A DNA stretch of 64,000 nucleotides, from the NCBI GenBank assembly GCA_943349945.1, contig CALQZS010000001.1, positions 130,803 through 194,802 of the forward strand. The letters are read 5' to 3'. Positions 1 through 64,000 of the stretch are shown piece after piece. The notes under the pieces were generated by a model. The model worked only from the letters and a program-made list of their open reading frames with translations, searched no databases and had not been told where the DNA came from. Position 1 is the first letter of the stretch; every line of letters begins with the position of its first letter. The position numbers were made by a program, and so were the translations under genes. The stretch is from Candidatus Nomurabacteria bacterium (lineage in GTDB: Bacteria; Patescibacteriota; Minisyncoccia; Phycocordibacterales; SBAW01).

Positions 1-472
1 CTTCCAGCTTACGGTCACCGTTACTGACTGCTCGTCCGTGTTGCTTGCTACAGAAGAAATAGTAACTTTGCGGGTAAAGATGGTTGGCTTAATCGTATCT
101 GTGGAGACCGTGGAGTCGTACGTGTACCAACTTTTTGTTTCGTTGTAGTTAAGTACAGGACACGTGCCGGTGCAAGCTACAATGGTATTTTCCCGAGAGT
201 CTACGCGGCAACCATCCGCCCCTGTGCATCCACCCATACCAGCCAAGTAGTCGAGATCTTTTAGTTTGTTAGTGTCGCGCACAAACCGCATATATTCCAC
301 TGCATCCTGCGCCAAGAAAAATGCGATGGTCTGGTCTTTAGCGATAAGTGCCGAGCTCATGGCCTTGGCCGCAATGGTCAAAGGCGCCGCCAAAGACACC
401 GCCAAAATAAGCACCGCGAGCAGTGTTTCAATAAGAGTGAATCCCCGTGCCGCACGCTCTGTATGTGTGTGA
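1..472 (-). CDS. prepilin-type pilin/pseudopilin, partial (3' end beyond window)
   Basis: Minus-strand ATG at 470-472 gives MISNHTHTERAARGFTLIETLLAVLILAVSL..., a class III signal peptide (G/FTLIE motif). Reading frame stays open to position 1. Not in the ORF track because no stop is in the window. Confidence 0.55.
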
Positions 473-1078
473 TTAGAGATCATAAATGCGTTGGGTCACA
501 CTTGTTTGTAAATTAAACCACGATCTTTGCGTCGACTTTATCACCACGTACGCCCGTACCAAAATAGTGACCTTGGGTTGCGTGGTGTCAGCCGACGCCG
601 CTTGCTTGGGCTCTGCACCGGTTACATAAAAGCTCAAGTTCTCGACCACAATGTCCGGAGCCGTCAGCGGCAAAAACACCGACGATGCACAGTTGGTACT
701 GAGCGACCCCGGAACACCTGCCTGTATCACTTGCCGCTTTATCGCCCCATCATCAAAACAGTAGGCAACCTTGGCACCATCTGCCGCAACAAACGCTATG
801 TAGGTACCCGGCGTGGTGCCGCTTGCCCCACCCGCACCACAGTCTTTGGGTGTCGCCAGGGTACCTCCGGTGGTGCAGTGGTAGTTAGTGCCGGTGCGCA
901 GTGCGCGCGACATACTGTCGAGCGCGAAGCTCACGTTGTTTATAGATGCATTCAGCAAGTCGGCTTTGCGATTTGCTTCAGAGAGCGAGAGTAGGGCGCC
1001 CAGTGCAATAACCATCACCACAGTAAACACTGCGGTCGACACCAAAAGTTCTATCAAAGTAAATCCGCGTTTTATCAT
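473..1078 (-). CDS. type IV pilin-like protein (prepilin N-terminal methylation domain)
   Basis: [22 protein letters not shown]..., a canonical prepilin leader plus hydrophobic helix. Confidence 0.8.
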   Translation of the reverse strand: MIKRGFTLIELLVSTAVFTVVMVIALGALLSLSEANRKADLLNASINNVSFALDSMSRALRTGTNYHCTTGGTLATPKDCGAGGASGTTPGTYIAFVAADGAKVAYCFDDGAIKRQVIQAGVPGSLSTNCASSVFLPLTAPDIVVENLSFYVTGAEPKQAASADTTQPKVTILVRAYVVIKSTQRSWFNLQTSVTQRIYDL

Positions 1079-1722
1079 ATAGGGTCGGTATTAGGCGCCA
1101 ACACACTCACCTGGCCTGTTGCATACACAAGTACGTTGCGGTAGGTGCCTTCATTGGAGCGTATCTGAATATATGCGCTTGCATACAACTCGCCAGGGAA
1201 TGCGCTTCCTCCTGCATTGAGCAGCAAAAACTGTGCATCAGGATTGGGACGTTTAAACAAAATCTGGAGCGACCCCACAGCACTGTCACCCGGCGAGCAG
1301 TGGTAGTTTGAGGCAAGTCGAGCGCACAACTTGCTGATGCGGTAGTTGTTGCCCAACGAAAATACTTTTATCTCTTCGCCCGCATCGTATCTGCCGTTTA
1401 CGGGAGCTTGGTCGGCAAACAGTGTGTAGTAGTCATTATCAGTTGCAGAAAAATGTACGCCGTATGCAGGGGCAAACGCGGTGTCGCTTGCGCCGGTACC
1501 CAGCACACTAGTGCCGTACACTTGCGCTTGCCGCACCGACAACGCGGTGCTGTAGGCCAAGCTGCGCAAAATGGTGGCACTATCAAACCGCGACTGCTGG
1601 AACAAAAACACCGCAGTCAAAATCATAATGATTGCCGCGACCACAAGCATCTCTATCAAGGTGAATCCGGCACAGACGGCGCGTTTACCAAAGAAGCGAG
1701 ATTGTTGAGAAGAAATTAACAT
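1075..1722 (-). CDS. type IV pilin-like protein
   Basis: Internal ATG at 1720-1722 gives MLISSQQSRFFGKRAVCAGFTLIEMLVVAAIIMIL.... The track ORF 1075..2079 carries a spurious Cys/Arg-rich N-terminus and overlaps pilD. Confidence 0.7.
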   Translation of the reverse strand: MLISSQQSRFFGKRAVCAGFTLIEMLVVAAIIMILTAVFLFQQSRFDSATILRSLAYSTALSVRQAQVYGTSVLGTGASDTAFAPAYGVHFSATDNDYYTLFADQAPVNGRYDAGEEIKVFSLGNNYRISKLCARLASNYHCSPGDSAVGSLQILFKRPNPDAQFLLLNAGGSAFPGELYASAYIQIRSNEGTYRNVLVYATGQVSVLAPNTDPI

Positions 1723-2503
1723 TGAAAAAATATACGAGCGCCGCACCAGCAGCCAAGAACGGTGCAAACGGTATCTCGCTCTTAATTGTAAGCTGCCCGC
1801 CAGGCAAATGAAAGGCTTTTTGTAGCCACACTGTGGAAGAGTGTTTGCTCTGTGCCAAACGCTGCAACGCCATGAGTAACAGTCCAGCAGCAGCCCCAAA
1901 CCACACCGCAAGCATGAGCGCAGTGAGCCCCATAGACAACCCAAGCAGCCAGCCCAAAGACAATTCAAACGCACTGTCCCCCCACCCCATCCACGTGCCG
2001 CGCGATACCAGCGAAAGCAGGAACAGGGGCAAAGCCAACAAAGGCCCGGCAAGCAGCGCCCACATGTCCGGCGCACCACCTACAAACAAAGACACGAACG
2101 CGACACCCATAAGCGTGAGCGAGAAGGTCCACGGTATTATGGTGTGCCGCAAATCATACACGCCAATAAACAGTATGGTGAGCCACGCAAACAAGAACAG
2201 CGTGTACAACCCTGGAGTCGGCGAGACGAAGTACACACCAACAGACAGTAGTGCGGCACACACTTCAACAAGCGGGTACTGAGGCGACAACTTTGCCCCG
2301 CAGTAGCGGCACTTGCCGCCAAGCCACACATACGAGAGCACCGGCACCAAGTCTTTGGCTGCAAGCGTATGCCCACAGCACATACACCGAGACCGTCCGC
2401 CCATGCCGCGGCCCGTGTTAAAGCGGAAAGACAGGGCGTTTAAAAAACTCCCCAGTATGGCGCCAAGTACCGCTGCCGCCACTACCAACAATGGGTCATG
2501 CAT
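1685..2503 (-). CDS. pilD: prepilin peptidase (A24 family)
   Basis: N-terminal CxxC...CxxC zinc-binding motif, multiple TM segments, and the GWGD-like aspartyl protease motif (WMGWGDS). Confidence 0.85.
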   Translation of the reverse strand: MHDPLLVVAAAVLGAILGSFLNALSFRFNTGRGMGGRSRCMCCGHTLAAKDLVPVLSYVWLGGKCRYCGAKLSPQYPLVEVCAALLSVGVYFVSPTPGLYTLFLFAWLTILFIGVYDLRHTIIPWTFSLTLMGVAFVSLFVGGAPDMWALLAGPLLALPLFLLSLVSRGTWMGWGDSAFELSLGWLLGLSMGLTALMLAVWFGAAAGLLLMALQRLAQSKHSSTVWLQKAFHLPGGQLTIKSEIPFAPFLAAGAALVYFFNVNFFSTISLLW

Positions 2504-2511
2504 ACTAGTGG

Positions 2512-3114
2512 CTAGTTGGTTACGTCGTAGCAGGTCTCGGGATTAGTGGTGCCTGGTGCTGCTGCGCCCGCAGCACCCGAACACATCTTAGGCGTAGCGG
2601 TGTAGCTCAAGCCAGAAAAGTCGCTGTTTACGCTAGTCGAGCATTGCGAGTATGCAACACCGCCCACGGTTGGGTTTGCAGCCTGGTCGGCATCTTGCAG
2701 GAGACTCGCATTGTTAGACAACTCAAGCGAGGCGCCAAGGTGGTACCTGTCGGACAAAGAACAAGAGCCCCCCGCAGGAGAAAGCGCCGCATATATATAG
2801 CAACTTACTTGTGTACCGCTGGTACAAGCGGCACTACTGTTTGGGTCGCTAGGTACTGTAGCTAGATATACTGATGTTTTGTTGAGCGAGCCGTTGGCCG
2901 TGCCATATACGCTAGTTGGGTACGACAAGTTGTCGCTATAGTACGTCTCGAGCGCAAGCTGAATTGTTTTCACATCCACAATACGTCGCGCGTCGCGCGC
3001 CTTTTGTCGTGCAGTCACCAAAGACACCATCACCACCGAAGACAAGATGCCGATAATAGCAATTACCACCAGGAGCTCTATAAGAGTAAAACCTCTTTGC
3101 TTTTTTATACGCAT
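2512..3114 (-). CDS. type IV pilin
   Basis: ATG at 3112-3114 gives [28 protein letters not shown].... The upstream extension in the track ORF is probably spurious. Confidence 0.8.
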   Translation of the reverse strand: MRIKKQRGFTLIELLVVIAIIGILSSVVMVSLVTARQKARDARRIVDVKTIQLALETYYSDNLSYPTSVYGTANGSLNKTSVYLATVPSDPNSSAACTSGTQVSCYIYAALSPAGGSCSLSDRYHLGASLELSNNASLLQDADQAANPTVGGVAYSQCSTSVNSDFSGLSYTATPKMCSGAAGAAAPGTTNPETCYDVTN

Positions 3115-3195
3115 ATACATACCCACAAGTATACCCCCAAAATCAAAATCCCCACCGCAAGGGTGGGGATTTTGCATACACAAGAGTGCGAGTGC

Positions 3196-3723
3196 TTAGC
3201 AGCCAGCAACTACGCTGCCGCCAGTGCCGCTACTGACATGTACTGAGCCAAAAGTTGCTGCAGTACCTCCGTAAGTAACGTTACCTGCCTCTAGCACTGT
3301 GCAGATTTTGTAGTTTTGGGTTGTTGCACCTGCTGCAGGCGCTGCACCTACCGCTGTGTCTGTACCTATAACGTACTGACATGCTGCTGATGCAACTGCG
3401 CTACTTGCCGCTGGTGCACATGCTGTACCTGCTGTACCTACTGTTGGGTCTCCATATGCAGAGAAGCTTACAGGACTTGGGCCAGTACAGGTGTTTGCTT
3501 TTGCACTTGCGCCTGTGCAGGTTGCCAAGGCAACTGCGGGGTCAGTGTCGGCAAGCTGTATTGCCTTTGCCATTTCTTTAAGTGACGAGACGCGTTCTGC
3601 ATCACGTGCCTTGCCGCGAGCACTATTAAGAGAAACCAGCACAATAGATGCCAAGATACCGATGATGGCGATAACCACCAAGAGTTCTATAAGGGTGAAA
3701 CCTTTCGTAAACGTTTTGCGCAT
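3196..3723 (-). CDS. type IV pilin (major pilin candidate, Ala/Gly/Thr-rich C-terminal domain with Cys pairs)
   Basis: [28 protein letters not shown].... Confidence 0.8.
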
Positions 3724-3828
3724 AGAAATCTTCTATTTATTAATAATCTGCCATTAATAGTGACTCGCAGATATGCCGTAAGTATATCCTACCCCGCTTT
3801 GCCGCCAGGCCGCTTGTGTGGATAAGCC

Positions 3829-3872
3829 CACCCGCGGGTTAAACCCGCAGGTGGAATGTGTGGTGTAATATA
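3829..3872. repeat. REP-like palindromic repeat, family A (left copy)
   Basis: cacccgcgggttaaacccgcaggtggaatgtgtggtgtaatata contains the palindrome gcgggtt-a-aacccgc. A near-identical copy lies at 4575-4618. Confidence 0.6.
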
Positions 3873-3875
3873 CTT

Positions 3876-4556
3876 ATGTCAAATCGGGCACCCATAGCCA
3901 CGGGCGAGTGGTACCATTGCTACACTCGCGGAGTGGACAAGCGTATCGTCTTTGAAACCCGATCTGACTATGAGCGTTTCTTGGCATACCTTTATATAGG
4001 AAACGGTACCAACCTGCTCCGTCTTTCAAACATACAAGACAAGCGTTTGGTGTCCGTACTCACCAATACACGTCTGCAGCGCGGAGAGCCCTTGGTCGAC
4101 ATAGGCGCATACACCCTTATGCCTAATCATGCGCATTTTATATTACGACAAACACACGACCAGGGCATCGCCACCTTTATGCAGCGAGTTTTTACTGGAT
4201 ATACACAATACTTCAACAACAAACACGAACGGACGGGAGCGCTCTTTTCAGGAACATACAAGTCGAAACACATACTGGACGACCGCTATCTAAAGCAAGT
4301 AACTGCCTATGTATTGCTAAACCCGGTGGAATTATTTGAACCCGCATGGAAAGAAGGAGTGGGCAACTTGAACCACATCGAAAAACAGGTTCGCACCTAT
4401 CCTTATTCTAGTCTCGTTGATTTTTATGGGTCACAGCGCCCAGAAAGCAGTATCACGACAAACACGCTGCACGCGTACTATGATCAGCGTCCTAGCCTTA
4501 CAGACATGCTTGCGGACGCGCAGGCATTTTATAGAGAACACGAGCCTAAAGCTTGA
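3876..4556 (+). CDS. REP-associated tyrosine transposase-like (RAYT, IS200/IS605-family Y1 HUH) protein
   Basis: HUH motif YTLMPNHAHFIL with a catalytic-Tyr region. It is flanked by family-A REPs. The start is probably MSNRAPIATGEWYH at 3876. Confidence 0.75.
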   Translation: MSNRAPIATGEWYHCYTRGVDKRIVFETRSDYERFLAYLYIGNGTNLLRLSNIQDKRLVSVLTNTRLQRGEPLVDIGAYTLMPNHAHFILRQTHDQGIATFMQRVFTGYTQYFNNKHERTGALFSGTYKSKHILDDRYLKQVTAYVLLNPVELFEPAWKEGVGNLNHIEKQVRTYPYSSLVDFYGSQRPESSITTNTLHAYYDQRPSLTDMLADAQAFYREHEPKA

Positions 4557-4574
4557 AACACCGCCCGCTCCCCC

Positions 4575-4618
4575 ACCTGCGGGTTAAACCAGCAGGTGAA
4601 ATGTGTGGTGTAATATAT
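4575..4618. repeat. REP-like palindromic repeat, family A (right copy)
   Basis: cacctgcgggttaaaccagcaggtgaaatgtgtggtgtaatata, a direct repeat of 3829-3872. Confidence 0.6.
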
Positions 4619-4655
4619 TTTGAGAAGTAAAAAGGGAGGGGTTGTTTGTGTTGTG

Positions 4656-5870
4656 CTAGATGCTGGTGGTGCTGCTGTAGATAGGGAGCAAGACTGCCGC
4701 CAACAAAAAGCCCACACCCACCGCAAGCGCCACAATAAGCACAGGTTCGATGAGCGACACCAAAGTGTCGACCGCTGCATTTACCTCGCGGTTATAGAAC
4801 TTGGCCATACGCTCCAAAATGTTGCCCAACTCGCCTGTTTCTTCACCGATCTGGAGCATCTGCACCATAATGGCTGGTATTTCGTCTGGATATTGCGCAA
4901 GCGTCTGCGACATAGGACTACCGGCCTTCACTCCTTCGAGCGCTTCGAGCAAAATGGTTTGGTAGACTGCGTTTTCTATAACTGACGAAGTGATTTCGAG
5001 TGAGCGTACTGCCGATATACCGGAAGACAACATCACATGCATGTTGTCTGCAAAGCGAGACAGGTAGAGTTTTTGGTAGAGTGTGCCCACGTACGGAATA
5101 GAGAGCTTTGCACGCGCCATACTAAGTCGTCCACGCGGCGTCTGGCTGTAGCGATACAAAAAGTATCCGCCGATAATAAGCGCCACGAACAAGAATATGC
5201 CATAGTCGGTCAAAAACGCACTAAAGCCAAGTATGACTTTGGTGTATACGGGCAACTCCTGCCCACTTTCCGACAAAATAGAACCTATTTTTGGAATAAC
5301 CACCGTAAGCATCAGCGTCATCACCGCAAAGAAAGTAAAGAGAATGAACGCCGGGTAGATGAGCGCATTGCGAGCCTTGGAAGTCAGCTCGTAGGAGCGG
5401 TCTATGTAGTCGGCCAAAAATTGGAAGGTCTGGTCGAGCTTGCCGGACTCCTCGCCTGCACGAACCATGTTGACATAAAAGTCAGAAAAAACTTTAGGGT
5501 GCTTTACCAGCGCTTTGGAGATGCTGTTACCCGCCTGCAAGTCGTCGCTTATTTCGGTAAGAACCGTGCGCAAGTAGGGCTTTTCTGCCTGCTCGGCCAA
5601 CAAACGGAAAATACGCAGTGCAGAAACTTGCGCCTCGAACAAGGTCGCCAACTGGCGAGAAAGGAGCACCACATCGCGGCCAGTTACGCCGCCAAAAAAT
5701 GGCAGCTGCACGGTCAAACCATGTAGTCCTTTTGGCGCATCGCTGGTGAGCGCCGTGATGGTAAATCCTTTGCGCTGCAGCGACTCAATAGCCGCGTCTT
5801 GTGTGGCAGCGTTTACTACACCGGCTTGTGCCTTTCCTGCTTGGTCGAGTGCTTCGTATTTAAATTCCAT
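4656..5870 (-). CDS. pilC: type IV pilus assembly inner-membrane platform protein (GspF/PilC family)
   Basis: 404 aa with two T2SSF-like domains and a TM topology typical of PilC. Confidence 0.9.
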   Translation of the reverse strand: MEFKYEALDQAGKAQAGVVNAATQDAAIESLQRKGFTITALTSDAPKGLHGLTVQLPFFGGVTGRDVVLLSRQLATLFEAQVSALRIFRLLAEQAEKPYLRTVLTEISDDLQAGNSISKALVKHPKVFSDFYVNMVRAGEESGKLDQTFQFLADYIDRSYELTSKARNALIYPAFILFTFFAVMTLMLTVVIPKIGSILSESGQELPVYTKVILGFSAFLTDYGIFLFVALIIGGYFLYRYSQTPRGRLSMARAKLSIPYVGTLYQKLYLSRFADNMHVMLSSGISAVRSLEITSSVIENAVYQTILLEALEGVKAGSPMSQTLAQYPDEIPAIMVQMLQIGEETGELGNILERMAKFYNREVNAAVDTLVSLIEPVLIVALAVGVGFLLAAVLLPIYSSTTSI

Positions 5871-5907
5871 AAATCTGTGCTAAGTGAGTGAAATAAACAT
5901 GCTTCGA

Positions 5908-6975
5908 TTATAACAGCCGCTCAAGGGTCTTTGGATTCCAACTAAGGTTGTATGCGCTCTCGACTGTTATCTCGCCTGCACGCACAAGTTCTGCAAGAGA
6001 GCGGTTCATGTCTATCATACCCTCTTCGGCACCGGTCTCTATCACCGTCTGGAGTTCGTGCGTGCGCTTTTCTCGGATAAGGTTGGCGACTGCGTTGTTG
6101 TTTATAAGCAGCTCGCACGCAGGCACCAGCCCGCCAGAAATGCGCGGCACCAAACGCTGCGAAAAGATACCTGCCAACGACCCCGCCAGCTGGATACGAA
6201 TTTGGTCTTGTTGCCCCGCGGGGAACGAGTCGATGATGCGGTCGATGGTTTGTGCTGCGTTGTTGGTGTGGAGTGTTGAAAACACCAAGTGCCCCGTCTC
6301 GGCGGCAGTTACGGCTGTGGCCATGGTCTCGGGCGTGCGCATCTCACCTATCATCAACACGTTTGCATCCTGACGAAACACCGAGCGCAGCGCCGAGTCA
6401 AAGTCGGCCGTGTCCACACGAACCTCGCGCTGGTCTATGAGTGACTTTTTATTTTCGAACAAGTATTCAATAGGGTCTTCTATGGTGACAATATGCTCGG
6501 TACGTTCGGTGTTTATCTTCTCGAGCAATGCAGCAAGTGTCGTAGTTTTACCCATACCCACCGGCCCCACCACCAAAAAGAACCCCTGTTTGCGTGACGC
6601 AAACGTCTCCAAAATTGGAGGCAACCCAAGCTCGCTGAGCGAGCGTATTACCTTGGGGATAAGACGCAGCGCCACGGCGACGTGCCCGCGCTCGACAAAC
6701 CCGTTGCCACGGAAGCGCGTTTTTTCTTGGTGCGAGTAGGAAAAGTCTATTTCTTGTGTCTCTAAAAAGCGTTTTTTGTGCTCGGGGCTCAACATCTCCG
6801 ATAACAGGCCGATAATTTCGTCGTTCGTTAAGACCGACTCAGACAAAATAGGTGTCAGCGCACCCGACACACGTATGATGGGTTGTGCACCCACAGACAA
6901 GTGCAAGTCCGAAGCACCTTGCGCGACCAACAAATCAACCAACTCTGCTACTTTCTTTTTAAAATCAGTTATCAT
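5908..6975 (-). CDS. pilT: twitching motility ATPase PilT
   Basis: 355 aa with Walker A GPVGMGKTTT in a PilT-like AAA+ secretion ATPase. Confidence 0.9.
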   Translation of the reverse strand: MITDFKKKVAELVDLLVAQGASDLHLSVGAQPIIRVSGALTPILSESVLTNDEIIGLLSEMLSPEHKKRFLETQEIDFSYSHQEKTRFRGNGFVERGHVAVALRLIPKVIRSLSELGLPPILETFASRKQGFFLVVGPVGMGKTTTLAALLEKINTERTEHIVTIEDPIEYLFENKKSLIDQREVRVDTADFDSALRSVFRQDANVLMIGEMRTPETMATAVTAAETGHLVFSTLHTNNAAQTIDRIIDSFPAGQQDQIRIQLAGSLAGIFSQRLVPRISGGLVPACELLINNNAVANLIREKRTHELQTVIETGAEEGMIDMNRSLAELVRAGEITVESAYNLSWNPKTLERLL

Positions 6976-8846
6976 ACTTGGACTTCTTTTACATTTTCAT
7001 CAGGGATATCTTCTTCTCTTAGTGCTTCTGGCTTGGCGACAGGTTGTTCCAGTGGCGGAGCTTCATCTGCCAAGTCGTACTCGCCGCCGAGTGTGTTCAC
7101 TTCTTCAAACGGAATAACCCCTTTGGCTGATTTTATAATAGCATCTTCTTTCATTGTAAACATGCCACTTTTGCGCACTGTTGCGAACATCTCTTCTTCG
7201 GGTTTGTTGGCAAGTATGGCACGCTCAAGTTCTGGATTCATCTCAAATGCCTCAAACACCGCAATACGGCCCTTGGTACCCGTTGGGCAGTCGGCTGTAG
7301 GGTTTAGGCGATACACTTCGTCTAGTGGAGGAATATTTTTTTCGTATGCAGGAGGTAAGTCGGCAAACTCTTTTTTAAACATCTCTTGCATACTGGCATC
7401 GACCTTCATCTTTTTGCCACCGCCCGGGCACAAGGTGCGCACCAAACGCTGCGCCATGCCCAAAATAAGCACCGGAGGTATAAGGTAGGGCTCGATACCC
7501 ATGTCGAGCAAGCGAGGCACAATACCCACAGCGTTGTTGGTGTGGATGGTAGACAACACAAGGTGGCCGGTGAGCGCGGCTTGCACAGCCAAGTCTGCTG
7601 TCTCACTGTCGCGGATCTCGCCGACCATGATGATGTTTGGGTCTTGGCGGAGTGTAGTGCGGAGCCCTGTGGCAAACGTGTAGCCAATTTCGGGCCGCAC
7701 CTGACTTTGCGACACGCCGGGTATGGTGTATTCCACCGGGTCTTCAAGCGACAGCACGTTCTGCCTTTCTCGGTCTATCTCGTTCAAAATCGCATAGAGT
7801 GTGGTGGATTTACCCGAACCGGTTGGCCCCGACACCAGCACGAGCCCGTAGGGTTTTTTAATTGCTGCGCGTATAAGCGCCAAGTCGCGGTCAGAAAACC
7901 CAAGACTGTCCAACCGCAGGTCCTTTGCGGCCGAACCCAAAATACGCATCACCACCTTTTCGCCATAGTACGTGGGGAATGTGGATACACGGAAGTCTAC
8001 TTTGTTGCCGCCCACCCGGGCAGAAAAGCGGCCGTCTTGCGGTTTGCGTTTTTCGTCGAGTCGCATGTTGGAAAGCACCTTAATACGTGCCACCACCGAG
8101 CTGTGTACCTTGGACGGCAAGGTGATGTTGACTATGAGCACACCGTCGATACGAAACCGCACCCGTGTTTGGTCGACCATAGGCTCAATGTGGATGTCGG
8201 ACGCGCGCTGCTCGGCAGCATGGCGCAGCACCGTAGCCACAATCTTGGTTACCGGTGCGTCTTCGGTAATAGCGGCAGCTTCGGTGTCGGTTATCTGGTC
8301 TTCTTCGACCGATATGTTGCGTTTGTCATTCTTTCCCAGCTTCTTAGCGTCTACTCCTATTTCTGTCTCTAGCTCGCTCAGTGCTTTGCCCACTTCGCCC
8401 GAGAGACCTTTGTACTGTGTGAGCAGTTTTTCGAAGTCGGTTTCGTTTATCAAAAAAACTTTGTACGGCATGCCCACCTTGGCCGAAATAAAAGACAAGG
8501 CGTCCCGCGCCTCCAAGTTGTCTGGGTCGGTGACCCCAACCTCAAGCACGCCGTCGGCGAGCCCCAAAGGGGCGAGCCTGTAGTGCCGCGCCGACTCCTC
8601 GGGTATGTAGCCCAAAATATCAAACGGCACCGACCTGTCGCCCAACTCGCGCGTCGGCACACCAAAATAGTCTCCCTTGGCTTTAAGCAGCGCCGCCGGG
8701 GTAATACCCGCAGTTTCAAGCGCCAACTCTGTCTTAGCCGGAGAGTCCCCTGCCGCGGTTTTTGACTTACTTAAAGTGGCGCGCAGCTCGGTAGCCCGAG
8801 CTTTGTCCACGACGCCGCCTTCTTCCAAAACAGTTACCAGATCCAT
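6972..8846 (-). CDS. pilB: type IV pilus assembly ATPase PilB (GspE family)
   Basis: 624 aa with Walker A GPTGSGKSTTL and an N-terminal GspE_N-like region. It overlaps pilT by 4 nt. Confidence 0.9.
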   Translation of the reverse strand: MDLVTVLEEGGVVDKARATELRATLSKSKTAAGDSPAKTELALETAGITPAALLKAKGDYFGVPTRELGDRSVPFDILGYIPEESARHYRLAPLGLADGVLEVGVTDPDNLEARDALSFISAKVGMPYKVFLINETDFEKLLTQYKGLSGEVGKALSELETEIGVDAKKLGKNDKRNISVEEDQITDTEAAAITEDAPVTKIVATVLRHAAEQRASDIHIEPMVDQTRVRFRIDGVLIVNITLPSKVHSSVVARIKVLSNMRLDEKRKPQDGRFSARVGGNKVDFRVSTFPTYYGEKVVMRILGSAAKDLRLDSLGFSDRDLALIRAAIKKPYGLVLVSGPTGSGKSTTLYAILNEIDRERQNVLSLEDPVEYTIPGVSQSQVRPEIGYTFATGLRTTLRQDPNIIMVGEIRDSETADLAVQAALTGHLVLSTIHTNNAVGIVPRLLDMGIEPYLIPPVLILGMAQRLVRTLCPGGGKKMKVDASMQEMFKKEFADLPPAYEKNIPPLDEVYRLNPTADCPTGTKGRIAVFEAFEMNPELERAILANKPEEEMFATVRKSGMFTMKEDAIIKSAKGVIPFEEVNTLGGEYDLADEAPPLEQPVAKPEALREEDIPDENVKEVQV

Positions 8847-8852
8847 AGGCGG

Positions 8853-9197
8853 CTAGTAGGCGTTAAGTGGCCGTATTGAAGAATTTGTTGGACCAACTGC
8901 CGTGTACGGCAAGAATGGATTTCGACGACCAATAGGCTCTTGCGGGATAACTACACCAAAGTCGCTCAAAGACATAAAGATTGGGTCTCTAAAAATGGCA
9001 TCATTGAGCTCTATAGAGCGCAAGTTCGACAGTGTAACCAGCAGCTCTTGCGTAACCGGTGATGCTCCGGTTACATCTGTCTCGGTCAAAAGCGAGTCTG
9101 TGCTGCTTGCGGCAAATACAAAGTAGTAGAGCAACACCCCAAGCCCCAGCACCGCTGCGCCTGAAAGTAGTTTGTTTTGTTTGATAAAATCAATCAT
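8853..9197 (-). CDS. small membrane protein in the type IV pilus operon (function unknown; PilP-like position)
   Basis: 114 aa with a single N-terminal TM helix, lying between pilO and pilB. Confidence 0.4.
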   Translation of the reverse strand: MIDFIKQNKLLSGAAVLGLGVLLYYFVFAASSTDSLLTETDVTGASPVTQELLVTLSNLRSIELNDAIFRDPIFMSLSDFGVVIPQEPIGRRNPFLPYTAVGPTNSSIRPLNAY

Positions 9198-9200
9198 ATA

Positions 9201-9752
9201 TTACTGTAGCCAATAGGTACGGATAGTAAATTCATAGCTATTGCGTATAGCGCTCTCTGCACTAAAGTTTACCTCTATCACATCCACGATGCGCAAACTG
9301 TGCTCGAGGTCTTGCAAAAATGCCAGGTAACCGTCGTAGTCTGCAAGCAAGGTAAAGCCCACTTCCACCGAGCCAATTGGATCCCCTGAAGATCCAACGG
9401 CGCCGTCTGCACGCGGTGCGCTGCGGTCTGATATCTCGCCAAGCGACACGTCGGTCAAGGTTAGGTTGTGTCGCACGGCAATGTTGTTGATGTCTATGAT
9501 GAGTCGGATGTTGTCGACGTTGTCGGGCAGCATGCGTTCAAGCTTGACCACATCGCTGTTGGCAAAGGCATTACGCTTTTGGAGCAAGGTGTCACGTACC
9601 GTCCGCAGCTCTTGCGCTTTGACCAGCGCGTCTTCATACGCGTCCGCCTGCACCGCCAAAGGCTGTGTGCTTTTGTACACCGGGTTGGTATACATCACAA
9701 AGAGGCCTATAGCGGCTATGACGAGTATGAGAGGTATAAAAAATCGTGCCAT
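9201..9752 (-). CDS. pilO: type IV pilus assembly protein PilO-like
   Basis: 183 aa with an N-terminal TM helix and a coiled-coil, positioned between the pilN-like gene and pilB. Confidence 0.6.
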   Translation of the reverse strand: MARFFIPLILVIAAIGLFVMYTNPVYKSTQPLAVQADAYEDALVKAQELRTVRDTLLQKRNAFANSDVVKLERMLPDNVDNIRLIIDINNIAVRHNLTLTDVSLGEISDRSAPRADGAVGSSGDPIGSVEVGFTLLADYDGYLAFLQDLEHSLRIVDVIEVNFSAESAIRNSYEFTIRTYWLQ

Positions 9753-9758
9753 ATAATT

Positions 9759-10457
9759 TTATTGAAATGCTGATGATGTGGCCATGCTTGGGGTCGATGA
9801 CGAGACGGTAGTCTGTACTATTGGCGTCGTGGTTGCTTGTGGCTGCACCGCTGCCCCTGGCACCATATTAAGGTTTTTGCCGTAGTTAATAAGAGATGGG
9901 TCCACCGTTGCGGTTACGGTAAAGGTCACCTTGCCCTGTGGGTCGACGGCGATGTCTGAGAACACAATATCCTTGAGCGCTTTGCTTGCGGCAAACTGGT
10001 CGCTCTGTAGCGCCACAGTAGAAAAGCCCGCGGCAATACCCTCGAGCTCTACCTCAGCCGACCCGTCGTCTTGGAGTGCGTAGTTAAAGCTGGTGAATTG
10101 TAGGTTTTGGAGCGTCTGGAGCGAAAGGAAAGAGAATATAGCCGACGCTGCAACGTGGCGCTGCAACAAGGTACCCGCTTGTTTGATACGCAGGTCGATA
10201 CGCAGAAGGTTTTCTATAGCAGAGAGGTCGAAGGCTTCTTTTGTTTTTTGGAGTGAGGCGCTTTTGTCGGCGATAGATTTGACCAAGTATCCTTTGTAGG
10301 CAAAGGTAGCGCCCGCCGCAACGATGGATACTATAAATAGAAAGACACCGACCAAAAACAGTAAGCCTCCGAGCGCGCCGCTATTGCGCGCGCGAGCGCT
10401 AGTATCGAGCGACTTTTTTGGAATAAAAGATGCCGGCGTCTGCGGGTCCATGTACAC
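9759..10457 (-). CDS. pilN: type IV pilus assembly protein PilN-like
   Basis: 232 aa with an N-terminal TM helix, directly downstream of pilM on the same strand. Confidence 0.6.
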   Translation of the reverse strand: MYMDPQTPASFIPKKSLDTSARARNSGALGGLLFLVGVFLFIVSIVAAGATFAYKGYLVKSIADKSASLQKTKEAFDLSAIENLLRIDLRIKQAGTLLQRHVAASAIFSFLSLQTLQNLQFTSFNYALQDDGSAEVELEGIAAGFSTVALQSDQFAASKALKDIVFSDIAVDPQGKVTFTVTATVDPSLINYGKNLNMVPGAAVQPQATTTPIVQTTVSSSTPSMATSSAFQ

Positions 10458-10528
10458 CTAGTATATACTCATTTTTTTGTCCACCAGTATAAAGTTGTGG
10501 CAGTGTGGGGACAAACTAAAAACAACAC

Positions 10529-11629
10529 TTACCCTATTTCTTGCAAACGACGGAGTGCCAAGCCCACTGCCACACAAAACTCTGGTCCTGCTTCTTTTAA
10601 AATCTCTTCCAAAAATGCGGGCGCCTCTGTTTTACCAAAAGGGTCTGCAAGACGGATTTCTGTTTGTATTTTGCCTTGTGCAAAAGCCTGCATACCTTTA
10701 AGCGTGGCGCCACCACCAGTCAAAATGAGCGCACTCAAAGACTGATTCATCCGCGCCTCGTATGCCGCCACCGTGCGCGAAATATCGGACAACAAAGGAG
10801 ACAGAGAAAGTTCGAGTGATTTTTGTAGCTCTGCCCAGCCGCCCGGGTCTGTAGCAGACCCACCACCAGTAAGCCCGAATTTGCGCTTGCGTTCTTCTGC
10901 TTCGGCAACAGAAATATTGAGCGCACGCGAAGCCGCAAGTGTAAGGTCTTGGCTGCCGTGGTTGATGATGTGACTCTCGTGTATAAGCCCGCGCTCGACG
11001 ACATAAAACTTGGTAGTGGCCGCACCCATGTCGACCACAGCCACCGGTGCTATGCCATGGTCGAGCGCGGCACGCACTGCACTAAAGACCTCTATCTCAA
11101 AAAATCCAGTAACCAACCCGGCGTCGCTAGATATAGTACGGAACTTGGCCAGTGTGTCGTTGTGTATAGCAACAAGCAAAACTTCTATTTTGTCGGATGG
11201 CTCGGCGCTTTTACCTCCGCCACCCACCACAAACCAGTCGAGCATTACCTCGTTAATAGGCACGGGGATGTATTTGCGCGCCTCAATAGGCACCACTTGC
11301 GCCAGCTGTTTTTCTACGGACGCAGGTAGGCGCAAAATTGAGATCAAGCTCGACGAGTATGGTATAGCGATGCCCGCGTCTGTGGTGGTTACGTTTGCCT
11401 CGCGTATGACGTCTTTAAGCGCCTCGGCGATTTTCTCAGCAGGAAGGGCAGTGGCGCGGCCAATTTCTATATCGGCATACGGCCCAAGCGCTATGGCGCC
11501 ATACGTCTCGAGTATCACCTTACCCCTATCGCGCCGCAGTTGTACAACCTTAATGGACGAGGTGCCAATGTCGACACCAAGTACACTTTTTTGCGGCTTA
11601 TTAAAGAATGTTGAAAAGGAAAATGCCAT
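10529..11629 (-). CDS. pilM: type IV pilus assembly protein PilM (actin-like ATPase fold)
   Basis: MAFSFSTFFNKPQKSVLGVDIGTSSIKVVQL..., a typical PilM N-terminus. Confidence 0.85.
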   Translation of the reverse strand: MAFSFSTFFNKPQKSVLGVDIGTSSIKVVQLRRDRGKVILETYGAIALGPYADIEIGRATALPAEKIAEALKDVIREANVTTTDAGIAIPYSSSLISILRLPASVEKQLAQVVPIEARKYIPVPINEVMLDWFVVGGGGKSAEPSDKIEVLLVAIHNDTLAKFRTISSDAGLVTGFFEIEVFSAVRAALDHGIAPVAVVDMGAATTKFYVVERGLIHESHIINHGSQDLTLAASRALNISVAEAEERKRKFGLTGGGSATDPGGWAELQKSLELSLSPLLSDISRTVAAYEARMNQSLSALILTGGGATLKGMQAFAQGKIQTEIRLADPFGKTEAPAFLEEILKEAGPEFCVAVGLALRRLQEIG

Positions 11630-11659
11630 ACTAGCTTACGTTTGTTACCATTATATACT

Positions 11660-12271
11660 ATGTGGGAATCTTTTTTATCTTCCCTACTCGACTACCTAGT
11701 ACTGCCGCGCAAAACAGACCAGATCGTGCGCACACTAACACTCGACGAGCTCTACTCGTTAGTGTTGCACTCTGAAGACCAGGGGCTGTTGCCCTACCAA
11801 GACGAGCGCGTGCGCGCCTTGGTGTGGGAGCTTAAATACTATGCAAATAAACACGCCGCAGCGCTTGCCGCCCTCGTCTTGCATGAAACCCTCATAACAA
11901 TAGCCTCAGAGGAGTTGGGCAAGCCACTACTTATCCCCGTCCCCATGCACAAGGCCCGCAGGCGCGCACGAGGCCATAACCAAACAGAGGTATTGTGTGA
12001 AGCGCTGCTCGCCCATGTGGGCGAGTTTTTTGTATACGCACCAGATGTGTTGGTGCGCCATATGCATACCGAGCAACAGCAGGGGCTGCAAAAAGATAGG
12101 CGGCTCAAAAATGTTGCGGGCTCTATGCACAGCAAGCCGCAGGTCCAAGGCCGCACGTGCGTGGTCGTAGACGACGTCACAACCACCGGTGCCACGTTTG
12201 CCGAGGCCACGCGCGCACTCAAAGAGGCCGGGGCACAGCGCGTGATATGCGTTGCTTTGGCAAAATCGTGA
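11660..12271 (+). CDS. comFC: ComF family protein (phosphoribosyltransferase-type competence protein ComFC)
   Basis: C-terminal PRTase motif VVVDDVTTTGATFAEA. Start uncertain: TTG at 11642 or ATG at 11660. Confidence 0.7.
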   Translation: MWESFLSSLLDYLVLPRKTDQIVRTLTLDELYSLVLHSEDQGLLPYQDERVRALVWELKYYANKHAAALAALVLHETLITIASEELGKPLLIPVPMHKARRRARGHNQTEVLCEALLAHVGEFFVYAPDVLVRHMHTEQQQGLQKDRRLKNVAGSMHSKPQVQGRTCVVVDDVTTTGATFAEATRALKEAGAQRVICVALAKS

Positions 12272-12760
12272 CTAATTGGAAACTTGGAAGTATATATTCG
12301 ACCCGTTTGGTCCTGCAGCCGCGGCAGCAAATGCGCCTGTGCCGCCGCCCGGCGTAGGCGCGGTTATAGACAGCGTCGTAGGCGTCTCTGCTTTTTCTAA
12401 ATTGGTATAGAGCGCGCACGCGCTGCCCGACACCACATACCTGTAGTGCGTTTGCGTAGCGCTACCGATACTTGGGTCTTTGGGGACTTGTGCCAACTGT
12501 GCAGCATATTGTGGATATTTGGCCGCAAGTTCGGGCACCAAGTCTGCCAAGTCATAGTTGCCTGCACCCGCAACAGGCGTATAGCACGCCCCGGTGAGTA
12601 AACGCCCCATTTGCGACACTTCTGCTTTGCGGCGTGCATCACGTGCACCCTCGCGCGCACCACCAAGCGCCACAAACACAATCGAGGCCAAGATACCGAT
12701 AATAGCGATGACTACCAACAGCTCCACTAACGTGAATCCTTTATGAGAAATACGTTGCAT
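12272..12760 (-). CDS. type IV pilin / competence pilin-like
   Basis: ATG at 12758-12760 gives [30 protein letters not shown].... The longer track ORF N-terminus is spurious. Confidence 0.75.
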
Positions 12761-12865
12761 ATACATAACTATAGCTGCAAAATAGCATCTTCGTAAGAGA
12801 AGTTTGACACACACCACCCCATAGCGGACACTGGGCCTAGATGATCTTCGAAAGGAGACTTTATT

Positions 12866-13453
12866 ATGCCCAAAGGGGTACAAACAAGCCCACGCATAGA
12901 CTGGAACGACGACATTCTTGCCCGTCTGCGCCTACTATGGAGCCAAGGCCTGAGCACCGCAAAAATTGGCCGGCGCCTGGGAGTCAGCAAAAATGCCATA
13001 ATCGGCAAAGCTAAGCGGATCGGCCTGCCCGAACGCCAATCACCCATACGCCGCAGTAGCAATAAAGGAGCGCCCCGCACCCGCCAGACAAAAGCCCCCG
13101 CAACCCTGCCGCCACTGACAAGCTTGGCGCAGCCTGTCGTGCATCCAAAGCCCGCCCCCCTTGCGACAGAGCCCGAGGCGCCAGCGCCACCAGTGCTAAC
13201 GGCGGCGGAGATAGTACACGAAAATCCGCTACCTCCTCGCCCTATGTACGTGCCGCCCATCGAAAGTACACAGGCGGCCCACACCACTGAGCAACGCAGT
13301 TGTTGTTGGCCGCTGGGCGACGTGGGCACGCGGAGTTTCCGCTTTTGTGATGCACCAATAGCGACAAGGAAGCCGTATTGCAGCACACACGCCAAAGAAG
13401 CGTATGTAAAAGCACGTGACAGACGTGAGAACGCAGACGCTTTTATACAATAA
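12866..13453 (+). CDS. gcrA: GcrA-like cell cycle regulator family protein
   Basis: The N-terminus ([39 protein letters not shown]) matches the GcrA DNA-binding domain. The C-terminus (CCWPLGD...FRFCDAPI...KPYCSTHA) matches the GcrA sigma70-interaction domain. Strong RBS aaaggag. Confidence 0.75.
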
Positions 13454-13478
13454 GACCCCAACGGGTCTTATTTTTTTA
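13454..13478 (+). terminator. rho-independent terminator after gcrA-like gene
   Basis: agaccccaacgggtct followed by TTATTTTTTT. Confidence 0.6.
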
Positions 13479-13484
13479 TAGAAA

Positions 13485-14027
13485 TTAAACTTTTGAAGAC
13501 AAGAAATCTTTGAGTGCGGCGAAGGGTTTTATTTGCAAATATGTTTTTTCGTACTCAGCCTCGTTCATTTGCGCACGGGTTTGTGTGCAGCCGCTTGGAA
13601 TAAATATTTTGTCCCAGCCGTATCCTCCATCCCCCATTGGGGTTTGCGCTACCTCGCCGTCCATAGCACCTTCAAAAAGTTTGAGTGTCTCGCCGTCGTA
13701 ATATCCAAACACACACTTGGCCGTCGCTTTGCGGTTTTTGTCATTAAGCATCGAACAGATACTTTCAAACGAGAGGCGCTCGATAAAGAATTTTATAAAC
13801 GGCCCGGGCAAACCGCCCAACGCCTCAAACTCGAGCGACACGTCTTCGACAATAACGGGCGTCTTAATTTTCTCATACGCCTGCCGTACCTTGTGCCCCA
13901 CAATCTCTTTTAAATCCATCGATTGCAGCTCGTCCAAGTCGAGCTTTACATGGCTCACAGGCAACCCCAAATACCGGGCCAAGTAGTCGGCCTTTTTTTG
14001 GTTACCGGTGATGAAGGTGATTTGCAT
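13485..14027 (-). CDS. rdgB: non-canonical purine NTP pyrophosphatase (RdgB/HAM1 ITPase)
   Basis: MQITFITGNQKK...LPGPFIKFF..., Ham1 family motifs. Confidence 0.85.
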   Translation of the reverse strand: MQITFITGNQKKADYLARYLGLPVSHVKLDLDELQSMDLKEIVGHKVRQAYEKIKTPVIVEDVSLEFEALGGLPGPFIKFFIERLSFESICSMLNDKNRKATAKCVFGYYDGETLKLFEGAMDGEVAQTPMGDGGYGWDKIFIPSGCTQTRAQMNEAEYEKTYLQIKPFAALKDFLSSKV

Positions 14028-14036
14028 TGTGGTAAA

Positions 14037-14474
14037 TTACATCTTCCTCGAGTCATACGCCCAATGCAACAGCGCTTGCCGCTGTTTTGGGCGACAAAAA
14101 ATATCTCCAGTTCTACAATTATTTTTGATTTGCATTATATGCCTACGCATAGCGAGCCACCTTTTTATTTGCTTCTCGTCATCATCGGTCCTACGACCCA
14201 TAAAATATCTGCAGTACCACTGAAACCACCCGCGCGGGTCTTGCGGATGTATCCAGCCTTTTGCCTGCCATACCGCAAGCGACTGACTCGCGTTTATGCC
14301 AAAGTAATTCAGCTCTTTGTGCCGCTTCCCATCGGGTGATAATTTTGCACTCTTCCACCAACCTTTTGGGAACTCCTTTGGCTTGTCAGAAAAATATAAT
14401 CCACCGAACACACCAAGCTCGAGCATCTCTTTTGGCGTCAGGTCCGGCGTAAAGCGCGGGTCGAATTTCGTCAT
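14037..14474 (-). CDS. hypothetical protein (Trp-rich, conserved-looking)
   Basis: 145 aa with good coding potential and no recognisable family. Confidence 0.5.
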   Translation of the reverse strand: MTKFDPRFTPDLTPKEMLELGVFGGLYFSDKPKEFPKGWWKSAKLSPDGKRHKELNYFGINASQSLAVWQAKGWIHPQDPRGWFQWYCRYFMGRRTDDDEKQIKRWLAMRRHIMQIKNNCRTGDIFCRPKQRQALLHWAYDSRKM

Positions 14475-14480
14475 AGTTTG

Positions 14481-15245
14481 TTATTTCCTCGGCAATGGGA
14501 TAAATATACTTGTTTTCCTTTTGTACTCTGCAAACTCAGGGTTCCCCTCCAGTTTCTTTTCAAGCATCGGAACGCCAGACACTTTCAAGATCAAAAAAGT
14601 TATAGTCATAGGCCCAACAATACCAAGCCAGGCGCCGGGTACAGAGAGAGCGATGAGCCACAGCCCCCACCACTGCACTACCTCGCCAAAATAATTTGGA
14701 TGACGAGTGTACGCCCACAACCCGCTTTGCATCAACTTTCCCTTGTTCTCTGGATTTTTAATAAACCGCGCAAGTTGTGCATCGCCCAAAGCTTCAAAAT
14801 AAAAACCAACAAGCCACACAGCTACGCCTAGAAAATCGAGCAGCACAAGACTCGGCCCAGCATTTTTGTTGATAAGCAGTACCGGCGAAACAATGAGGAA
14901 CAAAAACAGGCCTTGCAAAAGATACACTTGAAAATACGAACGGATATAAAACCACTTGCCCCATTCTTTCCTCCAAGCTAGATAGCGATAGTCCTCTGCT
15001 TTGCCTTTGTTGCGTCTGTGTATGTGCCACGCTAAACGCAAACCCCAAATACTTACCAACACTCCTACCAACATCCCTCGTATACCAGAATCACCGGAAA
15101 GAAAAAAGGATGCCCCTGTCATCAGTACAAACCCGAGCCCCCACGCCACATCGGCCACATCGTTTCTTTTCCTAATCAAAGAAACCACGAACCATAGGCT
15201 CATGTACACAAGCAGTATGGCGATAAGAGTTACAAAATAACTCAT
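14481..15245 (-). CDS. DUF1295 / steroid 5-alpha-reductase-like membrane protein
   Basis: C-terminal RHPNYFGE motif and multiple TM segments. Start moved to MSYFVTL (15243-15245), giving an ATGA overlap with the upstream gene. Confidence 0.65.
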   Translation of the reverse strand: MSYFVTLIAILLVYMSLWFVVSLIRKRNDVADVAWGLGFVLMTGASFFLSGDSGIRGMLVGVLVSIWGLRLAWHIHRRNKGKAEDYRYLAWRKEWGKWFYIRSYFQVYLLQGLFLFLIVSPVLLINKNAGPSLVLLDFLGVAVWLVGFYFEALGDAQLARFIKNPENKGKLMQSGLWAYTRHPNYFGEVVQWWGLWLIALSVPGAWLGIVGPMTITFLILKVSGVPMLEKKLEGNPEFAEYKRKTSIFIPLPRK

Positions 15246-15640
15246 AAACCGATCTTGGTTGCGATGAAGTAGGTTACCGCAGAAACAGACGCCGCGAGCA
15301 CTGCACCCCACACTAAGTCAACGATGGTTACAAGAAGCGGCCAATCTTTGGTGACGGCAAGGTTAGTAAGGTCGTACGTTGCATAACAAACCAAACCAAA
15401 TAGCGCACCGAACAAAAGTGCGTGCGTCCATGAATTCTTCTCTATGGCCGGCATAATTACAAAAACCACAAGACCGACAACAAACAAAAGATAAAAGATA
15501 ATAGCCGCCGTCCAGTTTACATCTGGCTTTAGGAGCGGACCGATTTGTTTAGCGTAAAAACCCTTTGCAACGAGTCCAAGCCACACCATGTCGATGGCAA
15601 AGAAAACAGGGAGTGCTATTGCATAGAGTTTTATGAACAT
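15242..15640 (-). CDS. small integral membrane protein (DUF2177-like)
   Basis: 132 aa, 4 TM helices. Confidence 0.55.
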   Translation of the reverse strand: MFIKLYAIALPVFFAIDMVWLGLVAKGFYAKQIGPLLKPDVNWTAAIIFYLLFVVGLVVFVIMPAIEKNSWTHALLFGALFGLVCYATYDLTNLAVTKDWPLLVTIVDLVWGAVLAASVSAVTYFIATKIGL

Positions 15641-15651
15641 AAAAGATAGGA

Positions 15652-16302
15652 TTAATTAATAATTTCCACCAACACTTCATTGCGATACATCCACGGTGGA
15701 GTCCATGGTGCGCTGTATCCAGCGTATGCAGTGCTTCCCTTTGTCGCCACTCCATCACGGGCAAGTGCCGAAGCTAATTTTTCTTGCATGTCTTTTACCC
15801 GCGTATCCGAGCGATACCCCGAGAATTGCAGTACTGCATATTTCTTGGTAGGGATCATCACGATTTTCACTCTCGGATCATTTGGTGTCGGTAATGTTTC
15901 AAGGGTGTACGAGCGGGGCATACCAAAAGATATTATTTGCGAGTCACCATCAGTCGTCGCTACTACCGGTGCAGTCATAGCAATATTTTCTGATGTTTTT
16001 TCGCCTCCTACTTTTTGCGCGATGACTGGAACGGTCATCGCTATACTTTCTTTTTTTGTATTTCCGCCAAAGATATACCCAGCAACAATTCTAAAACCAT
16101 TATTCATAGATTCTCCATAAGAACCCTTTACCGTAGTCTGCGCTACGATATGTGCCGGATATTCTCGTATTTCATATCCATCTTTTATCTCAATGACAGT
16201 ATAGTCAGCTTGCTCAACACGCGAACCAAAAAATCCTGAGATAGACCAAAGCACCACAATAACAAGCAAAGCGATAAGTATAGTGCTCATATTTTTATTC
16301 AT
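15652..16302 (-). CDS. SOUL heme-binding protein family protein
   Basis: N-terminal TM helix plus the SOUL/HBP fold signature (YEIREYPAHIVAQT...AGYIFGGN). Confidence 0.7.
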   Translation of the reverse strand: MNKNMSTILIALLVIVVLWSISGFFGSRVEQADYTVIEIKDGYEIREYPAHIVAQTTVKGSYGESMNNGFRIVAGYIFGGNTKKESIAMTVPVIAQKVGGEKTSENIAMTAPVVATTDGDSQIISFGMPRSYTLETLPTPNDPRVKIVMIPTKKYAVLQFSGYRSDTRVKDMQEKLASALARDGVATKGSTAYAGYSAPWTPPWMYRNEVLVEIIN

Positions 16303-16345
16303 ATAGCTTTAGTATATAATAGTATATACTAAACTATAATAATAT
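16297..16345. promoter_or_regulatory. divergent promoter region with TAGTATATA direct/inverted repeats (candidate operator)
   Basis: ttagtatataatagtatatactaaactataataatattagtttagtatat lies between the SOUL (-) and fasciclin (+) starts. It contains a 12-bp inverted repeat atatactaaact/agtttagtatat. Confidence 0.35.
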
Positions 16346-16393
16346 TAGTTTAGTATATGCATTAACAATATTTAATCAATTTAAAATAAATAT

Positions 16394-16795
16394 ATGCAAA
16401 ATATCGTAGAAACAGCTGTCGCAGCAGGATCATTTAAAACACTGGTCACTGCAGTGCAAGCGGCAGGATTAGTAGACACTCTATCTGGTGCAGGTCCCTT
16501 CACTGTATTTGCTCCAACTGATGAGGCTTTCGCCAAAATTCCAAAAGAGACTCTCGACGCAGTCCTTGCGGATAAAGCAAAGCTAACATCTATACTTACG
16601 TACCATGTGGTGGCAGGAAAAGTAATGGCTTCTGATGTAATGGGCCTGACTTCTGCAAAGACAGTACAAGGTGATGAAGTTAAAATAGAAACTGCAGATG
16701 GAGTTATGGTAAACGACGCCAAAGTAGTACAAACAGACATAGAATGCACAAACGGAGTAATCCATGTCATCGATTCAGTCTTGATGCCAAAATAA
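16394..16795 (+). CDS. fasciclin (FAS1) domain protein
   Basis: Typical FAS1 H1/H2 motifs ([10 protein letters not shown]...[11 protein letters not shown]). Confidence 0.8.
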
Positions 16796-16814
16796 ATACA
16801 TCCGAAATAAAAAT

Positions 16815-16844
16815 AAAAAACTCTAACTTTTGTTAGAGTTTTTT
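16815..16844. terminator. bidirectional rho-independent terminator
   Basis: aaaaaactctaacttttgttagagtttttt, with A-run and T-run on both sides, between convergent genes. Confidence 0.6.
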
Positions 16845-16855
16845 ATTTTTATTGA

Positions 16856-17245
16856 TTAGGCGTCTATTTTTGCCGCAAGAATAAAATCATTTTGAGAGAG
16901 TCCGTTAATTGCATGGGTGGACAGCGTGAGCTCTACAAATTTGTAGTTTTTCAGATATATGTCCGGATGATGCCCCTCTGATTCAGCCAAAACGCCAACC
17001 TTATTTACAAAAACAAGAGCTTCATTGAAGTCCTTAAAACTATATCGCTTGGCGATACTTTTAGCATCAAGCGAAATATCCCAGCCGGGAATTTGCTTGC
17101 ATAATATATCTGCCTCTATCTTTGAAAAAGGAATGACACCACCATCGCATGCCATGCATTTTTGTTGAGTCAGTGGCGAGTTAGTTTTAGGAGTAGGGGC
17201 CTGACTCTGTATAGTTGTATGTTCCATATGCTTGTAGTATAGCAA
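16856..17245 (-). CDS. phhB: 4a-hydroxytetrahydrobiopterin dehydratase (PCD/DCoH)
   Basis: EGHHPDI...ELTLSTHA motif. Confidence 0.8.
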   Translation of the reverse strand: MLYYKHMEHTTIQSQAPTPKTNSPLTQQKCMACDGGVIPFSKIEADILCKQIPGWDISLDAKSIAKRYSFKDFNEALVFVNKVGVLAESEGHHPDIYLKNYKFVELTLSTHAINGLSQNDFILAAKIDA

Positions 17246-17268
17246 AATTAAGAATGGCTACAAATTTT

Positions 17269-18939
17269 TTATTTCGTATCAATATGATTCCACGCAAAAC
17301 CCTTGTCTCCATACACTTTTTTACCTGGGTTTAAAATAGCAAGCGGGTCAAAAATATCTTTTGTCTTTTCAAAGAGACGTACGATCTCAGGGGTAAACAT
17401 CTGCGAAAGGTACGAGGTACGTAAAAGTCCGTCATTATGTTCTCCAGACATAGAACCTCCATACTGAAATACGAGAGTATAGACTTCATCCATGAGTGTA
17501 TGGAGAGTCTCAACTATTCCTTCTTTATGAATGTCAATAAGCGGAATAATATGAAAGTTTGCATCTCCCATATGTCCGGCCACAGTATAAATAAGATCAT
17601 ATTTCGAAAAAATAATTTCAAGTTTGGGAAGAAACTCCGGGAGATCTTTTGTGTGTACGACAATATCATCAATTGTGGGTGCCGTTCGATACCCTCGCAA
17701 CTTCTGGCGAAGCAGGTTGAAGCTTTCGCGCCTGAATGTCCAATACTTTTTTGCTTCTTGTTCCGAGTGCGTCAATGTAATAGGAAATCCGAATACCTTC
17801 ATCTCGTTATATGCTGACTGTACCTGCTCTGCAACTTCTTCTTCAGTATCCCCTGCAAATTCTGCCATGAGAATTATCTTTGGAACTCCGCCAGTGATTG
17901 CCATCCAAAACTCAGGCAAAAATTGGAACCCGAGCGTCAACATAGTACCCCCCATGCTTTTTGCAATTGAACCAAAGAATTTAATCGCTATTTTAAACGT
18001 ATGATCATCATAAGATTCGATGGTTTCAGGTGTATGTTTTAAAAGTCTTGGAATTATTTCTCCTAGTTGCGTTGTGGCTGGCAAAAACATAACGAGCATT
18101 CTGGAATGTTTTTTGGGGACAATTCCACTCAATGTCGCTTCAGTCACACAGGCAAGGGTTCCCTGACTGCCCACAACGAGCTTTGATAGGTCAAATACTC
18201 CTGATTCTTTATCGTAGACATTCCAAAGATAGTACCCTGAAGAATTTTTTGTTACTGTCGGTTTTGCTTGTTGCAGTACATCATAGTTGTCCTTTACAAG
18301 GGCAAATATCTCTCGATGAATGCGCCCGCTTTCAGTTTGTTCTTCGCATTTTGCGATAAGTTTCTCTGCATGAAGTGGTTCTAGAACATCTTCTTCTCCA
18401 TTTGCAAATACAACACGAAGCGAGCGAACATACTTTTCCGTCTTTCCATAGGTAAGTGTCTTTTCACCTCCTGAGTTATTAGAGACAATACCTCCAATCG
18501 CAGCCAAATCACGAGACGCCGGATAGCTTGGCAAAAGCCAGCCGTGCGCAAGAGTCTTTTTCTCAAAATCACTATAGTATACCCCCGGCTCTGTTATGGC
18601 TTCTGTGTCGGTGACAGAAAATACATGATTCATGTATCTCATTGTGTCTACGACGATGGATTCCGAAAGTGGGCCACCGGTCATACAGGTACCGGCGGCA
18701 CGCATGGTGAGGGATAACGGTACACCCTGATCTATATCTTTAGTTTTTTTTGCATGCACATAAGCAACAAGTTTTGCAATGTCTTCTTTACTTTTTGGGT
18801 AGACAACAATGCGGGGTTTTACATAAAAAAGGCTTGTGTCTCGCGCAGCTTTTTCTCGATCACTGTCTAAGATAGAAATATCTCCTTTGATTATTGTACG
18901 CAAATCACCAGCGACATCCGTATAAAAAATTTCATTCAT
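17269..18939 (-). CDS. FAD-linked oxidase (D-lactate dehydrogenase/glycolate oxidase GlcD-like)
   Basis: 556 aa with an FAD-binding PCMH domain and an FAD-oxidase C-terminal domain. Confidence 0.8.
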   Translation of the reverse strand: MNEIFYTDVAGDLRTIIKGDISILDSDREKAARDTSLFYVKPRIVVYPKSKEDIAKLVAYVHAKKTKDIDQGVPLSLTMRAAGTCMTGGPLSESIVVDTMRYMNHVFSVTDTEAITEPGVYYSDFEKKTLAHGWLLPSYPASRDLAAIGGIVSNNSGGEKTLTYGKTEKYVRSLRVVFANGEEDVLEPLHAEKLIAKCEEQTESGRIHREIFALVKDNYDVLQQAKPTVTKNSSGYYLWNVYDKESGVFDLSKLVVGSQGTLACVTEATLSGIVPKKHSRMLVMFLPATTQLGEIIPRLLKHTPETIESYDDHTFKIAIKFFGSIAKSMGGTMLTLGFQFLPEFWMAITGGVPKIILMAEFAGDTEEEVAEQVQSAYNEMKVFGFPITLTHSEQEAKKYWTFRRESFNLLRQKLRGYRTAPTIDDIVVHTKDLPEFLPKLEIIFSKYDLIYTVAGHMGDANFHIIPLIDIHKEGIVETLHTLMDEVYTLVFQYGGSMSGEHNDGLLRTSYLSQMFTPEIVRLFEKTKDIFDPLAILNPGKKVYGDKGFAWNHIDTK

Positions 18940-19154
18940 ACATTTATTATAACATTATCGGACTCATTTTACTTAGCGTTTGCTTCGAGTTTTTCTTCGC
19001 TGTATATACCAGTACACATAGAGAGAAAGTAGAAGGATTATATTCGGAATAAATATGATTGGTTGACCCCAGGATATTCCATTGATATGGAAGTCTGAAA
19101 TCGGCCACAAAAAAGGCGTTGGGAAAAAGGCAAAATCGTGTGTAGGTATATCAA

Positions 19155-19445
19155 CTAAAATATGAAGTGGCCACGCGAGCGTAAGCTTGGCAAAATGCTT
19201 TTTGCCAAGAATAACGCATAAACGACCAAGCTATGAGTAATACCATAGACGGTGAAGACGTACGGCGGAATCGTTTCTAAGCTTGGCCGACCCATTGCGC
19301 CACCAGAAACTAGATTTATTATAAAAAGAGGCGCGAACGCCAAGAGGTCTGGCCCTATACCAAAGAGAAATGCAGTCACATAATCCCGCCTGCGCATGCG
19401 ACCAAATGCAACACCTCCATATAATCCGTGAGAGATAATGTCCAT
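19155..19445 (-). pseudogene. possible truncated/frameshifted membrane-bound metal-dependent hydrolase (DUF457-like) remnant
   Basis: 96-aa ORF MDIISHGLYGG.... Additional hydrophobic reading frame continues after the stop in 18960-19150, with an overlapping alternative frame at 19231-19449. Confidence 0.3.
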
Positions 19446-19473
19446 ACATTTATTATACTATTTGTATGTGAAA

Positions 19474-20934
19474 TTATTTTTTAGACAGATACTCCTTTGC
19501 AATTTTTAAATAATTTTCTTTTTTCTTTTTTTCCATCTTATCAAAAAGTCTCGGCATCATCGATAGTCGATGATTACTTGTGAAAAAGTCACGGTGACTA
19601 GCTATGAAATTCCAATACAGTGCAGTCCACTTCTCTTCCCAATCGCCACCAGTATAATCTGACATTTTTTTAATGTAATTGCTACCCGAGATATATGGTT
19701 TGGTAGCAAAAATACCACCATCAGCGAACTGACTCATCCCATATACATTTGGTACCATTACCCAATCATACGCATCAACATACATTGCCATAAACCATTG
19801 ATACACATAATCGGGATTAACCTGAGAAAGCAACATAAAGTTACCGATAACCATCAATCGTTCGATATGATGATTGTATCCATAGTGCAGAGCTTTCTTG
19901 ATAGCGCTGTCGACCGGAGCAATACCAGTATCTCCAGTCCAAAATCCTATTGGCAAGTTGCGGGAATGTTTCCAAAAATTCTTCGTGCGCATGACGGCAC
20001 CATCACACTCATAGGAAGCGCGCATAAACTCACGCCACCCAATGATCTGTCGTACAAAACCTTCGAGTGAATTTATAGGTATAGCGTGAGTATCTGCATA
20101 TACTATTGCACTATCGATTACCTGCCTTGGGTCGAGCAATCCAATATTTATGAGAGCTGACAATGTAGAATGAAAAAGCCGTACGCTTTTCGTAGAAAGC
20201 GCGTCCTCATACACACCAAAATCTGCAAAGCGGTCTTCTAAAAATACCTGCAAAAATTTTTTGGCATCCTTGTGTGTATATGGTAGCCAGCAGGCTATCT
20301 CTCCATATTTTTCAGCTTGTATTGTATCGAGCCACTTCTTCATTTTTGATACATCAAAATCATTTTCAAAAACAGTATCCTTGGGGAGAGTTGTATCTCG
20401 AGCAAGTTTTTTTCGATTGTCTGCATCAAAGCTCCACGCTCCCCATCTGGGCTTTCCATGTCCGTCCATCAAGATACCCAAGTCCACTCGAATTTTCTTG
20501 TAGAACATCGCCATATTTTTCTTTGAGCTTTTGTATCTTGCTATTGATTCCTCCTTTGGCAAAATAAAAAGTGGTGACTCATACCAAACCCGCTTTATCT
20601 TGGAAGCTGTTATAGCCCGCTCCAAATAGAAGTCAGTAGTATCGACAATATGAAGTTCTTGTATCCCTTCTTTTTTTAAATAATCAAAAATATCTTTCGT
20701 CTTCGGATACTGTTCAATCGTCAGGCATTTTACTTTGTACCCCTCTTTTTTCAAAAGCTCTGCATATGCGCCCATACTTAATTTGTGCAAAATTAGCTTT
20801 TGATAATGAATGGGGTTGTGCGACAGAATCAAGGGCTCTTCAATCAAAAAAATAATCCGTGCTTTTTGTATAGCCGGTGATTTTATAAAAAGTTGATGAG
20901 GATAGACCAATGTTGCTTCTTTCATAGTATTCAT
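19474..20934 (-). CDS. cryptochrome/photolyase-related protein (COG3046-type)
   Basis: 486 aa with GWREF and NHHIERLMVIGNFMLL motifs, in an AT-rich gene. Confidence 0.8.
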   Translation of the reverse strand: MNTMKEATLVYPHQLFIKSPAIQKARIIFLIEEPLILSHNPIHYQKLILHKLSMGAYAELLKKEGYKVKCLTIEQYPKTKDIFDYLKKEGIQELHIVDTTDFYLERAITASKIKRVWYESPLFILPKEESIARYKSSKKNMAMFYKKIRVDLGILMDGHGKPRWGAWSFDADNRKKLARDTTLPKDTVFENDFDVSKMKKWLDTIQAEKYGEIACWLPYTHKDAKKFLQVFLEDRFADFGVYEDALSTKSVRLFHSTLSALINIGLLDPRQVIDSAIVYADTHAIPINSLEGFVRQIIGWREFMRASYECDGAVMRTKNFWKHSRNLPIGFWTGDTGIAPVDSAIKKALHYGYNHHIERLMVIGNFMLLSQVNPDYVYQWFMAMYVDAYDWVMVPNVYGMSQFADGGIFATKPYISGSNYIKKMSDYTGGDWEEKWTALYWNFIASHRDFFTSNHRLSMMPRLFDKMEKKKKENYLKIAKEYLSKK

Positions 20935-20937
20935 CTA

Positions 20938-21204
20938 TCAGGTTGATAGTATTAAAATCAAAATAGCGAAGTATACGATCAGATAAAAACGATAGAAATT
21001 AATCACCCGCAACTCTGCACTCTTCGTGCGCTGATGAAAGCCAAAAAGCACTTTGATCTCCTCCCAAAAAACGGGCTTTACATTAATCCACCAGCTATCA
21101 GTTTGATAGACCATCTTCCTAAATCGACTGCGAAACAATCCCAAAGGAAAACTCCAGATAAAAAACGCAACGATGGCAATCGTGTGTATGGTTATAGTAT
21201 CCAT
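20938..21204 (-). CDS. small membrane protein (translationally coupled to photolyase-related gene)
   Basis: 88 aa, two TM segments, with its stop 3 nt from the downstream start. Confidence 0.4.
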   Translation of the reverse strand: MDTITIHTIAIVAFFIWSFPLGLFRSRFRKMVYQTDSWWINVKPVFWEEIKVLFGFHQRTKSAELRVINFYRFYLIVYFAILILILST

Positions 21205-21325
21205 TTATGCCTCTTCAGTCCTTACTTCTATTATAAACTTTATTCTCTCAAGAGCTACCATTCCCTCCCCCTCCTTTTTGCGAACCTCGACCTTCAGGGG
21301 CAAAAGATACTTTGGCCATAAATTT

Positions 21326-22225
21326 TTACTCCACCGGACAGGTGTTTTTGCCCATCGCGGCGTAGAACCCACACCAGCTAAATATTGCTTCAAAGAATGC
21401 AAGGCCGGAGAAGAAGATGAGGATGGGGCTCCAGGTGGTGGTGATGGCCCATAGGAGCAATGCAATGCCAATGGCGAGGCGGACGAGTCGGTCGGACTTG
21501 CCGATATTTTTAGCAACTCCACGCACAGAGTTTTTAGCAACCTTTTTCAAAATCGCGCGGTAGACGAAGCCCACGATGAACGCAAGAATATATATAATGA
21601 CAATCAGTCCCCACCCAAAGGGCGAGAGGATAAAGCCGATTGGCGATTCGTTAAAAAAATCCTTTTTAATCTGCGGGATGAGCGTGAGTGCGTTTAAGCC
21701 TTCTTTGCCGTCAAACTTCTCTATCTCACCGATGGCGAGCGAGTACTTGCTGTCGTTGTTGGGGCTTGTCACACGGATCTCGTAGATGCCTACATCAGCA
21801 CGCGCTTTATACTCTGGTCCTTGCCAGTAGGTGTCGTAGCCAAATGGTTCAAAAAACTGTTTCCATGCAAATGTCGCGCCATCGAGCACGGCGATTTGCT
21901 TGCCGTCTTTTAGTACCACAGCGGAGACATCTTTCTTTTGCCCTGCAATGTCTGGCACCAAGACTCCGACATACAGATTAAACGCTTGCTTCGCATCTAT
22001 AGTATATACATCCGGCTCGCCCATGAGCTTGCCATAATATGCTTTGGAAACTTCGGGGTCAGTAACTGATGTAAGTCTATCCTCTGTAATTCGAGGCTGA
22101 TGTGCGGAAGCCAAGCTCGGAGTCAACGTAAATATAGAGACAAACAACGCAAGCAGCGTGAGTGATAGTAGTTTGGAATTTATGTTATATCCGAAAACGT
22201 TCAAGATGCACCTAGTATACAGCAC
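21326..22225 (-). CDS. secreted protein with C-terminal DUF2892-like transmembrane domain
   Basis: Signal peptide plus a C-terminal RLVRLAIG...SWCGFYAAMGKNTCP motif. Confidence 0.5.
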   Translation of the reverse strand: MLYTRCILNVFGYNINSKLLSLTLLALFVSIFTLTPSLASAHQPRITEDRLTSVTDPEVSKAYYGKLMGEPDVYTIDAKQAFNLYVGVLVPDIAGQKKDVSAVVLKDGKQIAVLDGATFAWKQFFEPFGYDTYWQGPEYKARADVGIYEIRVTSPNNDSKYSLAIGEIEKFDGKEGLNALTLIPQIKKDFFNESPIGFILSPFGWGLIVIIYILAFIVGFVYRAILKKVAKNSVRGVAKNIGKSDRLVRLAIGIALLLWAITTTWSPILIFFSGLAFFEAIFSWCGFYAAMGKNTCPVE

Positions 22226-22230
22226 CTAGT

Positions 22231-22599
22231 CTAGAAGTAAGGGATGAGTAAACTAAGTCCCTTCCCCATCAGAAAGCTGTATATCAGCAACCCAATGAAC
22301 GGTAGAGGCACCAGCCATAAAAACCATCTTGGATGGTCAGGTTTTTTTGAAAAAACCATGTACCAATTCAACGCAAATATAAGAGGTGTACAAATTGACA
22401 AGAGAGCACTTGTACCAAAACCGAGCAGTCCAAACACTTCCCCACTACTCCATACGAAAGAGTCGTCCTGCACAATAAACAAAAAGGCTACGCTCGACCA
22501 AACAACAGCTATTAGAAACACCTTTACTAAAAGCGCTTCGTAAATTCCAATAGCAGCCAAAACTATTTTTACAGGCGTGTTGATGGTGAATCTATGCAT
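22231..22599 (-). CDS. hypothetical membrane protein
   Basis: Start moved to ATG 22597-22599 (MHRFTINTPVKIV...), because the track ORF's N-terminus overlaps a tRNA on the same strand. Confidence 0.45.
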   Translation of the reverse strand: MHRFTINTPVKIVLAAIGIYEALLVKVFLIAVVWSSVAFLFIVQDDSFVWSSGEVFGLLGFGTSALLSICTPLIFALNWYMVFSKKPDHPRWFLWLVPLPFIGLLIYSFLMGKGLSLLIPYF

Positions 22600-22627
22600 G
22601 TAGGTAATTATATACCCATAACCGTTG

Positions 22628-22714
22628 CGGAGAGAGCGAGATTCGAACTCGCGGGCCCAATTAAGGGCCGACAGTTTAGTAAACTGTTGATTTAAACCAC
22701 TCATCCATCTCTCC
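22628..22714 (-). tRNA. type II (long variable arm) tRNA, Ser-like, anticodon apparently ACU
   Basis: Acceptor GGAGAGA/TCTCTCC, T-arm GCGAG-TTCGAAT-CTCGC, variable arm GGCCC-TTAATT-GGGCC, and anticodon stem ACAGT/ACTGT with loop TTACTAA. Confidence 0.7.
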
Positions 22715-22926
22715 ATATATTCGCACTGCTCAAATGGAGCTGCTCGGCGCAGATCGATGGAATCGTGGTCGGCACATGGTGCCGGCTTGAGAAGAAGCAG
22801 TTCTTCTCTTCGCCCATCTCATCCATCTCTCCTTGCCCTTGAGGATACTACAGTATATAGAGGAGCTCAATTAAAGCCTTTTTGAGCGTGTAAAGTAGCC
22901 CCTATTATGGTACTGTGGCGTGTATT

Positions 22927-23011
22927 GGAGACGTGTCAGAGTGGTCGAATGTGCCTCCTTGCTAAGGAGGTAGGGCGCAAGCCCTCGTGGGTTCGAATCC
23001 CACCGTCTCCG
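22927..23011 (+). tRNA. tRNA-Ser (GCU)
   Basis: Acceptor GGAGACG/CGTCTCC, anticodon loop TTGCTAA between CCTCC/GGAGG, long variable arm, and T-arm GTGGG-TTCGAAT-CCCAC. Confidence 0.85.
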
Positions 23012-23049
23012 CAAAGCTAAATTTTGATATATTCTCCTATCTAAATTTT

Positions 23050-23230
23050 GCTTATGTGTGAACGGGAGAGGGATTCGAAGGACGGAAGAAAAGCTCTGGG
23101 AGAGCTTTTCTGAGTCGGGGTCGCGAGATTTTTCAGCAGAAAAATACTTGTGACCGAATCCCACTGTCCACAAATACTACGCGGCGTAGAATTGAGTCGA
23201 AGCCGAATCGTTTTAATCGTCTCCGCTTAG
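23050..23230. repeat. degenerate tRNA-end fragments (possible att-site scars)
   Basis: gggagagggattcgaagg resembles the end of the minus-strand tRNA. gaccgaatcccactgtccaca and atcgtctccgc resemble the 3' end of tRNA-Ser(GCU), TTCGAATCCCACCGTCTCCGCA. Confidence 0.35.
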
Positions 23231-23298
23231 TTTTTTGTAGTGTTCTACTGTAGAGCATTTTATGTGGTATAAACAAGCCATATCATTAATTTTTTAAT

Positions 23299-23931
23299 AT
23301 GTCTCGACAAACGATATTAATATTAGTCCTTATTGTTTTGGTGGTTGGCGTAAGCGGGTATTGGTATTTTAGTCACCAAAGCAAGGTTACCGACGTACCT
23401 ACAGAGGTGGTTGCAACGACAAATACTACCCATGTAGAAGAAGTAAAGGTGGAAAATAATCGAAAAAGTGCCGTAACGTCTAATGGTTTGGAATTTGACC
23501 CGGCTAAGGTACAGCCCGGGGAAAAATTCGGTGCGTTTACAGTTATTGCTTCGAGCGCTTATACGATTGGCGATGAACACTCTTACTCAGTAAGTTTCAA
23601 AGGACCTGTAAATATCCAGGGTGTATTAAACAATTTTGAGCCTAGTATGTGTGGTGCAGTACTGGAGATTTCTACATCAACTTCCGAAACCTTGCCTAGA
23701 GTGAGCGGTGAAAAGGTGGGGAGCATGAATGTATACCTTGACCTAGATGGTTTGCCAGAGGCAGAGCGTGTTACTTATACGAGCGCCGGTTTTACAACCC
23801 CTTCCGGGCAACTACTCCAAGAGGGTGATGTGTTAGAAGTAACTGTTGATACGTTTTTGGCTTCGCACCAAGGGAAAGATTGTAGCGGCAAGAGGATACA
23901 GGTCACCTCATTTAAGAAGCTTTCTATCTAA
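23299..23931 (+). CDS. hypothetical secreted/membrane-anchored protein
   Basis: 210 aa with an N-terminal TM/signal anchor. Confidence 0.5.
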   Translation: MSRQTILILVLIVLVVGVSGYWYFSHQSKVTDVPTEVVATTNTTHVEEVKVENNRKSAVTSNGLEFDPAKVQPGEKFGAFTVIASSAYTIGDEHSYSVSFKGPVNIQGVLNNFEPSMCGAVLEISTSTSETLPRVSGEKVGSMNVYLDLDGLPEAERVTYTSAGFTTPSGQLLQEGDVLEVTVDTFLASHQGKDCSGKRIQVTSFKKLSI

Positions 23932-24022
23932 CTGCGCAGCAAAATAGAAAACTTCGCCTCAGTACATATTTGTGACCGAGTCTCACTCTCTCTCCGCCAT
24001 ACATATACAACTTTTTTAAGAG

Positions 24023-24070
24023 TTGATATCCGCATTGACAATATCAACTAAACAGTATAAACTGTTGACA
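24023..24070 (+). promoter_or_regulatory. promoter region of fic with two palindromic operator-like sites
   Basis: gttgatat-N10-atatcaac and aacagtataaactgtt overlap two TTGACA hexamers just upstream of the ATG. Confidence 0.4.
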
Positions 24071-24075
24071 TTCAT

Positions 24076-25257
24076 ATGAGCAACATCAATAGACCAAAAA
24101 TAGGTCGCTACGTAGCCCAAAAAGAGGGGTTCAAATCCTTCACCCCTTATGACTTTCCACCCAAGGAAGGCTTTGTTATTAGTCCTAAATTGTATAAAAA
24201 ACTTGAGGATGCGATTCGACTAGTCGGCAAGCTTGACGGTATCACTCGCCTGCTACCCGACAAAGACTTCTTTCTTCTTATGTTCATCAAAAAGGACGCC
24301 GCCTATTCAAGTCAAATAGAAGGCACCAAAGCTACCCTACAGGATGCCGTGGCGGCACCAGTTACAGAAGAAAAATCACGTCGACATCCTGATGTAGATG
24401 ACATAGTCCATTATGTTGAGGCCGTAAACTATGGCATCAAACGAAGCGAGACACTCCCTATTTCTCTGCGGTTAGTACGAGAGATACACGAGAAGTTAAT
24501 GACAGGTGCACGCGCCACACAACATGCCTATCCTGGCGAATTTAGACGTTCCCAAAATTGGATTGGGGGTAAAATTCCTCAAGATGCCTCCTTTGTGCCA
24601 CCTGCGCCGCACGATATGGACAAATCACTGGATGATTTGGAAAAATTCATCCATGCAAAAGATGATTACCCCTCACTTATAAAAGCGGGTCTTTTGCATG
24701 CCCAATTCGAAACAATTCACCCATTTACAGACGGCAACGGACGTACAGGACGCATGCTTATTGCTATGTACATGCACCACACAAAACTTCTTGAATTACC
24801 TATATTGTATCTATCTAGTTACTTCAAAAAGTATCAAAAACTCTACTACCAAAAGCTTCAGAATTACCATGAGGAAGATTCCGATATAGAAGGTTGGCTA
24901 GAGTTCTTTCTTGAAGGTGTTGCTGAAATTGCTGAATCTTCAATCGAAACCTGTACTAATATCACAGCCCTTCGAGACCGAGACTTTGCGAAAATGCAAA
25001 AACTTGGCAAACAGTCTGCTGAATCAACACTCGAAGTGGTGCGCAAACTCTTCAGCCAACCAATAGTCGGGGTTGCAGAAATAATAAATTGGACTGGGTT
25101 TAGCCCACAAGGGGCGTACAACATGATTGAGCGACTTAAAGCTCTAGGAATTCTAGAGCCTCTTGGTGATGCAGAATATGGACAAAAATACATCTATGCA
25201 GACTACTACAGGCTCTTTGATGATACTTTTAATACAACAAAAGTAAGCAAAAAATAG
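24076..25257 (+). CDS. fic: Fic family protein (AMPylator/adenylyltransferase), class II with N-terminal inhibitory motif
   Basis: Active-site HPFTDGNGRTGR (HxFx(D/E)GNGRxxR) and the inhibitory helix motif SSQIEG ((S/T)xxxE(G/N)). C-terminal wHTH-like region. Confidence 0.85.
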   Translation: MSNINRPKIGRYVAQKEGFKSFTPYDFPPKEGFVISPKLYKKLEDAIRLVGKLDGITRLLPDKDFFLLMFIKKDAAYSSQIEGTKATLQDAVAAPVTEEKSRRHPDVDDIVHYVEAVNYGIKRSETLPISLRLVREIHEKLMTGARATQHAYPGEFRRSQNWIGGKIPQDASFVPPAPHDMDKSLDDLEKFIHAKDDYPSLIKAGLLHAQFETIHPFTDGNGRTGRMLIAMYMHHTKLLELPILYLSSYFKKYQKLYYQKLQNYHEEDSDIEGWLEFFLEGVAEIAESSIETCTNITALRDRDFAKMQKLGKQSAESTLEVVRKLFSQPIVGVAEIINWTGFSPQGAYNMIERLKALGILEPLGDAEYGQKYIYADYYRLFDDTFNTTKVSKK

Positions 25258-25258
25258 T

Positions 25259-25828
25259 ATGAAAAAACTCATCCTCGCTTCTACATCACCCCGACGCAAG
25301 GAGGTGCTCGAGAAAACAGGCCTATCGTTTGAGATTGTGCCAAGCGACTACGAAGAAGACATGACCCTCGACATGCCGCCCGAGGAGTTGGCCGAGTATC
25401 TTTCGGCTGGCAAGGCGCGGGCCGTTGCGGCCAAAAACCCAGGAGCCGTAGTTATTGCGGCCGACACCTTTGTAGTGCACGAGCATCATCGCCTGGGCAA
25501 GCCACACACCAACGAGCGCGCAAAAGAGATGCTAGAGATGCTCAGCGGCAAAGCACACTATATAGTAACCGGTGTGACTATTGTCGCTGGCGACCAAGTG
25601 TGCTCCTTCCACGAAAAGACTTCGGTGCACATGGCAGAGTTGTCGGAAGCGTTAATAGAGCAATATATAGCCACCGGCGAGCCACTCGACAAAGCTGGCG
25701 CCTATGCGCTGCAAGAGCTGGGCGCTATGCTTATAGAAAAAACAGAGGGTGACTTTTTTAATGCCATGGGCCTGCCGCTCCGCCGGCTTGTGCACGAGCT
25801 CCGGGCCTTTGGGGTGGAGGTTTTGTAA
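25259..25828 (+). CDS. maf: Maf-like nucleoside triphosphate pyrophosphatase (septum formation protein Maf)
   Basis: LILASTSPRRKEVL...IAADTFV.. Maf signature. It starts 1 nt after the fic stop. Confidence 0.85.
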   Translation: MKKLILASTSPRRKEVLEKTGLSFEIVPSDYEEDMTLDMPPEELAEYLSAGKARAVAAKNPGAVVIAADTFVVHEHHRLGKPHTNERAKEMLEMLSGKAHYIVTGVTIVAGDQVCSFHEKTSVHMAELSEALIEQYIATGEPLDKAGAYALQELGAMLIEKTEGDFFNAMGLPLRRLVHELRAFGVEVL

Positions 25829-25858
25829 GACAGAACATAACCTCTTGCGGTACTTATA

Positions 25859-26149
25859 ATGCATGGTACTGTATCGCCAGTAGCCGTGCGTATTCCATTA
25901 CCCACAAAAGTTGGAGAGGAACGATCCATGAACAGCGCGCACATCTCCGGCTCGCAACACACTCCTACGACAGTAGGCGGGGGCACGCTCCACGACATCG
26001 CCGAGGACACGGTCTCATCTACCAACGACCCTTCCTTATTTCCTCGGTCTGTAACAGGCTCCACCTTCACCTGCGACCATGGAAATTGCGGGTGCATGGT
26101 GCAAATCGTGTTCAGGACGGTCACCCGAAACAACCCCTTCGACAACTGA
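25859..26149 (+). CDS. hypothetical small Cys-containing protein (uncertain)
   Basis: 96-aa ORF ending CDHGNCGC..., followed directly by a terminator. Coding status unproven. Confidence 0.3.
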   Translation: MHGTVSPVAVRIPLPTKVGEERSMNSAHISGSQHTPTTVGGGTLHDIAEDTVSSTNDPSLFPRSVTGSTFTCDHGNCGCMVQIVFRTVTRNNPFDN

Positions 26150-26155
26150 CCCACC

Positions 26156-26187
26156 GCCGGCCCACAAGCCGGCGTTTCTTTTTTTGT
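26156..26187 (+). terminator. rho-independent terminator
   Basis: cgccggcccacaagccggcg followed by TTTCTTTTTTT. Confidence 0.55.
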
Positions 26188-26188
26188 A

Positions 26189-27643
26189 TTAAAACTCGAT
26201 CTTTCTATATTCAGGTTTAAACGCACACCCTGCACATGCCACGTCGGACACAGCAGCACCTTGCGCAATCGCCTCGCCCAACCAGCCGGTAAGCCGCGTC
26301 GTGTCTTCCGTATAGTCACTCGAGCGCAACACAATAACCGCCACTCTGTGTTTTTCTGGCCCGTTTGATACGGTAAATACCGACACCATGGTCTCGCCTG
26401 CCGCAGTCGTCTGCCCCACCTTGCCGCCCACAAAGCTTTTTTCGCCCGAAAAGATATTGAGGTTTTGGAGCGCATATACCGCGCCATCGTTTGCTTTAAT
26501 CGTCTTGGCCGGAGCGCGCGTAATATCCCACACAAACGACTTTTTATTTGCCAAGTACATAGCTAAACGAAACAGATCGTCGGGAGTTGATTTGTTGTAT
26601 GGCGACATGCCGCTTGGGTCGGCAAACTGGGTCGCAGTCATCCCCAGTGCCTCTGCGGTAGTATTCATCCATTCTACAAAACCCTTCGTACCATAAAAAC
26701 TGGCCAACATGTCGGCCACGTGGTTGTTAGACTCCATCAAAAGTGGGTACAGCAAGTCGCCGATAAAAAATCTTTTCTGCTCTGTACTGCTTGCAAGCGC
26801 GCGCGACAGCTCCCCTTCCCGCACGGGCACCTCCTTTTCAAAACTGATTATCTCGCTGGCCACCAGTGCGGTCATGAGCTTGGCTACAGACGCCACAGGC
26901 ATCTCTCGGTCTGCGTTGCGCTCGAGGTACACATCGCCGGAGTCTATGTCGGCCACCAAGTAGGCTTCGGCCGAAACAAGCGGCGCTTCCAACTGTGCCA
27001 ACACCCACGGCGTAGTAGACGCCGCCCCATGCGCATCATAGACAAACAATCCCGTACCCTTGTCGGCAAAAGCAAAAATCTCTTGTGCATCTTCGGTCGA
27101 GAGCCGTATGCACCCACCCGAGAATGTCGAGGCCACCGGCGTGCCGTCTGGATAGGTTGGCCACCCATGGATAAAGTAGTTGCCATAAAACTGCATGCTG
27201 TAGGGCATGTTGACGCTCCCTATGGTCGAGAAGTGATTCTCTTCTTTTGTTTGTACCGAATAAAATCCGCTTGGCGTCTCCCACGGCGTCCCCGGCTTGC
27301 CTTTGGTCAAAATGGGGTACGTGGCGGTGGTGGTGCCATTTTCATACAAAGACACCTGCATAGCATCCAGGTCGGCGACCACAAACTTGCCTGTGTGCGG
27401 CACCACCTGTGCAATAGACAGCGCGTTAATTACCCGCTTGGGTGTGCGCGGCGTTATTACGGGTGTGGACGTCGCAAGCGGCACTTCCGCAACAGTCGCC
27501 ACAGATTGTGTGTTTGGCCATGTTTGCAAGTACAGCAGCCCCGCACGCCCACCCAACCCCACCACAAGCACTAGCGCCACAAAAATACCCACAAAGTACA
27601 AACCTCGCTTGTCGACTGCATGCTCTATACCACCGTACTCCAT
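26189..27643 (-). CDS. fused L,D-transpeptidase (YkuD) / D-alanyl-D-alanine carboxypeptidase (PBP5-like serine peptidase) membrane-anchored protein
   Basis: N-terminal TM helix. The LDT catalytic region is HGWPTYPDG...STFSGGCIRL. The DD-CPase motifs are SVAK (SxxK), SNN (SxN) and GKVGQT (KTG-like). Confidence 0.75.
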   Translation of the reverse strand: MEYGGIEHAVDKRGLYFVGIFVALVLVVGLGGRAGLLYLQTWPNTQSVATVAEVPLATSTPVITPRTPKRVINALSIAQVVPHTGKFVVADLDAMQVSLYENGTTTATYPILTKGKPGTPWETPSGFYSVQTKEENHFSTIGSVNMPYSMQFYGNYFIHGWPTYPDGTPVASTFSGGCIRLSTEDAQEIFAFADKGTGLFVYDAHGAASTTPWVLAQLEAPLVSAEAYLVADIDSGDVYLERNADREMPVASVAKLMTALVASEIISFEKEVPVREGELSRALASSTEQKRFFIGDLLYPLLMESNNHVADMLASFYGTKGFVEWMNTTAEALGMTATQFADPSGMSPYNKSTPDDLFRLAMYLANKKSFVWDITRAPAKTIKANDGAVYALQNLNIFSGEKSFVGGKVGQTTAAGETMVSVFTVSNGPEKHRVAVIVLRSSDYTEDTTRLTGWLGEAIAQGAAVSDVACAGCAFKPEYRKIEF

Positions 27644-27644
27644 A

Positions 27645-28472
27645 CTATATATGTGGCTGCAGCACAGGCACCAAAGCGCCCTCTGGGGTTATGTCGTAGG
27701 TGATGCCCAACGGGTCTTGCGGCAGCTCGCGCAACACACCCGCCCGCACCAAGTCTTCTAGAGTACTTGGGTACGCCCCCACAGCGCTGTGGTATTGCTC
27801 GACCGCCTGCTCCAGCATGCTGCGCAGCTCTATATGCAGCACATTATGTAGCGCCTGGGCGCGCACCACCTCGTCGGCAGAGTTTTCATAAATAGCTATC
27901 CAGATTTGTTTTGTCTCTTCTCGGATGTCACCCCGCAACCCATAGTTGTGCGCAGACAGTTTGATACCCTCGGGCACGCCCGGGGTGTTTGCAGCGATGT
28001 TCATATACAGTGCTGCATTTGTTGAGTCTTTGAGCGCCAGATGGTACGCAGTGGCTACGTAGTATGGTATGCGCCAGTCGCCCAAGTTTTGTGCGACTCC
28101 TTGCCGGCCAATGGCTATGGCGCGCTCTGTTGCCTCTTGGTCGTTGTGCGGCGCCATCAAAGTTACAAAAGCATACAGGTAGCTAAACTGCGGGTCCAGA
28201 GCCACCATGGCCGCTATGCGCATGGCCGCACTGTCGAGCGCCGCGCCGCCTGTGCCGCCTATGTCTTGTATGAGCCCGAGCCAAAGCAGCGACGCCATAG
28301 CCGAAGACAAACCCAGCGTAGCGCCACGCAACACCGGGGCCGGGAGTGGCTGGTGCGGTTGGTATGGCACCGACGTTTGGTATTTGTCGTGTACCAGCTG
28401 CACAGCAGCCACCGCACACAAGAGTGCCACCAGCACTGCGCCGCATATGGTTTGTATATGCCACTTTGCCAT
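27645..28472 (-). CDS. hypothetical membrane-anchored protein
   Basis: 275 aa with an N-terminal TM helix. It is packed 1 nt from the downstream LDT/CPase gene. Confidence 0.45.
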   Translation of the reverse strand: MAKWHIQTICGAVLVALLCAVAAVQLVHDKYQTSVPYQPHQPLPAPVLRGATLGLSSAMASLLWLGLIQDIGGTGGAALDSAAMRIAAMVALDPQFSYLYAFVTLMAPHNDQEATERAIAIGRQGVAQNLGDWRIPYYVATAYHLALKDSTNAALYMNIAANTPGVPEGIKLSAHNYGLRGDIREETKQIWIAIYENSADEVVRAQALHNVLHIELRSMLEQAVEQYHSAVGAYPSTLEDLVRAGVLRELPQDPLGITYDITPEGALVPVLQPHI

Positions 28473-28475
28473 AGG

Positions 28476-29246
28476 CTATAGTTCGCGCTTACCCAGCAAA
28501 AGCGACGCGCCAAACAAAAGCACCCCCGCGTAGAGCACCGCGTAGGCAACAGTGGTGAGCATGTGCGCCGTGGTGGGCACCCCGCCGTACAGCACCAACT
28601 CGCGCACGTTAAACTTTTCGAGGTTGGGCAATATGTAGTAGAGGCTCGTCAGCACCGGCTGCAGCGCGGCAGGCGCCGACAGCGCCGGCAAGAGCGACAA
28701 AGAATGCCCGATGTATAAACAGACAATAGTGTAGACCGTGGACGCAAGCGGCCGCGCAAAGGTAGAAAAAAATATAGCCAACGCGATGATGAGCCCTAGC
28801 TCCAACAATTCGTACCCCACGGCAAACATAGCCCCCGTATCTACCCCGCCGCCGCCGTACCACACCAGCCCCAGGTATACCGCGAGCATCCCCGCCACCG
28901 ACACCGCCACGCTGGCAAGCAGGCCACTAAACTTGCCCACCACCATTTGCCAACGGCTCACCGGCTTGGACAAAATAAAGTATGCGGTTTTTCTTTCGAG
29001 CTCTTTAAACACCAAGGACGTCGCCAAAAAGATGGTGATGAGCAAGCCAAAGAGATACATCCCCGCCAACCCCAAACTCCGCACTATGTGCAAGTTTTCG
29101 CCCAGCGATATCGAACCCAAAAACAGCGTAAAGGTGCTAAAGATAAACGCAAAAATCCAGATGCCGTACAGCACCTTGTCGCGCACATTTTCTATAAACG
29201 TGCTCTGCATCAATACAAACAGGGTATGTGCTATGCGGGATATCAT
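28476..29246 (-). CDS. ABC-2 family transporter permease
   Basis: 256 aa with 6 TM segments. It overlaps the ATPase gene by 4 nt. Confidence 0.7.
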   Translation of the reverse strand: MISRIAHTLFVLMQSTFIENVRDKVLYGIWIFAFIFSTFTLFLGSISLGENLHIVRSLGLAGMYLFGLLITIFLATSLVFKELERKTAYFILSKPVSRWQMVVGKFSGLLASVAVSVAGMLAVYLGLVWYGGGGVDTGAMFAVGYELLELGLIIALAIFFSTFARPLASTVYTIVCLYIGHSLSLLPALSAPAALQPVLTSLYYILPNLEKFNVRELVLYGGVPTTAHMLTTVAYAVLYAGVLLFGASLLLGKREL

Positions 29247-29953
29247 GCTGTTTTGGTTATGGCGGTAATGGTGTCTACAAACTGCTCTTCGAGCGAGCGT
29301 CCGTGGGTAAACGCGTCGACCGCCCCCGCATACACCAGTGAACCCCGGTGCAAGATGCCTATCTGGTCGCAGATTTCTTCCATATCAAACAAAATATGCG
29401 AGTTAAAGAAAACTGTTTTGCCTTGTGCCTTGAGGTCGAGGATTATTTTTTTTAATTCCAAGCGGCCAATAGGGTCCAAGCCGTCGAGCGGCTCATCCAA
29501 AAAGATATAGTCGGGGTCGTTGACTATTGCTTGGGCAAACCCCAGGCGCTGCTTCATACCTTTGGAGTAGTCGGCTATGGTGAGGTCGCGCGCCTCGTAT
29601 ATCCCCACCCGCTCTAACAACTCGCCGCAGGCCTGTTTTGTTTTAGGGTAGCGAAAGAGGTGCGAACAAAAACACAAAAACTCTAGACCCGTCAGGTGGC
29701 CATAGTAGTGCGGCGTCTCGGGCATAAAGCCGATGCGCTCGCGCACCGAGCGGTGCGTCGGCGCCACTTTGTCTATCAAAATAGAGCCTGCATTTGGCTG
29801 GTTGAGCCCCACCAGCATTTTGATGGTGGTGGTTTTGCCCGCGCCGTTTTGCCCCAAAAAACCAAACACCGTGCCTTGCGGCACGGTAAACGAAACGTTA
29901 TCGATCACAACTCGACCAAGGATTTTTTTGTGTATACCCTGCACTTCTAGCAT
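29243..29953 (-). CDS. ABC transporter ATP-binding protein
   Basis: Walker A GQNGAGKTTT, signature LSGGMKQRL-like (YSKGMKQRL), and Walker B IFLDEP. Confidence 0.9.
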   Translation of the reverse strand: MLEVQGIHKKILGRVVIDNVSFTVPQGTVFGFLGQNGAGKTTTIKMLVGLNQPNAGSILIDKVAPTHRSVRERIGFMPETPHYYGHLTGLEFLCFCSHLFRYPKTKQACGELLERVGIYEARDLTIADYSKGMKQRLGFAQAIVNDPDYIFLDEPLDGLDPIGRLELKKIILDLKAQGKTVFFNSHILFDMEEICDQIGILHRGSLVYAGAVDAFTHGRSLEEQFVDTITAITKTA

Positions 29954-29985
29954 AGAGCTATTATACGCAGTGCAGGTGCCCCGTG

Positions 29986-31104
29986 CTAGTCATTGTCTGG
30001 CAGCAAATCAATATCGCCCACGCGTGGCAGCGCGCCATCAAAGCGTCGCTCCGCCTTGAGGTACGTCTCGAGTTCTACAGCGCTCTGCAGCGCAGTATCA
30101 AACTGCACCACCGCCGTGTCATAGTCGGCTGCACCAAAGGCAGTGTCGCCCGCACTCATCAGCACGCTGGTCGAAGCAAGCACGGTTTGGACATACTCTG
30201 CCAATTTTTCATCTTTTAGAGAAAGAGCGTGGATACGCCCAAGCACCAAACGCGTACGCGCCTTCAATTGTGCTGCAACAGCTTGGCCACTAAGCGACCC
30301 TTCGTCTGGCGCCGGCGCAGCCACCTGCGGCACTGGCTCGCTGGTTGTTGCCGCTATGGACATCACTTTGGCTGCTTTTGCAGCCACTGCCACAGGCTCG
30401 CTCCGGCGCTCCAAGACCACACGCTTACTTTCTTTGACAGGCTTGTTTGCCTCTGCTGCTGCGGTGGCGTGCATCCGCACCCGTACCGCAAACTTTCGCG
30501 ATGTGTTTTTTGTTTCTTCGTCGGGACTTTGTTCGCCCAAGTGGCTCAACACTGCATCGTTGACCGCCAAGGACGACGCGAGTTGCGTGCTAATTTGTGC
30601 TGCGGCACCTGGGTCCTCTATCTCGAGCACCTCTGTCAAAGACTGCGCTGCCGCCACATGCTCGTCGAGCTGCAGCTGCAGCTGCTCTGCCACGGTGGTC
30701 GTAAACTTGCCCTGCGAGGCAAGATCTTGTGCCTCTTCTACGCGACGCTCGGCCAATACTGCTTGCGCCTCGGCTTTGGCGGTGGGCGTTGTGGCAAGTG
30801 CTATTTCTACAAACTCGTTTACGTGGATCTTCACCGCGTACAGCAAGTCGCCAGGCAATGCGGTTTGTGCCGCGTAGCTGGTGCCGCCGCCGCTACCCGC
30901 TACAAACACAAACAATATGAGTGCCGCGAAGGTACGCTGCAATACTACATGGTTGAATATAAAAAAGTGATACGGACTTTGCACCAAGGGAGACGCGGGG
31001 TTAAGCGCCATGCGCTCGCTCAGGCGGGCACGCAAAGTAGCCTTCTCTTGTACAGTAAGGCGGACACGCAAACCTTCGTTTTTAAATTCTTCGGTAAATT
31101 TCAT
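29986..31104 (-). CDS. putative anti-sigma factor (single TM, Ala/Glu-rich coiled-coil extracytoplasmic domain)
   Basis: ATGA overlap with the upstream ECF sigma gene. N-terminal cytoplasmic segment, then a TM helix at about residues 60-80. Confidence 0.5.
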   Translation of the reverse strand: MKFTEEFKNEGLRVRLTVQEKATLRARLSERMALNPASPLVQSPYHFFIFNHVVLQRTFAALILFVFVAGSGGGTSYAAQTALPGDLLYAVKIHVNEFVEIALATTPTAKAEAQAVLAERRVEEAQDLASQGKFTTTVAEQLQLQLDEHVAAAQSLTEVLEIEDPGAAAQISTQLASSLAVNDAVLSHLGEQSPDEETKNTSRKFAVRVRMHATAAAEANKPVKESKRVVLERRSEPVAVAAKAAKVMSIAATTSEPVPQVAAPAPDEGSLSGQAVAAQLKARTRLVLGRIHALSLKDEKLAEYVQTVLASTSVLMSAGDTAFGAADYDTAVVQFDTALQSAVELETYLKAERRFDGALPRVGDIDLLPDND

Positions 31105-31637
31105 GATTGTGCTTCTGGTTCCATGAGCGTACGGAGCTTTTTGAGCCCGCGGTGTATCCGCACCGATACCACATTTTCGCTCTCTTCTATCGACTCTGCA
31201 ATCTCTTTTGGACTAAAGCCCTCTATATAGCGCAGCGCCAACACCTCGCGGTATGGGTCGGCCAACTTGGCCAGCGCCGCGAGCGCGCGCTTGCCGTCGA
31301 AGCGGTCCATAGCAGCTTCGAGCGCGTTTGTCTCGTCGGCAGGTAAAAGGGACTCCACCGTCTCGCCGCCCTCGCCGCTTTCGACCATCTGTTCGAGCGA
31401 TGTGGTTTTGTGCTTGCGGTACTCGTCGACAATAAGGTTATGTAGCGTGCGGTAAAAGAAGGGACGGTAGTCGTGGATTTCTTCGCCGCGCGAGACATAG
31501 GCCCACGCACGCAGAAAAGTCTCTTGCGTCAAGTCGAGCGCCCGCTCCCTGTCGGAGAGCCTGAGTGTCGCATGCCGGAAAAGCTCGTCGGCATACCGCT
31601 CAAAGGCAGCAGTAAATTGTTTTTCTGTGTCTACCAT
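31101..31637 (-). CDS. ECF-type RNA polymerase sigma factor (sigma-70 family)
   Basis: Region 2 (DLTQETFLRAW) and region 4 (YIEGFSPKEIAESIE...VRIHRGLKKLR) motifs. Confidence 0.85.
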   Translation of the reverse strand: MVDTEKQFTAAFERYADELFRHATLRLSDRERALDLTQETFLRAWAYVSRGEEIHDYRPFFYRTLHNLIVDEYRKHKTTSLEQMVESGEGGETVESLLPADETNALEAAMDRFDGKRALAALAKLADPYREVLALRYIEGFSPKEIAESIEESENVVSVRIHRGLKKLRTLMEPEAQS

Positions 31638-31710
31638 ATATAGAGACGGATGAGAGCCTCTACTCTTTCATCGCCTACCTATTCTACCCTATACAACCCG
31701 TACACTAGAC

Positions 31711-31745
31711 GCAAAAACACCACCCCTAAACAGGGTGGTGTTTTT
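31711..31745. terminator. bidirectional rho-independent terminator (terminates the minus-strand hammerhead-containing transcript)
   Basis: caccacccctaaacagggtggtg flanked by an A-run and a T-run (gcaaaaa / ttttt). Confidence 0.6.
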
Positions 31746-31855
31746 AAACATCCATAGGGCCACGAGCCATGCACAGTGGTTAGAGGAGAGAGTTTTTTGC
31801 TCCGTCTTGGCTAGTGCAATTTGGAGCTTCTCACACAGCGTGACTCATGACCCTA

Positions 31856-31909
31856 TAGAGATTTTTACCTTTTCGTCCTTTTGGACTCATCAGCCCGGGC
31901 ACACACCCG
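31856..31909 (-). ncRNA. hammerhead ribozyme, type III topology
   Basis: Minus-strand RNA: GACUUUC^CUCGGG-UGUGUG-CCCGGG-CUGAUGA-GUCC-AAAA-GGAC-GAA-AAGGU. All core nucleotides are present: C3-A9 CUGAUGA, G12A13A14, A15.1:U16.1, cleavage-site C17, and G10.1:C11.1. Stem I is a 6-bp hairpin, stem II a 4-bp hairpin, and stem III is an open 5-bp helix. Predicted cleavage is between window positions 31903/31902. Confidence 0.7.
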
Positions 31910-32009
31910 AGGAAAGTCGGACGACACGCAGCGTTGTTGCGCCGTGTCGCCCGTTAGCCCCGGACTAGCCGGGGCGGCCGGGGATGATTTTGCGGTAATC
32001 ATCCTGTTG

Positions 32010-32402
32010 TTAGGTGCCGCATATAGCGGCCACGAACTGCTTCGCAAGTTCTTGGCGATTCAGTTCTGACGCCCGATCGTCGCTGGGGACGCACGGGGAC
32101 TTAGTTAACCCGTACGCCAAAGAAGCGTAACTCACCGCCATCGACGGATTGTAACCGCCCCAAAAGCGAGCGGCCTCAGCCGCTGCCAGAACGGCGAACT
32201 TCTTCGCCGCCTGTGAGTCCTCAATGGACACATCGAATGGTCGGTCAGCGTGACCGAAAACCCCAAAAAGGGCCCTTTCGATTTCATAGAGTACCCGCTC
32301 TGAAATCTCTCCACCCACTATCATCCATTGGACGACCTGTGGGTTGGGCATCCACAGCCCAGCGACAACAAGCGCTGCCATTCGCGCATGTACTATTGTC
32401 AT
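32010..32402 (-). CDS. hypothetical protein (130 aa) embedded in the ribozyme/leader locus
   Basis: RBS ACGGAGAG 5 nt before the ATG. Third-position GC is about 59%, comparable to a neighbouring real gene (Maf, about 63%). No recognisable family. Coding status needs confirmation. Confidence 0.45.
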   Translation of the reverse strand: MTIVHARMAALVVAGLWMPNPQVVQWMIVGGEISERVLYEIERALFGVFGHADRPFDVSIEDSQAAKKFAVLAAAEAARFWGGYNPSMAVSYASLAYGLTKSPCVPSDDRASELNRQELAKQFVAAICGT

Positions 32403-32592
32403 TTTACTCTCCGTTTTTTTGAGCGTTGGATTTTGCCAACGCTCGGGTTTAGAACATCAGGGTGCAATTTCTTGCGATCCCTCTTGCCGCACCGAGCATT
32501 AGAGTGCATCCATCTGCACTAGGCAGACAGGCTCATGACTCGGTAAGGCGAAGAGGAACAACAAAGGTGATCTTTCGATCGTTTGTTATTTC

Positions 32593-32634
32593 CCGACGCC
32601 AATATTTGGGTCGGGATCCCGACTTTGCGGGATC
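32593..32634 (-). promoter_or_regulatory. mutually exclusive hairpin set in 5' leader (attenuator/riboswitch-like expression platform)
   Basis: Three overlapping alternative helices: cccgac...gtcggg, gtcgggatcccgac, and gatcccg-acttt-cgggatc. Confidence 0.35.
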
Positions 32635-32773
32635 TATTCGCTATTCTTTTGTCAAAGAATGTCTCTCTTTCGAGAGAAGTCGGATGGCAAAATGGGCCAA
32701 ATATAAAAGATGTGCCTTTTGCCGTCCGGCTTCTCCCTACGACTCTCTCCTCTAAGAGGTAATCGTTAAACCC

Positions 32774-32802
32774 ATTATACCCCCTTATTCCGAGTTTGTC
32801 AA
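32774..32802 (-). promoter_or_regulatory. consensus sigma70 promoter (TTGACA-17-TATAAT) driving leader and 130-aa ORF
   Basis: Minus strand reads cTTGACAaactcggaataagggggTATAATggg, a perfect -35 and -10 with a 17-nt spacer. It lies about 360 nt upstream of the ORF start. Confidence 0.6.
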
Positions 32803-32889
32803 GTAGTTCGAGGCGCTCATAACCAAACAGGCAAAATAGCCCTATACATAAGGCTTTTTAGGCACTCTAGAGCCTGCCTTGCTTTGTAG

Positions 32890-34056
32890 CTACCGCACAG
32901 CCTTTGCAACCGCCTCCATGACCCCTTTGTCGAAGGGCCCAGGGATTATTTTGTCTGCCGTAGGCTTTTTGACCAGCGCAGCCAAGTTGTGGGCGGCAGC
33001 CAACTTCATCTTGTCGGTGATTTTGGTGACCTTGTGGTCGAGCGCTCCGCGGAAGATGCCGGGGAATGCTAGCGAATTGTTGATTTGGTTTGGGAAGTCG
33101 CTCCGCCCTGTGGCCACCACAGCTGCCCCTCCCCGCATAGCATCGCCCGGCATAATTTCGGGAGTCGGGTTGGCAAGCCCAAAAACAATCGCACGCGGTG
33201 CCATCATTTGCACGTGCCGCGCCTGCATCAGCCCCGGGCCAGAAACCCCCACCACAGCGTCCGCCCCCGCAAGCGCATCTTCTAAACCTCCCTGTATCTT
33301 GCGTGGGTTTGTGTGTTTGGCCAGCGCCTGCTTGTGCGGCTCGTTACTATTCACCGTGATGATTCCTTTACTGTCGAGGACGATTACATCTTTAACACCC
33401 GCCAAGAGCAGCAGCTTGGTTACGGCGGTGCCTGCAGCACCCGCGCCAGCCACTACTACTTTTAATTTCTTTAGATCTTTCTTTACCACCTTTGCTGCGT
33501 TAATGAGCGCTGCGAGCACCACAATTGCTGTGCCGTGCTGGTCGTCGTGCATCACGGGGATGTTGAGCGCCGCCTTTACCCTGTCTTCTATCTCAAAACA
33601 ATTGGGCGCAGTAAAGTCTTCGAGGTTGATGCCACCGAATGCGGGCGCAATGCGCACAATAGTCTCGACAATCTCGTCGACGTTTTGTGTATCGAGCACA
33701 ATCGGGAATGCGTCTACGTCTGCAAACGACTTAAACAGCGCAGCCTTACCCTCCATAACCGGCAGCGCACCATAGGGCCCGATGTTGCCCAACCCCAACA
33801 CTGCCGAGCCGTCGGAGATAACCGCGACCATGCGTTTTTTTATTGTGTATTCTTTTGCGAGCGTCTCTTGTTTTTTTGTTGGGTGGAGTTTGCCTTTAGT
33901 GCCCGCGACAAGTGTCGACACCGCCGCCACGCCCGGCGTGTATACCAAACTCAAGTCGTCTCTGTTTGTAACGGGCGCTGCTGCCTGGATGCGAATTTTA
34001 CCCCCGAGTTTTTTGTGTAATGCAATTGCCTTTGCTGCGGTGTCGTTTTTTGCCAT
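32890..34056 (-). CDS. maeB: NAD(P)-dependent malic enzyme
   Basis: Malic enzyme NAD-binding and N-terminal domains (GAGAAGTAV...). Start moved to MAKNDTAAKAIALHKKLGGKI (34054-34056) to remove a 5' overlap with recG. Confidence 0.85.
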   Translation of the reverse strand: MAKNDTAAKAIALHKKLGGKIRIQAAAPVTNRDDLSLVYTPGVAAVSTLVAGTKGKLHPTKKQETLAKEYTIKKRMVAVISDGSAVLGLGNIGPYGALPVMEGKAALFKSFADVDAFPIVLDTQNVDEIVETIVRIAPAFGGINLEDFTAPNCFEIEDRVKAALNIPVMHDDQHGTAIVVLAALINAAKVVKKDLKKLKVVVAGAGAAGTAVTKLLLLAGVKDVIVLDSKGIITVNSNEPHKQALAKHTNPRKIQGGLEDALAGADAVVGVSGPGLMQARHVQMMAPRAIVFGLANPTPEIMPGDAMRGGAAVVATGRSDFPNQINNSLAFPGIFRGALDHKVTKITDKMKLAAAHNLAALVKKPTADKIIPGPFDKGVMEAVAKAVR

Positions 34057-34116
34057 GCGGTTGGTCAGATAAATGGATATGCCTTTATTGTAGCAAGCTT
34101 TTGGTATGATTGTTGC

Positions 34117-36378
34117 ATGGAGCTTGCCGACCTGCTTACCCAACACTTCCGCCTGAGCGAGCCACACAGGCAAGCGCTGCACAAGCTCGGCATACACAGC
34201 ATTGGCGACCTTGTGCACCACTTCCCCTCTCGCTATGAGGCGCCAGGCAATGAGTCGGCCATTGCGGGGCTCACTCTTGGCATGGACGCAGCCGTTACCG
34301 GGGTACTAGAAAAATTGGAGACAAAAAAGTCGTGGAAGCGGCGCATCCCCGTGTCGGAAGGATATTTGCGTGACAGCAGCGGACACATCAAGCTGATGTG
34401 GTTTAACCAGCCATACATAGCCAAGATGTATATGGACGGCACGACGGTGCGTGCCACGGGCAAAGTGTCGGGCTCGGCCGGAAAACTCTACCTCGCCAAC
34501 CCGCAGCTGGAAAAAGTTTCTGCTACAGAAGACGAATTGTTTACGGAGCAGCAGCATCCTGAAGAAAATGGTCTGGCCTCGCTTGCCCGACGTCCCGGCT
34601 CGCCGGGACTTGCGGGCGACGAGGAGAACCGAGGACCTTTTCGGAAGGATGCTGCTGCGAAGTTGTTCGCCGTCTATCCCGAAAGCCGCGGGGTTACATC
34701 GCTGTGGCTACGGCACGCAATACAAAAAATACTCTCCCACTCTGTACAAGGGTTACCCTTGGTAGAGCAGGTGCAAGACCCCATCCCGCCCGAGATTTTA
34801 AAACGCTACAACCTCCCCACCCTTAAAGCCGCTTTGGTGTGGATCCACACCCCCGAAAAACAAAAAGACGCCGACGCGGCGCGCAAGCGCTTTGCCTTTG
34901 AAGAAGTTTTTTTGATCCAGCTCGAGCGCAGGCAAGAGCGCATGCGCGCACTGCACGAGCAAAGCTTTGCGGTGGATGCACCGCCCCAGGCAATTGCCGA
35001 GTTTATGCAGACCTTCCCCTTTGCGGCAACGGGTGCGCAGCAGCGCGCGGTCGAACATATATTGACCGACATGCGCTCCGGCCAACCTATGTCGCGCCTG
35101 CTCGAGGGCGACGTAGGCAGCGGCAAAACTGCAGTAGCCGCCACCGCCGCATACGCGGCGGTACGCACACGCCCCACAAACCAAAACTTCGGCACACTCC
35201 AAGTAGCCTACATGGCGCCCACCGAGATTTTGGCCAAGCAACATTTCGAGTCGTTTATAAAATATTTTGTCCCCTTCCCCATAAACATCGGACTCATCAC
35301 CGGCTCGGGCTGTTTTAAATTCCCCTCTAAAGCGAGGCGAGGCGAAGCCACCACCATCTCGCGCACGCAACTGCTCAAGTGGGTGGCGGGGGGCGAAATT
35401 CCAATTTTAATTGGCACGCATGCACTTATTGAAAAGGCAGTGCAGTTTAAACACCTGAGTCTGGTGGTGATAGACGAGCAGCATCGCTTTGGCACCAACC
35501 AGCGCAAAAAGCTTGCCCGCAAAAACGGCGACGCGCGGATCCCCCACCTTCTTTCTATGACCGCCACCCCAATACCCCGCACCTTGGCGCTGACCGCCTA
35601 CGGCGACCTAGACCTGACGCTACTCGACGAGATGCCCGCAGGCCGCAAACCAATTATTACGGAAATTGTAAAACCCACAGAGCGTTCGCGAGCGTACGCA
35701 AAAATGCACGAGCAGCTGGCGGAAGGTCGCCAAGCGTATGTGATTTGCCCGCGCATAGACGAACCAGACCCAGAAAAAGCATTCGCTCTTCAAGCCAAGT
35801 CTGTCACCGCCGAGGCCAAGCGACTTAAAAAAGAGGTCTTCCAACAATATGAACTTGCGATATTACACAGCAAGATGACCCCAAAAGAAAAAGACGAGGT
35901 TATGGCGCGCTTTGCCCGGCACGAGATAGACATCCTGGTGGCCACGTCTGTGGTCGAGGTGGGGGTCAACGTGCCCAACGCGACTATGATCTTTATCGAA
36001 GGTGCCGAGCGTTTTGGCCTAGCCCAGCTGCACCAGCTGCGCGGGCGCGTGGTACGCTCCAACCACCAGGCATACTGTTTTGTCTGCCCCGAAAGCCGCG
36101 GAGAACATACACTCGCAAGACTCAAAGCCTTGGTAACGGCAAAAAATGGGTTCGAGTTGGCCGAGCAGGACTTGATGCAGCGCGGCCCCGGCGAACTTTC
36201 GGGCCGCAAACAATGGGGCATCTCGGACATCGGCATGGAAGCGCTTAAAAATATAAAACTGGTAGAAGCGGCACGCACTGAAGCGCTCAACATAATAGAA
36301 ACAGATGCCGAGCTTGGGCACTACCCACTCCTTAAAGAGGCACTTGCCCTAAGGGCCAAGGCACTACATTTCGAGTGA
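34117..36378 (+). CDS. recG: ATP-dependent DNA helicase RecG
   Basis: 753 aa with a wedge domain and helicase motifs (GDVGSGKT, DEQHRFG). Confidence 0.9.
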   Translation: MELADLLTQHFRLSEPHRQALHKLGIHSIGDLVHHFPSRYEAPGNESAIAGLTLGMDAAVTGVLEKLETKKSWKRRIPVSEGYLRDSSGHIKLMWFNQPYIAKMYMDGTTVRATGKVSGSAGKLYLANPQLEKVSATEDELFTEQQHPEENGLASLARRPGSPGLAGDEENRGPFRKDAAAKLFAVYPESRGVTSLWLRHAIQKILSHSVQGLPLVEQVQDPIPPEILKRYNLPTLKAALVWIHTPEKQKDADAARKRFAFEEVFLIQLERRQERMRALHEQSFAVDAPPQAIAEFMQTFPFAATGAQQRAVEHILTDMRSGQPMSRLLEGDVGSGKTAVAATAAYAAVRTRPTNQNFGTLQVAYMAPTEILAKQHFESFIKYFVPFPINIGLITGSGCFKFPSKARRGEATTISRTQLLKWVAGGEIPILIGTHALIEKAVQFKHLSLVVIDEQHRFGTNQRKKLARKNGDARIPHLLSMTATPIPRTLALTAYGDLDLTLLDEMPAGRKPIITEIVKPTERSRAYAKMHEQLAEGRQAYVICPRIDEPDPEKAFALQAKSVTAEAKRLKKEVFQQYELAILHSKMTPKEKDEVMARFARHEIDILVATSVVEVGVNVPNATMIFIEGAERFGLAQLHQLRGRVVRSNHQAYCFVCPESRGEHTLARLKALVTAKNGFELAEQDLMQRGPGELSGRKQWGISDIGMEALKNIKLVEAARTEALNIIETDAELGHYPLLKEALALRAKALHFE

Positions 36379-36531
36379 CAAGAAGAAAGGGATTTCCCCT
36401 TACAGGGGCAGTACAGGTCTCGTATCGCACTTCATAAACTTTATGCGATATACTCGACCTTTTCAATCCCTGCACATACAGTGCATAGGCACTGTATTCG
36501 CGCCAATACTCGCTATGCTCGTTCTATTGTG

Positions 36532-36603
36532 TGGGCGCGGCAGGGATTGAACCTGCGACCAGTCGTGTATAAGACGACCGCTCTACCACTGAGCTACGCG
36601 CCC
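36532..36603 (-). tRNA. tRNA-Ile (UAU)
   Basis: Acceptor GGGCGCG/CGCGCCC, D-arm GCTCAGTGGTAGAGC, anticodon stem GTCGT/ACGAC with loop CTTATAC, and T-arm GCAGG-TTCAATC-CCTGC. Confidence 0.75.
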
Positions 36604-36681
36604 GTGCTTCATACTCTATCTCAAACTAGGTCTTCATGCTATCCTGCCGGAGGTATCAACAGTACACAAGGAGGACTACCC

Positions 36682-37599
36682 ATGAAAGCTCCAAAAAGGC
36701 GTCTCCAGCACGTCCTCGAAGCGCAGCAGTTCGGGAATGACCCAGAGTTGCTGGGCGAAGTCTTCAAGTTGGCCCAATTCTTCCAAAAAGGAGGAGAGAG
36801 CGACTGCATGCGGGGTAGAATACTCGCGTCGCTCTTTTATGAGCCCAGCACGCGGACAAGACTCTCTTTCGAATCTGCTGCACTCAGACTGGGCGGCGGT
36901 GTCATCGGCACAGAAAGTGCCGAGCAATTCTCCTCGGTCGTCAAAGGCGAATCGCTACCTGACACTATCCGCATTATAAGTGCGTATGCGGATGTTATCG
37001 CACTGCGACACAAAGACAACAACGCCGCAGAAGATGCCGCTCGGGTAGCCACCGTACCCATCATCAACGCCGGCTCCGGTGCACACCAACACCCGACCCA
37101 AGCCCTGCTCGACTTGTACACCATCGAGCAGGAATGCGGTACGTTTGAAGGACTCACCGTAGCCTTTGTGGGCGACCTCAAACACGGTCGCACAGTGCGG
37201 TCGCTGGCGTACTTGCTGGGCAAGTTCCCGCAAAGAAAAATCGTCTTCTCTTCACCTGTGGACTTGCGTATTGGCAAAGACATCAAAGACTATCTCGACG
37301 AGAGAGGCGTCCAGTATGTCGAGACGGACATACTGGGTACCGAAGTACTACAAGCAGACGTGGTCTACATGACCCGCATGCAGACAGAGCGGCACGCCAG
37401 CACACACAACAGAGACTACAGCCAGTTCCATTTGACTGGCCGGGTAGCTCGGTCTGTGCGAGGCGCCATACTGCACCCGCTGCCGCGCAATAGCGAACTC
37501 GACCCGGTGATAGACACTCGCCCGAATGCAGCGTACTTTCGCCAAGCGCGAAACGGACTCTACGTCCGGATGGCGCTACTGCACATCCTCTTCGCCTAA
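36682..37599 (+). CDS. pyrB: aspartate carbamoyltransferase catalytic subunit
   Basis: STRTR, HPTQALLDL and HPLP motifs. RBS aaggagga. The start was re-called because the track ORF runs through the tRNA. Confidence 0.85.
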   Translation: MKAPKRRLQHVLEAQQFGNDPELLGEVFKLAQFFQKGGESDCMRGRILASLFYEPSTRTRLSFESAALRLGGGVIGTESAEQFSSVVKGESLPDTIRIISAYADVIALRHKDNNAAEDAARVATVPIINAGSGAHQHPTQALLDLYTIEQECGTFEGLTVAFVGDLKHGRTVRSLAYLLGKFPQRKIVFSSPVDLRIGKDIKDYLDERGVQYVETDILGTEVLQADVVYMTRMQTERHASTHNRDYSQFHLTGRVARSVRGAILHPLPRNSELDPVIDTRPNAAYFRQARNGLYVRMALLHILFA

Positions 37600-37619
37600 A
37601 CTGTGGCCTTGTGCCACAA

Positions 37620-37648
37620 CCCGCCTCACAATGAGGCGGGTATTTTTT
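37620..37648 (+). terminator. rho-independent terminator
   Basis: cccgcctcacaatgaggcggg followed by TATTTTTT. Confidence 0.6.
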
Positions 37649-37709
37649 ATCGCACAATATTTTTTGCTATGGTAGGCTTTTGGGCAGACGAACAACCCAG
37701 GAGCAGAAC

Positions 37710-38714
37710 ATGATACTGCGCAACATCGACTTTGGCCCCTGCTTGGATGCAGCCGGCACGAGGGGATTTTTTGGCCGGGGATATCCAGCGCATCGGATCC
37801 CGGTCTTAGGACCTTGGCTGTGGAACTTTACCGGCTCGACCTTTGTGGCGAAGACCACGACCACGCCCATACAGTACGGCAATATGCCGCTCAGGGGCAG
37901 CGAGTATGACTTCGAGCCCGAAGGTTGGTTCCCTCAGTGCATTTGGTCAGACATGCAGGACCAAATAGCACTAAACGCGGTCGGCCTCTCGGGCCCAGGC
38001 GCGTACCAACTGATGGCGCAGCAAAAATGGCAAAAGCATAAAGAGCCATTTATGGTGTCGTGGGCGCCCGTGGGGCCAGAAAAGGAGTGGGAGGCTCAAG
38101 CGCGGAAGTTTGCATACAACTGGGACATATACATGTCCGGGCAAAAGCTACAGGTCGGGCTGCAGGTCAACATAAGCTGCCCCAACACAGGCACAGACCT
38201 TGCAAGACTTGTGCAACAAACACACGTGCTGCTCGATATCTTGCGCAAACTCTGCATACCACTTGTCGTCAAGCTGAATTTGCTTGTCGACCCTGCCCGC
38301 GCAGTCGAGATCTCAGAGCACCCTGCGTGCGACGCTCTGTGTGTCTCGAACACCATACCCTTTGGGGAGTTGCCCAATGAGATAGATTGGGATCAATTCT
38401 TCCCTATCGGCTCGCCGCTCGTACGACGCAACCCCGCCTTTGGTAACGGTGGACTCTCGGGCAAGCCGTTGTTGCCGTTGGTTATCGAGTGGCTGCGGCA
38501 CGCTTTTGACGCCGGGCTCAAAAAGCCAGTCAACGCCGGCGGCGGCATACTCGAAGCCAACGACGTCGACTTTTTGGTCGAAAACGCATCTCTTCGACCA
38601 GGCATCGACTCGATATTTATTGGGTCGATAGCAATACTCAACCCGCTGGGCATCCGCTCGACCATACGCCGTGCACACAAACTGCTTGGATCACAAAAAC
38701 CCGCCTCAACATGA
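37710..38714 (+). CDS. pyrD: dihydroorotate dehydrogenase family protein (divergent class 1 PyrD-like)
   Basis: FGPCLDAAG and NISCPNTG motifs. RBS aggag before ATG 37710. Confidence 0.6.
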   Translation: MILRNIDFGPCLDAAGTRGFFGRGYPAHRIPVLGPWLWNFTGSTFVAKTTTTPIQYGNMPLRGSEYDFEPEGWFPQCIWSDMQDQIALNAVGLSGPGAYQLMAQQKWQKHKEPFMVSWAPVGPEKEWEAQARKFAYNWDIYMSGQKLQVGLQVNISCPNTGTDLARLVQQTHVLLDILRKLCIPLVVKLNLLVDPARAVEISEHPACDALCVSNTIPFGELPNEIDWDQFFPIGSPLVRRNPAFGNGGLSGKPLLPLVIEWLRHAFDAGLKKPVNAGGGILEANDVDFLVENASLRPGIDSIFIGSIAILNPLGIRSTIRRAHKLLGSQKPAST

Positions 38715-38727
38715 GGCGGGTAATTTT
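38698..38727 (+). terminator. rho-independent terminator (near-identical to the one at 37620)
   Basis: cccgcctcaacatgaggcggg followed by TAATTTTTT. The stop codon lies inside the hairpin. Confidence 0.6.
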
Positions 38728-38747
38728 TTATATATTGAGAGAAAGGT

Positions 38748-40727
38748 TTAGAAATCGACCACCACCGGCTTTGGTTCTATGTCTTGCTTCTTTTTTGGGG
38801 TGATGCCGTGGGCTATGAGTATAGTCTCAAACTCCTCGCGCTCGAGCGTCTCTACTTCTACCAAGCGCTCGGCTATAGCATCCAGTACTTTGCGCTGGTG
38901 GGTAATGATGTCGTGCGCTTTTTTGTATGCACCGTCTATGATGTGCTTGACCTCTGCATCAATCTCGCCCGACACCTTTTCGGAATACTCGCGGCCATCC
39001 ACCCCCGCACCAAACATAGCGCGGCCGCCGTCGCCCACCAACGCAATAGTGCCCACTTTGTCGGACATACCCCAACGGGTCACCATGTTGCGTGCCAAGT
39101 TGGTAAGCACCTGTATGTCGTTTGAAGGGCCAGTGGTGACGTCGCCAAAGACCTCTTTTTCGGCAACATAGCCACCAAGCGACATCGCGATATCATCCAA
39201 AAACTCTTTTTTGCTCTGCATGCGCTTGTCTTCGAATGGGAGCTTGAGGGTGTAGCCCGCTGCGCGGCCACGAGAGATGATGGAGATTTTGTGCACAGGG
39301 TCGGCGTAGGGCAACACGGACGCAACGAGCGCGTGCCCTGCTTCGTGGTATGCGGTTATCTCTTTCTCGCGGGCGTTCATCACGTTGGTCTTGCGCTCGG
39401 GGCCAAGCATCACCTTTTCTATAGAGCGGATGAGGTCGAACTGTGCGACGGTTTTGCGGTTTTCGCGTGCTGCAAGGATGGCAGCCTCGTTCATCAGGTT
39501 GGCCAAGTCGGCGCCACTAAACCCAGGCGTGCGCTCGGCTATGACGGCCAAGTTTACATCTTCGGCCAGTGGCTTTTTGCGCGCATGGATGTGCAAAATC
39601 TCGACGCGGTCTTGGCGGTCGGGCAGGTCTATCATCACGCGACGGTCAAAGCGGCCCGGGCGCACCAGCGCTGGGTCCAAAACGTCGGGGCGGTTGGTTG
39701 CAGCCATCACAATTACCTTTTCGTTTGGCTCAAAGCCGTCCATCTCGACCAGTATTTGGTTGAGTGTCTGCTCGCGTTCGTCGTTGCCCCCGCCTACACC
39801 CGTGCCGCGCACGCGGCCCACGGCATCAATTTCGTCGACAAAGATAATAGCGGGTGCTGCGCGCTTGGCTGTCAAAAAGAGGTCGCGCACACGACTTGCG
39901 CCCACACCCACAAACATCTCGACGAACTCCGAACCCGAGATAGAGAAGAAGGGCACCCCCGCCTCGCCCGCCACCGCGCGCGCAAGCAAGGTCTTGCCTG
40001 TGCCGGCTGAGCCCATCAACAAAATACCCTTGGGGATGCGTGCACCAATGTCCAGAAACTTCTTTGGGTTTTTAAGAAAGTCGACAATCTCCAAAAGCTC
40101 TATCTTTGCTTCTTTGGCGCCTGCAACATCTTTAAAGGTTACGCGCGAGCCCTTGTCGTTGGGGTCGGTTACTTTGGGGCGGCTTTGCCCAAACGAGAAT
40201 GCCTGCATCCCCGCCCCCTTTACTTGGCGCGAGAGATACCAGACAAAAAACGCAATCAAAAGTAGCGGCACCAAAAACGGCGCAAGCGCGGTGAGCCAAA
40301 ACTGCCACGAGCTTTGGCGCTTGATAGTAACCTCTACTTTGTCGAGTGCCTCTTTAGAGACGCTGTAGTTGGTGAGTGTTTGCGACAGCGCGGCGTCTGG
40401 CTCTTTTTTGGATACCTTTTCTATTGCCTCGGCGCCCTCGGATTCGGGGACATAAGTGATGGTGAGGTCGTTACCGTCGACAAGCACCTTGGACACAGTG
40501 CCTGCTTGGATGTCGGCCGCCAATTGCGAGATAGGTATGTCGACGGGCTTTTTTTCATCGCTAACAAAGTAGGTGTACGCACCCGCCAAGAGCATCAGCA
40601 CCAACACGCTGCTGGCCAAGTTGACCCAAAACGAATCACCCTGGGGCATCTGCGGCATAGGCATGCGCGGTCCACCCTTTTTTTGCTGAGGAGATTTTTG
40701 TTCGGCCATTGCTTTACATACTAGCAT
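38748..40727 (-). CDS. ftsH: ATP-dependent zinc metalloprotease FtsH
   Basis: 659 aa with an AAA+ Walker A GSAGTGKT, the SRH, and the HEAGHA zinc motif. Confidence 0.95.
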
Positions 40728-40777
40728 CTACCCTGCGGTGGAGCAAAAAGAATTTCTAATCGTGGTATATTCAGCTC

Positions 40778-41239
40778 GTGAGCCTTATAGAAAGTAAAAA
40801 AGCCCGGCTAAACTATGACATCCTCGAGGAATTTGAGGCGGGGTTGGAATTGGTGGGTAGCGAGGTAAAGAGTGTCCGCGCCGGCCACGGCAAGCTCGAC
40901 GGTGCACATATTATTGTGCGCCCCACCGCGCGCGCAGGGGGCCTAGAGGCATACGTGGTGGGCATGTCTGTGCCTCCATACCAAGCCACCAACACCCCCG
41001 CCGACTACGAACCCGAGCGCACACGCAAACTCCTGCTGACTAAAAAAGAATTGCAAACGTTGGCCGGGTTTGAAAAGCAGAGCGGCTTGACAATAGTGCC
41101 ACTTTCGGTGTATAATAAAGGGAGAGTACTGAAGCTGCGTTTGGCGGTAGCCCGCGGCCGTAAGAAATACGACAAGCGCGCCGTCTTAAAGGAAAGAGAC
41201 ACCAAGCGCGACATACAAAGGCTAAAACGACAATTATGA
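40778..41239 (+). CDS. smpB: SsrA-binding protein SmpB
   Basis: 153 aa, typical SmpB. Confidence 0.9.
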   Translation: MSLIESKKARLNYDILEEFEAGLELVGSEVKSVRAGHGKLDGAHIIVRPTARAGGLEAYVVGMSVPPYQATNTPADYEPERTRKLLLTKKELQTLAGFEKQSGLTIVPLSVYNKGRVLKLRLAVARGRKKYDKRAVLKERDTKRDIQRLKRQL

Positions 41240-41286
41240 AATTTGTCGTTCGCCCGACAAATAGCTATGCTATTTGTTTAGGGACT
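41220..41286 (+). repeat. direct repeat copy 1 (includes last 7 codons of smpB) flanking GIY-YIG cassette
   Basis: ggctaaaacgacaattatgaaatttgtcgttcgcccgacaaatagctatgctatttgtttaggg. The second copy is at 41591-41656. Both contain the hairpins atttgtcg/cgacaaat and acaaat/atttgt. Confidence 0.5.
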
Positions 41287-41325
41287 TTGAAAAAAGAATA
41301 AACAGACCTGGCCGTCGCCTAAAAT

Positions 41326-41586
41326 ATGTCTTGGACTGTATATATCCTATATAGCTTAAAAGATAAGAGGTTGTATGTAGGCTGTACTTCTGATCTTGAG
41401 AAAAGGATTGGGAGGCACAGCAAAGGATATGTATTAGCCACTTCTCATCGAAGACCTTTGGTTTTGATTCATTCAGAATTATTCAAACAAAAAGGAGAAG
41501 CTTTTCAACGAGAGAGATTTTTGAAAAGCCTTTGGGGAGCACGAGAAAAGAAAAAGATTCTAAAAAAGTACTTAGAATCAGAATGA
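41326..41586 (+). CDS. GIY-YIG nuclease family protein (small, homing-endonuclease-like)
   Basis: YILYSLKDKRLYVGCTSDLEKRIGRH GIY-YIG motif, in an AT-rich insert. Confidence 0.8.
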   Translation: MSWTVYILYSLKDKRLYVGCTSDLEKRIGRHSKGYVLATSHRRPLVLIHSELFKQKGEAFQRERFLKSLWGAREKKKILKKYLESE

Positions 41587-41590
41587 ATTG

Positions 41591-41656
41591 GGCTAAAACG
41601 ATTACCATGCAATCGTTCGCCCGAACAAATCTTGGCACAAGATTTGTTTTAGGGGG
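41591..41656 (+). repeat. direct repeat copy 2 (duplicated smpB 3' end remnant) abutting ssrA
   Basis: ggctaaaacgattaccatgcaatcgttcgcccgaacaaatcttggcacaagatttgttttaggggg. Confidence 0.5.
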
Positions 41657-42018
41657 ATGCCAGGCCTAGACAATGAAGACGCCTGTTGAATGCGCGCAGT
41701 AGAAGTCTGGACCTTCTTAAAAATCCGGAAACAATAACTGCAAAAAACAGTGTTTCGCCGTATTTCGCGGCGAACGACTTCCAGTTCGCGTTCGCGCGAG
41801 CGTAAGTCGCATCTACCCTTCCTCTCTCTTGCGGGTTGGGATAGGTGTTATATAGCAAGAGTATAGTTGCAAGAGCCGCTCTGACTTGCATCCGAACATA
41901 AGAGCTGCAGGAAGTTATGATTTCGTTTGCTTTGCCCATAACAGCCTAAAGAAACAACAAGCGAACTACACTACGTAGAAGCTTCAGCAGCACTTCATTG
42001 CACGGCGGTTCAATTCCG
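41653..42018 (+). ncRNA. ssrA: tmRNA (ssrA)
   Basis: 5' GGGGAUG pairs with 3' CAUCUCC-A, including a G3:U wobble. T-arm GGCGG-UUCAAUU-CCGCC. The tag ORF GCG GCG AAC GAC UUC CAG UUC GCG UUC GCG CGA GCG UAA encodes (A)ANDFQFAFARA. A terminator follows. Confidence 0.8.
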
Positions 42019-42319
42019 CCCATCTCCACATAAAAATAAAACGCGCCCATAGTTGGGTGCTTTTTATTTTCCCTGTCACCTCTGCCCCACTCGGCGAGTT
42101 GTCATAAGTGTCTAGCAATAAAACAAACACACCATGGAACACTTGAGTTAAGCCGAGGAGGCTGCCACCCCAAGGGGACGCGGCCTCCTCGGCGCACATG
42201 GTGCGTTTTGCACCCCTGTTTTTTGCATATGCACACAGATGGTGGTATGTTCAAAAAACGTACAGCGTTTGTTTGTTACGTACTGCACGTCCTAACTCAA
42301 GACTATTTGGGGAAAGCCG

Positions 42320-42496
42320 TTGAAAATCATACTAGCAAAGGGTGTAGCGGCAGGTATTGCCCTGCTACTCATACCCACAAGTACATCCAAAGCTGGCCAA
42401 GTGTGGCCAAGCCAAACACCCCTGATCCTTGCAGGCGGGGTGCTGTTGATCTTTCTATTGACGATATTACTAGGCCACCGGCGCAACAAGCGCTAG
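42320..42496 (+). CDS. possible small membrane peptide (58 aa, TTG start)
   Basis: RBS gggaaag, then (M)KIILAKGVAAGIALLLIPTSTSKAGQVWPSQTPLILAGGVLLIFLLTILLGHRRNKR, with a terminator immediately after the stop. Not in the ORF track. Confidence 0.3.
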   Translation: MKIILAKGVAAGIALLLIPTSTSKAGQVWPSQTPLILAGGVLLIFLLTILLGHRRNKR

Positions 42497-42502
42497 CGAC
42501 CA

Positions 42503-42535
42503 ATCCCCCTACCGCTGCAGTAGGGGGATTTTTTA
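42503..42535 (+). terminator. rho-independent terminator
   Basis: atccccctaccgctgcagtagggggat followed by TTTTTT. Confidence 0.55.
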
Positions 42536-43039
42536 TAACTCCCCTTTTATCTTTTCTATCAAAGGCCCCGGCTCCAAGCGGATAATAAGCCCGCTGGGCA
42601 GTGTGATGTCGTGCGTGGTGTGGTGCGGGCGCTCCACGTGGACAAGCTGCTCGCCCCCTTTCTGTAGCAAGTCCACCAACATGTCGTACGTAGTAGGCGC
42701 CACAGGGTAGAGTTCGAGGTGGTCCAGCCCGCTGCTTTGGCTGCCATCTGGCTTTTGGTCTGAAAGTTCGACAAACCACACATCCCCCAAACCGGTTGGC
42801 AATGGGGCCGCCAACTTTACATAGGCAATGCGCCGGCCCGATATAGTTGCCTGGTGCATATATGCAGCACCTTTCTCTAATATGGCACGCACTTCTTCAA
42901 ACTCCTTGGCCGAGCCGCACTTGTAGCACACATGGTCTGCCAAAGCCAAACCGCCAAGCCCGTGTTTTTTAAAAAAGAGGTCAAAGTGCTCGGTGGCCTC
43001 TTTTGCCTGCGCATAAAAGCTCAATAGGTCGTCTACCAT
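42533..43039 (-). CDS. YecM-like / VOC-fold family protein (uncertain)
   Basis: 168 aa. The ...HVCYKCGS...VWFVELSDQ... pattern resembles E. coli YecM. Confidence 0.45.
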   Translation of the reverse strand: MVDDLLSFYAQAKEATEHFDLFFKKHGLGGLALADHVCYKCGSAKEFEEVRAILEKGAAYMHQATISGRRIAYVKLAAPLPTGLGDVWFVELSDQKPDGSQSSGLDHLELYPVAPTTYDMLVDLLQKGGEQLVHVERPHHTTHDITLPSGLIIRLEPGPLIEKIKGEL

Positions 43040-43098
43040 ACATATATTGTATCACCTACACAAAAAGTCGATACTCTGGTATAGTGTTGGCAACCGCT

Positions 43099-43614
43099 TT
43101 GGATACCACCCGCATTAATCACCAGATCCGCGCAACAGAAGTGCGCGTCATAGGCCCCGAGGGGGAGAATTTTGGCGTTTTAGCCGTATCTGAGGCTATT
43201 GCCAAGGCAGAGGAGCTGGGGTTCGACCTTATTGAAATATCCCCTGGCGCCGTCCCACCAGTTGCAAAAATAATGGAATATGGTAAATTCCAATACGAGC
43301 AGGAGAAGAAACGCCGAGAAATAAAGGCCAAATCCCACACTACGGAGACCAAAAGTGTCCAGGTAAAGATAGGCACCGGCGAAAACGACCTTAATTTGAA
43401 GGCAAAAAGGGCGGCAGCGTGGCTCAAAGAGGGGCACCGGGTCAAAATAGACCTTTTTCTGTGGGGGCGATACAAGTACATGGAGTTTGGCTTCCTAAAA
43501 GAGCGTTTGGAGCGATTTTTGAAACTTATCCCCGAGGAATACAAGATAGGCGACCCTATAGCCAAAAGCCCCAAAGGCCTGACCACCGTTATCGAGCGCG
43601 CAGCTAAAAAGTAA
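43099..43614 (+). CDS. infC: translation initiation factor IF-3
   Basis: IRATEVRVIGPEGENFGV...KIDLFLWGR..., with a likely non-ATG start (TTG 43099 or ATT 43114), as is typical for infC. Confidence 0.85.
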   Translation: MDTTRINHQIRATEVRVIGPEGENFGVLAVSEAIAKAEELGFDLIEISPGAVPPVAKIMEYGKFQYEQEKKRREIKAKSHTTETKSVQVKIGTGENDLNLKAKRAAAWLKEGHRVKIDLFLWGRYKYMEFGFLKERLERFLKLIPEEYKIGDPIAKSPKGLTTVIERAAKK

Positions 43615-43623
43615 GAAATTACC

Positions 43624-43824
43624 GTGAAAACAAATAAATCATTTACGAAACGTCTCAAACTTACCCGCAACGGCAAGGTTATTGCGCGCAAGCCAGGACA
43701 GAACCATTTCAACGCAAAGGAGGACCGCTCGGGCCAGATGAGCACACGCCGCACCCAGCTCCTCACCCTCACCAAAAAGGTCTCTCAACGTTTTATCAAG
43801 ACAGTAACGCCCTCAAAGCGCTAA
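43624..43824 (+). CDS. rpmI: 50S ribosomal protein L35
   Basis: 66 aa, basic, in the canonical position between infC and rplT. Confidence 0.8.
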   Translation: MKTNKSFTKRLKLTRNGKVIARKPGQNHFNAKEDRSGQMSTRRTQLLTLTKKVSQRFIKTVTPSKR

Positions 43825-43847
43825 CTTAATCGACTTATCACACCACT

Positions 43848-44216
43848 ATGGCACGCGTAAAAGGAGGAACAACCGCGCTCAAGCGCCGCAAAAACATCTT
43901 GGCGATGACCAAGGGCTACCGCTTTGGCCGCTCGACCAAGACCAAGCAAGCTAAAGAGGCTATATTCCACGCAGGTAAGTACGCCTTTGCACACCGCAAA
44001 GACAAAAAGAACGACTTCCGCCGCCTGTGGAATGTACGCATCAACGCAGGTCTCGACACCTCGGGCGCACTCGCCTCAACAGGCAAGCCACTTTCGTACA
44101 GCCGCCTTATAAACGCGCTCAAAACAGCAAACATCACCCTCAACCGCAAAATGCTCGCAACGCTTGCCGAGCAGTCCCCCGCAACGTTTGATCGTATTGT
44201 TAAAAAAGTATCATAG
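43848..44216 (+). CDS. rplT: 50S ribosomal protein L20
   Basis: MARVKGGTTALKRRKNILAMTKGYRFGRS.... Confidence 0.9.
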   Translation: MARVKGGTTALKRRKNILAMTKGYRFGRSTKTKQAKEAIFHAGKYAFAHRKDKKNDFRRLWNVRINAGLDTSGALASTGKPLSYSRLINALKTANITLNRKMLATLAEQSPATFDRIVKKVS

Positions 44217-44274
44217 TTAATCCCGACGTTTCAGTCGGGACCCCGACCAAAGCGTCGGGGAAAGGTCTCCTAAC

Positions 44275-44304
44275 AAAAAACTCCCTACGGGGAGTTTTTT
44301 GTTT
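44275..44304. terminator. bidirectional rho-independent terminator
   Basis: aaaaaactccctacggggagttttttgtttt. It is preceded by stacked hairpins cccgacgtttcagtcggg and ccccgaccaaagcgtcgggg. Confidence 0.6.
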
Positions 44305-44306
44305 TA

Positions 44307-44969
44307 CTACTCTGTGGGCTGCACAAACCGGAATGACGCCCGGTTTATTTTGTCTTTTTGTACCAGCTCTATCACCCGCTCTACCAGTGCCTTTGGGTCC
44401 GAGTCGAACACGATACGGTCGTTGGGGCGATGGCCACTTTTGAGTATCCCTTTAATGACCTCGTCCGTCTCCCAATCTGCCTCTAAAATGCCAATAGGCT
44501 TTTTGTCTTCAAACGCGATAGTAAATTCGTGTATGGTCCCTATGCGTCCGCAGCCAAAAAGCAGCGCGTCAGACGACCGGGTAAAAATCAGGTCCCGCCC
44601 AGGGAAGCCAAACCCCGTGTACACAATAACGTCCATGTATTCCACCGGTAGGTTATACATCTCGATGTGCTCTTTTTCTGAGTTAGCAGGAGAAAACCCA
44701 ACGGACACCCCGCCCAATTCCTTGGCGCCCATAGCCGACCACAAGGGGAAGCCCGTAGTCGCCCCCGTTACAAGCACCGCGCCGTGGCGTGCCACTTCGC
44801 GGCCCAGCTCCAAACCTTTGTCGTACGCATCAATGCCGCAGTGGCCTGTTTCTGCCGCGCCCGAGACACCCAACTTTATCTGCAGATGCGGATGATTAGG
44901 CGACATAGGCTGCACAGTACCTGCTTCTTTTGTCTCTGGAGCAGGCGCAGTAGTAGTGGTCATATGCAC
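44307..44969 (-). CDS. LOG/SLOG-like Rossmann-fold protein (TIGR00725-type)
   Basis: ...LVTGATTGFPLWSAMGAKELGGVSVGFSP...IVYTGFGFPGRD...FGCGRIGTIHEF pattern. Confidence 0.55.
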   Translation of the reverse strand: MHMTTTTAPAPETKEAGTVQPMSPNHPHLQIKLGVSGAAETGHCGIDAYDKGLELGREVARHGAVLVTGATTGFPLWSAMGAKELGGVSVGFSPANSEKEHIEMYNLPVEYMDVIVYTGFGFPGRDLIFTRSSDALLFGCGRIGTIHEFTIAFEDKKPIGILEADWETDEVIKGILKSGHRPNDRIVFDSDPKALVERVIELVQKDKINRASFRFVQPTE

Positions 44970-44979
44970 TATTCTAGCA

Positions 44980-46371
44980 TTAGAAATTAATTATCGCGCT
45001 GTCCCCAGCTTCGGGTGCGGTGGCTTTTACCCCCAAGTAGTCGCGCACCCGCTGCACCAAAAACCCCGACGCTGCTGGCTCCCCCATCACCACAAACGCC
45101 TGCTCAAGCACGCCGCCTCCTTGCGGTGGGTTGGCCACACTGTTTACAAACTCAAGCAGCTGTTCGCTGTCCATGTGTGCCGAATAGCCATACATAGCAG
45201 CTACGGTGCAGCGCACCGCCACTTCCTCGCCCCGGATTTCTACTTTTTTTGCACCCTCGATGAGCTTGCGGCCCAAACTCCCCGCAGACTGGTAGCCCAC
45301 AATAAGCAGCGTCGAGTGCTCGTCGGGCAAGAGCGCCGCCTCGTGCGCCACAACCCGGCCGCCGTTGCTCATACCCGAGCCTGCCAAAATAATCTTCGGC
45401 CCCGGTTTGTTACGCATGTTTTCCGACTCGGCAGCACCTTCGACAAACTGCAACTCAGGAAAGTCGAAAATATGCTCGCCTCCTGCAATGCGCTTTTGCA
45501 TCTCGTCGCTAAAGTATTGGGGATGTGCCAGGTAGGCAGCGGTGATTTTTTGTGCCAAGGGTGAGTCCAGATACACCGGCATAGACGGCACGCGTTTTTC
45601 TAAAAAGAGCGAGCGGATTTCAAACAGCAAGTCTTGCGTACGCTCGGTCGAAAACGCAGGGATAAGCAGCGTGCCGCCTTTTGCAGCCACGTTTTCTATA
45701 TGGTTTTCCAATATATCACGCCTGTGTGCATCCTCTTGCCGCACACGGTCTCCGTACACACTCTCGACCACCAGGTGGGCTATGTCCCCCGGGACCTCTG
45801 TCTTGGCCAACAGCGGCGAGTTACCCCCGCCCAAGTCGCCCGTAAAGGCCACCTTGCTGCTGTCTGGCTGCGCCTTGCGGCTGAGCACCGCTATGGCCGA
45901 GCCCAAGATGTGCCCCGCATCAAACAGCTCCAAGGTTACCCCGCCGCCCACATCCTCGAGCTGGTGGTAGGGTATCCCCTTCCATTGCCGCATAGCCTGT
46001 GCGATATCTTTTTCTGTATACAAAGGCTCTTTGCCCAAGCGCTCTGCAGTGCGCGCAGCAAGCTCCATAGCGTCCAGCAAGAGCGGCTCCGCGAGCGCGC
46101 GGGTAGCCTCGGTGGATATAATGGGCCCCCGGAAACCGTCTTTTACTAGTTTGGGGATACGGCCAATATGGTCGATGTGTGCGTGCGTGTTTATAAGCAC
46201 CGACACTTCTGCCGGGTTATACGGAAAAGGGTCCCAGTTGGTGTTTTCGAAAGAGTGCTTGCCCTGGAAGAGCCCACAGTCGACGGCAATTTTGACCTCT
46301 CCTGTATCGAGCAAAAAGTTAGACCCCGTTACCGACCCTGCCCCGCCGTAAAAGTATATGGTTGATTGCAT
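44980..46371 (-). CDS. beta-CASP family MBL-fold ribonuclease (CPSF73/RNase J-like)
   Basis: HxHxDH motif (NTHAHIDHIGRIP) with downstream beta-CASP motifs. 463 aa. Confidence 0.8.
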   Translation of the reverse strand: MQSTIYFYGGAGSVTGSNFLLDTGEVKIAVDCGLFQGKHSFENTNWDPFPYNPAEVSVLINTHAHIDHIGRIPKLVKDGFRGPIISTEATRALAEPLLLDAMELAARTAERLGKEPLYTEKDIAQAMRQWKGIPYHQLEDVGGGVTLELFDAGHILGSAIAVLSRKAQPDSSKVAFTGDLGGGNSPLLAKTEVPGDIAHLVVESVYGDRVRQEDAHRRDILENHIENVAAKGGTLLIPAFSTERTQDLLFEIRSLFLEKRVPSMPVYLDSPLAQKITAAYLAHPQYFSDEMQKRIAGGEHIFDFPELQFVEGAAESENMRNKPGPKIILAGSGMSNGGRVVAHEAALLPDEHSTLLIVGYQSAGSLGRKLIEGAKKVEIRGEEVAVRCTVAAMYGYSAHMDSEQLLEFVNSVANPPQGGGVLEQAFVVMGEPAASGFLVQRVRDYLGVKATAPEAGDSAIINF

Positions 46372-46419
46372 CAGTGCATTATACGTTTTTTACTACCCTT
46401 CGACTATTCTTTAGGCACA

Positions 46420-46457
46420 AAAAAACCCGCACCAGGAGCCCGGTGCGGACTTTTTTC
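46420..46457. terminator. bidirectional rho-independent terminator
   Basis: aaaaaaacccgcaccaggagcccggtgcggacttttttc. Confidence 0.5.
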
Positions 46458-46620
46458 GGACTCCGGAAGCAAGTGTCTACCGTGTATTAGGTGGGTGCTC
46501 TAAGCGGTACACCACGGTGCCCCGCCACAGCGAGCTCCCGGTAGATTCACTTAAGGACATTTGCCTCCGGGGTCCTGCCGCTATTGTATCAAATTTTTAC
46601 TACAATCCCCCACCCCTTCT

Positions 46621-46645
46621 AACCCACAAGTCTGACTTGTGGGTT
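46621..46645. repeat. REP-like palindrome, family B (copy 1)
   Basis: aacccacaagtctgacttgtgggtt, a 10-bp perfect stem (cccacaagtc/gacttgtggg). Confidence 0.65.
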
Positions 46646-46675
46646 TAGGTTTTACCCGAGCTATAATCTATAGAC

Positions 46676-47539
46676 TTATTTTGTCACAGCAGCCTTTCGC
46701 ATATATACAGAGACGTCTCCATATACGCCCCCAAGCAATGCTCCATCTTTTCCTGATGCCACCAGAAGTTCTATGTTTTTATCTTTAAGGGCAGCAAGAA
46801 TTGCATCGCCACGCACATCTCCCAGTGTGGCGTACATGCGACGAAATGCCTCAAAATCTTTAATAAAACAATCGCCCCCAGCCCCACGTCCTCCACTATG
46901 TACAGGGTTAGTGTGGCTAGCACCGACACGAGGGTCATGCACCAACGCATCGCGCACTCCTTCCCAGTCTCCTCCTTTCGCTTGCACCAGGTCATAGAGC
47001 AAGTTAGTAAACATGACTTTGGTGTATAAAAAACAATTGCCTGCATATTTGACCAACTCTGCATCACAGGCCAAAAGTATACGCGCGTACGGCGCCTCAG
47101 GCAGCACACTAAGCACTGCGCGGGCTTTTTCTTGGTACACAGCAGAGTCTACGGGGATTCCTACAATATTACGATGAGGGTGCGCTGCATCATGCGCCGC
47201 CGTAGCCTCGGTCAAAAACTCAGGGCTGTGTAGCACAAAAATGTCAGGGTATATTTGCTGAAACATCTCTGTCGTGCCTGGCAGTATGGTTGACTTAATG
47301 ACCGCCACTTTTCCTTTGCCCACAAGAGGCAGTACGCGCGCAATAATGGAGCTGTCGAACCCCTCTGGAGTGGTAGGGGTTGGCACCGCAATAAACACAA
47401 TGTCGCACCGGGCTATACGATCTTTGTTTGCTCGATATGGCTCTTCAAGCGCGTAACGTACAACCGTATAGCCACGGTTTTCAAAATCATCTGCATAATG
47501 TCTGCCGATCCACCCCTGCCCAATAAATCCTATGTGCAT
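46676..47539 (-). CDS. nucleotide-sugar dehydrogenase family protein (UDP-glucose/GDP-mannose dehydrogenase-like, short)
   Basis: N-terminal Rossmann fold (GFIGQGWIGRHYA) and the catalytic-Cys motif GGDCFIKD (compare GGSCFPKD). It is bracketed by family-B REPs. Confidence 0.6.
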   Translation of the reverse strand: MHIGFIGQGWIGRHYADDFENRGYTVVRYALEEPYRANKDRIARCDIVFIAVPTPTTPEGFDSSIIARVLPLVGKGKVAVIKSTILPGTTEMFQQIYPDIFVLHSPEFLTEATAAHDAAHPHRNIVGIPVDSAVYQEKARAVLSVLPEAPYARILLACDAELVKYAGNCFLYTKVMFTNLLYDLVQAKGGDWEGVRDALVHDPRVGASHTNPVHSGGRGAGGDCFIKDFEAFRRMYATLGDVRGDAILAALKDKNIELLVASGKDGALLGGVYGDVSVYMRKAAVTK

Positions 47540-47596
47540 TCCCTAGTAACTCGACGACTGAACACAAAGTTACTCGTCGACACCAAACCAGTGTCC

Positions 47597-47621
47597 AACC
47601 CACAAGTCAGACTTGTGGGTT
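47597..47621. repeat. REP-like palindrome, family B (copy 2)
   Basis: aacccacaagtcagacttgtgggtt, 2 nt from the RAYT stop. Confidence 0.65.
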
Positions 47622-47622
47622 A

Positions 47623-48321
47623 TTATTCCAGAATCGCCAAACTGCTCAATTCTGGCACACGTCCCAAGATTAAATCTTGAGCATTCGTACGAAAATCTGC
47701 CGGTGAACAAAATATTTCTGCGAGAATATCCTTTTCAACAACTGCCGCATATATAGAGTTTTCTCCAGCATACTCTTTTAAGCTCGAAAAAGGATACGTA
47801 TCGACAGCCCACTTCCACGCCTCATTAAAATTTTTTGCAGCAGTCACATATCCCCCTGGATATAATTCGAACACATTTTTTACTACTATATACGGGACCA
47901 CGTAACGCAAATGTCGGTCTGTCTCAACTGTACGACTACGATATGCACCTTGGAAAATACTACCTCGCTCACTATATTTTTCGTTAAAATATCGGGACAT
48001 ACTGCCACAAACACTTTGCATAAATCGCGCCACCCCTCTTTCTTGAGTTTCTTTAAGCAAAAGGTGGAAATGGTTCGGCATCAACGTCCAAGCAAGTACC
48101 TTTACTAATGGTCGACGTTCTGGCCAAACAGCAGGGCGTTCAAACATTCCCAGATCACAAATATCTCTCTCCCAAAAATCGGAGCGATGTTCGTCGTTTA
48201 AATAATAAAGGAGTTTTACAAAACGCCGCTTATCAGCCTCATCACGAGTGATAGGCATGCCGCGCGCTCCGCGTTTAACAACATGAACAAAAGAACCCAC
48301 TTCATGAGGTTCCACTCTCAT
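47623..48321 (-). CDS. REP-associated tyrosine transposase-like (RAYT, IS200/IS605-family Y1 HUH) protein, second paralog
   Basis: HUH motif WTLMPNHFHLLL. Divergent paralog of the gene at 3876. Confidence 0.75.
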   Translation of the reverse strand: MRVEPHEVGSFVHVVKRGARGMPITRDEADKRRFVKLLYYLNDEHRSDFWERDICDLGMFERPAVWPERRPLVKVLAWTLMPNHFHLLLKETQERGVARFMQSVCGSMSRYFNEKYSERGSIFQGAYRSRTVETDRHLRYVVPYIVVKNVFELYPGGYVTAAKNFNEAWKWAVDTYPFSSLKEYAGENSIYAAVVEKDILAEIFCSPADFRTNAQDLILGRVPELSSLAILE

Positions 48322-48346
48322 ACCCTTATAGTAGCCCCAAAATCTA

Positions 48347-48370
48347 AACCCACAAGTCAGACTTGTGGGT
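48347..48370. repeat. REP-like palindrome, family B (copy 3)
   Basis: aacccacaagtcagacttgtgggt, 26 nt upstream of the RAYT start. Confidence 0.65.
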
Positions 48371-48377
48371 GCAAAAA

Positions 48378-48962
48378 CTACTCGTCGATGCCGAAGCGCT
48401 TGTACTTGAAGATGGTTTGTTTACCAAACCAGTGCTCGATTTCGTGCTTTGCTTCCTCTGGAGTCTCAGACGCATGGACCAAGTTGTAGACTGCGCGTTT
48501 TTCGATGTTTGCAGAAATAGCAGAGTCTGCCGAGTAGTCGCCGCGGATGGTGCCCATCTCTGCCAAGTACGGCATAGTAGGCCCCACGATTTTGCGCACC
48601 ATGTCCACCGCGTGCACGCCCTGCACCACCATCTTGACCATAGGGGCCGAGATCATAAAGTCGATAAGCCAGCCGCGTACCACTTTACCAATTTTAAGAA
48701 GGTCGTCGGTACCAAAGTCTTTTTTCACATCATGTCCGTACTTTTGGTAGGTGCCGGTTGTCTTTTCGCCAATGCGCTTGAGCCACGCCTCGTCTTTGGG
48801 ATAGTGTTTGTCCATCTCGGCCTTAGACGGCTGGAACATCTCTAGAGCTACGACTTTGAGGTCGCGCTGCTCCATGCGTTTAATGATCTCGCCCGTGAGC
48901 CCTTTGCGTACGCCGTCGGGCTTTATGAGCACAAAAGTTTTTTCCTCCTTGGGATGTTGCAT
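48378..48962 (-). CDS. ndk: nucleoside diphosphate kinase
   Basis: Start at ATG 48960-48962 (MQHPKEEKTFVLIKPDGV...). The NDK active-site His region is present. Confidence 0.85.
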   Translation of the reverse strand: MQHPKEEKTFVLIKPDGVRKGLTGEIIKRMEQRDLKVVALEMFQPSKAEMDKHYPKDEAWLKRIGEKTTGTYQKYGHDVKKDFGTDDLLKIGKVVRGWLIDFMISAPMVKMVVQGVHAVDMVRKIVGPTMPYLAEMGTIRGDYSADSAISANIEKRAVYNLVHASETPEEAKHEIEHWFGKQTIFKYKRFGIDE

Positions 48963-48999
48963 GCGAGCACTATACAATAGTATGTAAGATTTTGCAATA

Positions 49000-49764
49000 T
49001 CAAAACGGCGTCAACACCTCGCACCCGTCTTTTGTCACCATCAGCGTTTGCTCAAACTCAGTACTGCGCAAACCGTCGCGCGTGTGGTAGGTCCACTCGT
49101 CTTTTGCCAAGGTGATGTGCGGCTTACCCTCGCAAAAAATAGGCTCTATGGCGATGATTAACCCTTCTTTAAGAATCTCCCCCGTGCCCGCCTCCCCTTC
49201 GTTTGGTATGTAGGGTTTTTCGTGCGGGACTTTACCCAGCGCGTGGCCCCCTAGGTCTTTTGCAATAGTAAAGTTGTATTTGCGGGCAACACGCTCGATA
49301 GCCGCACCGATGTCGCCCACATGCGCACCCGCTTTGACCACCTTGAGCGCCTCGGCAAGCGCCTCGCGCGAGGCATTAAGGAGCTTCATCCCCTCTGCAT
49401 CTACCGCGCCCACCGGCACCGTCAGCGCTGCGTCGGCAAAAAAGCCATTGTAAGAAACCCCAAGGTCGAGCATCACCAAGTCGCCGTCTTTGACTACCTT
49501 GTCTTCTGTGGGGATGCCGTGCACCACTTCGTCGTTTATAGAAACACACAGCACGGCAGGAAACGGGTACGCAGCCCCGCTTGGTTTGTAGTTTAAAAAC
49601 GCGGGCTTGCCACCCTGCTCTTGTATGATGCGCTCGGCAGCCAAGTCGAGCTCCGCAGCAGTGACCCCAGGCACCACCAGCTTTGCCGTCTCGGTGAGCG
49701 CATGCGCCAAGATGCTGCCTGCTTTGCGCAAATTATCTATGTCTGACTGGGCGGTTGCTATCAT
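49000..49764 (-). CDS. map: type I methionine aminopeptidase
   Basis: 254 aa, MetAP type I metal-binding residues. Confidence 0.9.
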   Translation of the reverse strand: MIATAQSDIDNLRKAGSILAHALTETAKLVVPGVTAAELDLAAERIIQEQGGKPAFLNYKPSGAAYPFPAVLCVSINDEVVHGIPTEDKVVKDGDLVMLDLGVSYNGFFADAALTVPVGAVDAEGMKLLNASREALAEALKVVKAGAHVGDIGAAIERVARKYNFTIAKDLGGHALGKVPHEKPYIPNEGEAGTGEILKEGLIIAIEPIFCEGKPHITLAKDEWTYHTRDGLRSTEFEQTLMVTKDGCEVLTPF

Positions 49765-49767
49765 AGT

Positions 49768-50367
49768 CTACGCGAGCCCTAGTTTGGCCAAAATGTCGGC
49801 GTGGATTGCTTCGACAGTGCGCTCGCCGTCTATGTCGACCACACGGTACAGTGGGTTTGCACGGAACCACTCGATGTTAGGCATCGTATCTTTGCGCGAC
49901 CAAGCAAGCCGTTTGCGGATACTCTCTTCGGTGTCGTCATGGCGGCCGCGCTTAAGCAGCCGGGCAACTGCCTCGTCGTCCGAAATGTTGATGCACACCA
50001 CCGTAGGCATGTCGCGTTTATAAAACTCCACCAAGGCCGAGTCCAGCGTAGGCACCTGTGTGGCCGTGCGCGGAAAGCCGTCGATGATCAAATCCTCCTC
50101 TCCGGTGTGCATAGTGTCCATCAGATATTGTGCAAACAAACTTGCACTTATGGCGTACGGTATCAAACCACCCTGCTGCAATATTTCATTCGTTAGCCGC
50201 CCCGTGTAGTCGTCTTTTGTAGCAAGCTCGCGCAGCTGTTTGCCCATCTCGAAGTGGACTATTTTGCGCGTCGCATCTTGCGCCACCATTGCCTCTTTAA
50301 GCAGCTGTATTTGCGTCCCCTTGCCCGAGCCTTGTGGCCCTAAAAAAATTGCAGTGAGTTTGTTCAT
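49768..50367 (-). CDS. adk: adenylate kinase
   Basis: P-loop GPQGSGKGTQ. 199 aa. Confidence 0.9.
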   Translation of the reverse strand: MNKLTAIFLGPQGSGKGTQIQLLKEAMVAQDATRKIVHFEMGKQLRELATKDDYTGRLTNEILQQGGLIPYAISASLFAQYLMDTMHTGEEDLIIDGFPRTATQVPTLDSALVEFYKRDMPTVVCINISDDEAVARLLKRGRHDDTEESIRKRLAWSRKDTMPNIEWFRANPLYRVVDIDGERTVEAIHADILAKLGLA

Positions 50368-50966
50368 GCGTGTATATTGTACCCTTCTTTTTCAAGAATA
50401 GAGATCGTTGCCAGGACGGCATCTTCTAATTTACCGTTTGCGTTTACGACCTCATAATCATAAAAAGATCGCTCATCGCGCACCTCACTCACTGCATTTT
50501 CGTATCTTTTTGCGATTTCCTCCTCCGACATTTCTGGATTGCGGGCACGAAGCCGTGCTGGCAACTCATTTAAATCACCTGGCAAAATAAAAATGGTAGT
50601 TGCGTTGTAGCGCTCTTTATAAAACTTCGCCCCTACAATATCAGGGTTCACTAGGACAATGTTTCCTTTTGCTAATTTATCTGCCAAATCTGGCCCATAG
50701 GCGCCGTAGTACGTATCTCGATTTTCAATATACGTTACTTCAAGTATCTCTCCTGCTTGCTGTTTTTGTAAAAAATCTTCTTTGCTAAAAAAATAGTAGT
50801 CTTTACCATGTTCTTCTCCGGCGCGAGGAGTGCGCGTGGTTGCCGTAACTAGTCGGGCAGCATTTGGGCATCTATCGATTATCGCTTTTGTGATAGTGCT
50901 CTCGCCGCTCCCGGTCGGCCCTGCTATCACCGCAATCTGTTTTGGTTTAGCAGTAGGAATAGTCAT
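50364..50966 (-). CDS. gmk: guanylate kinase-like P-loop kinase
   Basis: P-loop GPTGSGEST and a TTRTPRAGEEHGKDYYF motif. Confidence 0.7.
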   Translation of the reverse strand: MTIPTAKPKQIAVIAGPTGSGESTITKAIIDRCPNAARLVTATTRTPRAGEEHGKDYYFFSKEDFLQKQQAGEILEVTYIENRDTYYGAYGPDLADKLAKGNIVLVNPDIVGAKFYKERYNATTIFILPGDLNELPARLRARNPEMSEEEIAKRYENAVSEVRDERSFYDYEVVNANGKLEDAVLATISILEKEGYNIHA

Positions 50967-50976
50967 GACAATAGTG

Positions 50977-52248
50977 TTAGTACTCCCGGATGGAGATTTG
51001 CGCGTCGATACGACGCGAGAGGTCGAGCACCACCGACACTACGATGAGCAGCGCGGTACCGCCCAAGGTAAGCGACTGGATGCCTGTGAGTGACTGCATA
51101 GCGATTGGCAAGACAGCGATAAGACCCAAGAAGAATGCTCCTACGAAGGTGATGCGGGTGATGACTTTGCTCAAGTGGTCGACCGTCGAGCTGCCTGGTC
51201 GGACACCTGGCACAAAGGCGCCGTTTTTCTGCAAGTTTTCTGCTATTTGGTGCGGGTCGAAGGTTACTGCGGTGTAGAAGTACGTAAAGAAGAACACCAA
51301 GGTAAAGTATAGGAGTCCGTAGATGCCTAGGTGCTGCAAGGCTTGAAGTACAAAATTGGCAGCCTGCGCCACCCACACCAAAGATGAGGTAGCAAAAAAG
51401 GTAGCCACCATTTGCGGCACCAACAAAAGCGACAAGGCGAAGATGATTGGGATAACGCCAGCCTGGTTAAGGCGCAGTGGCAAGTAAGTTGCAGAGCCGC
51501 CAAAAGTCTTCATCCCGCGTACCTGCTTGGCGTACGTAACAGGGACAGGACGCTCTGCTTCGGTAACCACCACCACAGCGGCCACCACGGCCACTGCAGC
51601 CGCTATAAACGCCAAGTATATAGGCAGCTGTGACGGTACAAAAGAGAACAGCGCTTGGCTCACGGTACTTGGCAAGCTTGCGACGATGCCGCCGAAGATA
51701 ATAACCGAGACACCATTGCCCAACCCAAATTCAGAAATAAGCTCGCCCAGCCACATTAGGAACATCGACCCTGCCACCACCACCAAGAGGTTAACCCCAA
51801 ATTGGAAGGCGCTGAGGTCTGGCAACACGCCTTGGCGCTCCAAAATAAGCAAAAAGCTGATGCCTTGCAGCACCGCGAGCGGCAACGACAGCATGCGTGT
51901 GTATTGGCTAAAGCGTTGGCGTCCTGCCTCACCCTCTTCTTGATAGAGCTGTTTGAGGCGCGGCACCATGATGGTCGACACCTGCATGATGATGGACGCG
52001 GTGATGTATGGCCCAACGCCAAGCAGCACTATAGACAAGTTGGCGAGCCCACCGCCAGAGAATAGGTTAAGTAGGCCAAAAAATTGGTTGCTTGCAAAAA
52101 AAGCTTGGAGCTGCAGTGTGTCTATACCTGGCACTGGCATTGCCGCCAACAGACGAAACACGGCGAGTACTCCCACCACAAACAGCAATCGGTTGCGGAG
52201 TGACCGGTCTGCAAACAAGAGTTTGAGTTTTTGACTAAAAGTACCCAT
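50977..52248 (-). CDS. secY: preprotein translocase subunit SecY
   Basis: 423 aa, 10 TM segments, in the canonical position after rplO. Confidence 0.95.
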   Translation of the reverse strand: MGTFSQKLKLLFADRSLRNRLLFVVGVLAVFRLLAAMPVPGIDTLQLQAFFASNQFFGLLNLFSGGGLANLSIVLLGVGPYITASIIMQVSTIMVPRLKQLYQEEGEAGRQRFSQYTRMLSLPLAVLQGISFLLILERQGVLPDLSAFQFGVNLLVVVAGSMFLMWLGELISEFGLGNGVSVIIFGGIVASLPSTVSQALFSFVPSQLPIYLAFIAAAVAVVAAVVVVTEAERPVPVTYAKQVRGMKTFGGSATYLPLRLNQAGVIPIIFALSLLLVPQMVATFFATSSLVWVAQAANFVLQALQHLGIYGLLYFTLVFFFTYFYTAVTFDPHQIAENLQKNGAFVPGVRPGSSTVDHLSKVITRITFVGAFFLGLIAVLPIAMQSLTGIQSLTLGGTALLIVVSVVLDLSRRIDAQISIREY

Positions 52249-52277
52249 TAGATATTGGTGGGGCCAGTGACCCCGAA

Positions 52278-52718
52278 CTATGCTACCGAACCGCCCGCTG
52301 CTTCTATCTTTGTCTTTGCACTTGCCGACACCACACAGCCCGAGATGTTTAGTTTTTTGGCAAGCTCGCCATCGCCCAAGATCTTAACGACTGGTGCAGA
52401 TTTTTTCGGCGTACGCACCAACCCACGTTCTACCAAAACACTAGGAGTTATAGTATCACCTGCAGCGAATGCTGCATTAAGAGCCGCCACGTTTACTACC
52501 AATGGCTTGTTTTGGATACTTATCAAACCTTGGATACCACGACCACGGAGTTTAGGAATCTTCTTGAGCTGCTCGCGGATGTCTGGGCGGATAGAGTGGC
52601 CTGCGCGCGCCTTCTGACCCTTGGTGCCGCGACCCGAAGTCTTACCACGCCCACCACCGCGGCCCACGCGCTTTGCGGTTTTGTTTGGGGTTGCTCGTTT
52701 AAGTTCGTGAAGTTGCAT
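52278..52718 (-). CDS. rplO: 50S ribosomal protein L15
   Basis: Gly/Arg-rich N-terminus, typical of L15. Confidence 0.9.
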   Translation of the reverse strand: MQLHELKRATPNKTAKRVGRGGGRGKTSGRGTKGQKARAGHSIRPDIREQLKKIPKLRGRGIQGLISIQNKPLVVNVAALNAAFAAGDTITPSVLVERGLVRTPKKSAPVVKILGDGELAKKLNISGCVVSASAKTKIEAAGGSVA

Positions 52719-52727
52719 ATAAATTTT

Positions 52728-53360
52728 TTACGCCTTGAGTTTTTTAAGCGCCTCAATTGCTGCACGCGCGTTGTTGAGTCCGTTTTTACTGCCCGAGTGG
52801 ACTTTCGCAACCACGTTGGTTACACCCGCAAGCTCAAGCACTGGACGCACCGACGAACCTGCCACCAAACCGCGACCATGCGCTGGCATCATAGAGATGC
52901 GTGCGGCGCAGTACTTTGCCTCGGTTTCGTGTGTGATTGAGTTGTCCTTGGTAAGCGCCACAGTGATCATGTGCTTTTTTGCATCACGCACTGCTTTGTC
53001 TATAGCCAAGGTAGTGTCCCCTGCTTTGCCAAGACCCACACCTACTTTGCCTTTTTTGTTGCCGATAATAATCGCAACCGAGAAAGAGAAGCGGCGACCG
53101 CCGGCGACCACACGCGACACGCGACGGATGGTGATCATCTTTTGGTCAAACTCGCTGCGCGCACGTGGAGGGCGAGACGAGGCACGGTTTGGACGGCCAC
53201 CACGCTCGCCGCCGCGGCCACGCAAAGGGCGGTTTGCACCACGGCGGTCTTCTGGGGCTGCAGGTGCTGCAGGCACAGCCGCAGCCTCTGCCACAGCAGC
53301 AGGCTCCGCGGCAAGCGGTGCAGTCTCTTCGATTATGTCTTTTTCTGTTTCCATATGCAT
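52728..53360 (-). CDS. rpsE: 30S ribosomal protein S5 (with Ala/Pro/Arg-rich N-terminal extension)
   Basis: S5 dsRBD and C-terminal domain. No L30 gene lies between this gene and rplO. Confidence 0.9.
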   Translation of the reverse strand: MHMETEKDIIEETAPLAAEPAAVAEAAAVPAAPAAPEDRRGANRPLRGRGGERGGRPNRASSRPPRARSEFDQKMITIRRVSRVVAGGRRFSFSVAIIIGNKKGKVGVGLGKAGDTTLAIDKAVRDAKKHMITVALTKDNSITHETEAKYCAARISMMPAHGRGLVAGSSVRPVLELAGVTNVVAKVHSGSKNGLNNARAAIEALKKLKA

Positions 53361-53719
53361 TAAAATTTCAACCCGCCCTCTCGTGCTGCCTCTGCTACTG
53401 CTGCAACTCGGCCAGTATAGCGGAAACCGCCTCGGTCGAACACCACCGACTCAATACCTGCAGCTTTTGCCTTTTTGGCCAACTCCGCACCAAGCGCTTT
53501 TGCAGCTTCGCCTTTTTTTGCGGCCACCTTTGCACCTACCTCTTTGGTGCTGCCTGCTACCAAGGTTTTGCCTGCAGCGTCGTCGATAATTTGCGCATGA
53601 ACGTAGCGGTTAGACTTGTATACCGCCAAACGTGGGCGCGCTGCCGTACCCACCACGCTCTTGCGGATGCGGTTGTGTCGACGCTCTCGTCCTAATTGTT
53701 TTTTGCTTGCGGTATTCAT
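53360..53719 (-). CDS. rplR: 50S ribosomal protein L18
   Basis: 119 aa. Confidence 0.9.
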
Positions 53720-53725
53720 ACTAGT

Positions 53726-54259
53726 TTATGCGGTCTTTTTACCTTGTTTGCGGCGGATAACCTCGCCATCATAGCGGATGCCTTTACCTTTGTACGGCTC
53801 TGGTTTTTTGAGTGCGCGCACATTTGCAGCAAACTGCCCGACCATCTCTTTGTCAAAGCCCGAAATAGTAAGTGCGTTCTTCTCGGCAACCACGGTCAAT
53901 CCTTCTGGGATTGCCATAGTTACGGGGTGAGAAAACCCAAGAGACAAATTAAGTGTCTTGCCCGACACATCCCACTTAAAGCCCACACCTTCGACAATGA
54001 GCTTTTTTGCAAAACCCTCTGTAACCCCGTGCAACATGTTGCGCACGTGTGATGCGTAGGTGCCCAAGGCTGCACGCGCTTCGATAGAGGTGCCTTTAGG
54101 GCTCACCTGCACGCCTTCTGGAGTCACCTCGATAGCAATAAGGCGGTGACCACGCTTCTCTAGCGTGCCTTTAGGGCCTTTGACGCGGATGTCCCCTTCC
54201 GAAACGGTAATTTCGGCTTGTTTGGGAATTGCGATTGGTCGTTTTGCTAAGCGTGACAT
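53726..54259 (-). CDS. rplF: 50S ribosomal protein L6
   Basis: Start MSRLAKRPIAIP at 54257-54259. Confidence 0.9.
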   Translation of the reverse strand: MSRLAKRPIAIPKQAEITVSEGDIRVKGPKGTLEKRGHRLIAIEVTPEGVQVSPKGTSIEARAALGTYASHVRNMLHGVTEGFAKKLIVEGVGFKWDVSGKTLNLSLGFSHPVTMAIPEGLTVVAEKNALTISGFDKEMVGQFAANVRALKKPEPYKGKGIRYDGEVIRRKQGKKTA

Positions 54260-54266
54260 ATATTTT

Positions 54267-54656
54267 TTACCAAATTTCAAACAGGGCTTCTCCGCCAACG
54301 CGCTTTATCTGCGCCTCTTTGCCTGTGGCTATACCCGCTGGAGTCGAGAGCACCAACAGACCGTGGCCGCGCTTGACTGGGCGCACATCGCGCACACCCA
54401 TGTAGATGCGGCGAGATGGCTTGGAGATGCGCTTTACGCCTTGGATAGTTGGCTTGCCGTCTTTGTAGGCAAGGACCACAGACAACACGCCACCTTTTTT
54501 AGACTTTTTGTCGACCGAAGCGATGTAGCCTTCGCGCTCCAAGATTTCGGCTATCGCAAACTTCATTTGAGAAAACGGCAAAGAAACAGTCTCTTTGCCC
54601 GCGCGAGACGCGTTTTGGAGGCGGATTATAAAGTCTGAAATTGAGTCAGTTACCAT
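54267..54656 (-). CDS. rpsH: 30S ribosomal protein S8
   Basis: 129 aa. Confidence 0.9.
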
Positions 54657-54835
54657 GATGATTTACGGACGCCCGGGATAAGCCCTTCGTTGGCTGCCTC
54701 GCGGAAGCAGGCGCGGCACATACCGAAGTCGCGCATAAAGGCGCGCTTACGGCCGCAGCGGAAACAACGACGAACAACACGCGAAGCGAACTTCGGTGTT
54801 TTGTTAGAGCGAGCTATAGTGGATTTTTTGGCCAT
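54650..54835 (-). CDS. rpsZ: 30S ribosomal protein S14 type Z (zinc-binding, 61 aa)
   Basis: [33 protein letters not shown]...C..C. Confidence 0.85.
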
Positions 54836-55018
54836 TATTGAATGGTTACTCCCCATGCCTTGGGAGTTACGATTCTGTCGGTTTGCCTCGCCTTGCGACT
54901 AAGCGGCACCTAACAGAAAAAAGGAGCCCTATGGGGCTAGAGGGATACTAGCACAGCCCCCCTTGGGGTGCAAGCAAAGGGCCAAAAACGCCTAGCTTAG
55001 GAGGATAATTGACAAAGC

Positions 55019-55046
55019 TGTGCGTAATGCTATAATTAATAAAAGA
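55019..55046 (+). promoter_or_regulatory. near-consensus sigma70 promoter (TTGACA-16-TATAAT) for the RlpA-like gene
   Basis: aaTTGACAaagctgtgcgtaatgcTATAATtaat. Confidence 0.45.
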
Positions 55047-55101
55047 GGAGGCGTGCGGCGAAATACTCGCATCTTCCCCACCACTGCAAGGACGTCGGTT
55101 A

Positions 55102-55521
55102 ATGAAGTCTGTACTAGTACTTATCGCTTTTGCACTGGCCACGCTACCCAGCCTCGCTAGGGCAGCATGTCCACTACAAGAGGGAGTACTGGTTGCGCGT
55201 GCAACCTACTACAACCTGCCGGGCAAACAGATGGCCAATGGCCGCAAGTTTGACCCAAAAAACAGTGCCATGGCAGCAACTCCAAAGAATTTCTTTCCTT
55301 TGGGGACAGTGCTGCTTGTCACCAACCCGTCGACCAGCAAATCTATCATTGTCCGCGTGACTGATAGGATGCCAAAAATACAGAGGTGGCGCATGCCCCC
55401 AAAAGCACAGCACATTACAACCAAGCAACGTCTAGACTTAACGCCACGCGGCGCGGACATCTTAGGGTTTTACCCGACCCAAGGTGTCGCCTGCGTCGAA
55501 GTCCGACCCCTTAGGGGGTAA
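55102..55521 (+). CDS. rlpA: RlpA-like double-psi beta-barrel (DPBB) lipoprotein/lytic transglycosylase-like protein
   Basis: Signal peptide, then ATYYNLPGKQMANGRKFDP...LPLGTVLLVTNPSTSKSIIVRVTDRMP. It lies antisense within the ribosomal protein cluster. Confidence 0.7.
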   Translation: MKSVLVLIAFALATLPSLARAACPLQEGVLVARATYYNLPGKQMANGRKFDPKNSAMAATPKNFFPLGTVLLVTNPSTSKSIIVRVTDRMPKIQRWRMPPKAQHITTKQRLDLTPRGADILGFYPTQGVACVEVRPLRG

Positions 55522-55524
55522 TTA

Positions 55525-55556
55525 AAAAGCCGTCGCAATTGCGACGGCTTTTCCCT
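55525..55556 (+). terminator. rho-independent terminator (first of two tandem hairpins)
   Basis: aaaagccgtcgcaattgcgacggcttttcc. A second hairpin, atacataggccgggcctatgtat plus a T-run, follows at about 55561-55592. Confidence 0.55.
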
Positions 55557-55582
55557 TTAAATACATAGGCCGGGCCTATGTA

Positions 55583-56122
55583 TTATTTTTTGAATGGGAG
55601 CCCCAAGTGCGCCAAGTAGGCGTGCGCTTGTTTTTTGCCTTTTGCAGTAGTAACGATAGTTACCGCCATGCCGAATACGTCCTTAAGCTCTTCGTCTGCA
55701 GTCTCGGGGAACACTGAGTGCTCGCGGATACCTAGGGTGTAGTTGCCCATCTCGTCGATTGCGGTTGCAGAGATGCCTTTAAAGTCTTTGGTGCGAGGAA
55801 GTGCCACGTGTATGAGGCGGTTAAGGAAGTCTTGTGCGCGTTTACCGCGGAGTGTTACTTGGTAGCCTACGCGGTCGCCGATACGTGTCTTGTAGGTAGC
55901 GATGGACTTCTTTGCACCGCGAGTCACCGGCTTTTGGCCAGTAATGGTTGCAAGACGCTTTGCCACCAGCTCGACTTTTTGCTTGTCCTTTGCCATCTTA
56001 CCCACACCCACAGAGACAACCACCTTGGCTACCTTAGGTACTTGCATGACGTTCTTCCACCCAAAGTCGGCTTTGAGCGCATCAAATGTTGTTTTTTGCT
56101 GTTCTTGTAAAAGGTTTGCCAT
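55583..56122 (-). CDS. rplE: 50S ribosomal protein L5
   Basis: 179 aa. Confidence 0.9.
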   Translation of the reverse strand: MANLLQEQQKTTFDALKADFGWKNVMQVPKVAKVVVSVGVGKMAKDKQKVELVAKRLATITGQKPVTRGAKKSIATYKTRIGDRVGYQVTLRGKRAQDFLNRLIHVALPRTKDFKGISATAIDEMGNYTLGIREHSVFPETADEELKDVFGMAVTIVTTAKGKKQAHAYLAHLGLPFKK

Positions 56123-56125
56123 ATA

Positions 56126-56410
56126 CTATTTTGTCTTAGCCGCTTTCTTACTGCCTGCCTGCGCAGACAGGCGCTCTTTGTGTGCTGCTGCGAGCATGAC
56201 CTTGCTTGCGCTGATAGGGTGCTGCTTGTCTATCACTTGGCCCTGCTGTCCTTCGCGACGAGGCTTTTGGTGCTTTTTGCGCATCCCTACCCCCTCCACA
56301 AGCACCATGCCAGTTTTTGGAAATACTTCCGTAACCTTGCCGGTCTTGCCCTTTTCGTTGCCCGAAAGGACGACCACCGCATCACCTTTTTTAATGTGTA
56401 GAGTATTCAT
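56126..56410 (-). CDS. rplX: 50S ribosomal protein L24
   Basis: KOW motif. Confidence 0.9.
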   Translation of the reverse strand: MNTLHIKKGDAVVVLSGNEKGKTGKVTEVFPKTGMVLVEGVGMRKKHQKPRREGQQGQVIDKQHPISASKVMLAAAHKERLSAQAGSKKAAKTK

Positions 56411-56421
56411 ATTGGTATGCG

Positions 56422-56802
56422 TTACACGACTTCTGGTGCGCGAGAGATAATAGTCTGGTAACCAAGCTCTTGCAGCTCGCGAGGTATTGGGCCAAAGATG
56501 CGACCTGCCTTTGGCTCTTTAGGACCCTTGCCGGTACCTTCGATAATAACCACGGCATTGTCGTCGAAGCGCAAGTACGAACCGTCTTTGCGACGAAATG
56601 GCTTGCGCTGGCGCACCACCACAGCCTTAAGCACGTCTTTTTTCTTGACCGCTTTGCGAGGCTCTGCAGTCTGCACAGACAACACCACTATCTCGCCTAT
56701 CTCTGCGTAGCGTTTCTTAGAACTTCCGGGAATCTTGAAAATGCGTCCAATCTTGGCGCCTGAGTTATCTGTAACTACAACGAGTGAGCGATCTTGAATC
56801 AT
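56422..56802 (-). CDS. rplN: 50S ribosomal protein L14
   Basis: 126 aa. Confidence 0.9.
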   Translation of the reverse strand: MIQDRSLVVVTDNSGAKIGRIFKIPGSSKKRYAEIGEIVVLSVQTAEPRKAVKKKDVLKAVVVRQRKPFRRKDGSYLRFDDNAVVIIEGTGKGPKEPKAGRIFGPIPRELQELGYQTIISRAPEVV

Positions 56803-56808
56803 ATAATT

Positions 56809-57054
56809 TTATGCAAACACAATTTCAAACGACTTACGCTTGGACAGCGGGCGGCACGAGCGGATGGTCACCTTCTCCCCTTCCTTGGCACGGTTGCCCG
56901 GGTTGTGCGCGTGGTATCGCTTGGTCTGGCGCATGTACTTTTTGTACTTAGGGTGCTTCACATAGCGCATCACCGACACCACAGCAGTATCCTGCATCTT
57001 GTCAGATACCACAGTGCCTTGGAGTGTTTTTTTGTTTGGGGTAGTTTTTTCCAT
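56809..57054 (-). CDS. rpsQ: 30S ribosomal protein S17
   Basis: 81 aa. Confidence 0.9.
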   Translation of the reverse strand: MEKTTPNKKTLQGTVVSDKMQDTAVVSVMRYVKHPKYKKYMRQTKRYHAHNPGNRAKEGEKVTIRSCRPLSKRKSFEIVFA

Positions 57055-57055
57055 A

Positions 57056-57256
57056 TTACTTTGTGTCGACTGGGCGCAGCTGCAGCTCGGTCAAGCCTCG
57101 CGCAATGGTTTTGCGGAGAGTCCGAGCAAGCTTCACATTGCGATTTTTACTCCCTGCGACGGAAAAACGCAAGGTGCGCAGTTCTTCACGCTTGGCAGCA
57201 ACCAAGGTTTGTATGTCTTGTGGAGTATGCTTTTTGAGTGTTGTTTTTTTAGTCAT
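57056..57256 (-). CDS. rpmC: 50S ribosomal protein L29
   Basis: Start MTKKTTLKKHTPQDIQTLVAAKREELRTLRF. The track ORF's N-terminal extension was discarded. Confidence 0.8.
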   Translation of the reverse strand: MTKKTTLKKHTPQDIQTLVAAKREELRTLRFSVAGSKNRNVKLARTLRKTIARGLTELQLRPVDTK

Positions 57257-57263
57257 GATGGTA

Positions 57264-57689
57264 TTAGTGGCCCGAGCGAGAAACAACTTTAGCCTTAAGT
57301 GGCAGCTTTTTAGCCGCACCTACAAGCGCTTTGGTAGCCACCGCGTCAGATACGCCGTCCACCTCGAACAAAACGCGGCCTGGCCAAATGTCTACCTCGT
57401 AGCCCACTGGGTCGCCCTTGCCTTTGCCGAGCTTAACCTCTGGAGGCTTCTGGGTAAAGGGCTTGTCTGGGAAGATGCGCACCCATGACTTGCCGGTTTT
57501 GCCCAAGTTGCGGGCAATAACCTTGCGGGCGCTCTCTATCTGGTTAGACCGCAAACGTGCGTGTGTTACCGCCTTGAGCGCATGGCTACCGAAGGCCACC
57601 GTAATACCACGAGACGCCACCATGTCTCGCTTGGGGTTGCGGCGCATAGTGTGCCATTTTCTAAATTTTACTTTTTTGGGGAATAACAT
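57264..57689 (-). CDS. rplP: 50S ribosomal protein L16
   Basis: 141 aa. Confidence 0.9.
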   Translation of the reverse strand: MLFPKKVKFRKWHTMRRNPKRDMVASRGITVAFGSHALKAVTHARLRSNQIESARKVIARNLGKTGKSWVRIFPDKPFTQKPPEVKLGKGKGDPVGYEVDIWPGRVLFEVDGVSDAVATKALVGAAKKLPLKAKVVSRSGH

Positions 57690-57706
57690 ACGGTTTTATA
57701 GATCGC

Positions 57707-58375
57707 TTACTCGTCCTTGCTGCCGGCAGCAAATACCTCGCCGCGGTAGATCCACACCTTGATGCCTATAACACCAAGCGGTAGGTTTGCGCGCTCGCGA
57801 GCATAGTCGATGTCTGAGCGGAAGGTTTGTAGCGGGATGCGGCCTTTCTTGAGCTCTTCTTTGCGTGACATAGAGCCGCCGCCGAGCATACCGCCCAAAG
57901 AGATACGCACACCCTTAACGTCGCGGTTTGCCATCACTTTTTCGATAGTCTGCTTGAGCACGCGGCGGAAAGGCATACGCTTTTCAAGCCCTTCGGCCAC
58001 CATGTAGGCCACAATAGCGGCGTTACTCTCGGGCGAGCGGATCTCTTCGATATCAAGCTTGATTTCCGGAGTTGGAAGTTTGCGTTTTGTAAGAAAAGAG
58101 ACGATTTTGTTTTTGAGCTTGAGTGAGCCCTCGCCTGAGCGGCCGATGATGAGGCCCGGGCGAGAGGTTTGTATCATGATGCGGAGTGTTTTTTCATTGC
58201 GCTCTATCTCGATGCCGCCAATGTGCATACCGCGAAGGTCTTTTTGCAAAAATTCACGGAGCAGGATGTCTGCTTTGAGATTCTGTTGGTACTTCTCGCC
58301 CACCGCAAACCAGCGATGACGCCAGTCACGCAAAATTCCTAAACGGTGTGCAAATGGGTGTACGATTTTAGACAT
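57707..58375 (-). CDS. rpsC: 30S ribosomal protein S3
   Basis: KH domain plus S3 C-terminal domain. Confidence 0.9.
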   Translation of the reverse strand: MSKIVHPFAHRLGILRDWRHRWFAVGEKYQQNLKADILLREFLQKDLRGMHIGGIEIERNEKTLRIMIQTSRPGLIIGRSGEGSLKLKNKIVSFLTKRKLPTPEIKLDIEEIRSPESNAAIVAYMVAEGLEKRMPFRRVLKQTIEKVMANRDVKGVRISLGGMLGGGSMSRKEELKKGRIPLQTFRSDIDYARERANLPLGVIGIKVWIYRGEVFAAGSKDE

Positions 58376-58379
58376 AATA

Positions 58380-58760
58380 TTATTTATCCTCCTCTGGCTG
58401 TGCCACAGAGGTTTTTGCTGCTTTTTTAGGCGCCTTTGGCCCTACGGTCAAAGTGATTTTGCTGCTCTTTTTGCGGATAGCCGATGCGCGACCGCGTGCG
58501 CGAGGCATCGAACGACGAAACACTACCCCACTGTTTACCTCGATAGTGGAGATAACCAGGTTTCGTGCGCCGCCCTCTATCCCAGCGTTTGCAACTGCAG
58601 ACTGGATGAGTTTTGCCATAGGCTCTGCGGCGCGCTTGGGCAAAGCAGAAAGCAGCGCGAGTGCGTGCTCCGCAGTTTTACCACGAACCAAGTCAGCAAC
58701 CAAGCGCACCTTGCGGGGCGACTGACGGTAGTTTTGAAGTGATGCGGTTGCGGTTGCCAT
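58380..58760 (-). CDS. rplV: 50S ribosomal protein L22
   Basis: 126 aa. Confidence 0.9.
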   Translation of the reverse strand: MATATASLQNYRQSPRKVRLVADLVRGKTAEHALALLSALPKRAAEPMAKLIQSAVANAGIEGGARNLVISTIEVNSGVVFRRSMPRARGRASAIRKKSSKITLTVGPKAPKKAAKTSVAQPEEDK

Positions 58761-58763
58761 AAA

Positions 58764-59120
58764 TTATTTCTTCTTTGCAGCGTCCTTGGTGCTTGCGGCA
58801 GCCTTGGCAGCCTGGGCTGAAGCAATTTCAGACTCCTTGGCCTTTTGCTCCATCTCTTTCTGCATTTTACCGCCGTGACGTACGAACTTCTTGGTAGGAG
58901 AAAATTCGCCCAAACGGTGGCCTACCATGTCTTCCGATACCAAGACCTCGACGTGTACGCGGCCGTTGTAGACCCCAAATTTAAAGCCAACCATCTCTGG
59001 GGCAATCTGGGAGCGGCGTGCCCACGTCTTAATAACCGCTGCGGTTTGCGGCTTTTGCCCCTCAAGCTTTTTGAGGAGTTTTTCATCTACGTATGGGCCT
59101 TTTTTGAGACTGCGTGCCAT
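58764..59120 (-). CDS. rpsS: 30S ribosomal protein S19 (with Lys/Ala-rich C-terminal extension)
   Basis: Start [12 protein letters not shown] at 59118-59120. Confidence 0.85.
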
Positions 59121-59226
59121 GTTTTCGAAAATAAAACCCGCCAAGCGGGATTGGTGAGATAGTACAGGAAAGGGATTGAAGAGTCAACTAAAATGCAAAA
59201 CCCGGCTTTTTGCCGGGTTTTGTTTG

Positions 59227-60075
59227 TTACTGCTTCTTGCTTCGTTTGCCAACTTTGCGACGAGAGACGATAAGGTAGTTTGAATATTTCTTTGGAGAAC
59301 GGGTTTTTTGGCCCTTGCCCGATGGCTTACCCCAAAGGGTCTTTGCCCGGCGGAGACCGCGGCCCTGGCGGCCTTCACCGCCGCCGTGTGGGTGGTCTAC
59401 AGGGTTCATAGCGGTACCGCGCACAGTAGGGCGGATGCCCTTCCAGCGCGAGCGTCCTGCCTTGCCGAGTGTCACCAAGTGATGCTCGTCGTTGGACACC
59501 TCGCCCACTGTTGCCCAGCAAGTCTCCAACACTTTGCGTACCTCGCTGGATGGCATTTTGAGGTCTACATAGCCATTGTCGCGGGCAATAACCTCGATGT
59601 GTGTACCTGCCGAACGGCCAAGCTTGCCGCCGTTGCCGGGCTTGAGCTCGACGTTGTAGACAAAGCCACCGATAGGGATATTTTTAAGCTGTGTGCGGTT
59701 GCCGGGTGCAATTGGCGCATCCTCTGCAGTCACAATAGTGCTGCCGGCAATAACGGTGCCCGGGAGCAGTGCGTAGCGGCGCTCGCCGTCTTTGTAGAGC
59801 AAGAGGCCGATAAAGCCCGAGCGGTTTGGATCGTATTCGACAGTCTCCACAACTGCTGGGACGAGTTTTTTGTATGTAAAGTCTACCGCACGGTAGAGGC
59901 GTTTGTGTCCGCCGCCTTTGTGGCGCACGGTGATGCGGCCCGCGTTGTTGCGGCCCATGTAGCGTTTGCCGCCCTGGGTAAGGGCTTTGTGCGGCTCTGA
60001 CGCAGTCAGCTTGTCTTTAAAGCTGATGGTCGTCATGTGCCGACGTGATTTTGTGTATGGTTTGTATTTTTTCAT
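59227..60075 (-). CDS. rplB: 50S ribosomal protein L2
   Basis: 282 aa. Confidence 0.95.
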   Translation of the reverse strand: MKKYKPYTKSRRHMTTISFKDKLTASEPHKALTQGGKRYMGRNNAGRITVRHKGGGHKRLYRAVDFTYKKLVPAVVETVEYDPNRSGFIGLLLYKDGERRYALLPGTVIAGSTIVTAEDAPIAPGNRTQLKNIPIGGFVYNVELKPGNGGKLGRSAGTHIEVIARDNGYVDLKMPSSEVRKVLETCWATVGEVSNDEHHLVTLGKAGRSRWKGIRPTVRGTAMNPVDHPHGGGEGRQGRGLRRAKTLWGKPSGKGQKTRSPKKYSNYLIVSRRKVGKRSKKQ

Positions 60076-60082
60076 ACGATTA

Positions 60083-60370
60083 TTACACTACTTCAATAGT
60101 CTCTCCTTTTTTGAGGTAGACGTAGGCTTTTTTGCCACCAGCAGTTTGCCCCATGCGGTTACTCCCGCGTGCGCGCACCTGTTTGCGAGGCAAAGTAACC
60201 ATGCGCACCAGACGAGGCATCACCTTGTACAGTTCATGTACTGCTGCAGCCACCTCAAACTTGTTTGCGCCAGGAGCTACGTTAAATACGTACGCACCTT
60301 GTGCAGACAGGTAGGCACCCTTTTCGGTAATGCGTGGCGAGAGGATAATTTTTCCAGTGTGTTTTTGCAT
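60083..60370 (-). CDS. rplW: 50S ribosomal protein L23
   Basis: 95 aa. Confidence 0.9.
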   Translation of the reverse strand: MQKHTGKIILSPRITEKGAYLSAQGAYVFNVAPGANKFEVAAAVHELYKVMPRLVRMVTLPRKQVRARGSNRMGQTAGGKKAYVYLKKGETIEVV

Positions 60371-60374
60371 AGTA

Positions 60375-61088
60375 TTATTGCGCCTTTACTATCTTTTTCT
60401 TCGACAGCGTCTCAAACGCAGCCTCAGGGTTGGCGATGATGAGGTACTTGGTGGAAAGGACGCTGAGTGGGTTTAGGTTACGCACCTCTTCCACCACTAC
60501 GTTACCGATGTTACCAAAGCTCTTCATGGTTGGGATATGTGCTACTGGCAAGGCCAGCAATGCTGCGTTGCGCTTTTTGTCGAGCGCAAACCCTGCCTTA
60601 GACAAGCCATGCATGATGTTTTTTGCCTGTGCAGTCTTTGGCACCTCAAGTTCGAGAGAGTCAACAAAAATAATCTCTCCGTCTTTTGCTTTGCGCGACA
60701 ACACCACGAGCAATGCCTTTTGGCGTGCCTGGCGGTTTATCTTTTGTGCGTAAATCTTTTCGTTGCGAGGACCGTGTGTCATACCGCCGCCCTTCCAAAT
60801 TGGAGAACGTGATGAACCATGGCGGGCACGGCCGGTGCCTTTTTGCTTCCAAGGCTTTTTGCCGCCGCCTTGCACCTCGCCACGGTCTTTGGTGTGCGCA
60901 ATAGGGCCGCGTGCATTTGCCTGCATCGCAGTGGTGGTCAAGTGCACCAAGTCAGCATTCCAAGGAAGGCCGAAGATGCTCTCGGGCAAGTCCACTGTCC
61001 CCTTCTGTACACCAGCACTGGTGTACAGTGGCGCTTGAAGCGCACCTGTAGGCATTTTTTCTTTTTTTGTTTTAGTAGTCTTTTCCAT
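60375..61088 (-). CDS. rplD: 50S ribosomal protein L4
   Basis: 237 aa. Confidence 0.9.
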   Translation of the reverse strand: MEKTTKTKKEKMPTGALQAPLYTSAGVQKGTVDLPESIFGLPWNADLVHLTTTAMQANARGPIAHTKDRGEVQGGGKKPWKQKGTGRARHGSSRSPIWKGGGMTHGPRNEKIYAQKINRQARQKALLVVLSRKAKDGEIIFVDSLELEVPKTAQAKNIMHGLSKAGFALDKKRNAALLALPVAHIPTMKSFGNIGNVVVEEVRNLNPLSVLSTKYLIIANPEAAFETLSKKKIVKAQ

Positions 61089-61102
61089 AAAAATATTCTG
61101 GT

Positions 61103-61768
61103 CTAGCCACGCACTTCGACAAGCGTGCCTGGGCGACCAGGTATTGCCCCCGCTATCACCAGCTCGTTTGTGCCAGGATGCACCTGCAGCACACGCAAAT
61201 TGCGCACTGTTACTTTGTCGCTACCCATGCGGCCTGCCATGCGCATACCCTTGGCCACACGACCGCCGGCACGACCACCGCCGCCGCCGATAGAACCAGG
61301 CGAGCGCTCGGAGTGCTTTTGACCGTGGGAGCGTGGGCCGCCGTGGAATCCATGGCGCTTTATAACACCTTGGAAGCCTTTACCTTTGGAGGTTGCCGAC
61401 ACCGTAACGGTGTCCCCTTCTGCAAAAGCCGACACATCGACTGTTGCACCTGCTTCAACGCCTGCAGGCAGTTGACCGTCGCGCTGGCGCATTTCTTTAA
61501 AGTGTTTGAGCGCTTTGCCCTTAGCGTGGCCAAGCTGTGCTTTGTTGACACGGACGTCTTTTGTTTCGACTGCGCCAATTTGCACCGCGTTGTAGCCGTC
61601 TTTTTCGACTGTTTTGACTTGAGTCACCAAAACGGGTGCTGCCACCACCACGGTTGCAGCAAAAGCCCGGCCGTCTTCTGTAAAGACGGTCGTCATTTTA
61701 CCTTTTGTGCCAAGTATAAATTTAACCATGTTGTCTATTGGTCCCTTCTGGGCAAGCGCCCGGGACAT
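61103..61768 (-). CDS. rplC: 50S ribosomal protein L3
   Basis: 221 aa. Confidence 0.9.
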   Translation of the reverse strand: MSRALAQKGPIDNMVKFILGTKGKMTTVFTEDGRAFAATVVVAAPVLVTQVKTVEKDGYNAVQIGAVETKDVRVNKAQLGHAKGKALKHFKEMRQRDGQLPAGVEAGATVDVSAFAEGDTVTVSATSKGKGFQGVIKRHGFHGGPRSHGQKHSERSPGSIGGGGGRAGGRVAKGMRMAGRMGSDKVTVRNLRVLQVHPGTNELVIAGAIPGRPGTLVEVRG

Positions 61769-62068
61769 GGATCAACTCTATGTGAGAGTCCAAGAGACTA
61801 TACACCAGGGCAATTTAGTATGCAAGGCCACGGGGCACACACAACAAAACCCACCAAAATGGTGGGTTTTGTTGTAGAAATTTCTTTTATTGGTACTCGA
61901 TGCCACGACGTCCACCTTGGAAACCCTAAGAAAGACGTACCCTCGGGCTGTTTGAGACCCAATAAAAAAATCCGAGACATTCTCTCAGACGAAATTCTGA
62001 CTTGCTCGTGATCACGAACTAATGAGCAACTTTTATTGAGTATACAGCAAACCATACATGTTGCAAAC

Positions 62069-62096
62069 AAAAAACTCCGCCAAAGCGGAGTTTTTT
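62069..62096. terminator. rho-independent terminator between rpsJ and rplC
   Basis: aaaaaactccgccaaagcggagtttttt. Confidence 0.55.
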
Positions 62097-62111
62097 GTGG
62101 ATAGAGGTTAC

Positions 62112-62483
62112 TTAGACCATTTTGACATCAATCGTCACACCCGATGGGAGCGACAAGTTTGTCAGCGCTTCAATAACTTTTGGCGCTGGGTCTAGGATGT
62201 CTATCAATCGTTTATGAATGCGCATCTCAAACTGCTCGCGTGCGTCTTTGTAGACGAAGGTTGAGCGGTTTACGGTGTACTTTTTTATCTCTGTAGGAAG
62301 CGGTATCGGGCCTGCAATTTTGGCATCATAGCGGAGCGCCGTGTCCATGATTTGGCGCACTGACGTATCAAGCACCTTGTGCTCGTAGGCACGTACTTTG
62401 ATGCGCAGACGCTGTACTTGGGCAGGAGCTGCTGCCTTGCGAGGCCGCTTTACGGGAGTCTTTTTTGTTTCTTCGGTAGCCAT
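62112..62483 (-). CDS. rpsJ: 30S ribosomal protein S10 (with basic N-terminal extension)
   Basis: 123 aa. Confidence 0.9.
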   Translation of the reverse strand: MATEETKKTPVKRPRKAAAPAQVQRLRIKVRAYEHKVLDTSVRQIMDTALRYDAKIAGPIPLPTEIKKYTVNRSTFVYKDAREQFEMRIHKRLIDILDPAPKVIEALTNLSLPSGVTIDVKMV

Positions 62484-62588
62484 ATTTTTTATTGAGTCTA
62501 GTTCTCTCCGACCTTGCGGAGTAACCTATACCCGGTTAGCTTACTCACTAATAACAGTACGCAACTTCTATTTAATTTAAAATAGTCG

Positions 62589-63788
<1,200 letters not shown>

Positions 63789-64000
63789 ATACTAACTACT
63801 TCTAAATCGATTAATAAGTGCCGAGATTAAACCCTTCGTTTGCCATACATCCGCCCCAAGGGAGCTAGATTTCTGAACAAACAAACAGGGCAAACAAAGG
63901 AAAACCACGCACGGATGCGTTCTCGCCATGATAGCAAACCCACACAAAGAGTCAATGCGCCCACCCCTATCCGGGAGTAGGCGCATCGCGCTTTTTAGAG

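Follow-up and report, generated by a model that had tools for sequence, protein, structure and literature searches.

The 5.4-kb stretch described here, from a Patescibacteria genome of the Parcubacteria type, is probably a lineage-specific arrangement in which three independently conserved modules lie end to end. It occupies positions 26189–31637 of the window (the whole 64,000-nucleotide stretch of DNA that was analysed) and contains six minus-strand ORFs, whose calling confirms the tight packing described in an earlier note, with junctions of −4, +32, −4, +3 and +1 nt from the sigma gene to the fusion gene. The first module would comprise an ECF sigma factor and a DUF5667 protein, read from a self-regulating G(T/A)AAG-N16-CGTC promoter. 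The second, made up of an ABC ATPase, a permease and the TPR-like protein p5, would start at its own TATAAT-N6-ATG. The third, a YkuD–S11 fusion enzyme, would here have neither a spacer nor a −10 box of its own any longer, and would ride on the transporter transcript through a stop-T-ATG junction. ECF control could then reach the transporter and the fusion only by read-through over the 32-nt gap, and such control would reflect a recent chance juxtaposition of genes rather than a conserved regulon.

The YkuD–S11 fusion enzyme

The fusion gene (26189–27643, minus strand) encodes a predicted bifunctional peptidoglycan enzyme of 484 aa. The chain begins with a transmembrane helix (approximately residues 12–40) and a disordered linker, followed by the YkuD domain (residues 86–197; 27053–27388, minus strand), the Peptidase_S11 domain (residues 219–439; 26327–26989, minus strand) and a C-terminal CxxC...YRKI tail. 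Both domains score above their Pfam cutoffs (YkuD, PF03734, 66.4 bits against 23.4; Peptidase_S11, PF00768, 104 bits against 27.6), which bears out the proposal of two catalytic domains in one protein, here a membrane-anchored one. The motifs quoted for them (HG...SGGCIRL, and SVAK, SNN and KVG) are likewise present and conserved. The YkuD domain has its catalytic His159 and Cys178, the latter within the S-x-G-C-[IV]-R signature, and the S11 domain has S252xxK255 and S305xN307. Across 121 aligned sequences, His159, Cys178, Ser252 and Lys255 are invariant, with Ser305 kept in 120 and Asn307 in 117. The third S11 element, K408-V409-G410, aligns with the KTG of 6muq and departs from the K-[T/S]-G pattern: the middle residue is valine, alanine or isoleucine in 119 of the 121 sequences, and threonine or serine in two. 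The K-V-G variant may alter the S11 chemistry.

The S11 domain had been described as PBP5-like, an assignment that we reject. Pfam detects no PBP5_C domain in the protein, the anchor is an N-terminal transmembrane helix instead of a C-terminal amphipathic one, and the equivalog scores for DacA, DacC and DacD (29–36 bits) fall far below the cutoffs of 610–765. The nearest relatives are PBP7-type DD-endopeptidases and single-domain DacB enzymes. The domain could therefore be a PBP7-like DD-endopeptidase, not a carboxypeptidase, in which case existing 4-3 cross-links would be cut and re-linked as 3-3 cross-links, with no trimming of nascent pentapeptides. Consistent with this, the best NCBIfam match is PRK11669, the DD-endopeptidase PbpG (1.5e-23), the best PDB sequence matches, 6muq and 6azi, are both DD-endopeptidases (1e-17), and PBP5_C is lacking. 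However, the PbpG score of 83 compares with an equivalog cutoff of 294, the single-domain DD-carboxypeptidases Rv2911, Rv3330 and Lmo2812, as well as the K15 DD-transpeptidase, are structurally as close, and S11 specificity is not readable from sequence. We put endopeptidase activity somewhat short of an even chance.

We propose a scheme that accommodates either S11 activity, with the functions of both domains assigned from their motifs. The PBP7-like serine DD-peptidase domain would generate tetrapeptide stems, by removal of the terminal D-Ala or by cutting of 4-3 cross-links, and the adjacent YkuD domain would take these stems as acyl donors to form 3-3 cross-links near the membrane.

The sigma pair, the transporter trio and their predicted promoters

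The sigma factor (178 aa; 31101–31637, minus strand) has sigma-2 and sigma-4 domains only, as expected of ECF group 4 (Sigma70_r2, 41.9 bits; r4_2, 50 bits; TIGR02937, 84.6 bits against a cutoff of 42.9). The start of the DUF5667 gene (29986–31104, minus strand) overlaps its stop by 4 nt. The encoded 372-aa single-pass membrane protein has a cytoplasmic N-terminal segment of about 55 aa, one hydrophobic helix at approximately residues 58–78 (read from the sequence) and an extracytoplasmic part that contains the DUF5667 match (41 bits), its sole match in Pfam. A DUF5667 gene comes next after the sigma gene in 12 of 12 orthologous loci whose downstream DNA is readable, and on this gene order the two form a conserved pair. 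The earlier suggestion of a single-TM anti-sigma factor thus stands as regards the single-pass topology and the conserved sigma neighbour, but not as regards a recognised cytoplasmic anti-sigma domain (such as zf-HC2 or RskA), which Pfam does not find in the protein; it is probably the anti-sigma partner.

An ECF-type promoter motif, sought upstream of position 31637, is indeed found there. In the window, GAAAG-N16-CGTC (31645–31669, minus strand) ends 7 nt before the sigma ATG, and G(T/A)AAG-N16-CGTC, 4–7 nt before the ATG, recurs in 16 further orthologous sigma loci, giving 13 distinct upstream sequences in all with a fixed 16-nt spacing. The motif has the AAC-type −35 and CGT-type −10 elements expected of self-regulation, and presumably makes the promoter autoregulatory for the sigma and DUF5667 genes. 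Its end, 4–7 nt before the ATG, means that the sigma mRNA is probably leaderless or nearly so. Approximately 10 nt upstream of the ECF −35 element lies a sigma-70-like −10 box, TAGAAT (31681–31686, minus strand), possibly a basal promoter; the same place is taken by TAGAAT in two orthologous loci (L062 and L064) and by TACAAT in a third (L071).

Further upstream, the strong terminator described before is real: the hairpin at 31713–31745 (minus strand) has a 14-bp stem followed by a U-run, with a folding energy of −29.6 kcal/mol and a z-score of −5.5, and a compensatory change of loop and stem is seen in L057/L001. The preceding unit stops at this intrinsic terminator, which leaves the sigma gene insulated. 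At the other end, a GC-rich hairpin lies 14 nt past the fusion stop (26155–26174, strand not assigned). Only the plus strand carries its T-run, so it is a terminator of the convergent small ORF or Maf unit, possibly acting as a two-way stop.

The next three genes encode an ABC transporter ATPase (236 aa; 29243–29953), an ABC-2 type permease (256 aa; 28476–29246) and p5, a membrane-anchored TPR-like helical-repeat protein (275 aa; 27645–28472), all on the minus strand. Pfam agrees with the earlier identification of the sigma factor, the ATPase and the permease. The ATPase matches ABC_tran (PF00005) with 102 bits, its nearest subfamilies (DrrA, lantibiotic-protection and GldA) all scoring below their own cutoffs. 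The permease matches ABC2_membrane_2 (PF12679) with 49.8 bits against a cutoff of 27.2, and its gene, separate from that of the ATPase, overlaps it by 4 nt, as in an ABC-2 system. No Pfam match is found for p5. Its homologues always occur in the ABC/ABC-2/p5 trio, in most cases with neither the sigma pair nor the fusion, and the trio is intact in such settings at p5 identities of 46–49% and even 28%; p5 thus appears to be a constant third partner of the ABC-2 transporter.

The trio is preceded by TATAAT (29960–29965, minus strand), 6 nt before the ABC ATG and inside the 32-nt gap between the DUF5667 and ABC genes. The box is retained in four lineages, with spacings to the ATG of N6 in the window, N6 in L056/L057, N8 in L060 and N7 in L054. 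In the window as a whole, −10-like hexamers most often stand 6 nt ahead of the start codon (7 genes), and only 5 of 74 genes have an SD-like motif. From motif and conservation, TATAAT is predicted to be the transporter unit's own promoter, giving a leaderless mRNA. No terminator is present in the gap, so transcription from the ECF promoter probably continues through it, which could be of physiological importance.

Gene order in relatives

The fusion is a widespread stand-alone gene of Patescibacteria. It has at least 1653 homologous matches, the best 120 of which are all full length with both domains, and approximately 541 clusters at 50% identity match it at E ≤ 1e-30. In about 50 other species, no sigma, DUF5667, ABC-2 or p5 gene lies beside it, and clustering of the flanking ORFs of species-level loci reveals no conserved neighbour. 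A TAnnnT box stands 6–10 nt before the ATG of 22 of 39 fusion genes, including that of L001 (TAAAAT-N6); the window fusion has no such box. The genes usually found downstream of the sigma pair encode a membrane protein of the EamA type and secreted proteins that are Tyr-rich or PKD-like. Neither a transporter nor a fusion gene follows in the ten of the 12 orthologous loci that have at least 0.7 kb past DUF5667, and the sole sigma locus with the ABC, ABC-2, p5 and fusion genes downstream is L076, which is 95% identical and belongs to the window's own lineage.

The six-gene order is confined to close relatives (L001/L056/L057/L076) and occurs in L001 alone among 53 species-level fusion loci (fusion 77% identical); across these and 12 sigma loci, the six genes are not conserved as a unit. 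Between the window and L001/L056 it is kept at 58–78% protein identity, and this persistence across diverged lineages suggests some stability. In L060, whose fusion is 79% identical, the ABC-to-fusion genes lie between the same flanks as in the window, without the sigma pair: a conserved 120-nt upstream element joins the ABC promoter directly, with no terminator, sigma or DUF5667 in between, as though the sigma cassette had been inserted or deleted. Only about 0.9 kb separates the fusion of L025 from the orthologous sigma pair, to which it is convergent, and this hints at a non-random association within the subclade. The RecG-malic...Maf anchors are common to L025 and the P0129 contig, which shows that one site is filled by varying subsets of the modules.

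The earlier note had read all six genes as one envelope-stress regulon. Under that reading, the anti-sigma factor would free the sigma factor under wall stress, the promoter at 31645–31669 would drive all six genes, export would rise and cross-linking would shift to 3-3, with TATAAT serving basal expression only. Tight packing on one strand, the conserved ECF promoter, the terminator-free DUF5667/ABC gap, the order retained in the four close relatives and the lack of a −10 box at the window fusion are all in keeping with it. However, the linkage is limited to one narrow clade and the modules are separate elsewhere; L060 lacks the sigma cassette yet has the ABC-to-fusion genes; the internal ABC promoter is conserved; and the fusion of L001/L056, the sister lineage, still has a TAAAAT-N6-ATG of its own. 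The ECF motif matches exactly just once in the window, where 0.73 matches would be expected by chance; it is absent before the ABC, p5 and fusion genes there, and it is not found upstream of the fusion genes in L002–L053. As far as sequence can indicate, TATAAT points to the separate transcription that the note had named as telling against its reading; the other such outcome, a single catalytic domain, is not what Pfam finds. We consider an ECF-driven operon unlikely and favour the arrangement of three modules.

Implications and known systems

To our knowledge, almost nothing about the cell walls of Patescibacteria has been established by experiment. A widespread enzyme joining a DD-peptidase to an L,D-transpeptidase, with strictly conserved active sites, yields a testable prediction, namely that the wall is built or remodelled via 3-3 cross-links, and offers a compact model of substrate hand-over between two steps. 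On a bolder view, to which we give little credence, the fusion would be the main cross-linking device of Parcubacteria-type Patescibacteria, coupling DD-cleavage to L,D-transpeptidation in a wall that is 3-3 by default, with K-V-G and CxxC marking a new mode of substrate handling or regulation and ECF read-through arising in one lineage; if true, 3-3 cross-links would be the default wall chemistry across a large uncultured radiation. The YkuD enzymes ErfK, YbiS and YcfS of E. coli have alternative activities, namely protein anchoring and terminal-residue exchange. That the fusion likewise anchors proteins to peptidoglycan or exchanges terminal residues, as a trimming-plus-anchoring enzyme forming no 3-3 cross-links, would fit these precedents and the label 'lipoprotein-anchoring transpeptidase ErfK/SrfK' on some homologues, but such labels are assigned automatically, the fusion gene has no linked candidate for an anchored substrate, and we regard this reading as quite unlikely. 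The need for a tetrapeptide donor is common to all these activities, and the coupling logic would thus be the same. For genome annotation, the defined ECF promoter of a Patescibacteria sigma family is useful, as are the indications of leaderless mRNAs from the first genes of transcription units here; we also note that tight one-strand packing in a small, dense genome is not evidence of a functional operon.

Like the Bacillus-type SigW, SigM and SigX pairs, the sigma factor has two domains and a co-oriented membrane partner, and its promoter resembles theirs (AAC-like −35, CGTC −10, 16-nt spacing). Unlike in those pairs, the partner has DUF5667 only and the promoter abuts the ATG of a putatively leaderless mRNA; every equivalog score of the sigma factor falls far below its cutoff. 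The likeness to BceAB/BceRS that the earlier note had drawn is limited to the general idea of an ABC transporter beside an envelope-stress regulator. BceB is a large FtsX-type permease under a two-component system, whereas the permease here is a 256-aa ABC-2 protein (PF12679) accompanied by a TPR-like protein, with no FtsX match and no two-component genes in the cluster.

For the fusion, the closest functional parallels are two DD-carboxypeptidase to L,D-transpeptidase pathways: that of Enterococcus faecium, in which DdcP or DdcY supplies tetrapeptide donors for the YkuD 3-3 cross-links of Ldtfm (PMC3386183), and that of Clostridioides difficile, with DacA/DacC and Ldt enzymes (PMC13344953). 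In both, a DD-peptidase feeds a YkuD enzyme as proposed here, and DdcP is also an S11 enzyme; however, the two activities reside in separate proteins there and in one membrane-anchored chain here. DdcP also carries PBP5_C, which the fusion lacks, and the fusion has K-V-G for K-T-G and a conserved C-terminal CxxC tail. PBP7/PbpG-type enzymes (6muq, 6azi) and DacB enzymes (Rv2911, Rv3330, Lmo2812) share with the fusion just the S11 catalytic domain, with its SxxK and SxN motifs, at approximately 25–30% identity and Foldseek TM-scores of 0.77–0.82 on the target, but they are stand-alone, have the canonical KTG and lack a YkuD domain. No solved chain found by Foldseek spans both fusion domains (TM-score on the query at most 0.45). 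The nearest architectural parallel is a Clostridium protein, PDB 4xxt, which its depositors name a Zn-dependent amidase/peptidase fused to an ErfK/YkuD domain, the peptidase part bearing the family label cell wall hydrolase/DD-carboxypeptidase. Its YkuD part matches fusion residues 84–202 in a PDB sequence search (E = 6e-5), but the whole protein is much smaller (261 aa) and its partner domain is a metallopeptidase in place of the serine S11 penicillin-binding domain; in both proteins, a wall peptidase is joined to YkuD.

Gene order and modular composition of the cluster

Six minus-strand genes lie exactly at the positions assigned to them in the earlier note: an ECF-type sigma factor gene (31101-31637, 178 aa) is followed by genes for a DUF5667 protein (29986-31104, 372 aa), an ABC ATPase (29243-29953, 236 aa), an ABC-2 permease (28476-29246, 256 aa), the protein p5 (27645-28472, 275 aa) and a 484-aa fusion protein (26189-27643). 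In the ORF list, sigma overlaps DUF5667 and ABC overlaps ABC-2 by 4 nt each, whereas gaps of 32, 3 and 1 nt separate DUF5667 from ABC, ABC-2 from p5 and p5 from the fusion. Pfam and NCBIfam searches assign Sigma70_r2 and r4_2 regions and TIGR02937 (84.6 bits) to the sigma factor, DUF5667 as the sole match to the 372-aa protein, and ABC ATPase and ABC2_membrane_2 permease identities to the next two, with no match in either database for p5. Both domains that had been claimed for the last protein are present in the one polypeptide, YkuD at residues 86-197 (66 bits) and Peptidase_S11 at residues 219-439 (104 bits; Pfam), and the strong terminator described upstream of sigma (31713-31745) has a 14-bp stem and a U-run (dG -29.6 kcal/mol, z -5.5). 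With ORFs, domains and terminator all as described, the sequence-level observation is confirmed.

The proposal that these genes form one envelope-stress regulon is not supported by comparison with other genomes. With one genome scanned per species, 53 loci encoding relatives of the fusion were obtained, and their ORFs were searched with the six window proteins. The full gene order recurs at only one of them, L001, a Nomurabacteria MAG with a 77% identical fusion; in about 50 other species the fusion stands without any of the other five genes alongside, and clustering of all flanking ORFs from the 53 loci revealed no conserved neighbor. The p5 family is tiny (13 matches). Its members at 46–49% identity (P0130, P0132 and P0129) and at 28% (P0133) always follow ABC_tran and ABC2_membrane_2 genes, and the sigma pair and the fusion are both absent around these four. 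Among the p5 contexts, all six genes occur only in the close relatives L056/L057 (p5 63% identical), and the related loci L060/L061 have the order ABC, ABC-2, p5, fusion, then Maf. Taken with the presence of at least two predicted promoters, the cluster is, as read from sequence comparison, a lineage-specific concatenation of three modules: sigma with DUF5667, the transporter genes with p5, and the fusion.

A shared genomic site is visible in these arrangements. The window order is RecG, malic enzyme, sigma, DUF5667, ABC, ABC-2, p5, fusion and Maf. In the related locus L025, sigma and DUF5667 come next after RecG and malic enzyme, the fusion being convergent and 0.9 kb off; in the P0129 contig, ABC, ABC-2 and p5 come after RecG and malic enzyme, with Maf further on. 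Thus, which of the three modules occupy this anchor site varies from one genome to another. In addition, a conserved 120-nt element, located just upstream of the terminator in the window (31746-31866), is joined directly to the ABC promoter in L060, so that the block of terminator, sigma and DUF5667 genes behaves as an insertion or deletion.

The sigma pair has its own conserved context. Sigma orthologues were found at 14 loci in a metagenome scan (53–69% identity), and the next gene encodes a DUF5667 protein in all 12 with enough downstream DNA. Neither transporter nor fusion lies downstream of the pair in any of the 10 orthologous loci whose sequence continues for at least 0.7 kb past the DUF5667 gene. 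The genes usually found there code for a membrane protein of EamA type and for secreted proteins that are Tyr-rich or PKD-like. In the DUF5667 protein, a single TM helix separates a short cytoplasmic N-terminus from the external DUF5667 domain. The protein contains no recognized anti-sigma domain, so we infer its putative role as anti-sigma partner from the conserved pairing; a literature search found no papers on DUF5667. All roles assigned to proteins in this text are predictions from sequence and from comparison between genomes.

The transporter does not resemble BceAB: its permease belongs to ABC2_membrane_2. The nearest NCBIfam subfamilies of the ATPase are DrrA, lantibiotic-protection and GldA, all below cutoffs. 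We note that around P0133, the most distant p5 homologue (L058/L059), the ABC/ABC-2/p5-like trio has as neighbors prepilin-type N_methyl genes and a gene for a large TPR protein. A GspG pseudopilin motif at the p5 C-terminus is a hint only, the Pfam T2SSG match reaching E 0.07-0.18 in 4 of 14 members. This context and the weak GspG resemblance may link the transporter to pilin-like surface proteins.

Elsewhere in the window, positions 14000-24000 form a low-GC island (0.39-0.46 vs 0.52-0.56 outside it), which may be an acquired region. At its end lie divergent tRNA-Ser genes (22627-22714, minus strand; 22927-23012, plus strand), one with the unusual anticodon ACT, followed by a plus-strand Fic/DOC gene (24076-25257).

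Predicted promoters and transcription units

An ECF-type promoter had been predicted upstream of 31637, and one is present at 31645-31669. The motif, G(T/A)AAG, exactly 16 nt and CGTC(T/A), ends 4–7 nt short of the start codon in 13 distinct sequences upstream of orthologous sigma genes, including those of the window and L025; this position implies that the sigma mRNA is leaderless or nearly so. The 64 kb of the window contain a single exact match (0.73 expected by chance), and none precedes the window ABC, p5 and fusion genes or any fusion gene in the related loci L002-L053. Allowing one mismatch gives 17 matches against 23.5 expected, which makes that search uninformative. At the related locus L068, 2 nt separate an exact copy (12363-12387, plus strand) from the start codon of a gene for a secreted GH18 and PG_binding_1 protein, located 4.4 kb downstream from the sigma orthologue there; this gene is a possible regulon member but, being a single case, is compatible with chance.

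In the window (31645-31675, minus strand) and in the related loci L062, L064 and L071, an inverted repeat spans the ECF -35 region and spacer and covaries from locus to locus, with arms GATGAAAGAG/CTCTCATC, GACTGAAAG/CCTTCAGTC and GGATGAAAGGG/CCCTTTCATCC in this subgroup. The repeat might fold as a leader hairpin in transcripts that start at an upstream TAGAAT box, or might be bound by a dimeric regulator.

A second predicted promoter lies within the 32-nt gap, where TATAAT (29960-29965) ends 6 nt before the ABC start codon. The same hexamer precedes the ABC gene in L056/L057 (N6), L060 (N8) and the related locus L054 (N7, at the corrected start). Across 74 window ORFs, -10-like hexamers peak sharply 6 nt before starts (7 genes, vs 0–2 at most other offsets) and SD-like motifs precede only five, which argues that TATAAT abutting the ATG is the organism's normal transcription-unit start and suggests that a unit's first gene is generally transcribed without a leader in this genome. 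Fusion genes elsewhere usually also have a -10-like box of their own (22 of 39). L060 has TACAGT-N7, and in the sister lineage L001/L056 a 29-nt gap before the fusion contains TAAAAT-N6-ATG. The window fusion is preceded by only a 1-nt gap, with no -10-like box. The predicted units would be sigma-DUF5667 and ABC-ABC-2-p5-fusion; as no terminator separates them, transcription could read through from the first into the second.

The 5' end of the ABC gene contains a GC-rich hairpin of 9 bp (29867-29888, minus strand), capped by a GCAA loop and accompanied by a U-run. We rejected it as an attenuator: conservation is lacking in L056, L060 and L054, so it is probably fortuitous, and the U-run simply encodes VFGFLG.

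Noncoding DNA upstream of sigma

About 1 kb of the window (31451-32462) is 97–100% identical in DNA to L056, whereas the adjoining genes are only 50–80% identical, and L001 and L057 are near-identical where their contigs reach it. The interval takes in a 130-aa ORF, the noncoding DNA, terminator and ECF promoter, and the 5' third of the sigma gene. The sigma protein is 95% identical (58–78% for the other five). A constrained RNA upstream of sigma was considered for the window, L001, L056 and L057 and rejected, since the identity runs into coding sequence, synonymous sites included. A recombination tract is the better reading, and by its identity profile the interval looks like a recent one.

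Rfam gave nothing above threshold in this noncoding DNA. A sub-threshold match to the type III hammerhead ribozyme (31 bits vs a gathering score of 48.5) occurs at 31865-31919 (minus strand) and at 2833-2887 of L056, on the same strand as sigma and ~230 nt upstream of it. Its core, CUGAUGAG-GUCC AAAA GGAC-GAAA, is perfect and the UC cleavage site is present, with a weak stem III; the motif is absent from L060. Directly after it, L056 carries a ~630-nt insertion (2915-3546), at whose bounds 29 nt are duplicated (window 31836-31864); it has no convincing ORF and no Rfam match. This insertion may be a mobile or self-cleaving element.

The YkuD–Peptidase_S11 fusion family

The most interesting element of the cluster is the fusion itself, with its unusual K-V-G box and C-terminal CxxC tail. 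The domain fusion is real and, as judged from the alignment of 121 members, both active sites are conserved: His159, Gly160, Cys178, Ser252 and Lys255 are invariant and S305-x-N307 is nearly so. At the third PBP box, 119 of the 121 have K-[V/A/I]-G, vs the canonical K-[T/S]-G, making it a family-wide signature (K-V-G here, residues 408-410, window 26414-26422). At the very end of the protein, a tail of the form C-x-x-C-x(5-6)-[YHF]-R-K-I-x-x (residues 470-484, window 26189-26235) is also conserved, its CxxC being invariant. The AlphaFold2 model (pLDDT 82.9, pTM 0.73) predicts two folded domains preceded by an N-terminal TM helix and a disordered linker (residues 43-71).

At least 1653 homologues occur in a set of 5.8 billion proteins, the best 120 of which are all ~480 aa with both domains. 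A search of 50%-identity representatives gave 541 clusters at E<=1e-30, and both domains are mostly spanned among the best 150. As read from record titles and the few source-named organisms, all of the latter are members of Patescibacterium, Parcubacterium or Paceibacterota. Two homologues of ~780-800 aa (P0147 and P0164) are triple fusions of YkuD, Peptidase_S11 and PGA_cap (CapA-like, 244 bits).

The tetrapeptide donor for L,D-transpeptidases is made by DD-carboxypeptidases, as established with separate proteins (PMC3386183; PMC13344953). We infer that the fusion represents a large, uncharacterized Patescibacteria family that would hard-wire the pathway from DD-peptidase to L,D-transpeptidase. 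The searchable literature holds no description of an S11-YkuD fusion, the only paper found with YkuD and Peptidase_S11 together concerns E. faecium, and a 2025 LD-transpeptidase review does not mention fusions.

Among known enzymes, the S11 part had been likened to PBP5, but a PBP5 C-terminal domain was not found in the fusion, and its closest sequences are the PBP7-type DD-endopeptidases 6muq and 6azi (1e-17), followed by single-domain DacB enzymes and the Streptomyces K15 DD-transpeptidase. Structure comparison found no solved structure containing both domains; PDB 4xxt is a different peptidase-YkuD fusion, in which the partner of YkuD is a metallopeptidase rather than an S11 enzyme.

Follow-up and report, generated by a model that had tools for sequence, protein, structure and literature searches.

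Small RNAs derived from 3'-UTRs are structured, end at the operon terminator, are freed from the mRNA by processing through RNase E and carry a conserved seed of the single-stranded type. To our knowledge, the roles of bacterial hammerheads are largely unknown so far, and we know of almost no characterised RNA biology in the Patescibacteria, which belong to the candidate phyla radiation. Bacterial hammerheads flank variable genes in polycistronic, often prophage, transcripts, and several per transcript have been documented (Perreault et al. 2011, PMC3088659). Pairing between the 5'-UTR and the 3'-UTR of the same mRNA has been described for icaR in Staphylococcus aureus (PMC3868564) and hbs in Bacillus subtilis (PMC5737220), and boxA is known on non-rRNA transcripts, e.g. 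CRISPR arrays and suhB (PMC7665894, PMC5725501).

Here we describe a locus that shares traits with each of these systems. It lies in a window of 64,000 nucleotides, the whole stretch of DNA that was analysed, among genes for a malic enzyme, RecG, an ECF sigma/anti-sigma pair and an ABC transporter. A preliminary description had proposed a single promoter-to-terminator module with leader helices, a 130-aa ORF with a ribosome-binding site, three hairpins, a hammerhead and a terminator; all of these are present on the minus strand between 31713 and 32802, at or near the positions first assigned to them, and the evidence below supports one module with a real hammerhead. We suggest, with moderate confidence, that the module is the one-gene version of a Patescibacteria transcription-unit "chassis" in which a ribozyme-released 3' RNA pairs to the leader. 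Its parts are, in order of transcription:

32774..32802 (-): sigma-70-type promoter TTGACA-17-TATAAT, 12/12 consensus match
32473..32802 (-): conserved chassis leader segment, kept in L001, L002 and L004
32403..32767 (-): structured 5' leader, ~365 nt, MFE -141 kcal/mol, z = -8.3 vs shuffles
32742..32755 (-): purine-rich leader motif UUAGAGGAGAGAGU, ~+12 to +25, inside local hairpin P1 (32766-32739), exact reverse complement of 31793-31780
32672..32737 (-): leader hairpin P2, long imperfect stem of ~25 bp in the RNAalifold consensus
32650..32660 (-): U-rich boxA-like motif AUUCUUUGACA, a lead only, invariant in four close loci
32591..32632 (-): palindrome-rich insertion, window-specific, absent at this point in the aligned leaders of L001, L002 and L004
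32471..32565 (-): leader P4 domain, long irregular hairpin UUGUUCCUCUUCGCC...GGCAAGAGGGAUCGCAA with compensatory pairs
32421..32444 (-): hairpin GAGCGUUGG-CAAAAU-CCAACGCUC, followed by an A-run and the ORF's GGAGAG ribosome-binding site, kept in all four ORF130 loci
32010..32402 (-): protein-coding ORFan of 130 aa (ORF130), predicted all-helical, GGAGAG upstream, under purifying selection
31922..32004 (-): three stable hairpins from stop codon to hammerhead (32004-31982, 31975-31957, 31949-31922), z = -4.7
31865..31919 (-): type III hammerhead, Rfam Hammerhead_3 31 bits, E = 3e-4 (region), supported by covariation
31745..31866 (-): structured 3' RNA with a long closing helix, GUGUGAGA (31836-31829), a variable hairpin and a CU-rich core, supported by covariation
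31780..31793 (-): invariant CU-rich core ACUCUCUCCUCUAA of the 3' element, complementary to 32755-32742
31713..31745 (-): intrinsic terminator AAAAACACCACCC-UGUUUA-GGGGUGGUGUUUUU, -26.7 kcal/mol, z = -6.7

A recurring chassis with exchangeable cargo

Related genomes load unrelated genes into the same RNA chassis. The order of the chassis is consensus promoter, structured leader of ~300 nt, cargo, hairpins, type III hammerhead, 3' RNA and intrinsic terminator. The promoter with its ~300-nt leader at one end and a post-hammerhead RNA of 120-175 nt at the other recur in Patescibacteria and bracket unrelated cargo, which is one 130-aa ORFan here and one to five unrelated genes in related genomes. 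Among close relatives the gene content between the two complementary 14-mers turns over, and the flanking genes are 83-87% identical. A covariance-model search of the window found no other copy, and pattern scans of viral contigs found none either. Two further loci, L012 and L021, were discarded as chance exact-pattern matches that have neither the structure nor a model match.

The exact inverted repeat formed by the 14-mers flanks the very segment in which genes turn over between otherwise similar neighbourhoods, as would be expected if the repeats acted at the level of DNA, as sites for recombination or as operators, in inversion, cassette exchange or repressor looping. We consider this very unlikely given that the right copy is the invariant core of a strongly covarying RNA structure, that the internal orientation is identical in all loci, and that, in L001, L002 and L004, the genes called up to 4 kb on either side of the array include no recombinase or integrase domain. 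Moreover, the repeats are not the termini of an element, for conservation runs past both of them, on one side into the promoter and on the other into closing helix and terminator; on these grounds, and because the orientation is constant, we also reject transposon terminal repeats and an invertible segment.

Judged by its pattern of substitution, the 130-aa ORF is a real protein-coding gene and the cargo of this copy of the chassis. Its homologues are 61, 69 and 76% identical; differences are in excess at third codon positions (e.g. 32/29/65 over the three positions), dN/dS is 0.11-0.61 and indels are in-frame. The protein-like pattern is the outcome of the comparative check proposed in the preliminary description, which had also noted that the ORF belongs to no recognisable family, and indeed Pfam, PADLOC and PHROGs gave no match for ORF130 or for the small cargo proteins scanned. 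An exhaustive HMM search placed its relatives in 3 clusters only, among 1.84 billion representatives, and the AlphaFold model has a pLDDT of 51.

These data bear on two alternatives that had been left side by side: a small-protein gene with a self-processing 3' UTR, or a large structured ncRNA of ~1.07 kb in which the ORF is fortuitous. Selection on the ORF and the real hammerhead support the former, in which the processing itself is a prediction. The latter, including the variant in which the leader is a riboswitch or attenuator at 32593-32634, is in keeping with the strong structure of the whole module; we nevertheless regard it as exceedingly unlikely, since the ORF evolves as a protein and other genes replace or join it in the same slot in relatives, since the cargo is unrelated to any metabolic pathway, and since Rfam is silent. 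A scan of the whole window at gathering thresholds and a scan of 31400-33000 at E <= 10 returned a sub-threshold hammerhead as their sole match, with no group I or II intron, riboswitch, RNase P, ROOL, GOLLD, HEARO or raiA; the Rfam check for large ornate RNAs that had been proposed at the outset thus came back empty, and OLE and the others of that kind likewise had no Rfam match, the internal ORF being under purifying selection. The suspected resemblance to the P4 region of RNase P dissolved as well: neither strand gives a match at E <= 10, a true RNase P is picked up with that library in the related contig L019 (131 bits), and the plus-strand GAGGAAAGUCGGAC is the reverse complement of the hammerhead 5' flank and stem III strand. 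As for the supposed switch, the helices at 32591-32632 (z = -3.5), with the perfect palindrome GTCGGGATCCCGAC at 32610-32623, belong to an insertion found in the window and absent from the leaders of L001, L002 and L004, so the attenuator or riboswitch logic once read into them, as mutually exclusive helices, is not supported; no Rfam riboswitch matches at E <= 10 and the genes behind the leader vary between genomes. Hairpins that resemble terminators are nevertheless found in the L008, L010 and L020 leaders, and some attenuation may therefore still operate.

Hammerhead and 3' RNA

By the sequence of its core and the covariation of its stems, the ribozyme is a genuine type III hammerhead. Stems I (CUCGGG-UGUGUG-CCCGGG) and II (GUCC-AAAA-GGAC) are loop-closed and stem III (ACUUU/AAGGU) is open. 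The catalytic core (C3 U4 G5 A6 N7 G8 A9 ... G12 A13 A14), i.e. CUGAUGA and GAAA, matches exactly in the window and throughout the 8 aligned copies, and the core-adjacent pairs are Watson-Crick (1.1-2.1 C-G, 10.1-11.1 G-C, A15.1-U16.1 A-U). Such pairs together with three helices are the criteria for hammerheads used in PMC3088659. H17 is C in the window, L001, L002, L008, L009 and the first L020 copy (L020a), A in the second (L020b) and in L023, and never G. Among 8 sequences all three stems covary: 100% of 132 cells pair, 10 of the 19 pairs show compensatory changes and 0/500 shuffles are as good. The window copy scores 31.0 bits, below the Rfam gathering threshold of 48.5 (RF00008), and its homologues 35.4-45.5 bits (E = 3e-4 to 9e-7 for window and homologues); the low score is attributable to the short stem III and to the lengths of the loops and of stem II, not to the core. 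L020 carries two hammerheads in one transcription unit. Several units that are complete in other respects (L004, L010, L011, L013, L015, L022 and L025) lack the hammerhead, so cleavage is not essential to the chassis. Of the three hairpins that precede it, the second and third are kept in L001, L002 and L024, and all three probably shield the cleaved mRNA at its 3' end.

The two most telling features had gone unnoticed in the first reading of this DNA: a conserved structured RNA that separates hammerhead from terminator, and its complementarity, over 14 nt, to the 5' end of the leader. This 3' element has no Rfam family. It is 91-97% identical between loci whose flanking genes are 83-87% identical, and it always lies at the end of the same-strand gene array, before the terminator, whichever gene follows downstream. 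Its fold is established by covariation: 32 of 57 pairs are compensatory among 14 sequences, 0/500 shuffles match it on all five measures, and slid controls reach at most 13 pairs. A covariance model built from distant metagenomic copies alone detects the element in the window (33.5 bits, E = 4e-6). Purine partners inside the element flank the CU core (GAGA of GUGUGAGA, GGAG upstream) and can pair with it in alternative registers. The terminator that follows is kept in L001, L004, L011 and L025, with different terminators after the 3' element in L010, L013, L015 and L022; being symmetrical, it is possibly bidirectional.

The leader and its complementarity to the 3' RNA

The promoter is, as the preliminary description had it, a full match to the consensus. 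It is the only such site in 4 kb (shuffles contain on average 2.4 weaker sites), and transcription probably starts near 32767. Its position is conserved: a TTGACA -35 element with a TATAAT, TATACT or TAATAT -10 element lies at the same relative position in L001, L002, L004, L008, L010 and L017, and L020 has two perfect promoter copies in tandem. The leader is as long as had been claimed (365 nt) but not GC-rich, with a GC content of 47.4% vs 50.8% for the window. It is conserved in L001, L002 and L004 upstream of differing first genes and is recognisable in the more distant L008 and L010. In P2 every pair is kept, changes being one-sided only, and the homologous hairpin of L008 has an altered sequence; in P4, 6 of the 28 predicted pairs are compensatory (window, L001, L002, L004, L008 and L010); and the hairpin in front of the ribosome-binding site reads GAGUGUUGG/CCAACACUC in L004, a compensatory change.

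The purine-rich motif UUAGAGGAGAGAGU and the CU core form an exact 14-nt complement, for which 2 matches are found in the window and 0.01 are expected by chance. The pair is exact in L001, L002, L003, L004, L006 and L010, matches at 13/14 positions in L008, and persists over 11 contiguous nt in L020 and 9 in L017. Wherever both ends of a locus can be seen, at least 9 nt of complementarity is kept, with UUAGAGGAG as the shared minimal complement; the two motifs lie 0.9-4 kb apart, and the leader copy always follows closely on the promoter. The 3' motif was fixed by the search patterns used to collect the loci. More divergent units were sought by other routes: L024 and L025, found through distant ORF130 homologues, carry the same 14-mer, and among L027-L030, found through homologues of a large cargo protein, only L029 has the 3' element, in a variant with a changed CU motif and no detectable 5' complement to it. 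Covariation between the two motifs was not found, the differences in the 5' motif (1 mismatch in L008, 2 in L020, 5 in L017) being uncompensated, and the net gain on cofolding, -3 to -6 kcal/mol, is no better than with shuffled leaders (-4 to -7), which reflects that both motifs are engaged in local structure.

Combining these data, we suggest the following model for the chassis: (i) the hammerhead would cut between 31912 (C17) and 31911, the predicted cleavage site, leaving an ORF mRNA that ends in three hairpins with a 2',3'-cyclic phosphate; (ii) cleavage would free an RNA of ~200 nt with a 5'-OH, consisting of hammerhead, 3' element and terminator; and (iii) the CU core of this RNA would pair with the purine-rich, Shine-Dalgarno-like leader motif, in cis before cleavage or in trans after it. 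Both motifs have internal partners, with which the pairing that we infer from the conserved complementarity would compete; it could in that way make the fate of the unit's 5' end depend on its 3' end, through stability, read-through or translation feedback. More tentatively, and in our view doubtful at present, this may be a portable Patescibacteria "expression chassis" in which leader and 3' RNA recognise each other by 9-14 nt of purine/pyrimidine complement, hammerheads or a conserved two-hairpin unit separate the cistrons, and rapidly exchanged ORFan or conflict-system genes are hosted under self-regulation by the ribozyme-released 3' RNA acting on the leader.

Alternatively, the parts may be independent, with a structured 5' UTR, a hammerhead that trims the 3' end, a separate 3' sRNA or stabiliser, and each 14-mer binding something else; the leader motif could, for example, be an SD-like site for ribosomes or a protein, and the CU core an anti-SD-like sequence that targets the ribosome-binding sites of the cargo (GGAGAG of the ORF can pair with CUCUCC). 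That the changes in the 5' motif are uncompensated, that the cofold energetics are neutral, that the CU core has conserved partners inside the 3' element and that the cargo ribosome-binding sites are GGAG-rich would all fit. We think it rather unlikely nonetheless, because a perfect 14-nt complement is maintained in six lineages in spite of differing surrounding leader, at 0.01 expected, because UUAGAGGAG is longer than a ribosome-binding site, and because no start codon lies at a usable distance behind the leader motif.

A further possibility is suggested by the U-rich motif AUUCUUUGACA in the leader. As in rRNA operons, the leader could load a boxA/Nus antitermination complex with which the polymerase passes the many internal hairpins, and the 5' motif would be kept close to the polymerase until the complementary 3' strand is made, forming a processing stalk of the RNase III type or an end-of-unit signal; boxA-like motifs directly after the hammerheads would reload the complex once cleavage has severed the tether. 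GUUCUUU(A/G)CAA indeed stands directly after both L020 hammerheads and the L023 hammerhead, and the boxA-like motifs match 9-10 of 11 positions of GYTCTTTAANA (9/11 for AUUCUUUGACA), a gamma-proteobacterial consensus that may not be that of the host (PMC5725501). The tandem perfect promoters of L020 and the long-range 5'/3' complement flanking the whole unit point the same way. Against this, enrichment on the sense strand is unclear (11 vs 7 matches in 131 kb). Of the 11, the one at 8534 of L017 falls within an ORF and the one at 6724 of L020 within a longer called ORF, though we place the latter in the 5' UTR of that cistron. A stalk of 9-14 bp is also short for RNase III, and no rRNA operon turned up in the collected loci on which Rfam was run. 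We consider antitermination improbable.

Relation to described systems

The leader/3' RNA pair appears not to have been described before. Our literature search found no paper joining hammerheads with Patescibacteria or Parcubacteria, and the papers on "candidate phyla radiation" and ribozymes appear, from their titles and abstracts, to be unrelated. In the chassis the hammerhead has a defined place, downstream of the cargo mRNA and ahead of a conserved RNA whose complement lies in the leader of the same unit. This yields the concrete and cheap hypothesis that the ribozyme releases a regulatory RNA. The data also add two candidate families of structured RNA, of which the 3' element covaries strongly, and mark a hotspot of ORFan exchange behind a single strong promoter in very small genomes. 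If the portable chassis were real, it would represent a new class of cis/trans RNA feedback around a self-cleaving ribozyme; if the pairing is non-functional, a new hammerhead lineage and two orphan RNA motifs remain, which are useful for annotation.

Like integron cassette arrays, the chassis combines one promoter and a conserved platform with promoterless, rapidly exchanged small ORFans and structured repeats between them. Unlike integrons, it has no integrase (L001, L002 and L004, +/-4 kb), and its separators are ribozymes or RNA hairpins conserved at the level of RNA rather than attC sites. With rRNA-operon leaders and boxA-bearing CRISPR arrays (PMC7665894, PMC5725501) it shares strong, sometimes tandem, promoters, a U-rich boxA-like leader motif and flanking complements, whereas the body is protein-coding, the stalk would have just 9-14 bp and the boxA is putative. 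Similar to 3'-UTR-derived sRNAs, the 3' RNA is structured, ends at the operon terminator, has a conserved seed and is putatively cleaved from the mRNA; however, release would be by self-cleavage and not by RNase E, and the sequence that it complements best lies in the leader of its own unit.

The likeness to icaR and hbs is that a pyrimidine-rich 3'-UTR motif complements a purine-rich, SD-like 5'-UTR motif of the same transcript, for which an effect on translation or RNase access has been proposed. The conserved 5'/3' complementarity of the icaR type is found here (exact over 14 nt in six lineages, 9-13 nt in three more), without overlap with the SD and without compensatory support, and the 5' motif, ~340 nt ahead of the ribosome-binding site of the ORF, is too far away for pairing simply to occlude that site. 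Unlike in icaR and hbs, the 3' partner sits inside a large covarying RNA domain, a ribozyme is predicted to be able to sever the two ends, and the candidate pair is conserved across differing cargo genes rather than tied to one gene.

The hammerhead, finally, belongs to a known class, as a new member. It differs from the bacterial hammerheads of PMC3088659 in its Patescibacteria host and in its chromosomal context, with no integrase or phage genes nearby, in that all copies here are of type III with a conserved UGUGUG-like loop 1, and in that it goes together with a conserved leader and a conserved 3' RNA dedicated to the unit, neither of which is described there. With these hammerheads it shares the canonical core, the three stems, the intergenic position in a same-strand array, the occurrence of several copies per transcript (two in L020) and the inconstant cargo, as well as the presumed role of cutting a long transcript into units.

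A transcription unit and its cargo gene

A 1.25-kb gap, bordered by a malic-enzyme gene (34221-32890) on one side and by an ECF sigma/DUF5667 anti-sigma pair (31637-29986) on the other, is filled by one promoter-to-terminator unit. Its leader is conserved, its cargo gene is translated, and the structures of its hammerhead and its 3' RNA are validated.

Features of the unit in the window
32802-32774, minus: promoter, 12/12 consensus match
leader, 365 nt, minus: MFE -141 kcal/mol, z = -8.3
32402-32010, minus: ORF130 (130 aa), with a GGAGAG ribosome-binding site in front
32004-31922, minus: three stable hairpins, z = -4.7
31919-31865, minus: hammerhead motif, Rfam Hammerhead_3, 31 bits, E = 3e-4 (gathering score 48.5)
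31866-31745, minus: 3' element, about 120 nt
31745-31713, minus: strong terminator, z = -6.7

The promoter, the three hairpins and the terminator agree with the preliminary description, in which the 3' element had been passed over. The leader, described there as GC-rich, is not (47.4% GC versus 50.8% in the window), and the plus-strand motif GAGGAAAGUCGGAC, likened to RNase P, is the reverse complement of the hammerhead 5' flank. The RNase P model itself performs well enough in this clade: as a positive control, it detects a genuine class A RNase P RNA (131 bits) at L019:5165-5556 (L numbers denote related loci fetched for comparison), some 1.5 kb downstream from a 3' element. The window also contains a tmRNA gene (41653-42031, plus; Rfam 101.9 bits) and three tRNA genes (36532-36603, minus; 22628-22714, minus; 22927-23011, plus), of which those near 22.6-23.0 kb have a long variable arm and lie on opposite strands.

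The locus had alternatively been read as a large non-coding RNA with a fortuitous ORF. A search of 5.8 billion proteins identified three further clusters of ORF130 homologues (76, 69 and 61% identity), and 1.84 billion representatives, searched exhaustively by HMM, gave three related clusters only. In codon alignments, differences are concentrated at the third position (e.g. 32/29/65), dN/dS is 0.11 to 0.61 and every indel is in frame. This protein-like substitution pattern, together with the in-frame indels, refutes the fortuitous-ORF reading: ORF130 is a real gene. As anticipated, it belongs to no recognisable family (no match in Pfam, PADLOC or PHROGs); its AlphaFold model is all-helical and, at pLDDT 51, unreliable.

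The hammerhead and the 3' RNA element

The window hammerhead has type III topology, an exact CUGAUGA...GAAA core and stems I (CUCGGG-UGUGUG-CCCGGG), II (GUCC-AAAA-GGAC) and III (ACUUU/AAGGU). C17 is the predicted cleavage nucleotide, which places the cut between 31912 and 31911. Homologous copies are present in L001, L002, L009 and L024, where stem II has an inserted hairpin, and hammerheads with different stems occur in L008, L020 (two copies) and L023; related hammerheads score 35-45 bits with Rfam. In an alignment of eight sequences, standard pairs occupy 100% of 132 cells and 10 of 19 pairs are changed on both sides, which was equalled by none of 500 shuffles and collapsed in slid controls. 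Together with the exact core, these data validate the structure of the hammerhead proposed earlier. Further type III hammerheads with a UGUGUG-like loop 1 lie between cistrons of other Patescibacteria operons (L029, about 6900-6965; L030, about 1640-1695). Hammerheads flanking variable genes inside one transcript are a documented bacterial pattern (PMC3088659), and those described here are similarly positioned: both their class and this type of setting are known, and the lineage is new.

The 3' element consists of a long closing helix, an invariant GUGUGAGA, a variable hairpin and an invariant AAACUCUCUCCUCUAA(C/G)CAC. Its identity among close loci (91-97%) is above that of the flanking protein genes. 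Exact-pattern scans located it in another five genome representatives, each a Patescibacteria MAG, and in nine metagenome contigs; viral contigs gave no copy. The metagenomic elements are a longer version (about 170 nt), and a covariance model built from them alone recovers the window element (33.5 bits, E = 4e-6) as well as all short copies. In an alignment of 14 sequences, 90% of cells pair and 32 of 57 pairs are compensatory, counts to be read with the caveat that the alignment was fitted to the covariance model; all 500 shuffles are outperformed on each of five measures, and no slid control exceeds 13 pairs. The element always closes a same-strand gene array, with the terminator next, and does so regardless of the downstream gene (sigma factor, ABC transporter, MarR-like gene, convergent malic enzyme or FtsZ); therefore, it belongs to the upstream unit.

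Leader, cargo and separators

The contigs with ORF130 homologues share the same chromosomal site and belong to close relatives, whose flanking genes are 83-87% identical at the DNA level. All retain the promoter and some 300 nt of leader (32802-32473) and differ in the genes behind: in the window and L001 ORF130 follows directly, and in L002 and L004 genes of 142/149, 87 and 121 aa precede it. Two more distant loci, L008 ("Parcubacteria group bacterium 21-54-25") and L010, still have a recognisable leader, before unrelated ORFans. Across six sequences, 6 pairs in the leader's 3' domain P4 (32565-32471) are compensatory. The leader is a conserved platform rather than a private UTR. The mutually exclusive helices previously interpreted as an attenuator form a palindrome-rich insertion (32632-32591) found in the window alone and, thus, cannot be a conserved regulatory switch. 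A perfect palindrome in this insertion, GTCGGGATCCCGAC (32610-32623), has a one-mismatch copy 11.6 kb away (44234-44247) and may be a short dispersed palindromic repeat. In L020 (oriented, 3277-3386) one unit is served by two perfect TTGACA-17-TATAAT promoters in tandem, spaced 81 bp, and the L008, L010 and L020 leaders have an intrinsic-terminator-like hairpin directly behind the purine motif.

Cargo proteins of different lineages have no mutual similarity by blastp, and most are ORFans without a match in Pfam, PADLOC or PHROGs. Those of other lineages include a GNAT protein, as well as bpMoxR/vWA proteins accompanied by a large uncharacterised partner, whose homologues were used to fetch L027-L030. 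These loci (e.g. L029:2513-8593) contain a conserved Patescibacteria operon of a Csx3-like protein (not among the genes called in L030), a bpMoxR AAA+ protein, a vWA protein and the uncharacterised protein of 530-780 aa, which has 76 homologues; the Csx3-like neighbours suggest conflict-type systems. Among the four, only L029 has the 3' element, as a variant (8726-8955) with a changed CU motif.

Cistrons are separated either by a hammerhead (L020, L023, L029, L030) or by a conserved two-hairpin unit, ...GUCCCUUUUAAG-[stem]-UUUAAAAGGGG (L002, L004, L010, L025). Immediately before the 3' element lies a hammerhead in the window, L001, L002, L008, L009 and L024, and the hairpin unit in L004 and L025. 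Because the two alternate in position, the hammerhead is an exchangeable processing module and not an obligatory part. The hairpin unit comprises a variable GC hairpin followed by CCCUUUUAAG-[covarying upper stem with variable insert]-UUUAAAAGGGG; it had no Rfam match in a scan of L002 and L004 and may be a processing or protein-binding site.

Positions of the two-hairpin unit
L002: 3578-3655
L004: 3893-3932, 4430-4477, 5074-5131
L010: 3577-3616
L025: 60-99, 606-653

Among the genomes with 83-87% identical flanking genes, the malic-enzyme/ECF-sigma site is a gene-turnover hotspot (L001:3032-3563; L002:2351-3500; L004:1239-4969). Genes for a ParE-like toxin pair, for a zinc-ribbon and a membrane protein and for several ORFans are among those present, and L002 lacks even the sigma/anti-sigma pair.

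Complementarity between leader and 3' element

The purine motif UUAGAGGAGAGAGU (32755-32742, about +12 to +25) is the exact reverse complement of ACUCUCUCCUCUAA (31793-31780), the CU core of the 3' element, with two matches in the window versus 0.01 expected. In every case the 5' copy lies just downstream of the promoter.

Extent of the complement in related loci
14/14, spacing 0.9-3.3 kb: L001, L002, L003, L004, L006, L010
13/14: L008
11 contiguous: L020
9: L017

We suggest that self-cleavage would leave an mRNA with three protective hairpins at its end and free a ~200-nt RNA with a 5'-OH, the CU core of which could pair with the leader motif in cis or in trans, and that such pairing would link what becomes of the 5' end to transcription being completed. 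The 3' motif was fixed by the search patterns used to collect the loci, and none of the 5' changes seen is compensated. Cofolding gains -3 to -6 kcal/mol, and shuffled leaders do as well because both motifs are partly held in local structure (hairpin P1 in the leader; GAGA/GGAG partners in the 3' element). For these reasons, we regard the pairing as well founded by inference rather than as a demonstrated interaction. In a rival reading the motifs are independent sites, Shine-Dalgarno-like and anti-Shine-Dalgarno-like; that they are DNA-level inverted repeats is unlikely.

Another rival reading, a logic like that of rRNA operons with antitermination and a processing stalk, is suggested by a boxA-like AUUCUUUGACA in the leader (window 32650-32660, minus) and by GUUCUUU(A/G)CAA straight after hammerheads. 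The U-rich motif (A/G)UUCUUU(A/G)(A/C)(A/C)A resembles boxA GYTCTTTAANA, a gamma-proteobacterial consensus that may not be that of the host. It lies directly 3' of hammerheads at 4649 and 5951 in L020 and at 445 in L023, and without a preceding hammerhead at 6724 in L020 (all oriented). Behind hammerheads, it may reload an antitermination complex after self-cleavage.

Leader, 3' element and their complementarity match no Rfam family, and a literature search found no published description of them. The nearest concepts are the 5'-3' UTR pairing of icaR and hbs and the sRNAs derived from 3' UTRs. It is possible, though less likely than not, that leader and 3' element form a novel kind of regulation centred on a ribozyme.

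What the first reader, a model, noticed from the sequence alone, without database searches (positions are those of the whole stretch)
31856..31909. Canonical type III hammerhead self-cleaving ribozyme in the 3' region of a minus-strand transcript
The minus strand reads 5'-GACUUUC^CUCGGG-UGUGUG-CCCGGG-CUGAUGA-GUCC-AAAA-GGAC-GAA-AAGGU-3'. Every invariant hammerhead core nucleotide is in the correct order.
- Stem I is a closed 6-bp hairpin (CUCGGG/CCCGGG, one U:G pair).
- Stem II is a closed 4-bp hairpin (GUCC/GGAC).
- Stem III is an open 5-bp helix (GACUU... with AAGGU pairing to UUUC).
This is type III topology. It sits about 100 nt downstream of a 130-aa ORF stop and about 110 nt upstream of a strong terminator, so self-cleavage would trim the 3' UTR. 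A chance CUGAUGA followed by a hairpin and then GAAA, with compatible flanking stems, is very unlikely in 128 kb of two-strand sequence.
Basis: partly seen in the sequence, partly recalled or inferred. Interest (0 to 1): 0.85.

Follow-up and report, generated by a model that had tools for sequence, protein, structure and literature searches.

The report
Hammerhead ribozyme ending a small operon
A real, evolutionarily conserved self-cutting RNA (a type III hammerhead) follows the last gene of a small accessory operon in an uncultured Patescibacteria-type bacterium, where it would cut a conserved structured RNA free from the messenger; the ribozyme is a known kind, but its setting is unusually informative.

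Summary
The complete type III hammerhead lies on the minus strand at 31917-31867, with predicted cleavage between C31912 and C31911. It is very unlikely to be chance: 0 of 4000 dinucleotide shuffles give a comparable motif. Four further variants in related metagenomic loci keep the core invariant, change stems only in pair-preserving ways, and carry their indels in loop 2. Rfam Hammerhead_3 matches full length at only 31 bits (gathering score 48.5; window-level E = 0.012).

The ribozyme closes a small accessory operon: a perfect sigma-70 promoter, a leader, a 130-aa orphan ORF, an 11-bp hairpin, the hammerhead, a conserved 109-nt long-stem RNA and a terminator. This operon is inserted between the malic-enzyme and ECF-sigma genes in one narrow clade only. 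Cleavage would leave the mRNA ending in a hairpin and release a roughly 200-nt 5'-OH RNA. A loop of that RNA is perfectly complementary over 14 nt to the operon's own 5' leader.

In sister strains an unrelated, covariation-supported hairpin sits exactly where the hammerhead sits here. The window copy has lost a loop-2 extension that its relatives keep, so its efficiency in the cell is uncertain. Verdict: a new member of a known kind, of moderate interest.

The parts
32774..32802 (-). Sigma-70-type promoter, TTGACA-17 nt-TATAAT (12 of 12 matches); the predicted transcription start is near 32767
   Evidence: The region is homologous to the operon promoter region in L003, L005, L010, L011 and L021.
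32403..32773 (-). 5' leader of about 370 nt. It contains the 14-nt site UUAGAGGAGAGAGU (32755-32742) and, just before the ATG, a conserved hairpin plus Shine-Dalgarno segment (32450-32409). It is a deletion derivative of a longer multi-gene operon.
32010..32402 (-). 130-aa orphan ORF, the last cistron of the operon. It has no Pfam or PHROG match. Homologues are 76%, 69%, 61% and 41% identical.
31918..31953 (-). Stable hairpin (11 bp plus 2 bp) directly abutting stem III. [quoted passage not shown]
   Evidence: (fold). Hairpins of unrelated sequence sit in the same position in L007 and L008.
31867..31917 (-). Type III hammerhead ribozyme; the scissile bond lies between C31912 and C31911
31751..31859 (-). 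Conserved long-stem RNA: a helix of about 23 bp with five invariant G.U pairs, enclosing a CU-rich loop. The loop segment ACUCUCUCCUCUAA (31793-31780) is complementary to the leader.
31712..31745 (-). Intrinsic terminator (CACCACCC/GGGUGGUG stem followed by a U-run)

Best explanation
Window 31917-31867 (minus strand) encodes a genuine type III hammerhead ribozyme that has been kept by selection. It is the final RNA-processing module of a small accessory operon. The operon consists of a sigma-70 promoter (32802-32774), a leader, a 130-aa orphan ORF, an 11-bp hairpin, the hammerhead, a 109-nt long-stem RNA and a terminator. It is inserted between the malic-enzyme and ECF-sigma genes in one narrow clade of an uncultured Patescibacteria (CPR) lineage.

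Once transcribed, stems I-III fold around the CUGAUGA...GAA core and the RNA cleaves itself between C31912 and C31911. This would give two products.
(i) The ORF mRNA, ending in the upstream hairpin plus ACUUUC with a 2',3'-cyclic phosphate.
(ii) An RNA of about 200 nt with a 5'-OH (31911 to about 31712), made of the ribozyme body, the conserved long hairpin and the terminator.

The second product carries a loop segment that is perfectly complementary over 14 nt to positions about +13 to +26 of the operon's own leader. The likely purpose of cleavage is therefore to uncouple this RNA from the mRNA so that the two have separate fates, and so that the RNA can pair with the 5' end of operon transcripts.

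Shown here: the motif, its conservation, the exact module boundaries, the conserved downstream structure and the complementarity. Inferred: transcription, catalysis in the cell, the role of the 3'-terminal hairpin in stability, and any regulatory effect of the 5'/3' pairing.
For: Core and stems:
- All core nucleotides and all three stems are present, with no mispair next to the core.
- This is the only such motif in the window. The strict descriptor gives 0 hits in 4000 dinucleotide shuffles.
- RF00008 aligns full length; E = 7.5e-5 locally and 0.012 for the window.

Conservation:
- There are five sequence variants in orthologous loci (window/L001, L002, L003/L004, L007/L021/L024, L022/L023).
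- All have an invariant core and C17.
- Stem changes are only pair-preserving: stem I U.G to U-A, stem III U.G to C-G, stem III A-U to G.U.
- There is one loop-1 change and a 16-nt loop-2 insertion that is itself a hairpin.
- G.U pairs in stems I and III fit only the minus-strand RNA.

Module boundaries:
- In L007 the homology starts inside the 5' strand of stem III (window 31914), although the ORF and the sequence upstream are unrelated.
- In L005 the homology resumes 3 nt after the hammerhead's 3' end (31864).

Context:
- An independent type III hammerhead in a Magasanikbacteria MAG (L008) has a completely different but fully paired stem I. It has the same layout of small ORF, hairpin, hammerhead and terminator.
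- The non-coding stretch from the pre-ribozyme hairpin through the long stem is 92-94% identical between loci whose neighbouring genes are 73-88% identical at the DNA level.
- The downstream RNA folds into a long stem with one compensatory pair.
- The 14-nt leader/3' RNA complement is matched by 0 of 2000 shuffles and is invariant in all loci that cover both sites.

Literature: bacterial hammerheads flanking small non-conserved ORFs, and ribozyme processing in 3' UTRs, have been described (PMC6155905, PMC3088659, PMC6765202).
Against: - There is no experimental cleavage or transcript data.
- The RF00008 score (31.0 bits) is well below the gathering score (48.5). The relatives score 25.5 and 22.1 bits.
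- Within the orthologous set all stem changes are one-sided (G.U to Watson-Crick or the reverse). There is no double compensatory change, and only five variants exist.
- L008 was found with a pattern that fixed stem II and the 3' strand of stem III, so identity in those parts is by construction.
- The window copy has lost the stem II extension. Its CACA/CGCA bulge could pair with loop 1 UGUG in the relatives, so the tertiary contact needed at physiological Mg2+ may be weakened.
- In the window, the hammerhead fold is 2.7 kcal/mol above the minimum-energy fold in a 108-nt context. A 66-nt fragment prefers an alternative hairpin.
- Sister strains do without the hammerhead.
Confidence: 0.75

Rival explanations
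1. Relic ribozyme. The lineage inherited a working hammerhead, but the window copy is catalytically crippled in the cell because a 16-nt deletion removed the stem II extension and the partner of loop 1. The motif survives only because the deletion is recent, or because the sequence now serves merely as a structured spacer in front of the conserved 3' RNA.
For: L002, L003, L007 and L022 all keep the extension, and only the window/L001 type has loop 2 = AAAA. The bulge CACA (CGCA in L002) is complementary to loop 1 UGUG, and the A-to-G change preserves that pairing. [quoted passage not shown] The hammerhead fold is not the minimum-energy fold in the window. Sister strains replace the hammerhead altogether.
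Against: The core, C17 and all three stems are intact in the window copy. The same sequence recurs in an independent sample (L001), and the adjacent ORF is on 13 contigs. Minimal hammerheads still cleave in vitro. An A-rich loop 2 facing a U-containing loop 1 can still make non-Watson-Crick contacts, as in other natural type III hammerheads (my own knowledge, not tested here).
Confidence: 0.15
2. Conserved for another reason. The stretch is kept because it is part of a larger structured RNA, or because it is a DNA-level site (for example a recombination or cassette junction). On this view the hammerhead-like fold is incidental and not catalytic.
For: The whole interval from about 31956 to 31751 is 92-94% identical across loci, not only the hammerhead. 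The locus behaves like a cassette system with swapped ORFs and swapped 3' elements. A 14-nt inverted repeat lies about 125-130 nt inside each end of the insertion.
Against: General conservation does not explain a perfect hammerhead core that is expected by chance in fewer than 1 in 4000 windows. It also does not explain why the substitutions fall on pair-preserving positions, or why G.U pairs make the structure strand-specific. The L007 and L005 boundaries delimit exactly the ribozyme. An unrelated CPR genome has the same ribozyme in the same layout with a different stem I.
Confidence: 0.06
3. A chance match to the hammerhead consensus with no biological meaning.
For: The Rfam score is below the gathering threshold. 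A loose descriptor occurs about 0.017 times per 64-kb window, roughly once per few Mb.
Against: Zero of 4000 shuffles match at the observed quality. The motif is conserved with structure-preserving variation in at least four further lineages and in a different upstream context.
Confidence: 0.02

Closest known systems
Bacterial genomic hammerhead ribozymes (types I, II and III) in intergenic regions flanking small non-conserved ORFs (de la Pena & Garcia-Robles 2010; Perreault et al. 2011, PMC3088659; review PMC6155905)
   Same: The catalytic core is canonical and meets the acceptance rules of Perreault et al. (no mispair next to the core). It lies in an intergenic region next to a small orphan ORF of unknown function, within an accessory, horizontally mobile-looking gene block. 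The presumed role is processing of a polycistronic or operon transcript.
   Different: No phage or integrase link was found here. The host is an uncultured Patescibacteria/CPR lineage. There is a single ribozyme at the operon's 3' end rather than a cluster. It directly precedes a strongly conserved structured RNA whose loop is complementary to the operon's own 5' leader. In sister strains it is replaced by an uncharacterised hairpin rather than by a known ribozyme class.
Rfam RF00008 Hammerhead_3 (seeded mainly on viroid, satellite-RNA and plant sequences)
   Same: Same topology (stem III open), same core, and typical stem lengths (6 bp in stem I, 4 bp in stem II). The alignment covers model positions 1-54 in full.
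   Different: It scores 31.0 bits against a gathering score of 48.5, and the relatives score 25.5 and 22.1 bits. Stem III differs from the model consensus, and loop 2 is either shorter or much longer than the model's. It is encoded in DNA on a bacterial chromosome and is not part of a rolling-circle RNA replicon.
Ribozymes in bacterial 3' UTRs (twister examples, Felletti et al. 2017, as cited in PMC6765202)
   Same: A self-cleaver placed between the stop codon and the terminator, so that cleavage removes the terminator hairpin from the mRNA and can change mRNA stability or expression.
   Different: The ribozyme class is different. Here a dedicated hairpin lies immediately upstream of the cut, and the released 3' fragment is itself conserved.
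3'-UTR-derived small RNAs released by RNase E (for example CpxQ and SroC in enterobacteria; from my own knowledge)
   Same: A conserved RNA that ends at the mRNA's own terminator and is released from the 3' end of a coding transcript by endonucleolytic cleavage.
   Different: Release here would be autocatalytic, giving a 5'-OH rather than a 5'-monophosphate. The apparent target is the same operon's own leader. No function has been shown.

Membership tests
Hammerhead ribozyme class, type III topology | Core strand C3-U4-G5-A6-N7-G8-A9 between stems I and II | tested here: met
   CUGAUGA at 31893-31887, and invariant in all six variants
Hammerhead ribozyme class, type III topology | Core strand G12-A13-A14 between stems II and III, with an A15.1-U16.1 pair closing stem III | tested here: met
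   GAA at 31874-31872; A31871 pairs with U31913
Hammerhead ribozyme class, type III topology | The cleavage-site nucleotide H17 is not G | tested here: met
   C at 31912, and C in all variants
Hammerhead ribozyme class, type III topology | Three helices around the core; stems I and II closed by loops and stem III open; no mispair at 1.1-2.1, 10.1-11.1 or 15.1-16.1 (rejection rule of Perreault et al. 2011) | tested here: met
   Stem I has 6 bp (C-G next to the core), stem II has 4 bp (G10.1-C11.1) and stem III has 5 bp
Hammerhead ribozyme class, type III topology | Helices maintained in relatives by structure-preserving or compensatory change | tested here: met
   Three substituted stem positions in the orthologues all keep pairing, but each change is one-sided. 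Stem I of L008 differs at all six pairs and is fully complementary. The sample is small: five orthologous variants plus one.
Hammerhead ribozyme class, type III topology | Loop 1-loop 2 tertiary contact that supports fast cleavage at physiological Mg2+ | tested here: inconclusive
   The relatives have a candidate UGUG/CACA (CGCA) pairing between loop 1 and the stem II bulge. The window copy has loop 2 = AAAA and lacks it.
Hammerhead ribozyme class, type III topology | Site-specific, Mg2+-dependent self-cleavage giving 2',3'-cyclic phosphate and 5'-OH ends | not testable with these tools
   Needs in vitro transcription and cleavage assays, or mapping of 5'-OH and cyclic-phosphate ends
Rfam RF00008 (curated model; an inclusion threshold, not a defining property of the ribozyme class) | Bit score at or above the gathering score of 48.5 | tested here: not met
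   31.0 bits in the window, 25.5 in L007 and 22.1 in L008. The model is dominated by viroid and plant sequences, so I do not treat this as disqualifying for the class.
Prophage-associated bacterial ribozyme clusters | Proximity to integrase or phage genes, or several ribozymes flanking the genes | tested here: not met
   No viral-contig, phage-record or PHROG match. The window has a single hammerhead. However, several copies of an unrelated conserved hairpin flank the small ORFs in sister loci.
Twister, twister-sister, pistol, hatchet and HDV-like ribozymes (considered for the hairpin that replaces the hammerhead in L005 and L009-L012) | A match to the family covariance model | tested here: not met
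   No hit at E <= 10 in L005:4385-5165

The most novel reading that the evidence does not exclude
The hammerhead and an unrelated conserved hairpin are interchangeable processing modules. The hairpin has the form CCCUUUUAA-GYR-P2-RAU-UUAAAAGGG and is followed by GGGGAAUGUUCCCC. In sister strains it sits exactly in the hammerhead's slot, and it also sits at other junctions between the small ORFs.

Twister, pistol, hatchet and twister-sister were all found because they share genetic contexts with hammerheads. By the same reasoning, this hairpin could be a new, very small class of self-cleaving ribozyme. Failing that, it could be a dedicated RNase site of equivalent function.

Whichever module is present would release a 3' RNA of about 200 nt that pairs through 14 nt with the 5' end of its own operon transcript. 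That would give a concrete biological role for a bacterial hammerhead.
Probability: 0.15. Interest if true: 0.85.

Novelty: new member of a known kind. Interest (0 to 1): 0.5.

Why it matters
Thousands of bacterial hammerheads are catalogued, yet apart from glmS the biological role of bacterial self-cleaving ribozymes is described as largely elusive (PMC6765202). This locus is small and offers clear tests.
- **One ribozyme, one cut.** A single ribozyme at a defined position would produce a defined, conserved product.
- **An apparent target.** That product has a 14-nt perfect match to the operon's own leader.
- **Natural variants.** Some strains have an extended stem II, the window strain has a truncated one, and others have the ribozyme replaced precisely by a different conserved hairpin.

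The locus also extends type III hammerheads to Patescibacteria/CPR genomes. The replacing hairpin is a candidate to test for self-cleavage.

Tried and rejected
- **Rfam at gathering thresholds:** no hammerhead. The match appears only in E-value mode.
- **Rfam on five whole loci at once:** the filters and E-value scaling hid even the known hammerheads. Short-range scans recovered them.
- **Genome-collection scan with the ORF alignment:** no relative found.
- **Two metagenome-collection DNA scans:** zero hits, although L003 would match the first pattern, so the relevant samples are not in that collection.
- **Phage link:** no viral-contig match, no phage-record match and no PHROG match for nine small ORFs, so I rejected a prophage context.
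- **Pfam on the 130-aa ORF:** nothing.
- **AlphaFold model of the 130-aa ORF from four sequences:** mean pLDDT 51, too poor for a fold search, so abandoned.
- **Suspected tRNA fragment upstream of the L007 hammerhead:** ARAGORN found none.
- **Homologues of the L007 108-aa ORF:** only the protein itself.
- **Replacing hairpin against all Rfam ribozyme families:** no hit at E <= 10. A comparison with the minimal twister-sister-like ribozymes (PMC11620745) could not be established from the text, so I make no claim.
- **MAFFT alignment of the hammerheads:** it misplaced L008 and the window's stem II, so pairs were tabulated by hand and each string was searched for in the data; all matched except L007's, whose upstream flank I had mistyped, and L007's hammerhead was extracted directly from the locus later.
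- **14-nt inverted repeat as terminal repeats of a transposon:** the repeat does not extend beyond 14 nt and lies about 125-130 nt inside the insertion boundaries. This reading is not favoured, but it is not excluded.

Full report
**1. The observation**

The stated interval drops the first nine nucleotides, including the cleavage site, and adds eleven at the 3' end.

The corrected anatomy is:
- stem III: ACUUU (31917-31913) with AAGGU (31871-31867)
- C17: 31912
- stem I: CUCGGG (31911-31906) with CCCGGG (31899-31894), loop 1 UGUGUG
- core: CUGAUGA (31893-31887)
- stem II: GUCC with GGAC, loop 2 AAAA
- GAA: 31874-31872

The scissile bond is therefore between 31912 and 31911, not 31903/31902. 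The G.U pairs in stems I and III would be A.C mismatches on the other strand, so the structure fits only the minus-strand RNA.

**2. Is it more than chance?**

- A loose type III descriptor (stems of at least 4, 3 and 4 bp) finds only this site in the window. It finds about 0.017 sites per shuffled window. That would not be impressive across a whole-genome scan.
- A descriptor that demands the observed quality gave no hit in 4000 dinucleotide-preserving shuffles.
- Rfam reports no hammerhead at gathering thresholds. In E-value mode, RF00008 Hammerhead_3 aligns over its full length at 31.0 bits. That corresponds to E = 7.5e-5 on 401 nt and 0.012 on the whole window, against a gathering score of 48.5.
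- No other ribozyme family appears in the window.

**3. Comparative evidence**

The adjacent 130-aa ORF has homologues at 76%, 69% and 61% identity, and BLAST between the loci adds one at 41%. I obtained more loci by fetching the contigs of these homologues and of orthologues of the downstream ECF sigma factor. One genome-wide DNA pattern scan added two more.

The hammerhead occurs in five sequence variants: window/L001, L002, L003/L004, L007/L021/L024 and L022/L023. Across these variants:
- the core and C17 never change;
- the three substituted stem positions all keep pairing (stem I U.G to U-A in L002; stem III U.G to C-G in L003, L007 and L022; outermost stem III pair A-U to G.U in L007);
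- one change lies in loop 1 (L022);
- the only large difference is a 16-nt insertion in loop 2, which itself forms a 4-5 bp helix.

All stem changes are one-sided and the sample is small, so this supports selection on the fold without proving it.

The pattern scan also found an independent type III hammerhead in a Magasanikbacteria MAG (L008). Its stem I differs at all six pairs yet is fully complementary. Its stem II and the 3' strand of stem III were fixed by my search pattern. Its stem I, the 5' strand of stem III and C17 were not.

**4. Module boundaries**

A BLAST map of the whole unit gives three results.
- In L007, the upstream ORF (108 aa) and the sequence before the ribozyme are unrelated to the window. 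Homology begins at window 31914, inside the 5' strand of stem III.
- In L005, which has no hammerhead, homology resumes at 31864, three nucleotides past the ribozyme's 3' end.
- So recombination treats the hammerhead as a discrete module, and it stays attached to the RNA downstream of it.

In three sequence-unrelated cases (window type, L007 type, L008), a stable hairpin lies directly upstream of stem III. [quoted passage not shown]

**5. The setting**

The window is a bacterial chromosome carrying RecG, malic enzyme, an ECF sigma factor with a DUF5667 partner, an ABC transporter, tmRNA and tRNAs. Source names on the sigma-factor homologues, together with the labels of L007 and L008, place the lineage in the Patescibacteria/CPR.

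A perfect TTGACA-17-TATAAT promoter lies at 32802-32774. In L003, L005, L010 and L021 the homologous promoter and leader are followed by three to five more small orphan genes before the last cistron. The window and L002 carry an internal deletion of those genes.

More distant relatives (sigma factor about 70% identical) keep the RecG, malic enzyme and sigma gene order with nothing in between; the gap is 54 nt in L015. The operon, hammerhead and RNA are therefore an accessory insertion limited to one narrow clade. I found no phage connection.

**6. What is cut off**

The non-coding stretch from the pre-ribozyme hairpin through the long stem (31956-31752) is 92-94% identical between loci. The neighbouring genes in those loci are only 73-88% identical at the DNA level.

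The part downstream of the ribozyme (31859-31751) folds into a helix of about 23 bp. The helix has five invariant G.U pairs and one compensatory U-A/C-G pair. It encloses a CU-rich loop and is followed by a terminator.

The loop segment ACUCUCUCCUCUAA (31793-31780) is the exact complement of UUAGAGGAGAGAGU in the leader (32755-32742). That site lies about 13-26 nt from the predicted transcription start. No shuffled leader in 2000 reached 14 nt. Both sites are invariant in every locus that covers them, even where the flanking sequence differs.

Cleavage would therefore release an RNA of about 200 nt with a 5'-OH that can pair with the 5' end of its own operon transcript. This step is inference.

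**7. The replacing element**

L005/L006, L009, L010 and L011/L012 include the window's closest relatives by sigma factor (95% identity), and one of them comes from the same sample as L001. In these loci the hammerhead slot holds a different element: CCCUUUUAA-GYR-P2-RAU-UUAAAAGGG, followed by GGGGAAUGUUCCCC.

Ten distinct copies exist. Some of them also lie between the upstream small ORFs, including in the hammerhead-bearing L003. Covariation supports both helices:
- P2 pair 2: U-A, A-U and G.U
- P2 pair 4: C-G and G-C
- P2 pair 6: U-A and C-G
- P1 pair 5: U-A and C-G
- an invariant U.G in P2 makes the element strand-specific

It matches no Rfam family at E <= 10. The window has no intact copy, only the 3' remnant of one at the deletion junction in its leader.

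Reviews note that unrelated self-cleaving classes share genetic contexts in bacteria, and that this observation led to the discovery of twister-sister, pistol and hatchet (PMC6765202, PMC6155905). By that reasoning the hairpin is a candidate self-cleaver or an equivalent RNase site. I rate it only as a candidate.

**8. Caveats on activity in the window**

All relatives carry the stem II extension. Its 3' bulge (CACA, or CGCA in L002) is complementary to loop 1 UGUG. The window/L001 type has lost the extension.

The hammerhead fold is 2.7 kcal/mol above the minimum-energy fold in a 108-nt context, and a 66-nt fragment prefers an alternative hairpin. The core is intact, so cleavage in vitro is likely. 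Efficiency in the cell is uncertain.

**9. Verdict**

This is a new member of a known kind: bacterial genomic type III hammerheads next to small orphan ORFs (PMC3088659, PMC6155905). It does not reach Rfam's gathering score.

Three features of the setting raise its interest above that of a routine ribozyme hit. It lies in a CPR accessory operon. It is swapped precisely with an uncharacterised conserved hairpin in sister strains. It would release a conserved RNA that is complementary to the operon's own leader.

Noticed in passing
window 32755-32742 and 31793-31780 (minus strand): A 14-nt perfect complement links the operon's 5' leader (UUAGAGGAGAGAGU, about +13 to +26) with a loop of the conserved 3' RNA (ACUCUCUCCUCUAA). 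None of 2000 shuffles reaches 14 nt. Both sites are invariant in all related loci that cover them. It could be RNA-RNA pairing (autoregulation or end-to-end pairing) or a DNA-level inverted repeat.
   Followed up: partly
L005:3893-3946, 4430-4490, 5074-5147; L009:221-268, 1351-1404, 1897-1990; L010:2136-2190; L011:2712-2775; L003:3578-3655, 3894-3945: A conserved RNA hairpin supported by covariation (CCCUUUUAA-GYR-P2-RAU-UUAAAAGGG, usually followed by GGGGAAUGUUCCCC) lies at junctions between small ORFs. In several strains it sits exactly in the slot the hammerhead occupies in the window. It matches no Rfam family. It is a candidate processing site or ribozyme.
   Followed up: partly
window 31751-31859 (minus strand): A structured RNA of 109 nt (helix of about 23 bp with five G.U pairs and a CU-rich internal loop) lies between the hammerhead and the terminator. 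The non-coding stretch that contains it is 92-94% identical across lineages, more conserved than the flanking genes. It matches no Rfam family.
   Followed up: partly
window 32403-32860 (minus strand): A perfect consensus sigma-70 promoter is followed by a leader of about 370 nt. The leader is a deletion derivative: in L003, L005, L010 and L021 the same promoter and leader are followed by three to five more small orphan genes (about 142, 87, 120 and 83 aa) before the last cistron.
   Followed up: partly
window about 31650-32880, compared with L013, L015, L017 and L019: The whole small-ORF operon is an insertion between the malic-enzyme and ECF-sigma genes. More distant relatives keep RecG, malic enzyme and sigma with nothing in between (a 54-nt gap in L015). 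The last cistron can be swapped (130-aa family or an unrelated 108-aa ORF), and strains bearing the hammerhead and strains bearing the hairpin occur in the same sample, ERZ27280309.
   Followed up: partly
L008:6976-7640 (minus strand), Magasanikbacteria MAG CALRGC010000001.1: An independent type III hammerhead has the same layout: TTGACA-17-TATTAT promoter, an orphan ORF of about 117 aa, a hairpin, the hammerhead and a terminator. The cassette GC content is 0.49 against 0.39 for the rest of the locus, which suggests horizontal acquisition.
   Followed up: partly
L002:3032-3563; L021:10043-10327: Other accessory genes lie at or near the same hotspot in relatives: a 91-aa ORF plus a weak ParE-toxin-like 83-aa ORF next to malic enzyme in L002, and a ThsB_TIR-domain gene a few kb downstream in L021.
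   Followed up: no
window 41653-42031 (+); 22628-22714 (-) and 22927-23011 (+); 36532-36603 (-): A tmRNA (101.9 bits, with a long insertion relative to the model) and three tRNAs. Two of the tRNAs have long variable arms and are divergently arranged about 210 nt apart.
   Followed up: no
window 55523-55585 (-) and 41537-41620 (+): Sub-threshold Rfam matches (Leu_leader at 31.8 bits, E = 0.012; HIV_GSL3 at 31.3 bits just upstream of the tmRNA). These are probably hairpins or terminators rather than family members.
   Followed up: no
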